DNA of 52,222 nt, filler included, from Catajapyx aquilonaris (Eukaryota): NCBI GenBank assembly GCA_000934665.2. It is 2 parts of 2 records of this genome, joined end to end, with 100 filler letters (N's around TTAATTAATTAA, not from the genome) between each part and the next. Parts side by side here need not be neighbours in the genome. Positions count along the whole stretch, not along the records: positions 1 to 25,967 come from JYFJ02005278.1; 1 more part is not named here. The stretch is one strand, 5' to 3'. Below, in pieces: positions 1 to 52,222 of the stretch; position 1 is the stretch's first letter, and each line of letters starts with the position of its first letter. A model generated the notes under the pieces. That model worked only from the letters and a program-made list of their open reading frames with translations, was not told the origin of the DNA and ran no database searches. The position numbers and the translations under genes were made by a program.

Positions 1-2120
1 AACATTACAGTACAAAAACAACAAAAAAAAGGTGTGCGTATGGTCCCAACACCATCCACTTCAGCAAAAATGTTCAAGCCAAAAAAGCATCACGGGGTGT
101 AAGCAAATTTTTTTTTCCCTTTGTCTTAACATTTATTCCACCATCTGGTTTTGCATCCATTCCCATTTTTTTGTAGTTGTCACTTTATATTCATGATACA
201 GTTCATAAGGCCCCAGGTGGCATTTATAATGCGTTGCTTTCTGTAAGTCATCCTTTGCCTTGCTATTCTCCCAGAAAAAAGTCCAAAGTGGTGTAAGTAC
301 ACATGCTGCCAGCTATTGCTGCCCTCACTTGTGGAAAATAACAGGCCAATCGAACCATGTGCTGGCAGTAGGATGCTTTCTTTGTATTGGTGAGGAGCCA
401 GCTCTTGTGTAGCACAAATATCTACCTGGTAAACCATGCACTAGCAAACTGCACACCTACAGAGGCCAAAATCGTGACTTTTTGGCTTTTTATGTTGAAA
501 CGCTTCGTTTTCTATGACAGCAAGGGGGGGAGGGGGGAAAAGAATATTACAACATGTGATGTGCTCACTTTTGCATCCGCAATTCTATAGAAAACAAAAG
601 GCATAGAATTTGGAGCAAATAATGAAAGCACAAGTAGTATTCAAATCATCTCTCACTTTCAACGCTACTTTACAGTTTACACTACATCTACATATATTTC
701 CCTTGACTTCAATTTTGGCGCCTCTGCAGGGAACAACAAAAAAAAAACAGTCATAATACACCTTTCAAACACTGTATGATACACAAAGCTGGCATTTTTC
801 CCATCTTCCCCACTCTCCTTTTTTTTTCTTTTCTTTTAATCAGCTGTTGCTGGAATGCATGTTGGGGCTATAATAAGTCAACCCCACACTCCTCACTATG
901 CAGTCATATCTACAAAAAAAGAGACTTACGTAGGGATATTGGATCTCTCACACTTTCTCCTTTTGTTCGCCTATTCCGCACATTATTTTATGACAAACAA
1001 AAGGCACTACTGCAACTCACTTGTCTCATTACTGATGAGGAGTGTTTGGGGATGGAGTTGGAGTGAAAAGGGGTGGGGATGGTAAACGGCAATTCTCTCC
1101 CGACACTCTGGCAGAGGAATGCCAACGAGGGGAGAAAACGAGGCTTATTCATCCTCAAAGAACTATTCTGAGTGAAAACAAAAGTTCCTGCTCCTTCCAT
1201 GATCATGAAAAAGACATACTGTTCCTTTTCCCCCCCCCACATGCAGTAAATGAACATGAGACCACAAAAGCACACATCAAATTTGAAAAATCAACCAACC
1301 CAAACATGGAGCAGATCTCATTTTTCATGGGACAAGGAAAATGATTAACCCTGAGAGTTAGTAGTGTCCAGCATCCCTATTGTTCAATTTTTTTTTTTCA
1401 TTATTATTTTTTAAACTTCGTTTACAGTGTTTAAACTACTTGTGCACCATCAAGGCAGTTTTATTCTAGCACCATTTTTAATTATCTCTTTGCCTTCTCA
1501 TCTCGCTCGTTTTTTTGTAAATAGCTTTAGAGGACTGAATCATGTGCTACAGTTTCCTGCGCACAAAGGAATAGGGGGAAGGTAAGAGGAGAGATCTGGA
1601 CACATTAAAACTTGGTGTGAATGAAAACTCAGAAGATGAGACAGGTACAGGGGAGGGCAGTATCTAATCTGGATGGGTCTAGGCAGCAATAGAATGGGCG
1701 AGATGAGCCAAAATAATAAAGATAAGAGGGGGGAAAAAATAATAACAACTGATAACGACAACCAAACACAGCCACCCTTCCCCAATCCACAAACGTTCCA
1801 ACCTGTTTCCCACCTCGCTTGTGTCTCACTGCTCTTCTACACAACTACCTACCCACATCACCTGCAATAATGGCATTTTGCTAAGTTCAGTACTGCGCTT
1901 AACTGTACTTAACAAAATCCCACAACCAACGAGCTATAATGTTGCAGGCCTTTTACCACATGCAGGATCAGGCAGGGTTTGGAAAATTAGGGTGGTTGGG
2001 AGAGGAGAGCAAGTCGCCTTCTTTTTGTTTAAAAAATAATAATAATAATATAGATTTCTTCTAAAAAGAAAAGCCTTTTGTCATATTTTTTGTAGTTTTC
2101 CATATATCTTCATCAGGAGG

Positions 2121-2366
2121 CTAGTCCAGACTGCCTCCAAGGTGTCCATTGGTCACAACCCCATTACTGCTACCACCATTGACCACATGTCCATTCTGGT
2201 GCAGGCCACCATTGGCATCACCATTGGTGGTAGTACCATTGCTAATGGTGCTCCCATTGGACATCCCAGCTGCGGAGGTGCGGTGGCGGATTGTGCCATT
2301 TGCGATCTTTGTGGCTTCGTGGATCTTGCCGTTGGTGCCATTTGCTGTCTTTTTGCCAGTATCGAT
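2121..2366 (-). CDS. ELOVL: Gene A terminal coding exon (IDTGKKTANGTNG...NGHLGGSLD*), Asn-Gly-rich tail
   Basis: Pyrimidine-rich acceptor ending CCAG, phase 0, 81 codons plus TAG; the NG-rich tail parallels the terminal exon of gene B. Confidence 0.85.
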   Translation of the reverse strand: MDTGKKTANGTNGKIHEATKIANGTIRHRTSAAGMSNGSTISNGTTTNGDANGGLHQNGHVVNGGSSNGVVTNGHLGGSLD

Positions 2367-5300
2367 CTGGTAGCATCATCAAGTTGAAAAGGCAGAGAAA
2401 ATTGGAGAACAAGAAAGAAAAAAACACATTAGATTCATTGGAATTGACAACTGGCAGTGTCATAAGGGGGGGAAAATTTTAATTTCCCATCACAACATAG
2501 CTTGTAAACCCAAGGTCTTATCATATTACCAATTCCATTAAAATAAATGTGCGATGTGAAGTGATTATGTCACACCATGTTGATAGTAAACTCAGCACTG
2601 TAACCATAACATGTGGTGTGCCACTCAGTTTTTTCTTTAAATTTTGGATGAGGAAGAAAAACCTGCTGGCCTCTTGTTGCTAACATGTAATGGTCAAAAC
2701 TGCTAGAGTCTTGCCAGAGACTTGCCACCTCCTAACTATGCAGATACTAAAGCAAACATAATTTTAGAGGTACTCGTAAAATAGGCCATACTGGCTTAAC
2801 TTTCGGGTGGAAATGTTTCCTGGGTTTGGAGGAAGTCATTTATGAAAAATCTGAGAGGTCAAGGTCAACCTAAATCTCTTGCAGGATTTTATTGCTTCTG
2901 CAATAGGCAAAAAAAAAAAAAGCTTGAGACCACTAAAAATTTATGGCCTTCTTTGATGCAATATTTTGTGGTTAGATATGCATGTTTCTTTCCTTTCTGT
3001 TAGTAGAAAAGTGAAAAAATCTACCCAGAAACCACATTACAGTCAAGTTTTGGTAACAATTTCTTTTTCACCATTGTCACGCAAATATGTAATGTCTGTT
3101 CTATTATGGTTAAAAATTCTGTGGATGTACTATGCATGGTGTAACAGTAGATGTTAACAAAAGGCTTGTTTTGGGTAGCAGCCAATGGTGATAATTTCAA
3201 AGATTGTATGAGTATGCGACATATCATTGGCATGCAAGTGAAACTAACTCAGTCCAATATTGGCAATAATCATTTTTAGTTATGTACCCCACTTGTAAGT
3301 AGAATACATGTCCAAGCCCCTAAGGTGGAAGCTAATGATCTTAATGGCATTTGCATTATTTTCATTGCTATCGGGCAGTGTCTTTGTCACAGCTGAACGC
3401 CTAGTAACCCAGATTTATAGAGCGTCCCCTGCAGTTGACACCTCAGCGATTACAAAATCAGACTTTAGAATTTAAACATATTAATACTGTAATCCTTGGA
3501 CACTTGTATAGAAGTTAGACATTCAGTTATTGTTAGTTTGTCATTTGCGCATAAGTAGAATAAAATTTTTAAAAATTAAACAAAAAATAATTCAGTCATA
3601 TCTGGGTTAAAGGGACACTCCACTCAAAAAACAAGTTTGACTCTAAAAATCGGGCAAAAAATCCTGAATCTCTGGGTGCAATTCGTTTTTCGCTACGCGG
3701 AACAGTAATCCCAGGGCGAGGTGTCAAAATGTGCCGTCTGCTAATGAGCGGCGCGGGGAACAGGGGAACTGGAGGGCTGCACCACTCTGGGATGGGCCTA
3801 AGCGCGCAGGCAGGCGGGAGCAGCCCTCCAGTTCCCAAGGTCCCGAGGGCGTCACTGGCGGAAGGCCACCTTCTAGTGCACTATTTGAATTTCCCCACTT
3901 TGACCCCTCGCCCTGGGATTACTGTTCCGCATAGCGAAAAACGGATTGCACCTTCGGATTCAGGATTTTTTGCCCGATTTTTAGAGCCAAACTTGTTTTT
4001 TGAGTGGAGTATCCCTTTAAGGATGGACATCCCAAAATTAGTTCATGCTCAAATGCAGAAAACATTAACAACAAAAAGAACTTGAATGAGGGAGAAAGTC
4101 TCCAGCAGATGCCAATTTTTCTTGGAGCAGGCCTACACCACTCGTAAGTAATAATCTGACTTCACCAAAAAGAAACACACCTGGTTGACACAAAAGCCCT
4201 TCCAGCCCAATGCACAAAAATACACACAAAATAAGGATAAGGGCTATTTAGAGGTGGGTCCTGGCGCTCGATATTTACCTCATATATGTCCGGGGAAGTA
4301 TTAAAACAGAGCAGTCTTGAGATAATCCGAATTGCCGATCTTATGGTCCCTCCCTAAAAGAACAATCATTTTAATAGAGTGGGACACAATGTCAAGTTTG
4401 TGCAGCAATTTCCTCAGTATTATTCTTTCATGTCAGGGCAGATAAAATTTTCTCATGCTCTACATTTTCCCAGTTGTTGAATCTTCCCAAACTACTCCAG
4501 AGCCAGCACCACCATAACTGAACAAGAATTACCAAGAACAAAATATTATAAACAAACAAAAAGTACAAGTGAAGGTCATGCATATCAGAAGCCAGCCTCA
4601 TATGAAAAGATTACAGACAACTGAGACAAGTGCTCAAATAACGGAAAAGGTGAATGTGCAAGTTATTGACATTTCATCAAGCACATTTATGGCACTCTTA
4701 ATAATTGTATTATCCCATCCCCATTACTATCACACACCCACTTTGTCAGCACAAATATGAGCAAAAAGCACCCATCTACTTTGCAAGATCTTAAAATTGA
4801 TAAACAGTAGATATGCCCAATTTGTTCCCTACAATAAGATAATTTCATGTGCTTTTCTAAGCAATAACCCTGTCATGAGCTGGACCATGCAATAAGCACA
4901 ATGACCCGAGTTTTCTCCAACGCCAGTATTTATGATTCTTTGGGCTCCCCTGCTCCAGATGCAGATCCAAAATAATACCACGAGTGCAACAGTAGCCCAG
5001 TTTTTCTAAAGTGCCCTATTTCCAACCCACTAACATGTGTTGCAAACACATGATAACTTTCACTCCCCCACACACTCATATCAAAAGTCCTATATCCATT
5101 CACTCACACATGCTCTGCTTATTATTATGGTGAGAATCAATCAAAGAGCCATTTCCCATCCAATCCCCTGTGAACCAATTAATCCATTTGTTCCCTACCC
5201 CACATATGCTGCAGGGTAAATGAACCAAAATAAAACTGACACACTTGAAGGTGGGCAATAACAGTGCAAATGCTGATGGCAGGCACAGTTGTTCCCATAG

Positions 5301-8300
5301 AAAGGGAACCCCTCCAATTAAAACCATCCAGATCACCCATCCTTTCTCTGCAAACATGTGTACAGGTTGGAGCAAATCGCCTCACCTTTTTGGGCCTCCT
5401 GTAGTAGGCTTTCCTGTAAAAGTCCAAGAAAAGGACAAGGAAAAGGAGGGCATGACCTCCAATCCACCACACAAATCCACGAGGATAGTTGCACTCAACG
5501 AACAGCAGTTGGAATGCGTGAGTTATGATGCACACAAACTGGACCTGCAATCATTGGATAGACAAATTTCATGTTAACTCTGAACATAAGTGCCTTTCAT
5601 AAAATCACAATAATAATAAAAGCTAACCATCTGAAAAGTTGTGAGGTATCGCTTCCACCAGAGGTACTTGTGATATCTTGGCCCCATAGCTGCCATCATG
5701 TAGTACAAGTACATGACGACATGTACGAACGTGTTCAGTAAGCCAAAGAAAGTGCTGTGGCCGCCTGTTGGAAGAATTCATTTCAATCGCTGCATTAATA
5801 AGTTCCACCCCATATACACTCTCCACCCTCACACAAGACTCACCAGGGGTGAATTTAACTCCAAACCATACACTCATAGGCATGATGCCATGGTGGATGA
5901 CGTGCAGATGTGACACGTGTTGGAACTTTTTCCGCATGGTGAAAAAGAACTGAAAGGGTGTGGGATTATGATTACATCTGCACCTGATTAATTCCTTATC
6001 GTGGCTTAATTGGAGCTGGTATTCTCACCGTGTCGAAGAACTCTGTGAACTTGGAGAAGTAGTACCACCAGCATGCATGGACCATCTGAAATTGACCACA
6101 GTGCAAGTGCTTTGCCCTTGTTTTCTTCGACCAGAATTATACACCTTGCCAATTACATGCTAAAACTTGATTACATGATGCTACTAGATAGGGCACACAA
6201 CAACATTCATGCATGACTTCAATTGTTCACCATTACAACTAGCTTCCAGGGCACATAAAGCCTTATCTAAACAAAGGGAACAGCAAAGTTCATATCTTCC
6301 AATAAATTCTCTATTTTCAAGATTTACAACCATTTTAACCAATTGTTAGATTTCTATGCCTGCCTGGAATGTGTGATGTCTTGAGATTCTGACATCATGC
6401 CAGGAAGCAGTCATACATGGTCACATGTAAACACTCTTATCTGTAAGCAGTAGATGCTGCGGAAAGTCTAAAGTCTCTACCAATAATGAACAAATTAACA
6501 AATCAAGAGAAAAGTACTAATGTCATGCAAAATGGTTCCTGTGAAGCTTGCACTAAACTTCCTTGATAAATCCTGTTCTGAAAGCTGGACAAACTTCTGC
6601 CAAGCACTGGGCATACTTGCTCTACGACAGCCAGCTTAATATGCTTGTCAACACAGGAACCTGACACACATACTCACTCCTACCTAATGCACTAGACTAC
6701 ATATAACACTGTTAGTACGAGCGATTCGGGGCAACCATTCCAACTGTGATTCTAACAGGAAGTGTCTCTTGTAACTATCAATGCTTCAATTTGCATTAGA
6801 AAAAAAAGGCAGCATGCAAGCCTCAGGAACTAGGGGACTGAGACGCAACCTGCCGGAATCCCGGTTCTTTTCCTGCCCTGTACCATTTTTGTGAGAGCAG
6901 CAGCGACTCACCCTCAGCGATAGGGGATGGTTTGAATAGTCGATTGGCTGGCAACGCAAACTATAGCTTGTCAACCACCCTGACATCAATAACTGAAAAC
7001 AAACCATGCTTATCGTCATCACCGACTTTTCATAAAACATGCCAAAACTGGCTTATTCTTCACAACGGAGGTAGGGCCATAGGTGGAAAGAAGGTGACAA
7101 ATATTGTGTGCAGTGAGCACGACACTTCACATTTTCACAGACACATATACACCCATGGCAAGGTTAAGTACAGAAGTAGAAGAGGTATACAGCTACAAAG
7201 GTTAAGCCGAGTTAAGCCTAAAGCAATAACATCCAAAATCACTTCCTTGTCTACCCAAGCAGTGAAGTTACTAACATGGAACCTCAGAGCTTCACTTTGG
7301 TTCCACCATTGCCAGGCCACTGAACAAACTTGGCCTTAAATTATCACATCTTTCAAAACTTGTACTATTAGGTCAGGTCCACAAAACAACCCCATGCTCA
7401 AGGTGCACGTTGAATATTGCAAATTATAATTGTAATTGTTAGGAACATGCAACAATGCTCATCCAGAAGCATCCTCCAACATTGATTTGGTCCACATAGG
7501 AGGCTAACCATAACCATTGTTCCACATCTCCCCTTCAAAGTTCACATTCTTTTATTACCTTGTGCTTAAGTTCCACCTTTAGAGTAATTAAATCACATTT
7601 TCCATCCGCACGAACCATAAAAATCAAAACACATTCCCACCCATGAGTACTAACAGAGGTCCATTTGTAACCGCATCGTTCAAGGGCTACACAGTAATGT
7701 TATGCCTGATACAACAGCTGCAAATGCTTGCAACTGCATGTAACATATCTGCTAATTCTATGGTTAAATGCCCACTCTTGGAACATCCTGATCACATGCC
7801 CATGCACCACCAGAGTATATATGATGGCATGCTCCCATCTTTTTCAGCGTTGTCGTGTCACAACCTACCAAAACTGGACTATCCACTGATGCAATGACAA
7901 CATCTGCAGGATGCACCTAAATTCATATTACGTGTCATGCAAAAGATTCACTTGTTTCGTCATGAGTAAATTGAGTTTTCATTAATTCAGTGTTACAGAT
8001 TTAATTACTTACCCACTTTATTCACTTGAGCACTCCATTTTAATGATATTTGTCATTTTTCATCATGACCCACATTAATTGTGGCTGTTAAAAGTACAAT
8101 CAAGGAATGAACCGATCCTTCTTTAAGATGTGGCGTATCCAATATGCAAAAACCAAAGTCAATAAAATTCAGCTAATTCCACCAAGCAGGCTGGGAAAAT
8201 TCAGAATTTACTGTAGCAAGTGTAAAATGATCCAAAGTGCTTCACAAAGCTAAAAGAAGTTTCCACATAAAGACAATCATAGAAGCTTTCACATGACATG

Positions 8301-11300
8301 TGATATGAATTTTAATTCACATCCAGTGAAGACTCAGTACTAAAAAAAATAGCTTTCACCTTCACTACCATTCGGAACTGCCTCATACAGACTTGTTGTG
8401 AGTCTGGATTCCTGGCTTGAAAGTTGCACAATGTCAAATCTTCCCACCAAAAACAAGGTCAGACACATTAGCCCATGAGAACAGAGAAGTCAAGAAGAGA
8501 CAGTCTGAGGAAGTTGGAAGGAGTCATCCCCAACAAAGTGGAGGTAACTAACCAACACACACTTGCATGTCTCACTATTTTGAGTGCAGAGTCATGCTGC
8601 AGACAGTGTGACGAGCATCTTGATGAGCTGTCCTCCAGTAATCAAGTCTCACAATGGTCCACAATTACAAGTAAATGAGGAAGTTGATAAATATGTTGCC
8701 AAATAAGTAAACAAATATTAAAATAAAAATTATTCAAACTGAAAATTGGCAGATGTCCTGTACATATGTTTAGGCGTAATATGTTGCTGAGGTACCACAT
8801 ATATATTTTAAATAGTAATCACATATTGCTTCACCTTTCCTATGTAAATGCTGTACATGGAAGATCTCTGGCAGCAAACTGAAAGTCATACCAACCACAT
8901 GATGCAAAGTTCTGATCTGTGAAGAAAACTTCAGGTTCCTATATCACCGTAGCACACGAGTGTTCAGTGATCGTCAAATAGTTCCATTGTCCTCTTAATT
9001 GCACTGATTATTATCTCTATGCCTTATTTTCTGACATTTTCAAAACTTAAATGCAATTAATCATTTTAATTAATTGTTAACATTACAACAATATTAAATA
9101 AAAATTTAGCATGTTCATGTATCAATTAGCATTTGTTCCATATTACTTATTATTATTACGTAATGTAGGTCCGTTGTCACACATACACAAAACACTGGAC
9201 TTTCGAGTATTTGATAGGATACTACTAACTCACAAGTGCAATTCTGTACCACATTATTGTCACTTACCCCACCATTGGTGCCCCAACATCACTCTGCATT
9301 CCTACTTTGAAGTAAGAAATCCATTCATCCAGGGGACAAATAAAATGACCCAGTTCATGATTCCCTTGGTCTTTCACTCACATGTCCTGCACTGAGCAAG
9401 CAAATTTCTAAATTGCAAGTGCTCCCCACTTTCAGTAGTCAGTGTCTATGAAATTTTGCAATATGCTGAAAACTTTTCTAGGAACATAGTTGGTATGACC
9501 TTCAGTATGTTGGCCCCATTATTGTCTCCTGAGACTCCACTTACACGAGGGTAAAATATGATGTTACCCATTCCCTTACACCATTAACAATTCCAACCCA
9601 ACCAGCACCAATCACTCTGTCATATGTGCAACCAACCACTCACTGATCATGATTTTATAAATATATGCTATATATTTGCATGGTGGACATTGCTGAGGTG
9701 CTCCAAAACAAAAATGGCACGGAGGATCTCCCCAAAATGATTGCTGTACATGGTGGATCAACCTCTCCATTTGTAAGTTTCCCAACCTCTTTTTTTTGTA
9801 CAACAGGAGAGTGAAGTTGAGGTGAGTGGAAAAGGATATAAAGGACAGAGCTAAGATAAGAAGTTGATCCTCCAGATATTTGCTGCTAAATTCTGGAAAT
9901 TCATGCGGGAAGGTCCCAGCCACTCACCCTAATTGCCATGTCCGAATTGGAATAGTCAACTGGTTGACATACAAATGAGTACCCGTGAAACCAGCCTCCT
10001 CGACCATACTGCAAGCAGATGATACAGTTTAAACAAGGTGCTTACTTGTTTGGAAATCCCATAGCATAACATGACACTTGAGTATATGAGATGTGCAGCT
10101 GGTTTTTGAATGATGGTGAACTCCAATCTCAAATCGACAATGGCCAAATTATAGAAATTTCTCTTTTTGTTACTGTATCCACTGAATTTGGGCAGGTCAT
10201 TAGGCCATTGCTCATGACTACTTAAACAGTGGCCTCTGGATTTGTTAAAGCAGTAAATCCTTTCAGGTGCACAAGTCATTATTGTTAGTGTCATATTGAC
10301 AATGGTGTTAAGAAAAGTAAGCGTAACCTGCAGTCAAGAGCAATGTGGTATAGCTGTCACACAGCAATGAATTGCTTAACGACTGCTGGTGGTTGAGAAA
10401 GAAACTTAACCTGCCGATGCTACAGGGAGAAAATAAAAAGGGAGGCTGTAAAAAGAAACACCAGGATATGAATGGTAGTCATCTGACTTCAAGAGTAAAA
10501 GGCGTGAAGGTGAAGTACTGTACATATGTAAATAAGCTTAACTACATGTGAAAGAAATGAAAAGAGATGAAACGTTTCTGCATGTACCCAACAACTCAAC
10601 AACCTCGTGGGAGACTCAAGAGATACCTGAGGTCAGTCATTTTTAAATGGTGCAGTGCATGTGTCACGATGTAACCACCTTTACTGCTACGTATGACATT
10701 TAACATAAGAAGCACACGTAACATCAATGTGACAATCCCAAGCAAACACTCTTTGTGACTACAACCAAATGTGAACAGAGACAAGGAGTGGAAAAAAACA
10801 CCAGAAGTTCTACAGAATGAAGTCAACAGTGTTTAGAAGAAGAGAATATCTTAATCATTAATCTCTCAATACTTGTGTTATGTTGTCCACCCTTGTGAAC
10901 TGCAAATGAACAAGTACTACATCCCAAGGTCATCAGGGGTGGAAGTCACATTCACAAGCAGCCAGTAACCCAGGTACTATTTTTCATAATTTTCCCCACT
11001 TCACCTCTATTGGCTGTGAATATTCTGCTGCCATTATTATGTGTTCCGGCCTTTTAGTAATTTCCCCATGGGTTTCTAATGAGATAGTATTGCGCCAATA
11101 TGTTGTATGTCCAGGGCACAAATCATATTGTGGCAGGCATGCTCCATAATTGCAAGAAATAAATTGGGTTTCAAGAACAGGTGTGAAACAAAATTCTGCA
11201 ACATTCTCCTATGCATTAATTGAAAAACTAAACTATTGGAGTGTCAGGACAAGGTTTCACATCCCATTTTACCTGACAACTACCTGAGGATCATAACAGC

Positions 11301-14300
11301 GGTGCCCAGATAAAATGGGACAATGCAGAAAACCCTGAATTTTCATACTACAATGGAATGAATAGGTCACGGAGAAGTGTGATTATTATAAGTCATAACC
11401 CATATGACCAAAGTTACGAGCTGGGGGACTCACCAAGTCATGGCTCCTGTGATTGTGACCTTAACAAAATGACAGGAGTTGAGGAAGGGGAGGGAAGTGG
11501 AAGAGATAGTAATCAGATCAAAGTGGCCTGCCAATACACTAAAATCACAATAAACATAGCCATATCTCTGCCACATCAAATCTTGCTCTTTTTTTTTCTT
11601 TTGGCTCTGCAAAGTCACACCCCCAAAAAAGAGCACAAGTTGCTTCAACATAGCATGGGAAACAGAAGGATTGGTTTCATAGAGAGACAGCTGCCATGCA
11701 AATGTTAGTAATAATGTTTCAACAGAGATGGATGTTGTGGGCATGAAACAAGTGCAAATGATTGGAATCTGGGATAAGGAGCAAAGGTGCACATAGAAAT
11801 TGTCAAATTCACAAAAATTCATCCTATCACTCATCATCATCCGCAAAAAGAGAAAAGCAAGAAATCTGCAACAATGCAATCAGAGCTCTGTGAAGCTCAG
11901 AACATACTGATATGAAAGAGCAAATAAAAATTCTATAATTCAGGCAAAAACATTGCATTCTGCAGTAATTTATCATTAGATTGCATTTTTATATAGCTGA
12001 CATTGACTTCAGTGTCAATTAACACAAATTGACTTATTTAAAATTAACAAAGAATCTAGTAGATTGAAAGATATGTCAGGAATATATATCAATTGATATT
12101 AAAATAATGGACTTGCCTCATAGAACAGCCAGGCACTGAAGATGACTTGAGCGAAGTTGTAAAAGACGAGGAAGTTGCGCATTTCAATAGGTGGGCGGTT
12201 CTTCATCAGCCGTGGGCCTACGACTTTCACTGTGTACACGTAACTTAAACATATGGCCATCGTGGGCCATGGGGAGTCCATGAACAGCCATCCATCCACA
12301 CGTGGATCTGACAATGAAACAGCATCACAGAACCATTCAACCAATCAGTATCATTCTACCCTGTTAGAGGTCCCCTATTTGTTGAGTCCACTGTGGCTGT
12401 GTGACCCACCATGGTACACTTAAATCGGTTAGCCCAATTCATCAACACATTAAATGCAGATTTTGACATTTTACTTAGTTCCACATGGGATTTATGTCCT
12501 AAGGGGTTGCACTGACACAAATCCCTAACAGGAAACCCTCTATGGGCTGGTTGCACCACTTGAAGCAGAAGAGTTTCCCTGTTACCAATTGTTCGCAACA
12601 AATATCCTGAATTACCTAACAAGTATGAACTCTTCGGGAAGGAGAACGGAACTCAATTATACAGCACATCCAACAAGCATAATTTTTTCCTCGTTATTAA
12701 TTTTTTTCTTTTGTGGGCAACTATTAGCAAGTAAGAGAAGCCTATGGTTATTGATACATTTATGACAGTTCTCCCCAACCCTGCAAATGATATGCAGAAC
12801 TATTCAATGATAACAGTAAAGGGACTTGTATGCAAAATGGATGTACTATTTGCATAACTGCTCTCGTCCAGTCATTTACACTTATACCACCACCATTTGT
12901 GTGAGAGCAACCTGGAAGTGTTGATGACTTGGTTACTTGGTGCAATACTTCAAACTCACAAGAGCCTATTGCAAGCAAGAGCAAGCCTTTGTGCATGATA
13001 TACAGTATGCTCATAAAGAATGGTATGACTTTATGGACGAAATGCTTATCCTGTTCCCAACCCCTCAGTCGCCAGCATGTTTTTTAGGGTATTGGGAAAG
13101 GCCGGGAAAAGGGAATAAAAACAAGGAAAAAGAGAGTAAAAGAAAAATGGCAAAGAATGAAAATTTCATGAGGGAAATTCATCTTAACTCTATGTAAGGT
13201 TGGGAACCACTGCTGGACAGTCAAGATACACATTTAGCCATAGAGTTATACCATTCTTGATGAGTAGTACTCTACACTACAGCTGGTCCATGAGCTGGTC
13301 CAACAAGTCACACAGATATGTGTGATATTACAACACTGCAGCCCTAAATGGGTGCATCAGGCCTGTACATTTCTTCCTTGAGGGAAGAGGATCACGTGAA
13401 GGTCACCCTTTACCACCATAGCCAACCAAACAGGTAATTTCATAAGCTTCCCTCAACCAACAGGGCAGAAAAAGACATGTGCATTGTATAACGTTTACTA
13501 TCAGGTAAATGAAAAATCCTAAATCAGTGTCCCTGAGCCACTGGACCAGCTATGCAGTCACTGCCATAGCTGCCCCCCATAGATATTAATAAAAGGCTTT
13601 AATAAAGCCTTTAATATCCATGCTGCCCCCATGAAGTATGTAACACATATACCAGAATGGGGAAGAGTTTTGATTTATTAACAGCTATTCTCATGTAGCT
13701 GAAAAATCAGCAGATTCTAACACAAATGCGCTGTGAATAACAAGTTAAATGCATGACATTCGCTATTTTCCAGAGGCACTTTGTATTCATTCTATCTTCA
13801 TGCAAAGTGACATTTCCTCCACATAGTATTTTCCATTTATAACTTATTTGGACACTATACAGCCTGTCCTAAAATGATTAATTTCTCAAAAAGATTGTGC
13901 CTAGCTTAATAAACTGTTTCACATACTGGAAAACTCAACAAGCAATATCAAAGAATAATACAAAGGGTCCCACTCCCAGGTGATTGTTATCATTACTCAT
14001 CATTACATGCAATCATATTTCATCAGGGAGCATTGGAGCCTACTCAAGAATGTGTGACTACACGATAATGAGTACACCTGATTATGTAAAGGCAACCCCT
14101 TGAATAAATGCACAACAAGTCAAAAAGCAATCTGTCAATGTTGTAGGGGTTTGACTAGTTTAGCGGGATGGGGTAGCGAAGGTTGATCACCTTGCTCCTT
14201 GACTTATCAGTTAAGTCATTCTGCTCATTCTATTGAGTTATCAGTTCCTTCTCTCTGGCTCGTGGCCCTTGCAGTGTTAGCTCATGAATCTGTTACAGTT

Positions 14301-15046
14301 GTTTTCTCTCACATTAGGGCTCCAAGACCCTACTTAATTAGTTCTTGTGGATGGGGCTACTCAAAAAAAGATGCATGTTGCCTGCTACTGACAGTGAGGT
14401 GACATCCTTCACATGTTGAAGAATTGGAAACAAGCTTCCAAGAAAATAAAATACAATGGCAAGCAATGTAATAAAATCACCAACAATGACAATGGTGGAA
14501 CAGGACCATGGCCACATGAGTAATATGGGTGGTGTTCATTCAGAAATCTGACAGTATCTTATTAACATACCATGAGTATCTTTATTGCTTGTTCACCACT
14601 TGCATTTCTGCTGAGCAGCATAAACCACTGCAAAGATATCACTCTCGTCATCTAATGCTTTTTCATTTAGCAGTTTCCCTCAGGAGCATGCATACTGATA
14701 TACATTGATAACATTGCTTTTCAGTCAAGGGAGCCGAGTCAGAGCAAACATAGCGCATTCCATAAGAGGTCCTTATGACTGGTTATATGGACAGAAAATA
14801 AAGAATGAGCTGGATTTCTTTTCCTAGATATCAATCATGCAACTGACCCATAGCTAGTAAAGGTACAGGTGGACCCAATTCATAACTTCATCAGCCACCC
14901 CATTAGGGCAGTACATTGTGGAATCAAGGTAACAAGTCCCTGTTAAATATTTTTAAGAAGGAAATGCCCTCACCTCGCCTGTTCACGAGAATTTCATTGT
15001 ATCCATCAACTATGCTCCTGATAACTGAAGTCATGTTCGCAGTCAT
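2121..15046 (-). CDS. ELOVL: Gene A: fatty acid elongase, ELOVL1/7-like (AAEL008004-type), multi-exon, 349 aa
   Basis: Spliced exons 15046-14974, 12307-12117, [10008-9928 or 6992-6912], 6085-6029, 5949-5844, 5764-5628, 5544-5386, 2366-2121 give 1050 nt in one open frame. Motifs: SKFTEFFDT (KxxExxDT), LHVIHH (HxxHH), NTFVHVVMYLYY, KYLWWKRYLTTFQ. Confidence 0.95.
3611..4016. mobile_element. MITE with ~120-bp TIRs and TTAA target duplication (Kolobok-like termini)
   Basis: TTAA|AGGGACACTCCACTCAAAAAACAAGTTTG...CAAACTTGTTTTTTGAGTGGAGTATCCCT|TTAA. Purine (AG) start with TTAA fits Kolobok rather than piggyBac (CC start). Confidence 0.85.
4279..4353 (-). CDS. Gene A candidate cassette exon (GGTIRSAIRIISRLLCFNTSPDIYE), 75 nt
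   Basis: GTTCTTTTAG acceptor, GAG|GTAAAT donor, phase 0/0, open frame matching exons 7 and 8; CpGs retained in an otherwise depleted intron. No homology evidence. Confidence 0.45.
5386..5544 (-). CDS. ELOVL: Gene A exon 7 (VQFVCIITHAFQLLFVECNYP...FYRKAYYRRPKK), 159 nt
   Basis: AG/GT flanks; same length as exon 7 of gene B. Confidence 0.95.
5628..5764 (-). CDS. ELOVL: Gene A exon 6 (GHSTFFGLLNTFVHVVMYLYY...KYLWWKRYLTTFQM), 137 nt
   Basis: AG/GT flanks; NxxxHxxMYxYY and TxxQ motifs. Confidence 0.95.
5844..5949 (-). CDS. ELOVL: Gene A exon 5 (FFFTMRKKFQHVSHLHVIHHGIMPMSVWFGVKFTP/G), 106 nt
   Basis: AG/GT flanks; catalytic HxxHH box. Confidence 0.95.
6029..6085 (-). CDS. ELOVL: Gene A exon 4 (MVHACWWYYFSKFTEFFDT), 57 nt
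   Basis: AG/GT flanks; KxxExxDT motif. Confidence 0.95.
6912..6992 (-). CDS. ELOVL: Gene A alternative exon 3b ([27 protein letters not shown]), 81 nt
   Basis: TTTCAG acceptor, AGG|GTGAGT donor, phase 0/0; same motif as exon 3a. Confidence 0.92.
9928..10008 (-). CDS. ELOVL: Gene A alternative exon 3a (YGRGGWFHGYSFVCQPVDYSNSDMAIR), 81 nt
   Basis: TTGCAG acceptor, AGG|GTGAGT donor, phase 0/0, 27 codons without a stop; carries the GW-x3-YS-x2-CQP-x-DYSN motif homologous to exon 3 of all three genes. Confidence 0.9.
12117..12307 (-). CDS. ELOVL: Gene A exon 2 (DPRVDGWLFMDSPWPT...FSAWLFYE), 191 nt
   Basis: Same length as exon 2 of genes B and C; ends GAG|GCAAGT (GC donor). Confidence 0.95.
13578..13622. 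mobile_element. 45-bp palindromic insertion with 8-bp TSD (P-element-like ends or footprint)
   Basis: CTGCCCCC|CATAGATATTAA...TTAATATCCATG|CTGCCCCC. Confidence 0.75.
14974..15046 (-). CDS. ELOVL: Gene A coding exon 1 (MTANMTSVIRSIVDGYNEILVNRR/D)
   Basis: ATG at 15046 (second in-frame ATG at 15034); phase-1 donor G|GTGAGG; upstream acceptor TTCCAG at 15097-15098 implies a 5'UTR intron. Confidence 0.85.
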
Positions 15047-15593
15047 GTTCCTGCTGTGCTCCGTCACGTACTTGTCACGATGTAACTGCAGTTACTCTGG
15101 AAAGTAAAAGAAGGTTCAACTTAGTACATTTAGCCATTCCTAGACCTGTAGTATGATAATTATATTTTTCCCTTTCAGGCATGGCAGTTCTGATTGGCTA
15201 ACAAAATAATTACCAACTTGTCTGGTAGCACTTATCAATTATCTCAATACTTCCTTGTCTGATAAGATTAGGAAGCTGGCCGACAAGGCATCAGCTTTGA
15301 TTTGTACAACAAGCATCAAAAACAAAATAATATCACAACTGCACAAGATACTGAACTGTGTAGGCAAACACCACTATCCATTCAGCAATACCTCAGCCAC
15401 TGTACCAATACCAATGTTAGCCAAAGGTTGGCATAATCCATAAAAATAGGCCATTGCAATGAAAATTGTAATAAATCATGTAGCACAGTTTAGTCCAGAT
15501 GACGGGAATGACATGGGATATAATTTCTCTCCTCTTAGCATGTAATTTGGAGATCAGGAGACAACCTCCTTCCTAGCATTGTAGAAGTGTTTC

Positions 15594-15964
15594 CACGGGG
15601 TCCCAAAAGTCTCCAAACATAGAGAATGCCAATTTTAATGTGCTCAGTGTGGCGGGCTTCCCAAGTCAGGCACAGGTCAATGCACTGTTGCCAGTCTTGA
15701 CGCACATGTCAGATGATGGTGGCTAACCTCACCATTGACGTAAGTGTTGGCCTCGTCAGAGACGAGGATATCAACACCAAAGTTGTCCTGATCAAAGTGA
15801 TCTTGCATCCATTTGCAGAATTCAACACATCGGTCAAGACTGGTGGTAATGCATAATATATTGACCTGTGCCTGACTTCGGAAGGCTGCCACATTGAGCG
15901 AATTTGATGACATTTCTATTTTGAGATGACATTCCCTATGTTTAGAGACTTTTGGGACATCCTG
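15594..15964 (-). mobile_element. Internally deleted Tc1/mariner-superfamily transposon relic
   Basis: Degenerate TIRs (CAGGRTGTCCCAAAAGTCTCYAAACATAGRGAATG). The internal minus-strand peptide DRCVEFCKWMQDHFDQDNFGVDILVSDEANTYVNGEVS resembles the first catalytic-Asp region (ILFSDEAxFxxNGxVN) of Tc1/mariner transposases. Confidence 0.8.
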
Positions 15965-16059
15965 ATTACCACCTTCCAAAAGTTAGTACCCTTAGCTTTC
16001 AAAGTTTTTAAAAGTATTGTACATTTCACAAAACTCAACATGGTCATATGATTAGAAAA

Positions 16060-16320
16060 GGGCAGCACAAGCAGAGATCTTGAATGGCACAAGGCTCTGA
16101 GGCCCAAAAATTCAATACCTGGGTTGGACAGTGGAATTTATCATGCGGAAAGAGTTTCAATGTTCTCCCTATGTTCACAAGGGTTTTTTCTGGGTTCTCC
16201 CATTCCTTCCCACAATCAAAATCCATCAACAGCACAGTCAATGAATCAAGTCTGGCTATGTGAAAGCGGATCCTCTAAGAGGCCAGTCTTATCTTGTGGG
16301 TTACCCAATTAATTATTAAT
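16060..16320 (+). mobile_element. Decayed SINE with V-domain-like central region
   Basis: 16152-16227 (GAGTTTCAATGTTCTCCCTATGTTCACAAGGGTTTTTTCTGGGTTCTCCCATTCCTTCCCACAATCAAAA) resembles the V-SINE core as recalled from memory, with CpG decay; boundaries approximate. Confidence 0.5.
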
Positions 16321-16364
16321 TAGTCGCATGATCTTCAGCTGTCACAGCAAGCAAATGGCACGTC

Positions 16365-16391
16365 CATAGATATTAAAGAGCAATATCTATG
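16365..16391. mobile_element. 27-bp palindromic insertion with diverged 8-bp TSD (same ends as the 13578 element)
   Basis: GGCACGTC|CATAGATATTAAAGAGCAATATCTATG|GGAATGTC; TSD copies match 6/8. Confidence 0.65.
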
Positions 16392-17424
16392 GGAATGTCC
16401 ATCAAGACATTTTTAGAACTTGGGTATGTACAGCATTTTCGAAGTCTACGCAGAGCACTTTGGTTTCTCCTCTCTTTAATTAGTAATTTGTCCTACCCTT
16501 TCGCCTTTCTCCATGTACCTTAAACCTGGCCACCTTTTTTAGTACCTTAAAGGTTGCACTGTACATACTAGACAGTAGATATTTTGCAAGAGGTTCATGC
16601 TGTCATGCCTATAGGACTGATTATACCCCAGAAAATCTGGAAAATCACAGCTGCAAAACAGTCCAACAAAATGCACTGGCATTTTCCCAGCAATACAAAC
16701 TGCCACATGGCGTGACTGGCATCAGGTACAGACTGCCATTTGACTGACAAATTACTAAGTCAACTTTCAAAAATTCATGTTCAGCCTGAATTCAAATGTT
16801 GCAGTGTCATAAGTGTTAATTTAATCAGCACAATCCTGGACCTGGCATGGGCATTCATCTTTTCATATTGCCTACGATTCTTAATCCCAATGGCAATTTT
16901 TATGTCCACTATGAAGTGTGCAATAGTTCTGGTATGCAACTAGTCGTAAATCATGTACACCGATATTGAACTGGGTAGTAACAGCTTTTCTGTACATGCT
17001 ATCACCTGAACCTGCAGTGATCATCATTGCACCTTATCCTACATGACACCAGGGTTGTTTTGCAACTCTTCAAATTTGCACCCACCAAAATATTTAATTT
17101 CACACATTTACAGGGGTGGCACACTGCCCAAATCTCCAAGAGTGCGGTACACGGTTAACCCCAGCAACCTGTTGGAAGCCCCACTCAGGTCTGCACCGCC
17201 TAAGAACAGCTGTTGTGACTGTAGGGCAGTGTAGTGCACCTCCCTAGCACATACAGTCAATGAGGAAAGATACGGGCAGCCAGTCCAATAATTAGTAGCA
17301 GACATTCGTGCCACTAATAAGAGCCACCCGTTTTCCAGCAAACGTCAGCACCACGCTTGCATCCTGTCTGCCGGATCAAGGCTATCCACCCACCCGTGCA
17401 ATGCAGCTTATGACCACACCGTAC

Positions 17425-18070
17425 CTGTTCTATATCCTGGGGGTATGAGAGCCGGCTCGGATCAAGTGAGGGCGGGGGTGGGGTACAACAGAGCACACCA
17501 CCACTCTCACACACACACACGGAGTCAGCACGGCCGGTACAGCGTAGGGCACCGCATGGCACACTCCTCACTGGGGGGGGTACGGCACCGCGGGGTTGGG
17601 CAGACAGACAGACACACCGGCGAGGGAGCGAATAAGGGACGAAGGGAGGAAAAGGCGGCCGCCGAATGATATAACCTGGGCAGCAGCACACCGCGCCCAA
17701 CAAGCCGCCCGGAAGAACAAGGCCTGCCAACCTAACCAACCGAACGCCACACCCCAACCCCAACCCAGACTGGCCAACTTCTGCCCGGGTCTGTCTGCCC
17801 CGGGTCTGTGACTCTGGAGAGGGGGGATGACAAGGGAGCAGCCGGCAGGGTTGGGTAGAAGACTGGGGGAGAGGAGGAAAAAGGGCTGCCAGGGGGTCTG
17901 GCTGGCTGTCGTCGGGGTGGGGAGAAATGGGGGGAGGTACCAACCCTTGCAGCACATCCGCCCACGCTTCCCTCCCCGGGGCGGTTGCGCGGACAGACCC
18001 GCAGCTGCACCCACAGACACTACCCGGCACACTTTTTTAAGGCTGGACACACGTATCCGGCGGTACGTGG
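17425..18070 (-). promoter_or_regulatory. Candidate promoter and non-coding first exon of gene A (GC/CpG-rich; exon about 17667-17425)
   Basis: Abrupt GC/CpG-rich island; Inr-like TCATTC on the minus strand at 17669-17664; donor CAG|GTACGG at 17425; short uORF MRCPTLYRPC* at 17557-17525. Confidence 0.5.
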
Positions 18071-18513
18071 AAGAATAATACAATGGGGATGTCAACTGAT
18101 CAAACGGTGGGGGCGAGTTGTAGTACACGTGCAGTGGACCAGTAATGGCGACCGGCATGGGTGGGGCATACCCTGCATTTTGCTTTTGGAAATATTGGAC
18201 CACGTATTGGACGGACAATAGTCAGTGTCAGTACTCTGTAGCTTATCGAGAGAGAAACTGTTCTGGCTCAGGACTGAGCACGTAGAAAAAAAGGTCCGTA
18301 AATGCCACTTATTCGTAGGCATTCATTGTGCTGTCACTGTAGACGAAGAGGACAACGTACTGTTTGTGAATACTGATCTAAATTAATGGCGAGTTCTAAA
18401 TGACGTGCCAGGTATGATTTATGATAAAGACCAGTAGGGTGACTCCCTCCTTCTGGGATTAAATTATACAGTATTATTATCCTACCACAGTATGCAAAAT
18501 TACGATTCCTGTA

Positions 18514-18704
18514 CCGTCAACTGGGGTGGGATTATGCCAGCGCATTTTAGGACAACAGTGCGCCCTACCGCGAATTTTACTCAGAATTGCCCATCTTGAC
18601 CATATTTCAATGTAGTAAAACACACCTAAATTCCCTTGCTGCCAGGCGCACTGTGGTCCAAAAATGCGCTGGCACAAATCGCATAATCTCACCCCGTTTG
18701 ACGG
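18514..18704. mobile_element. 191-bp MITE with TA TSD (Tc1/mariner/pogo-like)
   Basis: TA|CCGTCAACTGGGGTGGGATTATGCCAGCGCATTTTAGGACAACAGTGCGCC...GGCGCACTGTGGTCCAAAAATGCGCTGGCACAAATCGCATAATCTCACCCCGTTTGACGG|TA. Confidence 0.85.
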
Positions 18705-21700
18705 TATAGTTTTTAACTTTGTATTTAACAGACTTAGTATGCCGTAAGTACGTGGTGCACTTCTGTGGAAATGTGCAATTATTGCGTATATTGGCGATTT
18801 CGTGGTGGGGCGATTACTCAACGACTTCTGAGATCCCGTGACGAATTTACTTGACCACGAGGTAAATCCATAATCGACCTTGAATCGCAGATATGATTTC
18901 GTGCATCATTGTTTTCTTCGCATTGCTCGTGACTTGCACATGTGTAGCTACTGTAAGGCGAGGATTCAGCGCAGCAGGAAATCCCAGAAGAATTAAAAAC
19001 AACAACAACCAATCTTGCGCGTGACTAATTTGCAGGCTACTCACACATAAGGTGAAAGTGCATAATTGCAGCATTCTCTCCGCAATTATTTTATCATCGC
19101 AATTTTTGCACCTCGAAATTGAGTAGAGTTGACTGATACGACGCGGTAACCCCTTTGGCGTTACTTGATTTATATTTATGTGCTGGTTGAGTATGTTGCG
19201 AGACTGTGGTATATCGAACGAGCCGTATATATACAGTATCGGTACCCGGTGCAAAATGGAACATGTGGCAAGGTCACGCAGGCCAATGAAATCTTTCAAA
19301 GAGCGGTGAAGGTTCTCATTTTACATGCTGTCTGCACCCTCTTGCGTACATACCTAACTCATAATAATTGCGTTCCTCGTGGGTGTAATATTGCAACCAG
19401 TATCCTAGTTCCCAGAAACAGGAAACAGCAAGAAACCACTGATTTATTGCATTCCTAGGGGGCCGCAAGTGCAGCTTTTTTTCGCAACACTTTTACCCGC
19501 TTTCACCGCGACAACTCCCAACCAACGACAATCCGAATTAATGATGGGTCCAATGATTGTTGAGAACACAAGCTCTCGAATGGGGAAACAACCGGAAAAG
19601 GGTGGGGTGGGGACACCGTCTGCATCGCTTGCCAAATTACGTCATGGCTGTATCTGAGTCAAGGCTGAGGTCCGCCGAGTGCTTGACTCAGTATTGCCTT
19701 ATTATTGCTTCTTATATAGCTCAGTTGCAATATTGATGATCATTCATGGACCTGTCAAGACAGGTGAATAGACCGAAGCCAAAAATGGGCTGCTGACATA
19801 GAAACCGAGTCGAGGGGCAAACGATCCTTTAAAATAATGTCCTAATTTCCAAAGGGCCCCTCGTGCAGCAGCTGCCGGGACAAATCAAGTTGCAAGGCTG
19901 GACCAGATGAAAGCAGGCCGCGTACCGGTACTCTTGAATTCTCGGCACGTCCCATGCAACCCACTGGCCCTCGTGATCGTCGGGGTCTCTCTCAGTGGCT
20001 CTCTTCTTCTCAGAATTCCTTCCGCCTCATAATCAAGTTTGAGGAACTTTACTTTGTTACGAAATTGCATGTTTAATTAGTAATTTGTACTGTATAATAT
20101 TATAGCGACGCAAATCAATGTGTGTGTACTTATCACGTGAACTTTTACGACTATATTGCTTCGAACGTGTGATCTAGCTCGGGGAGATGTGTACAGTATA
20201 CAGTTACATTGATGCAATAAAATTGTGCTGGCGCACTTCCGCGCGTGATGTAGGGTACTGGGTATCTGTACCAGATTGTTAAATCTACCGGTATGAGGAT
20301 GCGCTTCTGACATATTGGCTGACTTTGTTTTGCATTTTTGCGAGCAGGAAGATACAGTCCAGTTGTTTTGTAACCTACAAATGAATTATAGGACCTGCTT
20401 GACCACTTCTGGGGTTGCACATTTTAAGAACTTTTACATTGGGGTAGATCAGTTTAGGTAGCGGGAATAAGATGTCTGGCATGAATTCGAGAGCAAGGGC
20501 ATAAAATGCGTAACGTCAATGCTCTAACACGCATACATTGTTTTGATCAGTAAGATGTACAACGACTTTTTCTTCGGACAGAAGCTGTGCAAAAAATTGC
20601 CACAAACGTGGTTTCACAGTTATCGCCGAGTATAATGAACAGGAATCCACGAACAACACCTAAAGGATTGCCTAACGGGAACTTCGGTACGGAGGAAGTT
20701 CAGTATAGTCATTATAAAAAGGTATACCATGTCGTGCGCTTAATCTCTGGGCGGCCTCTGTAGAGTGTATACACTATATACAGTATCGTGTATGACAACT
20801 TGAGGAGGAAATAATGACTCTGTGCAATAAGTAATAAACAACTCGTTTCAACCGTGTCCTCCAGGTTTCTCGAATGAGAGAAAAAGAGGCCAAAAAAACA
20901 ACCCCTGCGCTTTTAGTGGCCGTCAGCTGAATCCTGGGAACAACTGACCTTCTCTAACAGTGGCCTAAGAGAAAATGACAGGTTCAACCAGAAAAGAGGA
21001 GGCGGCGGATGATGTAATAATGGAGGGAAATCATGTAACGAGGAAGTGGTGACTTAGGCTACATCCGAGGTGGTCCTATACGTGATGTGTGCACCGTGCG
21101 TTAATAATGCTATGTGCTGGCTGGCTCTTGCTTATTATGCCCTTTGACACGACGCTTATTGCAGATTTCTCACGACTTCAGCCCACCTTTCCGTTAACGG
21201 CGGCGATAAATTATTCGCCGGATTTCCTGACGAAAAAAGTGCGGTAGATTTGGTGATGCGATTTTAATTTTTCGTCAATGCTCGTCATCGATTTGGCGAA
21301 AAAGTACGCCAGCAGGTGACAGCTCCTATCACCTTATACCTTCAAGGCACGTTATGGAACAATCGCGTGCGTTTCGCCAGTCAGGGGAATCAGGGCATCA
21401 ATTAAACATCGGTGTCCGTTACATGCCGTATTTGCAGTGATCACGGTCCTGTTTCAATTGGCCGAGTGACTCTTTCGGTACGGGTGTTGACCCGGTATTC
21501 GCGGACTCTTGACTCATTCGGCACATTTCTTCGGCCACCCGTTGACAATAGACTATAATGAAGCGTGTTAAGGTTCAGTACCTCGCACAATATCAGAGGC
21601 GGATGGACGCTTCATGTCTGGTTGAGTACTTCCGTGAGTTCTGTGTTCTCTCTCAAGATAATCCTGATTAGATCTGCATCTGCACGAACGCCGTGTTTAC

Positions 21701-23085
21701 TTTTATGCCGAAGACCACTTGAGTCACCATCACTTGAGCAGATTATCTTAGATATTGAGCTATGTCGATTTTATTTGTCATTTTTGCTCTAATAACGGAA
21801 AAGGGAAAACCACAACAAATCACCCGCCTAAATTTCATAGTACTTGTTAGTGCAAATTTCGCCGTTATGCACAGCAATCCGTGCAGTCTGAACACGAACG
21901 AATTCTCCGGTTGATTGCAAAGCAAAGCGGCTGAGATCATGACTTTCTATTTCCATGTAGTGATTCGGGGCAGAAGTGTACCCCGCCTACCCCTCTACCA
22001 CTACAGTCAGAAGAGCCTCGCAGGTGGTCTCCGGAACCAAAAAAAGAGTGTCCGAGAAACCTCAAATCTATGAAAAGGAATCTGTTGATGGTGTGCCCGC
22101 AATTGATATTCAAATCACATCGACTGACTACTAGCTTTCATTGTATGGGCCTGAGAATCTGATTAAGCCGTAATAAATCACACGTGTTGGGGTTAGTCAC
22201 AGATGGAGAGAGTGACGTGCAATGTTGAGCGAATGGCTCAATGGCAAGAGGGGCGTAGCCATGCCTTCGAGAAAGTGTCGGCTGAAGGTCTTTGTCGTAA
22301 AAGTAAAACTGCACCGTACAGTTTCGCTCAGTACGGTAGCATTTTCAGTAACTGAAGAACTCGGGGGAAGAACGCTCAAGGTCCACTTTTTTGTCAAAAT
22401 TGAGTTACATAATATATCTCAGAAGATAGTTTCACTATAGTGTATCTAAAATATGATGGCTTGGTCGTGGTTGTTGAGTAATGATCATAGTCCAATATGG
22501 AAGGCCCCGAAAGTGGGATTTACAATATAACCTTATGGGCCTTCGAATTTTAAAATTGGAATATCTCAGTTTCACATGAGGTGGACCTTGATCGTTCTTC
22601 CCCAGAGGTCGTCATATTATTGTATACGATTGTATAACATACCACATTTTATGACCGAAGAAGAAAATTTCAAAGGTGATCCTAAATGGCAATGCTAATG
22701 GAAACGGGTGATAACAGGCGACGAAGCCGTTAAGATAAAATGATGAGTTGATTGCCATGGTGACTAATCCAAACACACACACGAGCACACGCACAAAAGC
22801 CTATCACCATACAGTGGTATAGCCTCCATCACCATTCTCTTAAATTAGCTGCAAGGCTAAAACTCAAAGGATGGCACTCTTAATTATAAAAATGGTGGAC
22901 ATGACGTGCTCTAATTCAGATTCATTTTGAATCAATTAGTCGCCGTCTTTTACTAGCTTCAAACGTGCTGATTGCTGGAAAATTGGTGGTTATGCAACAT
23001 TCAGGTTATATAGCATGTCAGCTGACCAAACGAAGGTAACAACAGGAAGGGTAACATAATCCGGCACCTTTATTATCAACGAGAA

Positions 23086-23151
<66 letters not shown>
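23086..23151. repeat. (ATT)22 microsatellite
   Basis: Perfect trinucleotide run; explains the poly-Ile ORF at 23076-23264. Confidence 0.97.
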
Positions 23152-23152
<1 letters not shown>

Positions 23153-23559
23153 GTATCTGTATGTGGTCATACGAGGATATTAAGGACCTCATCCTCAATA
23201 TCCGCTGGCAACCCCGTATCTGTTTGGGAAACGCCGTGAAGATGATGATGAAGATGATGAACACGAGCTCATTTTTCAGTACCGAATCGTTTGACTGAAT
23301 ACTTACTGTTAGTCAAAACCTCCAGAAAAGTAGGGACCTATAGGGCGACTGACCCATTCCAAAACGGCCAAAATAATACTCTATACTCTGTAGGCATTTC
23401 AACTCGAGGCGACATACACGTTCTGGTGATGTACTGTACCCTGAGAATGAACTATATTATTGAAGAATATCACTTGAATATATGTTATTCTTATTACGTA
23501 TGATATGCAGAAGATCATGCAAGGTAGGCTATGTTTAAAATTTGTAAACAACCACTTAA

Positions 23560-24108
23560 CCCTTATCTACGTAGTATCATGCTGGGGTCGTTTTTGACCC
23601 TAAGCTGACGAGAATTAATAGTGCCAAGTAATTGATTAATCAAAAGCCAAATGCTTTTGTGTATTCCTCAAACATATCATTGCCTATATGTTATACTTTC
23701 CTTGAAATTGGGGAAAAAAATTCAGGGCCCTCAAAAATGAAGATGGGATGGATCAGTTGTAGAGTATACTGTACAGTACATTAGTATACTGTATACAGTA
23801 CATTAGATGGGCCTATAGGCTACCTATATACTTTGATCAATACTTTTGAAAATATTAATTGCAGATAATTTTATGTAGAGGTTGCTGCTGAGATATCTAT
23901 AATTATACACATTCAAGTATGTTGCACCGTTTTAAAACTTAATTACGTTTTCTATAAGTCTGCTTCATTATTTACACATAAAGATTTATGTGAGCTTATT
24001 TTACATGGCATTCAATATTTAACTCGTCACATGAATTGGAGATTAAATATAATTAAATTAGCACTTGGAGTCGCAAAAGACCTCATGATACTAGTTACAC
24101 GTAATAAG
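23560..24108. mobile_element. Degenerate piggyBac-like MITE
   Basis: Left end TTAA|CCCT followed by AGTATCATGCTGGGGTCGTTTTTGACCC; degenerate inverted copy GAGTCGCAAAAGACCTCATGATACT near 24068-24092; right terminus eroded. Confidence 0.45.
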
Positions 24109-24440
24109 ACACCTCTCAGACGTGATCAAGATTCGTATAATCATTATCTTCAGTATCACCCTCACGGCACCTAGGTGGTGTTTTTCCAGATTAACGACGC
24201 GTTTCGCGACCAAAAAATAATAATTTCCCTTCGAAATGCGCCTACCATGATTTTGCTACTGCGCCCCTTAATTTCCCATAACCTGCTAATAAGACTTATA
24301 TCAGACGTGATCAGGATTCGTAATTATTATCATCAGGATCACACTGACGGCAGAAAATTTACCCGACTGAGTCAGAACTATATTTCGCAAAAAAAAAAAA
24401 TCACCAACTCACCGCTATTACGCAATACTCTATCCAAGAC
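24102..24440. repeat. Diverged two-copy tandem duplication, period about 185 bp
   Basis: TAATAAGAC...TCAGACGTGATCA(A/G)GATTCGTA...ACGGCA starts at both 24102 and 24287. Confidence 0.7.
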
Positions 24441-24874
24441 TATAACAGAAATTATACATGGAACGAATATTAATTCATTACTAAGTAAGTATTGGGGAAC
24501 ATTACATCAAAGGAATAGGAAGGTATAGGGCCTACACTTTCTGCTGTTTGGCTGTGCATAAGTGTCTGACTCCCCTCCCTGCCTAAAAAGTAGATTGGCT
24601 TATCTGTACACATGATTACGTCTCTCCACAGCGCGCTTTTTCGTTGCATAAATAGGATAGGGGCAGGAAATATCGATTCCGACACTGGAGTATTGCATTG
24701 CATGCATGTACTGTACCCCGGAGTGTGGAGGGTTGGGGGCAGTGGGGGGAGGGGCGGGGGTGGTGTTGTAGAAATGTAGGCCGCTTTCTGAGGTGTAAGT
24801 GATGGGGGGCAACTTGTTCGCAACTGAAAGGTTCTCATCTGATCAATGCCCCACCACATGAGTACACTAGCGTA

Positions 24875-25390
24875 TATATGTTAGGCGCAAACCCCGAAAA
24901 CTGCCATTGAGCGAAAAAACCGAGCATTTCGCGAAATGCCCTTTTTCAAATCTCCATTTCGCGAAATTCTCCTTTTAAAAAGACCAGAACGCTCTTCTGG
25001 ACTACACAAAAATGTCAGGACGAGAAATTAGTGACTTGTCTGGTTCAGAAAAAGCCCACAACGCGCTGTGGGAGTTTCTTGTTACCCACTACGCCATGTG
25101 GATAACAATATAGGATGATTTATTTCCAGCATCTACTTGGCGTAGTGGGAAACAAGAAAATGCAACAGCGGGTTGTGGGCTTTTTTCCTGAACCATTCAC
25201 GACACTAATTTCGTATCCTGACATATTTGTGCCGCCCACAAAACCGTTCTGGTCTTTTTAAAATGAGCATTTCGCCATCTGCCCATTTTAAAGCGAGCAT
25301 TTCTCGATCTGCCTGTTTTGAAGAGAGCATTCTACGAAATGCCCGGTTTTTTTCCTTAATGGCCGTTTTCGGGGTTGCGCCTAACATATA
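24875..25390. mobile_element. ~516-bp foldback element (almost fully self-complementary) with internal ~27-bp subrepeats
   Basis: TATATGTTAGGCGCAA...TTGCGCCTAACATATA; inverted similarity continues inward through AAAAAGACCAGAACG, ATGTCAGGA, TGGTTCAG-AAAAAGCCCACAAC and CCCACTACGCCA to a short central loop near 25105-25130. Confidence 0.85.
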
Positions 25391-25967
25391 CACATCAAGG
25401 TGCTGCACATACATCGCAATGGTGTATACCTTATGCCACCATATCGACCAGACCCACTCTAAATTTGACCAAGGGTCACAAAGCAGCAGCCGTCGGCGGC
25501 AGTCAATCACAGTTTTCGTTTTGTAGGTCACATAACGACTGCTAGCCTTGCTTCATACACGAGATGGTATTTGTAGCTTCAATGCGGAGAGTAAGCAATA
25601 ATTGTATCCGTTCGAGTGACAACGATTGTAATAACATCTGTCGCAGATGTCCCAGTGTGTGCCATAATCTGTTCATTGTATCTGTCGCGTGAATCGGCGA
25701 GTAGTGACGTTTTCGAATCAACCTCATATGCTCGAAGAATATGGCGCACTTTATAAGAGGTTTCCAAAATGTGCGATGCCAATTGCAACTGCTGCCTTTG
25801 GAGTGTCATCCACAACCCTCGCCAAAGGTCGTACAGTATAAGCCGGCCTATATCCGCCAAAGGGATTAAATTGTCTATGCCCAGCCCATGGCCCAGCCAG
25901 ATGTGAAATGCCCTTGGAACGTTTTTCCCAACATCTGATATTGCTACTATATGTACTCACGTTTTTC

Positions 25968-26067
25968 NNNNNNNNNNNNNNNNNNNNNNNNNNNNNNNNN
26001 NNNNNNNNNNNTTAATTAATTAANNNNNNNNNNNNNNNNNNNNNNNNNNNNNNNNNNNNNNNNNNNN
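25968..26067. other. Artificial 100-bp assembly gap linker
   Basis: Exactly 44 N + TTAATTAATTAA + 44 N; the 12-mer gives stop codons in all six frames. Confidence 0.97.
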
Positions 26068-27198
26068 CTTCCTACCAAGCATAACAAACATCATTGCGCA
26101 AGTAATTGACTAACTTTCCGGCTCTGTAATGTTGTGATTGCATACCGATGTCTCCGTACATTTCCTATACAGGTGTAAATTTAGACCATGGACATTTCGT
26201 CATCCTTTTGACCCCTTTAAAAGCCATTGGGCGGAACCGGTTTTGAACATATTTACGTTTCAACCACGTCAAAAAAATGGGCTCTCAAAAAAGTGTATGT
26301 ACCAAGTGCAAACTTGCTGGGCGGTCACCCTAATAGTGGGCCAAAATTCCGCAAAGGGTCAAAGGAGCAAGGCTGTTGCGTCGCGTCGGGGGGTGATAGG
26401 TACGGGTAAAAAAAAGTCGAAAAAACTCGTCGAGTCCATCCCTAAGGCAAATGCCCAGGTCACAGCGCATATGGGCCACTGGGACACGCGCAGACGGAAG
26501 AAGCAACTGAGAAAGAGAAGATGGTTGAGAGGAGGGGGAGCGGGGGGTCAACATCCAAGCAGCAGAAGGCTCCATCTTCAGGAGGAATGACCCAAACCTT
26601 TTCCCTGTACCTTCGGAGCCGATTGATTCGTTTCGTGTCTTATACGAGTTTCTTGGGCGCGGTCGGAATGTGCTCATCCGGAGGAATGTGGTTGCTTATT
26701 AATCGGTAGTGTCTGAAGAAGACACCTGCTGGAGGCTGCTTGGAAAGTGGGATGGTGTCGTCTTTTTGACACGGTGCGGTTTTCTTTTGAGGTGATGAGT
26801 GCTTGGATGTGTTTGTGGAAATATGATTTGTGGAGTGTTCCGTTATGCAGTGTGTTCCAATCGTAGTGTTCGTTTCGGTTTATATAGGTTTAGCACACTA
26901 TATGCTGCTCATTATGAAGAAGTTACTTTCCATCAGGAGATATTATACACTATACTGTACAGTGTCTTTCAGTTATTAATGATATCGGCGGCACATACTG
27001 AACTGAGAAGATATGTATATAATTAGATAATAATTTTTTTGAACTATCCGTATATTTGTTATGGATTCTTAGGTGCTAAGCTATTCTGGAACACGTACTT
27101 TTATTTTAAATATTTCCTTTTAATTTTAGGTTGAATGGATGCCCGAGGGCATATGATGCGTAAAATGGGTTCAGCTATTGACCTGCAGTGGGAAAGGG
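26068..27198 (+). mobile_element. Probable decayed piggyBac element (3' terminus and transposase traces)
   Basis: Ends GGGAAAGGG|TTAA at 27198. Broken peptides EPIDSFRVLYEFL...NR* (about 26615-26710) and SVPLCSVFQS*C (about 26830-26870) are reminiscent of the piggyBac PIDFF...TNRY and Cys-rich C-terminal motifs. The 5' end probably lies in the gap. Confidence 0.4.
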
Positions 27199-28189
27199 TT
27201 AAAGTGGGTCATTATGGTGGGAAATTCATTGCAATTCGTGGCTTGAATGATTGCTTCCTAAACCTATTACTAGGAGCTGTTACTTTGTATGGTTCTAAAA
27301 TGTAACTGTTGAAAAGTGAGCTTAGTGAAAAAGTAGCTAACGGAAACGGATGCTTATACTGGAACAAATTGCACCTTTTACAAGTAGATGTTTCAACAGA
27401 GTAGATTTTAATAATATATTTCTGCCAATTTTAGGCAAGCTGTATGATGATGAAATTTTATTGATACATCAACCCATCATTAGGTTATTTATGTATAAAT
27501 TAATACACGTTCGTATAATGACAGCATGTGAATAAAGTAATCAGAGGTGAGACCCTTTGCATCTTTATACTGGACTGTTACACTGAGAGCAAGATTGAGA
27601 GGATGTGGGGCTGAAAGGGGGATTAATAATATCAAAACAGCCATTGCACAGTTCATGGCAGCTACGCATCCTTGTATTGTGACGTAAAAGTTGCTAGAAA
27701 AACATGAGATTTTAGTGCGACGGCATTTCAAGGCAAACCGGCAAATTCTGCGTCACTTGCGCACCTTTGCCAGTTTTCATTCAATTTGTGTTGAGGAACA
27801 CATAATTATCCACATCATACTACAGTATTACTGGCAGACAGTAGTTCAATTCGCCTTATTTTGCATACGCATATACTGAACAATACAAACTGGAAAAACC
27901 CATCGTTCAAAGCCATGAATGTGCACGAATTATGTGTGCATCGAGTCTGATATTATATACTATTGTTCAAACACAATCATTACCTAAGGAGTTACTCTGA
28001 AAGGGTTGAAAAATCCAATGACGACCACTTCATATGTGCTGGGGAAATTCCCGTTGCTGACAGTATTCGAAGGTCATCCACTCTGTTCAGAAAGATGCAA
28101 CCGTCATTCAATAACAACATGTGGTTGAATCAAAGGATATGATATTAATAACCACTGATATTCAACGAATTCATTGTGGTGCAACAATC

Positions 28190-28238
28190 ATGATGATGAT
28201 GATGATGATGATGGCGGTGGTAGTGGTGATGGTGATGG
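28190..28238. repeat. (GAT)n/(GGT)n low-complexity tract
   Basis: ATGATGATG...GTGGTGATGGTGATGGT; explains the poly-Met and poly-His ORFs. Confidence 0.85.
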
Positions 28239-29272
28239 TAAATGCCTGTAAAATTGCAAGCAGCTCCTGGAAAGGGGGGAAATGGGTGATCATCATGAGC
28301 TACTGTAGGTATTTTTCCTGTTGTATTCTTATATGGACTCGTATATTCGTGACTGACGTGGAAGTGTATCGTATTCAAGGTTTCATCCATATTTATAATC
28401 TCATTTTTGTAAATTCATTTGCCTCGTGTTTCACACCCAGTGAGTGCTGGGTGGACCGTTGTAAAATAAAATAATCACTTAATTTCTCAGAAACAAGTCT
28501 TTTAATGTGCATGACAGGAACAGCAGAAATATTTTCTCTGATTTAACTCATTATTGATACTTGCGTCATCAATACCCAACGTTACACGAACATTTCATAA
28601 CAGACATCGCTTTTTCGCTAAAAATATAATTCGACACATGCGATATTCAGATAATGCCGGATGTTCCAAACATGACAATATCAGGTCTCATCAACAAAGC
28701 GATTGACGTCAACATGAAAACACCACTTGTCACATCCACAAGTTCAAAAATACATACCGCATCTTTCACAGAGCATGAAATTTAACAATTAGTCACGCAT
28801 TAATTACGCCAAAACACGCACAATATATTTATGCTCCGGGAAAATACTAGTACTTTGTTGACGTCGTCCGCAATTAATGCGTGTTCACTTAATCACGTAA
28901 CCTTTTCTTGAAGGTGGATTACGAAAGACTGCAATCCACCACTGACTTTCGGGAATCCCTGCGTGAGTTAACCTTCCGGCTTCTGAGCAGATGGCGCTGT
29001 GCTGGAGCCTTGTTCTCGCCTCATTGGCCTCTGAGCCTTGTTAGTGAGGCGCGCACAGACAAGTGGAACACACTTGCACTTTTTTCCCGCTCTCGTCAAG
29101 GTGAAGAGTGTGGTGTTTTTTTTTTTTTTACAGTCATGTATGTTGGTTGTGATTGTGGTTGGGTGTGTGTTAGACAATGATGGGAATGTGGTGGAAGCCT
29201 GGGAATATTGAATGGTGATTAATATCGAGGGTGGTCTCCTACATTGTTTCAGTGCGACCAGGTAGTGGCGCC

Positions 29273-29339
29273 ATGAACAATTCTACGAAGTTGGATTACC
29301 TACAGAGGACGTATAGGTACTACTTCCAGGATGGAGCAG
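29273..29339 (+). CDS. ELOVL: Gene B coding exon 1 (MNNSTKLDYLQRTYRYYFQDGA/D)
   Basis: GCGCCATG start, acceptor TTTCAG ending 29252, phase-1 donor G|GTAAAC. Confidence 0.88.
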
Positions 29340-32300
29340 GTAAACTATTTTTTTTTCTTACTTTGAATAAATTGTGATTGTTAACTTACAACAATATCAC
29401 ACCCTGATAGTCAAGTGTACAATATTTAAAAAATATTAACTGCTATCCCACACTTGATGCACAATATTATATGACATTGAGACCTGTCATAGTCATAAAA
29501 AATGAACTGATTGTTCTATAACGGTAGCGGAACTGATTTTGTTGAAAATTGATTTTGACATTTCGATGACAATGTCAATAATTGACATTCTCAGACCCTT
29601 TTCCATCAGAACCCTTCAATTACAATAGTACACCTGGTTGTCGATATATATCGCGCTAGAAGTGAACATCCTATTGGAATTGAGGAGCGAAAAAGCATTT
29701 GGAGGGTCACCGCTACGAAACGGAATTTATCGCGGTTCAGCGATTTGAATGTTTCTCGTATTATTTTTTAAAAGCAAGTGTACTGTACATCTTGGATCAC
29801 TCGTTATCCGTTAGTTGTGGAATAAGTTACTGTAACAACTTCGGAGGAATCTTCCTTCCTCTGACAGCAAAACCTCATTTTCACTGATGAAAACGGAGGA
29901 ATGCTGGAGATATATGAGATTATTTCTCTGGGTTTTCACATGATGCTATCGTTTTGGTGTAGGATCCGCTTCCTACTGCAATTATGCACAACCTTTAGTC
30001 GGGCTTGGCGCCTATTGAAGAACAATGACGTCATAAGATAGGCTCGTTTTAAAAATGAATTGAAATTTATCTCACCTTCATGCGCTTACATTCCCACGTT
30101 GATGGCAAAACATGTGGAATATTAACTATGTTATTGATGAGACCACTATTGTCATAGTGTATCCTTCGAGATGCAGAGGAGTGTTTCCGGGTTTAGGCGT
30201 TTTCCTTGGCGAATCTTGTCACATAAAAGTCGGCAGCTTAGAGATCACGAGTATGATGGAATCACCAATCACGGAAGTTATTGCCACGGTCGAATTGCCG
30301 GCTTGAGGTAGGTTGGAACCATAACGCGATTCAAGCGTACAAGTAGGACAACATTCCTAATAAATTAGAATTTCGTGCAGTTTACTCAGGATTTTTCGTT
30401 CGTAGGACTAAGTGCTGGCCACGCGATGTTGGTTATTTTTTAAAAAATGTAACATATTAAACTGTTTCAGATCCCCGGGTGGAAAACTGGCCACTCATGG
30501 ACGGCCCTGGTAACACCATCCTCATTGTGGTGGCTTACATCTACTTCGTCAAGTCTCTGGGACCCAGGTTGATGAAAGAGCGAAAGCCCTTCAACCTCAA
30601 GAATGTCCTGATAGTCTACAATGCCATACAGGCCATTTCTAGTTTCTGGTTATTCACTGAGGTAAAAACTACAATCTGAAAACTATAATCTTTGAATTAT
30701 TTTGAGTGATTCTCAATCTTTCTCCTCGTAAATAAAATCCGATATTTTAAACTGATTCAATGGCTATGTTATGCGAATTTGGCCAAAATATTTATTCACC
30801 ATTGGAGAAATATCTTGAACCAATATTTCAGGAGTAAATTGAGAGAAAAGGCAGTTGATATTTCAAATGATGTAAAAGTATACTCAAACTAATTTACTGA
30901 GAATAAATATTTCGTACCGGTACTCTAGTAATAATAGACTTCTTTTCCATTTCAGTGCATCCGAGCAGGATGGTTTTGGGAGTACAGTTTTCGCTGCCAG
31001 CCAATTGACCGATCATACAACCCACGTGCTTTGCGAGTAAGTTGCACTTGACACAAATTTCACTCACATATGATTCACTAATTCGCACAACTCTCTCTTT
31101 ATTTCTCTCTCTCCTCATCTAGACAGCAAGCGGATGCTGGTGGTTCTTAATCACCAAATTCATGGACCTGTTAGACACTGTTAGTACTCAGTAGTTAATG
31201 ACTATACTTATTAGTGATTACGAGTGGATCTCATTATCTCTTGATTTTTTCTAAGGTGTTCTTCGTCCTGCGCAAGAGATTCGAGCACATCAGTCTTCTG
31301 CATGTCTTCCACCACGCCGTCATGCCGTTTGGTATATGGTATGGCGTCAAGTTTGTGCCAGGTAACTGCCGTCAAGGAGAGGGTGGGGTGGAGGGCAAAG
31401 GCCCGTCACCCAAAACCACAAGTTTTCTACTTTTTGCCCTGACATCATTTCCCATTTTTTCGGTCTTTTCACATGGCAGGTGGTCACGGCACTTTCTGCG
31501 GATTGCTCAACACGTTCATTCATGCTGTGATGTACACCTACTACCTCCTGGCCGCCCTGGGTCCGGAATACAAAAAGTACTTGTGGTGGAAGAAGTACCT
31601 CACTATCATGCAAATGGTAAAGATTAGCCGACCGTGTCGATATAGCGTGCAATGACTATAACGATAATGGCAATGAAAAAATTGTAATATTTGCAGGCGC
31701 AGTTCCTGATGGGTACGATCCATGCAGGACAGCTGTTCTTCATTGATTGCGACTTTCCAAAGTTCTATGCCTGGTGGAGCCTGGTGTTAGGACCAGTTTT
31801 CTTCAGCCTCTTCTATGACTTCTACATCAAGGAGTACATGATGAAAAAAGTCAAGGTAACATAACCATGGCCAGAAGCCCTCTCTCATGGGTTTTTCTTA
31901 TACCAAGGATAGTGTCAAAGGTGGTTCAACCCTACGAAGGCTTACTTGGAATTACGTTTTTTATATACACATCTCAATGTAATGACGTCTGTTTCCACTG
32001 GGGTCAAGCAGACTCATTTTGCAAGTTGTTGACATTGAAAAGATTCGGGAGAGGCCGAAGGTTCCGTCGGCAACTAGCTTTAAACCAAGCCATGGCAAGG
32101 ACCTCAAGGTTGCTGGGTGAAACCCGTCTGCAAAAAAATAAGTTTTTTATTCTTTTATTTTACGGTCTTGCCATTTATTTAAACTCTTGGTAAATGTCGT
32201 GGGGGTCAGGCATTCAGCGTGGTCACGTAGCGTGGCATCGATAACATCATACGTATGAGAACTCGGTCATCAAGATGTTTTCGCGGGTATTTCGTCGTTT

Positions 32301-34245
32301 TATAAAAGAATTTCTCACAGCCCATCCCAAAAGTCTTTTTGACGTGCACTTTCCCTCAGGAGAGCGGAGACCGTGGAACTCGTCGTATTCTCTCTCTCCT
32401 TGATATGTGTGTGTGTGTAGCATTATACCTATCCCCTTTGCTGACCAAGCTACGAAAATGAAAGCACACTTCTCTGCAAGTTTTGACACAATCACAAGCA
32501 CGTGTTTATAATGAAGTGAGAAAGTAAATGAGCGGCCTTGATTGCTTCACAATAGAATTTTGCCTATGGCAGATGAACATTCTGCTTCTGGGAAAGTAGG
32601 CTTACACATTTTGAGCAGAAAGCAGAAAAAATAGCTAACTGGCTTTGCTCGGCTGCATTTTTGGTGTAACATGTTACGATTGTTGAGGTTGAGGCAAAGT
32701 TGAAACAGCCGAAAGTAAAATTAGCACATTTATATTCGCAACTACAGTATAATATACGTATAATCAAGAGCTAATGGTATAATATACCACTTCATCTCCC
32801 TTACGAAGAAGCATTTTCTAGTGTCAGGTGTCTTTTCCAGTACAAATTATAATGTGCTGACTGTCATGTAGGCATAGAATGGAAATGGTCTTTCATCAGA
32901 TATACGGTACATACGCATTAACGACTTATATAGTGAACATAAGCCTGATACAGTAGGATACAGGACGGTATGCTGTATGGTTTGTAAAATCCGCAACATT
33001 TTGCTCGAGACTCTACAGTATTTCATTGACTTTTGTCCTTGTGAAGGAACGTTGTGACCAGAAAAAAATGTCGTTTTCAGGAGTACAGGTAGTCCCCGGT
33101 CTACTAACGGGGTTACGTTCTTGAAAATGTCCATAAGTCGGATTTGTACATAATGTGGATTCCTGAGAAACAGCTCATATAATTTATACAGAGCAAAGAT
33201 TCTGCTTCAACTAACCACTAATGTCATGTGTGTTTGATTACATGCGCGAAGAACGTAGTTTCCGAATTATTTATTAATTATACAATACGTATTTATGTTA
33301 AACTTGTGTCGGTCAACATACATAGAAGTGATTAAAACAAGCGGAATAATATTATACATTTTCCTTCCCTTGAGCCTTGGGATTGCCTACGGATTGCTAT
33401 AAGTCGGGTAGTTCGTAAACCGGGGACTACCTGTATACTGTATAGGCCACCTTTTTTGTTCCCTGAAATATAATGTCCACCTCACATATTTCATAAATGA
33501 TTAATTAAAATATCTGCACTGCAAGTCTAATGGCGGATGTTTCAAAAATTAAAATAGAGTATTGTTGTAATAATTGTTGGTTACGACCTTTTCTGCACGT
33601 GTGTTGAATAATTGCGAAACTGTTTCCCTGCACTCCTGCACAGCATTGGTTTTTACAGCCGGACAATCATGCAAATGTGCACTCTAATAAATTTATATAC
33701 TAGTCAACACTACCCACATGTTGCAATAAATTTTTTATGCTTTGTATTGTAGCTCTATGATATTATAGTCCTCCAAACGAAATCTAGTCATTTCTTACGA
33801 CATGTATTCTGAAAAACAGGTTACTTCCACGACAATTAGTCAATATGGTACTAAAAAAGGCAACTTTTTTGCACTCTGATTACACAAATTTGAATGTGAC
33901 CTGAGAGTTAATTTTGCAATATTTTTTGCACATATAAATTGGCAGATTTTAAGTTCGACAATTTCTTCAAGGATGAGAACATAAAACGCATTACATCAAG
34001 CCAGTTAAACCTGTCTGGGCAGAATCAGGCACATATTGCACCCGGATGTAATTTAAAATATGTCTTATAGCTTATTGTTGTCTGACACTAGACGCACAAA
34101 ACTCATACAATGTTCTCATTGTTTTCAGAGGGCGAGTGACAACAAAGCAAAATCTCTGTCCAACGGCAGTGCAAACGGAGTGGGCAACGGATCAGTTCGG
34201 AGAAGACCAGTGGAATCCAAGCCTTCGAGCGAGATCGCATCATGA
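29273..34245 (+). CDS. ELOVL: Gene B: fatty acid elongase, ELOVL1/7-like, 304 aa
   Basis: Exons 29273-29339, 30471-30661, 30956-31036, 31123-31179, 31256-31361, 31480-31616, 31697-31855, 34129-34245 give 915 nt, all GT-AG. Motifs: TKFMDLLDT, LHVFHH, NTFIHAVMYTYY, KYLWWKKYLTIMQ. Confidence 0.95.
30471..30661 (+). CDS. ELOVL: Gene B exon 2, 191 nt
   Basis: DPRVENWPLMDGPG...SFWLFTE; AG/GT flanks. Confidence 0.95.
30956..31036 (+). CDS. ELOVL: Gene B exon 3 (CIRAGWFWEYSFRCQPIDRSYNPRALR), 81 nt
   Basis: AG/GT flanks; single copy between short introns. Confidence 0.95.
31123..31179 (+). CDS. ELOVL: Gene B exon 4 (TASGCWWFLITKFMDLLDT), 57 nt
   Basis: AG/GT flanks. Confidence 0.93.
31256..31361 (+). 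CDS. ELOVL: Gene B exon 5, 106 nt (LHVFHH)
   Basis: AG/GT flanks; HxxHH box. Confidence 0.95.
31480..31616 (+). CDS. ELOVL: Gene B exon 6, 137 nt
   Basis: GHGTFCGLLNTFIHAVMYTYY...KYLWWKKYLTIMQM; AG/GT flanks. Confidence 0.95.
31697..31855 (+). CDS. ELOVL: Gene B exon 7, 159 nt
   Basis: AQFLMGTIHAGQLFFIDCDFPK...FYIKEYMMKKVK; AG/GT flanks. Confidence 0.95.
33086..33433. mobile_element. 348-bp Tigger/pogo-like MITE in the last intron of gene B
   Basis: TA|CAGGTAGTCCCCGGTCTAC...GTAAACCGGGGACTACCTG|TA, with an internal repeated ATAAGTCGG motif. Confidence 0.88.
34129..34245 (+). CDS. ELOVL: Gene B terminal exon (RASDNKAKSLSNGSANGVGNGSVRRRPVESKPSSEIAS*)
   Basis: TTTTCAG acceptor, phase 0, NG-rich like the tail of gene A. 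Confidence 0.85.
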   Translation, partial: RASDNKAKSLSNGSANGVGNGSVRRRPVESKPSSEIAS

Positions 34246-35462
34246 TTGCGTCAAACATTATTCAAGGTCCGATTGGGACACAATGAGACAATGAGAGATA
34301 TCCCTAGGGTGATATCCTCTTTGCGTTTTACGGGACGTCTATAGTCTGCCATATTGTTTTGCTCTTGTACATTATTTTTTTGGGAGTCAGAGTGAGCTCG
34401 TCCTTTCGAGGTGGACAATCTGGATTTGCATTCCTCGAGTTCAGGCCAATGAAGGACGAAGACCCGCAGCCAAAGCCGACTTTATTTTCGGTGGTGGGAA
34501 AGATGGGGAGGGGGATTTTTATATATAAAAAATTTAATTGAGCATATATCACACACTCCTCTGTCAACTGTCTCTTTGAGTATTTGCTCATGTTTCAACA
34601 ATTTTAAACGGGTTGAAAAGTTCTCTTCCAGGTGATGGTCTCTATGGGATCTATGTCTTTGCTCAAAGTTTGTCTTCGCAAGAAATTTGCACTGGTGGAG
34701 AGAAGTGGGGGAGTGCAAGTGATTTTTTTGCAAAAAAGTGCCTGCCTTATTGTATTTAAATAGTGTCGGATAAACATGCATGTTGCTCATGTCTGGTCTC
34801 TGCTGAAACTGAGTTTGAAACTGTCATTTGTTTTTGCAAGTAAAGTGTTACACCGCATATCATGTTAGGTTTAGAAGCTAATCGAAACTTGAGAATGATT
34901 ACTTGTGTTAATCAATTCACGTGTACGAGTTAATTTAACAATACAAAATATACCGAATGCTTGATTGAATCCCCTCTCAAACGTTCATTTGCAGGACATG
35001 TGCAGCAAAGATCGCAAAAAAATCATTAAATTTTAAATTATTCAACTTGCCCTATCATGCTAAAAACCAAATTTATTGTTGCTGAAACCACCAAAAAATA
35101 ATAGTTTTGAAGGTTTGCCTACTGAGAAGGTGAAGTGCAGTAAGTACTGATTTTGGGATCAGGTTTGGGACATTCTGTATTAGAAAGTACTGCTTAATAT
35201 TAAGTGTAACAAAGGTATAATTATGCAAAAGGCATTTCAGAAGTCCTTTCTATGAATTACACAATTCATAATCAATAGGTATCTAAGTTAATAAAAATGT
35301 GCCAAGGAATCAGAAGCTAAAACATTCCTTTCACATAGAGGTTCATTCATCTCTCATAAGTGGAAAGGGTGTGGAGGATTAATATAAAGAAAAAGTTTCA
35401 TGAACATTATTAATAAAACATAATATATTATGGGCCTACTGAATGTTATTGACACAACCAAT

Positions 35463-35731
35463 GGGTATCAGATCAAAAACAGCCAAGTCCACCAATGGGG
35501 GTGGGTCTGCCACAAAATAATACGTGTAGCATTAGCCTATATTATGTATTTAAAAATTTTAATGCCATAAGGTATTATTTGCACATTCCAGTATGTAGCT
35601 GATCTCCAACACCATAATTATGAACGTAAAAAGGTGTAAGATTGTACCATTGAAAGTTAAGTGATCATCAATTTTGTTGCTCAATTTACGACCAGCTCCA
35701 AGTGGACTTGGCTGTTTTTGTTCTGAGGCCC
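35463..35731. mobile_element. ~270-bp MITE with ~30-bp TIRs
   Basis: GGGTATCAGATCAAAAACAGCCAAGTCCAC...GTGGACTTGGCTGTTTTTGTTCTGAGGCCC; TSD not resolved. Confidence 0.7.
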
Positions 35732-38700
35732 CTCAATTAATACATTTTAATTTCGCCATTAATTTCGACAATGTTATTGATTTCTCTAAGTCTACGGAAT
35801 TACCAGCACACTTCTCGAAGTAATATGACTACTGGAAAATGCACATAGTAAACTCTAGTGTTATACGTTATGTGTTGGGGCTCACCTGATCTTCTTGTAT
35901 ATTTATTAAAAATCTACAACTTCATGATAACACTTTCTCGTGAGGTATGTTTGAAACTGATAGCCATGAACCCATTTACAAGCACACTTTTTCCCATCGT
36001 GACCACGTTCGGCTTTTACTTTAGCTGTCGATTTACATAAAGTAGGCCTACTCAGAACGGCATACCATACTATTCTTACAATATTATGGCAATATTTTAA
36101 AAAGAGTCCATTTTCATTATTTTGAACCGGGACTGTCTCACAATCTATGTGCCGCATTAATTTATGAGGTACCAAATGAGGAGGCATACATTATTTTTAT
36201 AGACTTGCAGACCAACAACAACAGTATGGTAATCACATAAGTGTAGCCAGCCATGAAGAGGGAACCGAACAATTACAAATTGGTGCTAAAACCCACCATA
36301 ATTATCCTCAAACCGGTGTGAAATTGCCCAACTAGAAGATATTAATACCAGAGAGTCGCAAACCCCATTCATCCTTGACCATGAAATTGAACTCAGAGTT
36401 GAAGAATGAGCAATTGAGCATGCTGTCTGAATTAGTTAGCAGCAAGGACGTGTTTCCAAGGCACCCCAGAGAGAGGACTGCCCACAATATGTCTGCATGG
36501 ACGCGACAATACGAAAGCATCTCTTAATTTTTATTGTACAGCAATATACAGTACACTGACAGATTCAATTTGGCTTTGCTTACTTTTCTGTCACAACATA
36601 CGAAAATATTAATACAGTACTTATATTACTCCATTACTCTATCTCCACTATATGTATTCCACATTTACAAGAATTTGGCAGTGAGCTGATTTAGGCCATT
36701 ACAGCTTCTGTTAATGAGGGAGCAGCAGAATTTTCCTATCATTTTGCCTATTCATACGATTCATAATGTAAACATTCAAATGGTAAGATGCTTAAATTTA
36801 TGATGTGAAAATTATTTTATATGACATGAGTGGCACACGTAAACAGTTATTGAAATGTACTTGTACATGTGGAACCTGAACTTTTTGGGGTCACCTAAGC
36901 CATACGTTGTGCCTGAAATACAAAGGATCTCCTTCAAGGATGAACTTTGGAATTTGGTTCTCGCCACAACATGCTCATCTCTGCTTCACATACATATATC
37001 CTTCATGTTCTCTGAGCCCACACACTATTTAGATAATCACAGATGTTTTAAACATGCACAAAGCTATACAGTAGCCCATAATACTATGTTTTTAAAGATT
37101 ATTTCGCGTAATAGGTTCTTTAATGATTTTCCCAAAGATTATGCTGAAAATATTGACGGTGACGTTTTGGTAAAATTATAACTACATAAATTGTGGGGAT
37201 TCCCATAATGCCCATGGCGTGCTCTCATGCTTTTCATGACGTGATCTTCATGGTATGAAGACAATCTAACTGACCTAGGACAATCCTTGTTTTGATTCCC
37301 CGGTTTCCCTTATGCCTACGTGATCCTATCACGTAGCATGCATCTATCCTGCATCATGATGTCCCCAAGGCTGGCTAATTACAGCTAATTTGCGAAGAGC
37401 ATACGTTCCTTGCAGTTAACCATCTCCGTCCACGCAGGGAAAATAATCGGCCCACATCAAAATTTCACCGGGACCCCAAAACCGTATAAAATACTGCCAT
37501 AACCTTTGCACATTTTTTTCTGAAGCGGAAGTGGAATATGTCCCATGTTAAGTGGCCGAATAGCGGTTAACAGGTGCGACGTAGGTTTGTAAAACGATGG
37601 CCATATTACTGTGTCAGTTGCTGCGCCATACAACCAGCTCCTAAAGGAAAAGGTCAACTTGTCTCTGAACAAGTTTGAGAGGCCAGCAAGTGAATCCTGG
37701 ATGTGGGTTTCGCCTGCACATACGAGAGAATGAGCATACCTTCCGACCTGCCCCAACAAGTAGACTAGTGAAGGCCATCAGGAACTTTTACGTAAGGATA
37801 AGTTAGTGTAACGCAGTGTAGCCACGCTAGGCAAATGGCTTAGGCTGTCCCAGTGGTATGATCATGATAACGTAGCCAATGAAAAAAACATTATGTAATT
37901 GAGTTACTTATTCGTACGTGACATACGCTAACTAGTCGTATAGCAGTCTTGTTACTCATGACAATAAAATGCTAGCTGGGGATTATTATTTTGATCATGA
38001 CTGTGTTTCTTTTACTTGTATAATGAAGGGCCAAAAATGTAAAGGGTAAACAAGTATTTTAAATTGAAATAGGTCTATTCTAATTAATAACCTGAATGAA
38101 GTGTACGAAAAATTTTTTATTATTATATATGTCATGTTACAGAACTCATTAGTAGTAAGTAAAAAATCATATATACCCTACGATGGGTAATTAGTCATAA
38201 TCAAATCACCATGCGTGCGGAAAGATTTTAGATGTCTTCCGATATCCTATTCGTACCTGTACGTGTTTGTGCAAAGCTTGGAAACAACACAACATACTCA
38301 TAGCGCTATAAAACTATTTGCAACCTTTTCCAGCCTATTGACGAAGCTCAGGAGGCCTTCACGTTTTCTATGATAAACACACCTTTTCATTGAACTTCAT
38401 TTTACATACAGTGGCAAAATAATGTGGTCGTATGAAGGTGTCATGCTAGTACACAATAATGAATCTCTTCAGACCTACGAGTATATTTTATTTGGGGAGG
38501 ACTATAGAAAGATTGGAGCCAAATTTATGAGCGATTTGTTGTCGTCATTTTTCACATTGCTGCTGATCCTTTAATCAAATCACAAAGCTACAAACAATGT
38601 AGCAAATCTTCATCCCCTAGTCACTGTATACAAATAATTAATCGTACATAATAATAAATAAATAAATCAGCCCAAACTTTGGGTATTCCCATCTAGCCAC

Positions 38701-41700
38701 GTGTTTCCATAATTACACGGCCTGTAATGTTCATATAAAAAATTTGAAAGATAATCATTGAATAAAGAGTGTTTTATTATAGCAAGTAGTGTGAAGTGAT
38801 TCTTGATTAACACTGTATTTATACAGAGTAGTAAAAGTTATTTGCGAATTGAAGCCCATGTCTGTTTGGCTGCTCGGCAAAGGTGTAATTGTATAATTTG
38901 CATTTTTTCGGGCTCCTATATTGATCCTGTCTACACGCGAGAATTCGAGGATTTATTTTGTCGTGAACTAGTTCAAATCAGACAAACTGATAGGGCCGAT
39001 GCTCCTGTTTCTTAAAAACTGCAGGCTAATTTAAATTTGCCTTGTAAATTGCAACCTATTCTACATTTTAAAGCTCCGACCTTCGAGTCAGTATAATGCC
39101 ATTTGTATGCAGTATCAAGCAGACTGTGAGGATGTAAAACCTGATTGCCATCTCAGACTGTAATGGAGTCGTGGCATAACCTTCGAGACGATCATAATGT
39201 TGTGGATTTTCCCGAAATAAAGAATGGACTGTCACGTTAAATCTCTTTTGAAAACCGGATGTCTTATATAGGAATACGAGAGCGCAGACTCACCATTATC
39301 CCACAAAAGTTTGGTCCTAATGGACGATTAACTTTTTAAGGGGAAAATTCAAACTTTTGTTCAGAACTTTAGTGAAAATTACTCATATGATTTAATAAAA
39401 CTACTTATAACATAAGTATTTTTGGAACATTTAAGTGTAAGAAGTCATTGTATTATAAAACAAGTTTTGGTCTTCTCAACATAATATGCTGAAAAGGCAC
39501 AACGAATTTTTTATTCGTGCCAAATGGGAGTGTATGAAGAGAGAAAATTAAATTAATAATTGGAGCTACTGTCCCATAAATAATCAAGGAAAAAAACATT
39601 CACTGCAGTACATACAAAGTACATATTTATGTAACTATTTTTTTCCTGTTACACTATAGTGTGCAACGTATTACGTGATCAGTAATGCAAATTCGAAAAA
39701 TAAAGTAACTACTGCATAACGTCTCATTTTGTGCCCTAATCATGCACAAAGTATGAGCAATATTCTGAGCAACTTATCTTAAAAGCGCTTCGCTGAGCAC
39801 ACCACGAGTCTAGTAAATGATGCAGCAACCGTCGCACAAGAAAAGAGCAGGTCTGAACCAGTTTCAGACGGGACTTCCCAGAAATCTAATGACAGACACA
39901 GAAAAAAAGACGAAACTGGCTACTCTGCTCAGCACACTAGCAATATAACAGAGGGTTATGACTTATGAAGGCCAGCATTACTGCGAAAGTAAAACCTCCA
40001 TGATGTTGGTACTAATCTTACGCTGATACATTTTATTCGCCTTGATAAATTGACAAAGAAAATTGCTTTGAGCCTATTTTAATTACGTTTAAAGCTTCAG
40101 TATTACACCATATGGTGATAACATGATTCAAAATGAGAGCAACGCCTAAACACAATAGGAGTTATTAACTTTGAAATTTTGGTTAAGAATTTTATTGAAC
40201 ATGTTCAGTAATACGAGTGAACTTTTGCCAGCAAAAATGGCAAACCTGAACAAAAGCTCAAAATGCGTGTGTACTACTGCCCATGTCAAACATATAGTAC
40301 TTACCCAAAATTAATTGTATTGATTGAAATAGCTCCTGATATCATCAACTGGTCATTATTGCACAATATTCTGATTATAGGAACCATTTTGATTTCAATG
40401 TAACGTACTGTACATATTGCCAATCCCGCTCATTTTTTACATATAATTATTCAAAGTGTTATTATTAGTGTAAAATGTATTTCATGTGCCCAAAATAGCC
40501 ATAAATTATAAATGCCAAATATGAAAATAACTTTCAATAACATTATGAGGATCCTGGTTTGTAAAACGCAATTTATATAAAAAAATTAGACGACTTACGT
40601 TAGATCAAAATCACCGCAAATTCAAGGTTACAAAAGTCAAAAGAAACATTAGTCCAAGGTCGGAGCAATGACATTGAAATCACAAAGATTACAATCATTT
40701 GGCCTGCACGATTATGAAGGCATTTTTTTGAAACTTTACACATTCCTCCACACCAGGCATTTTCAGCGATTATCAATAATTATGCTGTACAGTACCTAAG
40801 AACGGGGCTAATGGCAAGAAAATGTTTTCGGCTTTTCATGCAGCGCGGACATGGTGCTTTTTACTTTTAAAACAAAACAATGGTATTTGTTTCGAACTAA
40901 AGGTTTCAACGCCCAGTAGCACGAGCGTAGCAAGTGTTGTAACATGATATTCAAAAAAGTGAAGGCTGCGCCCCCATGTCAAACAGCTGATGACAAGTCT
41001 TTGTGTATAGATATCTCCTTTGACTTCTTCCATTTTTCTATGAAGGAAAAGATCTCAGAGGAAGGCCGAATGATGAAAGGAGGAAGGAGAATCATTGGCA
41101 GCATCTCAGAGATTTGAGGTGCGTTTGTTGTAACATAATGTCGTTTCCCAGGCGCCATACTCACGCGTTATGAAAGTCACACATTTACGTGCACGTATAA
41201 CGTAACCTTCACCTTGAATCGCATGAAAAAATTGCAGGGGTCAGATTTAGTGACCTGATCCTATAGAGTTAAATACGTCAGAACAATTTTGTAAGTGTGT
41301 ATAATTATACCTGGTAATATACAACGTGCTGTACTACTGTAGTATCATTGCGCATTGCCCTTGGATCAGGTTGAGACATCAGGTAGGAAAGTACTCCCTT
41401 GCATAAAAACACTTACAGTGCCAAAGTAAAATTTTATAAAAGCTTACAATGTAGGCTATGCTTCAGGTAATGGCACCTACATGCAAACCCATCTTCACAC
41501 GTCAGTGATTGAGTGAATTTGATGAATCACTGCAGGTCCAAGTGGGTTAAGAGTTCGATCTTGCAGAGCAAGACACGACATTAGGAGATTGTCAACGGCT
41601 ACGACTGCGAAGCGTGACTTTCTTGGATGGTAATTTATTCATTTCCTTTCGTGGAGGGTTTTAAAGTTTCGTGTTGAAACAATTAGACATCGCGTAATAT

Positions 41701-44700
41701 TTATTTTGTTTTATCACACTTGTTTTTATGCAAGTTAAACGTATTGCACGTTATGCCCACTTCCGTTCGTCTCCTTGCAATATTCTAATATAGTCACCAG
41801 AATCATCTGTAAGGTAATATTTGTCTCAAAATATAGCAGCAATGTCCGAGAGGAAGTGCGGGCACATTATGCAACACCCTCTATTATTTTCTGAGTCGTG
41901 TCGAACCTTTACTCGGATACTGTTACAGTCACTATTCAGCACACTATTTTCTGTCACAATGGTAGTCGTGACTTCCTTGAGTATCTTTATAAACTAAAAA
42001 GTCACGTAGCTTTCAGATGGATTCGTTCCACTGAAATGAACAGGAATAATAATAACAATTGATTGAATTAAGCTTCAGTACTTACCATATAGTCTACGAT
42101 TGTGCAAACACGGATGCACAATAACTCCAAACATTGAATGTGAGTCATATTTTGACCTTTACGTAATAATTCCGTCAATTTATTTTAATCAGGTTTAAAT
42201 ACCTTGATGAGCCCCAATTAGAAGGTGACTCACTGAAAAGTGATACTTGGATTCACACTCAAATGATAGCTTGCACAGTGACTTTTACTTAGAAATTCTA
42301 ATAATTGATTTTAATCAGCTATAATAATCTCCGAAGCAGCACTGATGGGATCAGTAGGATTCGCACTCAAATGCTTGCTTGCGTAACATCATACCCTAAA
42401 TGCACTTTACTACACACCCTGCCGTGTCACACTGTAAAAGACAGACCGGAATATATTTTATGCAATAAAAGTCTGTCCATTCATTCAGGTTAGCGTGCAT
42501 TCTCATCTTATGCTTTCTCCGAATCCTTGAATCAACTACTTTGATTATACCTTCAGCATTTAACAATCCCCACTCATGCTGACTGTTGTATTCAACGGCC
42601 TTAACATTGTCCTACTGTCCCCCTATGAAAGCCCATACAGTCGTTAAGGAATCTCGTTTTTCAGGAAAGTCCACATGTGACCGTGCACGTGAATAGGGTG
42701 TCCATTTGGGCAAGGGTTAACAACCTATTCCAAAACTCCACATTTTTGCATCTCACAAGTCAGTGTAAGTCAAAGAGCTAGCCTTGGGAGATACCCATGG
42801 ATAATGATGGAAAAACACGATTTAATTACATATTCAGGGATTAATCATCTCAATTCACCCATTTTTCTACGTCTACTCCTACATTTAGTCATCATATGCA
42901 AAAACAACAGAATCTAACGATAGTATTTCCCCCGGAGTGTGTGCGCGATCTCGTGTCGTAACAGCATGAAGGGCGAGGTACTTAAACGGGTGGGGGAATG
43001 AAGAGAGTCTGTCAGTGTGGAAGGGCTCGCCTTGAGGCTGGACAGTAGTCTCCGAGAAGTCGACCTACACAGGCGCCCTCCTCTGCCGCTCTCTCACTCA
43101 GACAGAGGTCAACCCTGGGTCACCCAACATCTTGTCTGCCACGGAGGACCGTTCCCGTAAGACACTTGCGTGCATGTAATATTGGGCCAGATCAAGTGCG
43201 TGCAGACTAATTACAATGGGTGTATATTTAGGCACGCTTGGAGGTGTCATTTGCATAATTGGGATCATGAAAGGGGAAGGTGCAATGGCACTTGTGATTG
43301 ACAACTTGCTGAAAGGGAATTGTTGCAATTGCTGTTATTGCGTGAACAAAAACTAATACGGGTACATGCGCACATGTTTGTAATTAAACTTCACCGCGTG
43401 GATTTAATGGAGGTGGCACGTTCCAATGCGGCCTATTTGTGAATTAATATTTTATTGCTCGAACGTTACTATGGTTATGACAAAGTGATAATAATAATTC
43501 CACTTCAGTGATTTAACTCACAATGAAACTGTTATGCGCAATATATTATGCCTTATATAATTTGCAAAAAGTTGTAATACCTAAAAAATGCTAAAAATGT
43601 TTGCAGTGTTGTGGGATACTGCAATGCACATCCTCATCAATTAATTACAGTTCACTCAATATTCTATGTTTATCACAATGACTGTATGCAACGTGCGTAA
43701 TCAATTACACTTACTTTGATATCAATGTATTCGTCACATTCGTAGATGTGTGTGACTATCTTTTAAGTTTTACTTCTCACAGTCCTTAGGTGACTTTAAC
43801 GTGCGAGGCCACAACGAGCCTGTTCTATCACTGAGGGAAAGTCTACACTTTTTATGGGATTTCCTGGAGGCTGTCGGAAGGTCACTGAAATGCGCACAAA
43901 GTGCACTTGTTTTATATATGACACAATTGAAAAAAAATCCCACTTACTTACTATACGTAGGAATCACTACGTATCACTCAATGGATAGTTGGCAGACAAT
44001 TTTTAGCGTTTGTTTTTGCATATAGGGTAATTAGGTGATCTGTTTTGCCTTTTCAGAGACCGTTATATCCAGTATACCGGTATCCTCGCTATCCTACATT
44101 TTTCCCTTTGTTTATATCATATTTGAAGTAACTTCATTTTGTAGCGGTAAATTCGTATTTGTAACTGTCGTAATGTTTCGGTATATGTTATTTCTTACGA
44201 GCAAAATGAACAAATCATTGGCGTTGCCCTTGATGTTAATCGAAGGCAACAAATCACCAAAAGGCTTTGTCCTTGTTAGAAATCAGGAAGAAGCTTTTAA
44301 AAATGTCGCACTAGAAAAACACATCACGTAATATCATGAAACGCATAGAAATATAAAATACCAAAGAACGTCACGAATAACAAAAATCTTTGAATTTCAC
44401 ATCACGAATTTATTAGCTCCATACTCTTGCATGTTGATAATCGGTGGAAAAATAGTGTGTATTTTGCGGTTCCAAGAAAAATGCAAATTTTCATTTTTGC
44501 GAAACGTACATTACAAAAGATTAAAAGGTGTCCCGTTGCTTACCTGTCATTTTCATGTTCATCATGCACCAGCGCAAGATACGGCCACAAAATTGTGCCT
44601 CGCGTCACTTTCATGTCACTTTCATTTCCTCCGGACAGGCAACAGAAGGAGGAGTTGCTCACTCTCTTCAACCATATGCGAAACATTGTCCCGCACTTCC

Positions 44701-47700
44701 TTCGGCCGCAAAATTGTTTCGCAATAAGATCGGAATGGCTTGCATGATTCGCACCAAAAAAAGACCAAAACCTATTGCAGAGGTATACATGTCATATATG
44801 TTTCGTACACTGTCAACCTTGATGACCACCGTCGGAGAAGTGGAACAAGGCGGAACACACGAAGACCTTGCCGGGATGTGACCTATCTTCCTACAATCCA
44901 GCGCGATTTGGAGGGCAAAATTCGCAACATGCCCATAAGCTTTGATATCTCTCCCACACTTTGCCCCAAATTTTTGAAAGAGAAAGAAGGTGCTGATCTT
45001 GACCAGAGAAAAACTCCATCACTTTAGGGATACACCTGTTTTGGGTGTTGTAACATTGAATTTCCAAGGTGTGACCCTGACGATGAAACCGGCCATATCG
45101 AATGGGGAAAAGAAAAACAAGTTGTGAGGAATTTCGGAGAGAAAAACAGGTCGGCGAGGAAGTAGTTCAGACATTTCCACATAGGAGGCAAGAAAATACT
45201 TTCACTTGTCATCTGTGATTGCGATTTTAGATAAGAAATTTATCGGCACAATTTTCTTCCAGTTTCAAGGCCAATTCGACCATAGAACTCCTGGTGTTAT
45301 GTCATGCCTCTTTAACACCATGCGAGTAAACTACAAACTGGTTTTGACGCACACAATATCCATGATGAGGGAAAAAACAATGTTCTTACATAAAAGTTAC
45401 ATATATTAGTCTATACAAAAGCGTCATAATAATGCAAAGAGGTGATAGTGCATGCTCATCTTAATCGTTCAACTATGTAAATTAATAGGCCTACGTACCG
45501 TGAATTTTTAGCTACAATTAAAATATGCATACTCTCAAGGATAAGACATTTTATCAAAAAAACTAAACATCTGGATATCACGAATCTGCAATGTATCACT
45601 ATCTCATGGTACGAAAAAAAAAAAATCAGAACTACTTTCACCTCATAAAATGAAGCTTTATGTAAGACTGAATGGAGTACAAGTTCTCACCCAGTGCACT
45701 TATGCAATGTGTCAATGTGAAGGGCACATCGGAATATTCGGAACGATCCTTGACCCGTCCTTGGGCAAAAACACACAGAATTTTAGATCCATTAAGGCGC
45801 CATATAATTTAGGGTTTATGACAAGACTCATCTGCAGTCTTTGTAATATAATTTCACCGCCTTAAGCCCCAAGGTTTGGGAAGCCTTGAAGGGCCAATGA
45901 CTACCAGGCAATGCCTCCGGTATAATAGCACCATCATGGGCAACAGTAATCTTTCTCATAAAACGTCTTATGCACCAGGAGAACAATGCCATTGCAATAA
46001 TTCACTGACTCACTTTCAAGCGACATATGACACGAAAAATTTGAATAAGCAACCTTCCAGCCGAACATGTTATATCGTAGTGTGTCACTGTACACAAACC
46101 CCAGGGGAAATAAGCCTACCCCAATTAGCCATGTGTACGTAAGCCTTCTCTTACTAGCGTCATTCTACGGTTAGATATAGTAAAAAACCGTCCTCGCACA
46201 GCTCGGCAGTGTTGTGTTTCGAAACAAGTGGCACACATCTTATAGGTGAAACTTGTTTAGTGGCTTCCATCCAGCAGCACATAATACACGGTGGTGCAGA
46301 ATGAGACACACGTATCCGGTAATTAATTCGCCTTTATCTTCTTGCCAGCAGACGCGGCCTTTATCATCACTCATTCACACAATTTTTTCGGTTGGTTATT
46401 TGGTAAGTTGTCCTTCCCTATTGCAATAATTAGCAGAATATTATCGTTTGGAGTGGTCACCTTTATCTCTCGGGACATATTATTTGCGAGAAAAATTATT
46501 CATTGCGAATAAGTAGAATTGCATGGCTGATAACATCTTAATTTCTCACGACATTCTTCCTGCTATGACTACTTTTGCAAGCTTCCAATTTACTATTAAT
46601 TATTCTGGAGAGAAATTAGGATTTTCCAGATTTCAAACTACAGACATAGTAAACAAACAACTTGATGAGCTCACCCACTAATAAGTGCGTTACGTAAACG
46701 ACTATAAAACCACACTCAGTTTAACAAGGGTGACATTGCGACTCCGGATTGTAATTATTTCTGATGTGCGCTTTCATGAAGCAAACGCGTCAAAATCTGT
46801 GAAGCGTAACGTAATTTAGTGAAGATTTTCGCATATTATTATATCCTATTATCTCCCTTCTCCATCTCAGGCAGTGTCCCTGAGCAAAGTCACAGGTTTA
46901 TTAGCACCTCGGTGCGCATCAGTTCAATTTAGTTGTCCGAGTTAAGATGTGACTAAGCACCCCCCCCCCCCNATCACTGGATGAAGTTGGCAGCATTGAG
47001 CAACACACGTTTCTTTGGGAGGCCCAATGGCCAAGGCCCCTTCTGCACGTGTACGGCCCGTTACACACGTGATTCTTCCTCACCTGATACACTCTTTTTT
47101 TACAATGTTTAATGCCCTGCCATTGATTTCTCCACAACTTGCTGCTGCTTGGTGCCAAGGTAAAAATCATCTCTACTTCATCCTTGACCTCCTTAGAAGG
47201 ACGGCCGGAATCAGGAAGAGTTTCACCTTCGAAAAACGAAGCTCACACCCGCCTTACATATGCGGAGAAACATTTTTGGGGCTCATTTTCACAATCTCAG
47301 GGACCCCACTTTTGACCATAAGTCGGTCAGTCAGACCTTGAACTTGTTATGAAAATCAGCGTAAAGAAATAAACACTTCCAGCTTAATGCAATTAATATA
47401 CGATATTAATTTGTTTGAGTGATAAGGCAGTGACCTGCGACTATACGATGCGACTCAAAATGTCGTATGTGGAGACCTTGATGTGCACTTGCGTCACGGG
47501 ACATTCTAGGGAGGCTGAAAATTATTGCAGGTAATTCCCCAACAGTGGTCAGCAATGCCGGGTATTAGGAATTTCCATCCTGAAACCTGATGCTCAGAGA
47601 CGAGAATGAGAACGTTGCGTAACACTTCCATTACTCTGCAGTAAATGGCTACAGACGACTGTTATGATTGCTTTTGTTGATACGTAGTGTATGGGAAGGG

Positions 47701-48191
47701 CGTGCATTGCGGCGGGGATAAACGCTAAGCATTAATATAATCAATTGTGCGATTGAGCTGCTGATAATGCACACTATTACTTACGTAATTTATTCGGCAA
47801 TTTCTTTTGAATTTTCTAACTCATTCATACGAAATGATGCTGCTTTTATCACCCTGCAGCGACGGACTTCCTCTTACGTAACTTCATATATTAAGATTCA
47901 ATTCATGATTCTCACGCATTTGTTACTAAACACTTTACATAAACATTATAAAGGCACACACTACATTTGTGGGTTGGCTGGTAAAAATCAAGACAGAAAT
48001 GTACTAATTGCTATGTGCATACTCCACACTTATTTTATTCTCTCAAGAAAGACTGCATTTGCAATCGCGTGTCGAGACGAATTAAATGCTACAGGACACA
48101 AAGAATGAACGTTCCTCAAATTATGTCCTCACCCCCCCCCCCCTATCCTGTAATAATCGCAACCACCAAGCGTACCTGACGTATTTTTTTC

Positions 48192-48306
48192 TATATAAAA
48201 CCTTCCAAAGCTGCAAAAAATTATCATATTCCTATGAGCCTCTTCAGAGTGCTTGCATTTGCCCAGACTTAACAACAAGAAATAACTTATCATGGTGAAA
48301 GTAAGT
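48192..48306 (+). promoter_or_regulatory. Candidate TATA promoter and non-coding first exon of gene C
   Basis: TATATAAA at 48192, Inr-like TCATAT about 32 nt downstream, donor AAA|GTAAGT at 48300/48301; matching acceptor TTTCAG ending 49178. Confidence 0.45.
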
Positions 48307-49199
48307 CTGATTATGAATTCACCACGCTGCGTACAAGAAAAAAAAAATCGAAACGAATTCAAAAATAAAAAGCCAGCTTTTTCGTCCCCATTTGTGCGTG
48401 TATACAACCCTCGGCCTTTCCCCCCCGCCAACATTAGGAAAATTGCTAGCGAAAACATGATTTAAAGACTCATAGACAACAAAGACCGTGCCGCAACATT
48501 AGGTAAAAAGGACAGGAGAAACGAGAAAGCAAATGAGCCAAAAAAATATATAGGCTATATTGTAAGGTGTCGCCATGACAGGGCTTAAGTTCGAGTTCAA
48601 TAGCGATCAAATCCCAATCAGATCTGCCGATTCATTTGGACTGAGAGCCTAATTTTTAAGCGAATCAGAGAAAAACTATTCTAAAGTGCAAGAGTGTCCT
48701 CGATCCACATTCTTGCGGTCAGGAGGAGATGTTACGGAGGCGACCCTTCCGGACAACCAGGGGGTGTCTTACTTTGGTCCAGTCCTCTTCTCCTAAAATT
48801 CCAAACTAGTTTTTCCTAACGTTACACGTGACCTTCTGAATGGTCGTGAGGTGCTTAAAGAACGTACATGAGAAAAGAAATTGCGTCTCCTTATTCTTCT
48901 GCTTGTTTCAAAAGATGTGATCTGAACCGTTATGCATTCTTTGGTGCGCGTTGCATTTCCTAGGGCAGAGAGAGAGTGCGGGTGTGGTATTAAACCGGGT
49001 CATCAAGAGATGTGACCTATGTCAAGTACTTTAACCCGGGACAATGTGGAGTTTGTATGCTGAGTTGACCTGATTAGATTTACAAAGCGGATATGCTGTT
49101 ATGGATATTGACCTGACACCTTTATTTGCAATAAAGGCTTGACTTATAATGTATTATGTTTGATATTTTTAATTTCAGTGTCCAACGTCCCATTAGGAT

Positions 49200-51063
49200 A
49201 TGGAAGGGAGGGCGAATATAACGTTACCAAATTTTGTGAAGCAGCAGTACGACTACATTTTCCACTATGACCTCGGTATGTATTGAAAGCATTTACGTGA
49301 GAGAAAACTTTAAAAAGGGAATAGAAATCGGGGTACTAATTTCGCAACTGTCCACTTTCAGATAAAAGGATAATAGACTGGCCTCTCATGTCTTCGCCAT
49401 ATCCACCCTTCCTCATATCTTTCGTGTATGTAATATTCTGCCTCTGGATAGGACCGCAATATATGCTGTACAGAAAACCATTCCGGTTGAAAAAGATTCT
49501 TCTGGTGTACAATGCTTTCCAAGTAGCGTTTAGCACATGGATTTTTACTATGGTAAGTTTGCAAAATGATTTTTTTGTGATATTTTACGTTTTCTTAAAA
49601 GTATATGCTTACACTGTTGTTGTTTTCTAGGGAATTCGTGGCGGCTGGTTTACTGGATACAGCTTTAGTTGTCAACCGCTGGATAAATCTAACAGTCCCC
49701 AGGCAGTTATGGTAATAATATACGAGCATTTTGTGATCAATCTGCAATATAAGTAGAAGTGGGGTAAGTGCATACACGGGGTAAGTGCATACACGGGGCC
49801 GCCATATTGGAATGAAAATGGCTGACGACACCAAAACATGTCAGGCACACTTTTGTGTAGCTGCACATCACATCCCCACAAGAGGTGAGCATGTCAGCCA
49901 TTTTCATTCCAATATGGCGGCCAGTTTATGCACTTACCCCGTGTATGCACTTACCCCACTTCACCTTATTGCAAGATCAGGCTGACCCACATTTTGTGTA
50001 AGCAAGGAAATTACCTCTAAAGTTAAATAGATGGAAAAACACATTTACTGCACAAATGCATATGTATTGCTACAAAATTCCTTCATATTTTGGCTCATGT
50101 CTGAAGAATTTGCTGCACATATTGAAGATCATGAATAAGAAAAATTATCAAACGTCTGCTTTTTGGGTCAGCCCATTGTTGAAAAAAACCCCTTCAATAT
50201 GAATTGCCAGTTTTATCAACACAAATTAAGGAGGAAATGTGCTATTTTATGCATGGAAAAACACGTGTATATTATTAGCATTAGGGCCAGGGCCTACCAA
50301 AGAGTTCTCTAATTTTTCTCTAATTCTAGTTCTTTCAATGTAGAAAATTCAAAATTTATTTATAGAAAAATTTTAGGCTGCAAAATGAGTGAATCACATG
50401 AAGTCTAAATTAAAGTCTAATTTTCAGCATTTTAGTAGATACAAGTAGTTATACTAATGTTATAGAACCCATCAGTTGAAAATAACACATAGTACTAAAT
50501 AACTAATGCAATAGATATGACTGACAGTGTTATTAATTCCCATTTTTTTGTTATTTCTTTCTGAACAGATGGTGCATATGGCATGGTGGTACTTCATCTC
50601 CAAATTCGTGGACTTTTTTGACTCAGTGTGTATAGAAATCAAAGTTGTATAGTGTGCATGTGTGTCTCGACCTCAAACATGTTTCCTGCTAACGACGCCA
50701 CGCTTATTCCCCCTCAGGTGGCTTTTGTACTGAGGAAGAAGTATGACCAGTTGACTTTCCTGCACATGGGTCACCACTCCGGGATGCCTTTCGCCTGCTG
50801 GTACGGGATTCGCTTCATGCCCGGTGGGTAATACAGCTCGAGATATGAGTGAACTTGTTTCTGGACAAGTCGGTTGGGTGCTGATATGCTGATATCAAGC
50901 ATAAAATATGTTTTCTTTCGTACCAGGCGGCCATGTGACCTTCATCGCTTTGCTCAACTCCTTGGTTCACACGGTCATGTACACTTACTATTTCCTAGCA
51001 GGCTTGGGACCCTCGGTGCAAAAATACCTGTGGTGGAAAAAGTATCTCACAATCTTTCAAATG
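49200..51063 (+). CDS. ELOVL: Gene C: fatty acid elongase, ELOVL1/7-like, 3'-incomplete in this window
   Basis: Exons 49200-49275, 49362-49552, 49631-49711, 50569-50625, 50718-50823, 50927-51063 in one open frame, all GT-AG. Motifs: SKFVDFFDS, LHMGHH, NSLVHTVMYTYY, KYLWWKKYLTIFQ. Exon 7 was not found before the window end. Confidence 0.93.
49756..49962. mobile_element. ~210-bp hairpin MITE with tandem 17-bp subterminal repeats in intron 3 of gene C
   Basis: GAAGT(GGGGTAAGTGCATACAC)x2 ... GGCCGCCATATTGGAATGAAAATGGCTGAC, with an inverted copy of both parts on the right arm. Confidence 0.85.
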
Positions 51064-52222
51064 GTGAGTTGAAGGGTAAAATAATCGACCTTTTATCCAC
51101 AGGTTGTTTGTTATAACTTTATATATTACCCGATGATTAATTCGTCATGATCATCAAATGCCATAATCAAGCAATTGTCAGCGAAATCATGGCGCGTAAT
51201 CACGTCTCGACTCCGGTTTCCTTATTGAAAATTGTCAGAAGCAATAAGGTGTAATTGCACTCGTGTACAGTGCTTGTCAAAATTGCATCGGAAAAAAACA
51301 TGCGCATTACAACCAGCATCCCTCTAACAAGGTGAAGGTGATTTTCCTCTGTAATTTACATTGTTAGAGTGCTAATTGGTTTAGGCCTATAGAGTCATGA
51401 TGTGGTTTTTCCGAAACTTATTTATGTAGTACACCACACATAATAATGGCTTCTATTCTGAATATAAATATTACACTTATGCGTCAACAGGCTTTCAACT
51501 AATTAAATTAAAATAAATATTTAAATGCAGCGGGCTTGTGTAGCAAGAGTAATAATTTACCACAGTTCAAGGTCCTATATATTATGAAGCTCTTATTTGA
51601 ACTAAACCTTGACCTTGGAAGAAGACAGACTGATGAATCACGTGTAGCAAGGTATACATTAATTATCTAGCAGCTTCTTAATCAAAATTATTCCAAAACA
51701 TCAATGTCTTCTCTTTCTGTTAACCTTGATATATTTTGATAACTAATATGATGATATGCAATATTAGTACGGACATTTTGGATTATCATATAAACCAATT
51801 AGCAGGCGCATTATTTTATAATTTGTTGTACATTATGGCATCTGTGGAGCCCAGAATAATTATGAAAACCTTATTGTGAGATTGTAGACATAGACGTCAG
51901 AATATTGTGAATCTGACAGCCAGGACAGCCATATTTTCTGAATTGATTTTCCCAATAATTTTTTTACAACAATTTATTACAGCTTTTGCCAATTTATCAA
52001 TAAAAATCATGCCTCACATAGACTAAGGATAAGTACAGTAGATTATAATTATATTAAAAAGCACTTACAAGGGAAGTGTCTGTAGTGCCATCGGCCAATC
52101 GGCCCGAAAATGACACTAGGGGGTAAATCGCAGGCCAGAAATTCATTGGTGAAAGTAAAAAGTCGCATTAGCCAAGCGTTTTCGAGATATGGGCGACTAT
52201 AGGTGCCCGGCAAACACGAATA

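What the first reader, a model, noticed from the sequence alone, without database searches (positions are those of the whole stretch)
6912..10008. Hidden duplicated exon 3: a putative mutually exclusive exon pair in elongase gene A
Seen: two homologous 81-nt phase-0/0 exons lie between exons 2 and 4, each with a CAG acceptor and an AGG|GTGAGT donor. Exon 3a (10008-9928) encodes YGRGGWFHGYSFVCQPVDYSNSDMAIR and is invisible in the ORF track. Exon 3b (6992-6912) encodes [27 protein letters not shown]. They share only 12/27 residues yet both keep the GW..YS..CQP.DYSN motif, so both look maintained by selection. Genes B and C have one such exon each. Established: this exon encodes the end of TM2 and the first luminal loop, including the conserved Cys that is disulfide-bonded in the human ELOVL7 structure. 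Inference: one gene makes two elongases with different luminal loops, possibly differing in substrate, chain length or tissue. Including both exons keeps the frame but duplicates the loop, so an active exclusion mechanism is expected. I cannot tell from here whether this pair is already annotated in related species.
Basis: partly seen in the sequence, partly recalled or inferred. Interest (0 to 1): 0.85.

Follow-up and report, generated by a model that had tools for sequence, protein, structure and literature searches.

The report
Conserved alternative exon pair in elongase
A crustacean-type fatty-acid elongase gene carries two interchangeable copies of one small exon, an arrangement that is real but is already present in the public gene models of water fleas, crabs and insects.

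Summary
Gene A (minus strand) has two 81-nt, phase-0 exons, 3a (10008-9928) and 3b (6992-6912). Both have AG acceptors and AGG|GTGAGT donors. They share 12 of 27 residues and lie between exon 2 (ends 12117) and exon 4 (starts 6085). A profile search finds only four such segments in the window: these two, plus one each in genes B and C.

The pair is not new. Orthologues ("AAEL008004-like", Elovl1/7-like elongases) carry alternative exon-3 variants at the same position:
- Three Daphnia species each have three equal-length RefSeq isoforms. One variant matches 3a in 24 of 27 residues.
- Crabs, porcelain crabs and a spiny lobster have two variants.
- Many insects have two variants.

Unnamed spliced transcripts join a 3a-type exon directly to exons 2 and 4, so 3a is not a decaying copy.

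In this species, spliced contigs confirm the other exon junctions. No contig was laid on 3a or 3b, so their use here is inferred.

Exclusivity is not absolute in relatives. Models with both exons, or with neither, are annotated in crabs and insects. I found no exclusion mechanism. A functional difference between the isoforms is untested.

Verdict: a new member of a known, annotated kind. None of my ten paper searches found a description of it.

The parts
14974..15046 (-). First coding exon of gene A. ATG at 15046; encodes MTANMTSVIRSIVDGYNEILVNRR plus one base of the next codon. The transcript contig reaches 15098, where an AG precedes it, so a 5'UTR exon probably lies further upstream.
   Evidence: Spliced contig joint 14974|12307; sequence and translation; tblastn.
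12117..12307 (-). Coding exon 2 (191 nt). Matches Pfam ELO profile positions 2-56. Its donor is GC (GAG|GCAAGT at 12116-12111).
9928..10008 (-). Exon 3a, 81 nt, phase 0/0. It is the 'YGRGGW' variant. It is 24 of 27 identical to the variant in Daphnia isoforms and 25 of 27 identical to one in an unnamed spliced transcript.
6912..6992 (-). Exon 3b, 81 nt, phase 0/0. It is the 'LLMSGWLT' variant. Its closest counterpart among the exon peptides compared in register is the first variant of a Schistocerca model, at 20 of 27.
6029..6085 (-). Exon 4 (57 nt, MVHACWWYYFSKFTEFFDT), the common acceptor for either variant.
   Evidence: (joint 5949|6029).
5844..5949 (-). Exon 5, with the histidine box HVIHH (5890-5904).
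   Evidence: ELO profile 105-136.
5628..5764 (-). Exon 6.
   Evidence: ELO profile 139-182.
5386..5544 (-). Exon 7. It holds the second Cys (FVECNYP), which corresponds to the ELOVL7 C231 position.
   Evidence: ELO profile 183-240.
4279..4353 (-). Exon 8 (75 nt, 25 aa). It is present in the transcript contig. The crab orthologues show no counterpart in the local alignments.
2121..2366 (-). Coding part of the last exon: an Asn/Gly-rich tail and the stop codon. The 3'UTR runs on to the window start.
30956..31036 (+). The single exon-3 homologue of gene B (CIRAGWFWEYSFRCQPIDRSYNPRALR).
49631..49711 (+). The single exon-3 homologue of gene C (GIRGGWFTGYSFSCQPLDKSNSPQAVM).

Best explanation
Gene A is the orthologue of the pancrustacean 'AAEL008004-like' (Elovl1/7-like) very-long-chain fatty-acid elongase. 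Its exon 3 exists as a tandem-duplicated cluster of alternative exons, as in its relatives. The spliceosome joins exon 2 (weak GC donor) to either 3a or 3b and then to exon 4. This gives two 374-residue enzymes that differ only in 27 residues.

Those 27 residues form the luminal end of TM2, the TM2/3 loop with the disulphide cysteine, and the start of TM3. The residues needed for the fold and the disulphide are kept in both copies: G, W, YS, CQP, DYS and the final R. The remaining positions are specific to each variant. For the 3a type they are conserved across distant crustaceans, which argues for a variant-specific role.

Shown here: the anatomy, the homology, the orthology, and alternative use in relatives.
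Inferred: alternative use in this species.
Unknown: what the variants change (stability, partners or product spectrum) and what limits inclusion to one exon.
For: Anatomy
-. Either exon alone gives an open 374-aa frame.

Only one copy fits the domain
- Exon 2 covers ELO profile positions 2-56 and exons 5-7 cover 105-240.
- The 48-position gap between them matches one exon 3 (27 aa) plus exon 4 (19 aa).

Orthology
- Local blastp gives 57-61% identity over about 370 residues to crab, isopod and damselfly proteins.
- Exon 2 is 73-75% identical to crab proteins.

Alternative use in relatives
- Daphnia pulex, D. magna and a third Daphnia each have isoforms X1-X3 of equal length (335, 330 and 333 aa). 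Each isoform has exactly one of three variants.
- Portunus X2 and X3, Scylla paramamosain X1 and X2, and two Petrolisthes species have models with either variant.
- Deposited crab records carry different variants: Eriocheir ALE71936 against XP_050706065, and Scylla olivacea A0A0N7ZCK1 against QNV46824.
- 37 of 133 parsed orthologue proteins hold both copies in tandem, which shows the duplication in insects and decapods.

3a is expressed and conserved
- 10 of 15 hits to a profile of the two window ORFs hold a 3a-type exon. BLASTP identity to the first query ORF is 83-87%.
- Three of the ten are spliced to exon 2, and two of those also to exon 4.
- Seven look genomic, with Q before and VS after, which fits a CAG acceptor and a GTnAG donor.
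- In a tree, 3a sits in a clade with these and the Daphnia variant (support 100/99).

This species
- Spliced contigs of run X1 confirm the joints 14974|12307, 6029|5949, 5844|5764, 5628|5544, 5386|4353 and 4279|2366.
- Weak hint, inferred: the exon 4-9 contig carries 60 letters upstream of the 5949 joint, that is exon 4 plus 3. Only 58 fit the genome. That fits AGG, the suffix shared by 3a and 3b. It does not fit GAG (exon 2) or CAG (the intron).
Against: - No contig or joint touching 3a or 3b was obtained for this species, so use of either exon here is inferred from relatives.
- Exclusivity is not strict in public models. Portunus X1 (381 aa) holds both exons and X4 (327 aa) holds neither. 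Panulirus, Petrolisthes, Eriocheir and many insect models also hold both.
- Both inclusion and skipping keep the frame here (401 and 347 aa), so nonsense-mediated decay cannot police the choice.
- 3b has no close counterpart: at most 20 of 27 among the exon peptides compared in register (21 of 27 to one unnamed model in the tree's own alignment).
- A scan for competing RNA pairings gave nothing beyond chance.
- The acyl-pocket residues named for ELOVL7 (W158, G161, G170, F238, I242) are not in this exon. A substrate difference therefore has no direct support.
Confidence: 0.8

Rival explanations
1. The two exons are independent cassette exons rather than a mutually exclusive pair. All four combinations (3a, 3b, both, neither) are made in appreciable amounts. 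The double form is a longer luminal loop that the enzyme tolerates.
For: - Both-included and both-skipped models exist in RefSeq for Portunus (X1 381 aa, X4 327 aa).
- 37 of 133 parsed orthologue proteins hold both copies.
- Both ends of the exon-encoded segment lie on the luminal side, so a doubled segment need not flip the topology (inference).
- The frame stays open in all four forms.
- No exclusion mechanism was found.
Against: - All nine Daphnia RefSeq isoforms hold exactly one variant.
- The three unnamed spliced transcripts with a 3a-type exon show it alone between exon 2 and exon 4, or between exon 2 and the following intron.
- The ELO profile has room for one copy.
- Automated models can combine introns that are supported separately, so the double forms may be minor or artefactual. 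I could not check read support.
Confidence: 0.12
2. One of the two exons, 3a as the 'hidden' one or 3b as the less conserved one, is no longer used in this species and is a relic of the ancestral cluster.
For: - No contig of the one available run was laid on either exon.
- The number of variants differs between lineages (three in Daphnia, two elsewhere), so variants have been lost in evolution.
- 3b has no close counterpart among the peptides compared.
Against: - Both exons are open, of exact length, in phase and flanked by consensus splice sites.
- Both keep all 12 positions shared between them. These include the cysteine and the CQP.DYS motif.
- 3a is 24-25 of 27 identical to expressed exons of distant relatives. 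An unused copy would not have kept that.
Confidence: 0.07
3. The likeness of the two segments is chance, or 3a is a stray fragment of a dead elongase gene copy lying in the intron.
For: None found.
Against: - Profile E-values are 3.8e-16 and 4.1e-17, against E >= 1 for the next best segment.
- tblastn with the whole gene A protein finds no other elongase fragment near 3a.
- Orthologous variants are spliced in relatives.
Confidence: 0.01

Closest known systems
[quoted passage not shown] XP_046446996, XP_046446997, XP_046447001; XP_045025594, XP_032778068, XP_045025595)
   Same: - The gene family and the position are the same: between ...WLFYE and MV.ACWWYYFSKF....
- The variants are 27-aa alternatives with the same invariant G-W...YS..CQP.DYS...R frame.
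- One variant (YGRGGWFHGYSFVCQPVDYSLD[DE]MAVR) is the counterpart of window 3a, at 24 of 27 residues.
- Every isoform holds exactly one variant.
   Different: - Daphnia has three variants and the window gene has two.
- 3b is only 16 of 27 identical to either of the other two Daphnia variants.
- I could not see the genomic order of the Daphnia variants.
Decapod orthologues: Portunus trituberculatus isoforms X1-X4 (XP_045112147-153), Scylla paramamosain X1/X2, Eriocheir, Petrolisthes, Panulirus
   Same: - There are two 27-aa variants at the same position.
- Single-variant isoforms of both kinds are annotated, and deposited crab records carry both kinds.
   Different: - The two crab variants are 20 of 26 compared positions (aligned parts of the 27 residues) alike, against 12 of 27 here.
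- The variant nearest to 3a comes second in crabs and first here.
- Models with both or with neither are also annotated.
Insect orthologues ('AAEL008004' isoforms in Drosophila species, Bactrocera, bees, ants, moths, locust)
   Same: Two tandem variants sit at the same position. Single-variant and double models are both annotated.
   Different: - The insect variants are 27 and 28 aa: a [CS]LMGGW... type first, then an IG.SGWLTG.Y... type.
- No 3a-type variant was seen among the insect models examined.
Classical mutually exclusive exon clusters from tandem exon duplication (insect Dscam1, 14-3-3 zeta, myosin heavy chain)
   Same: Homologous neighbouring exons of equal length and phase substitute for each other.
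   Different: Those clusters have docking and selector RNA pairings or other known exclusion devices (my recollection; the titles and abstracts name such work). Here no pairing exceeds chance. The intron between the exons is 2935 nt, and double inclusion keeps the frame.
Human ELOVL7 (PDB 6Y7F)
   Same: - The fold family is the same: a crab orthologue aligns at E 1.4e-81.
- Exon 3 corresponds to residues 86-112, including C99 of the C99-C231 disulphide.
   Different: I did not examine whether vertebrate genes have alternative copies of this exon.

Membership tests
ELO / ELOVL fatty-acid elongases (Pfam PF01151) | Match to the ELO domain profile | tested here: met
   Exon 2 scores E 3.7e-13 (profile 2-56), exon 6 E 6.5e-14 (139-182) and exon 7 E 5.8e-08 (183-240). 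Exon 5 scores E 3.3e-05 (105-136), at 24 bits, which is below the 27-bit cut-off on its own. The 27-aa exon 3 peptides alone gave no hit at E <= 0.01.
ELO / ELOVL fatty-acid elongases (Pfam PF01151) | Histidine box HxxHH | tested here: met
   HVIHH at 5890-5904 on the minus strand, in exon 5. The ELOVL7 preprint names 147-HxxHH-151 as the conserved box.
ELO / ELOVL fatty-acid elongases (Pfam PF01151) | Cysteine pair linking the TM2/3 and TM6/7 luminal loops (C99-C231 in ELOVL7) | tested here: met
   Both 3a and 3b have the Cys at position 14, and exon 7 has ...FVECNYP.... In the crab orthologue these columns align with ELOVL7 C99 and C231. Formation of the bond cannot be tested here.
ELO / ELOVL fatty-acid elongases (Pfam PF01151) | Condensing (3-ketoacyl-CoA synthase) activity | not testable with these tools
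   Needs expression and fatty-acid profiling.
Pancrustacean 'AAEL008004-like' / Elovl1/7-like elongase orthologue group | Best full-length likeness to that group, including the Asn/Gly-rich C-terminal tail | tested here: met
   Local blastp gives 57-61% identity over about 370 residues to crab, isopod and odonate proteins named this way. Exon 2 is 73-75% identical to crab proteins. I did not test whether this group equals the gammarid 'Elovl1/7-like' of PMC8073319; I read only its abstract and some passages.
Mutually exclusive exon cluster made by tandem exon duplication | Neighbouring homologous exons of equal length and the same phase, each with its own splice sites | tested here: met
Mutually exclusive exon cluster made by tandem exon duplication | Exactly one of the exons is present in each mature transcript | tested here: inconclusive
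   This species: no joint to either exon was obtained. Relatives: 9 of 9 Daphnia isoforms hold one variant. However, double and skipped models are annotated in crabs and insects.
Mutually exclusive exon cluster made by tandem exon duplication | An exclusion device: steric hindrance, U2/U12 incompatibility, decay of the double form, or competing RNA pairings | tested here: inconclusive
   Steric hindrance is not met, because the intron between the exons is 2935 nt. Both exons have AG...GTGAGT sites and show no U12-type donor. The double form stays in frame at 401 aa. Shared-dock helices number 16, against a mean of 9.5 in 100 shuffles, and every shuffle has at least one.

The most novel reading that the evidence does not exclude
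The exon-3 cluster of this elongase is an ancient pancrustacean set of at least three substitutable variants. Lineages have kept, lost or re-duplicated them differently: three in Daphnia; two in insects; two in decapods; and, in this genome, a 3a type first and a locust-like type second.

The variants retune the luminal cap of the acyl tunnel, so that one gene yields elongases with different product ranges. If so, published assays of single cloned isoforms describe only part of the enzyme's repertoire.

Taken at face value, the order of types in the tree (insects A then B, decapods B then C, this genome C then A-like) cannot come from one three-exon ancestor. That would mean repeated re-invention of the same alternative exon.
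Probability: 0.25. Interest if true: 0.55.

Novelty: new member of a known kind. Interest (0 to 1): 0.3.

Why it matters
For annotating this genome, gene A should be given two coding isoforms of 374 residues. Predictors tend either to miss 3a or to chain both exons, as several public models of relatives do.

More broadly, this elongase group is studied in crustacean aquaculture and in insect hydrocarbon work, usually from a single cloned cDNA. The deposited crab sequences already differ in which variant they carry. Isoform identity could therefore confound comparisons of substrate range.

The cluster is also a clean, small case for studying how a membrane enzyme's luminal cap tolerates substitution. 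It is old, it has two to three variants, and double inclusion stays in frame.

Tried and rejected
RNA evidence in this species
- No RNA holder was listed. The one run found (X1, kind not on record, kept as contigs) proved to hold spliced contigs.
- No contig was laid on 3a or 3b. The tool states that a part without cover proves nothing.

Whole genome
- No genome is held for this window, so I could not search for further copies or relatives' genomic loci.

Earlier findings of this scan
- Three look-ups returned nothing.

Exclusion mechanism
- Inverted and direct repeats were listed across 6000-12200.
- Folds around both donors were unremarkable: z -1.09 for 3a and z +0.26 for 3b.
- A duplex scan and a helix count against 100 dinucleotide shuffles gave 16 shared-dock helices against a mean of 9.5, and every shuffle had at least one. 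Nothing exceeds chance. The candidate pairings are kept only as leads.

A third variant in gene A
- None was found.

Typing of the variants and their ancestral order
- The trees rest on 27 columns.
- 3a's clade is well supported. The placement of 3b is weaker (95/80, on a long branch).
- An AU test does not reject a decapod-specific duplication (p 0.19). The apparent conflict in exon order between lineages is therefore not established.

Literature
None turned up a paper describing alternative exons in an arthropod elongase.
- The 2013 Nat Commun paper on the Drosophila mutually exclusive exome is not held. Its gene lists may well include the fly orthologue.
- I did not identify the D. melanogaster orthologue.

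Pfam on the 27-aa peptives alone
- No hit; they are too short.


Full report
**1. Observation**

The two segments are exactly as described.
- Exon 3a (10008-9928, minus strand) translates to YGRGGWFHGYSFVCQPVDYSNSDMAIR.
- Exon 3b (6992-6912) translates to [27 protein letters not shown].
- Each is 81 nt, follows an AG and ends AGG|GTGAGT.
- They share 12 of 27 residues.

The likeness is not chance.
- tblastn of either peptide against the window finds the other at E 3.7e-07.
- A profile built from 102 distinct exon-3 peptides of relatives scores 3b at 4.1e-17 and 3a at 3.8e-16.
- The same profile scores one segment in gene B (30956-31036, +) at 3.9e-14 and one in gene C (49631-49711, +) at 3.9e-13. 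The next best hit in all six frames is E >= 1.
- tblastn with the whole gene A protein finds no other elongase fragment in the introns, so 3a is not part of a dead gene copy.

**2. Gene model**

One public run (X1; kind not on record, kept as contigs) holds spliced contigs of this very sequence. They give these joints:
- 14974|12307
- 6029|5949
- 5844|5764
- 5628|5544
- 5386|4353
- 4279|2366

All are GT-AG on the minus strand.

With the ATG at 15046, the gene encodes 374 residues with either exon 3. It encodes 401 residues with both and 347 with neither, and all four frames are open.

The donor of exon 2 is GC (GAG|GCAAGT).

Pfam ELO matches:
- exon 2 at profile positions 2-56
- exon 5 at 105-136
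- exon 6 at 139-182
- exon 7 at 183-240

The 48 positions between exon 2 and exon 5 are what one exon 3 (27 aa) plus exon 4 (19 aa) supply. Two copies would not fit. The histidine box HVIHH is in exon 5.

**3. What the exon encodes**

A crab orthologue aligns to human ELOVL7 (6Y7F) at E 1.4e-81. Exon 3 corresponds to residues 86-112, and its Cys aligns with C99.

I read passages and one section of the ELOVL7 preprint (10.1101/2020.11.11.378570). They state the following:
- The tunnel is closed at its luminal end by the TM4-5 loop.
- That loop is covered by the two disulphide-linked loops TM2-3 and TM6-7, joined by C99-C231.
- The acyl pocket is lined by W158, G161, G170, F238 and I242.

The residues named as lining the pocket are not in this exon, however. 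A substrate difference is possible but unsupported.

**4. Relatives**

A search with exon 2 found crab proteins at 73-75% identity. Their clusters hold several isoforms.
- Portunus trituberculatus X2 and X3 (354 aa each) differ only in this 27-residue segment (IGMSGWFTH... against FGMGGWFRG...).
- Portunus X1 (381 aa) has both segments and X4 (327 aa) has neither.
- Scylla paramamosain X1 and X2, two Petrolisthes species and Eriocheir show the same two variants.
- A Panulirus model has both.
- Deposited crab records carry different variants.

A search with the region around the doubled segment gave 936 hits, of which 120 were listed. At that point 152 proteins were stored, and I could parse the segment in 133 of them. 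The other 19 were fragments, the two window peptides, or models the pattern did not fit.
- 96 held one copy.
- 37 held two copies in tandem: 32 insect models of 27+28 aa and 5 decapod models of 27+27 aa.

Insects from flies to locusts therefore have the duplication as well.

**5. The counterpart of 3a**

A profile of the two window ORFs found 15 proteins. Ten of them hold a 3a-type exon (83-87% BLASTP identity to the first query ORF).
- Three are spliced to exon 2, and two of those also to exon 4.
- Seven read like genomic DNA, with Q before and VS after. That is what a CAG acceptor and a GTnAG donor translate to.

The clusters then showed that Daphnia pulex, D. magna and a third Daphnia each have RefSeq isoforms X1-X3 of equal length. 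Each isoform carries exactly one of three variants:
- IAMSGWANSYSYR...
- SLMGGWLFHYSLK...
- YGRGGWFHGYSFVCQPVDYSLD[DE]MAVR

The last is 24 of 27 identical to window 3a.

In a tree of the 27-residue segments, 3a sits with these at support 100/99. 3a is thus the best-conserved variant, not a decaying one.

3b has no close counterpart. Its nearest among the exon peptides compared in register is the first variant of a Schistocerca model, at 20 of 27 (support 95/80, on a long branch).

**6. Use in this species**

I could not show it.
- No RNA holder was listed and only one run was available.
- No contig was laid on either exon. The tool warns that this proves nothing.

One weak hint comes from the numbers.
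- The exon 1-2 contig covers exactly 12117-12307, and 124 nt of exon 1, and then stops.
- The exon 4-9 contig has 60 letters upstream of the 5949 joint, which is exon 4 (57 nt) plus three.
- Only 58 of those letters fit the genome.
- That is what AGG gives, the three letters shared by the ends of 3a and 3b. GAG (exon 2 joined directly) would give 59, and CAG (unspliced) would give 60.
- A graph assembler stops where paths diverge, and 3a and 3b diverge at the fourth letter.

This is an inference from one study's contigs, not a junction observation.

**7. Mechanism of choice**

- The intron between the exons is 2935 nt, so there is no steric block.
- Both exons have ordinary U2-type sites.
- Double inclusion stays in frame, so decay cannot remove it.
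- Short helices in which one site downstream of 3b pairs with sites upstream of each exon are no more frequent than in shuffles. There were 16 against a mean of 9.5, and every one of 100 shuffles had at least one.
- Folds around the donors are unremarkable.

Relatives also have annotated double and skipped forms. Exclusivity may therefore be leaky, or it may rest on factors I cannot see. My best account, about 80% likely, is that one variant at a time is the main product. I base this on the Daphnia models, the spliced transcripts and the domain length.

**8. Evolution**

Taken at face value, the types come in these orders:
- A then B in insects
- B then C in decapods
- C then an A-like type here

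This cannot derive from one three-exon ancestor. However, the data do not reject a decapod-specific duplication (AU p 0.19). That would remove the conflict. With 27 columns, the question stays open.

**9. Novelty**

The arrangement is present in RefSeq models of dozens of species. For this genome it is a new member of a known, annotated kind.

None of my ten full-text searches found a paper that describes it.
- The papers I opened on crab and gammarid elongases do not mention isoforms of this gene. For PMC11545969 I read passages only, and its splicing figure concerns elovl6. For PMC8073319 I read the abstract and passages.
- The Drosophila mutually exclusive exome paper of 2013 is not held. 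FlyBase was not available. Either may list the fly orthologue.

Noticed in passing
window 12111-12116 (-): The intron after exon 2 starts with GC (GAG|GCAAGT), a rare GC-AG intron. It sits directly upstream of the alternative exons. A relative's read-through ORF (P0007/P0034) translates as V-S here, which fits GT in that species.
   Followed up: partly
window 9917-9930 and 6901-6914: The donors of 3a and 3b are alike well into the intron (AGG|GTGAGTgGCTG against AGG|GTGAGTcGCTG). That is 13 of 14 positions, including intron positions +8 to +11 (direct repeat D12).
   Followed up: no
window 9821-9829 and 9921-9929 (-): A 9-bp perfect complement of the 3a donor (CCACUCACC against GGUGAGUGG) lies about 90 nt downstream in the intron. 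It could mask that donor. It appears in the centroid fold, but the fold is not unusual (z -1.09).
   Followed up: partly
window 6880-6892 with 9708-9720; 6291-6303 with 12063-12075: There are two 13-bp helices, each with one G-U. One joins sites just downstream of the 3b and 3a donors. The other joins sites near the exon 2 donor and upstream of exon 4. Counts of such helices do not exceed shuffles, so these are leads only.
   Followed up: partly
window 4279-4353 (-): A 75-nt exon (25 aa, GGTIRSAIRIISRLLCFNTSPDIYE) lies between the ELO domain and the Asn/Gly-rich tail. It is present in the transcript contig. The crab orthologues show no counterpart in the local alignments.
   Followed up: partly
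window about 3590-4090, both strands: This is an inverted, repeat-like element in the intron before the last exon. ORFs on both strands share ...GITVP.SEKRIAP.DSGFFARFLE.NLFFEWS.PL.... Many contigs with differing letters pile up here, and one joint links opposite strands (3637/3986). It is probably a transposable element.
   Followed up: no
window 15098 (-): The transcript contig piece that holds the start codon begins right after ...tttccag. The true first exon (5'UTR) therefore probably lies further upstream. G+C rises to 0.46-0.49 at 16001-20000.
   Followed up: no
window 30470-31855 (+) and 49361-51066 (+): Two further elongase genes (B and C) lie in the window. Gene A is on the minus strand and is oriented head-to-head with B. 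Each of B and C has a single exon-3 homologue. Gene C appears cut by the window end.
   Followed up: partly
window 28190-28237 (-); about 26050: One frame holds a histidine-run ORF (HHHHHYHRHHHHHHHH). A run of 89 N lies near 26050.
   Followed up: no
P0036 (Mytilus edulis model): A mussel elongase model repeats a 19-residue piece of this same exon (…LGCQPVDFSRSPQALRVSR…) about ten times. It looks like a tandem genomic repeat or a modelling artefact at the homologous exon.
   Followed up: no
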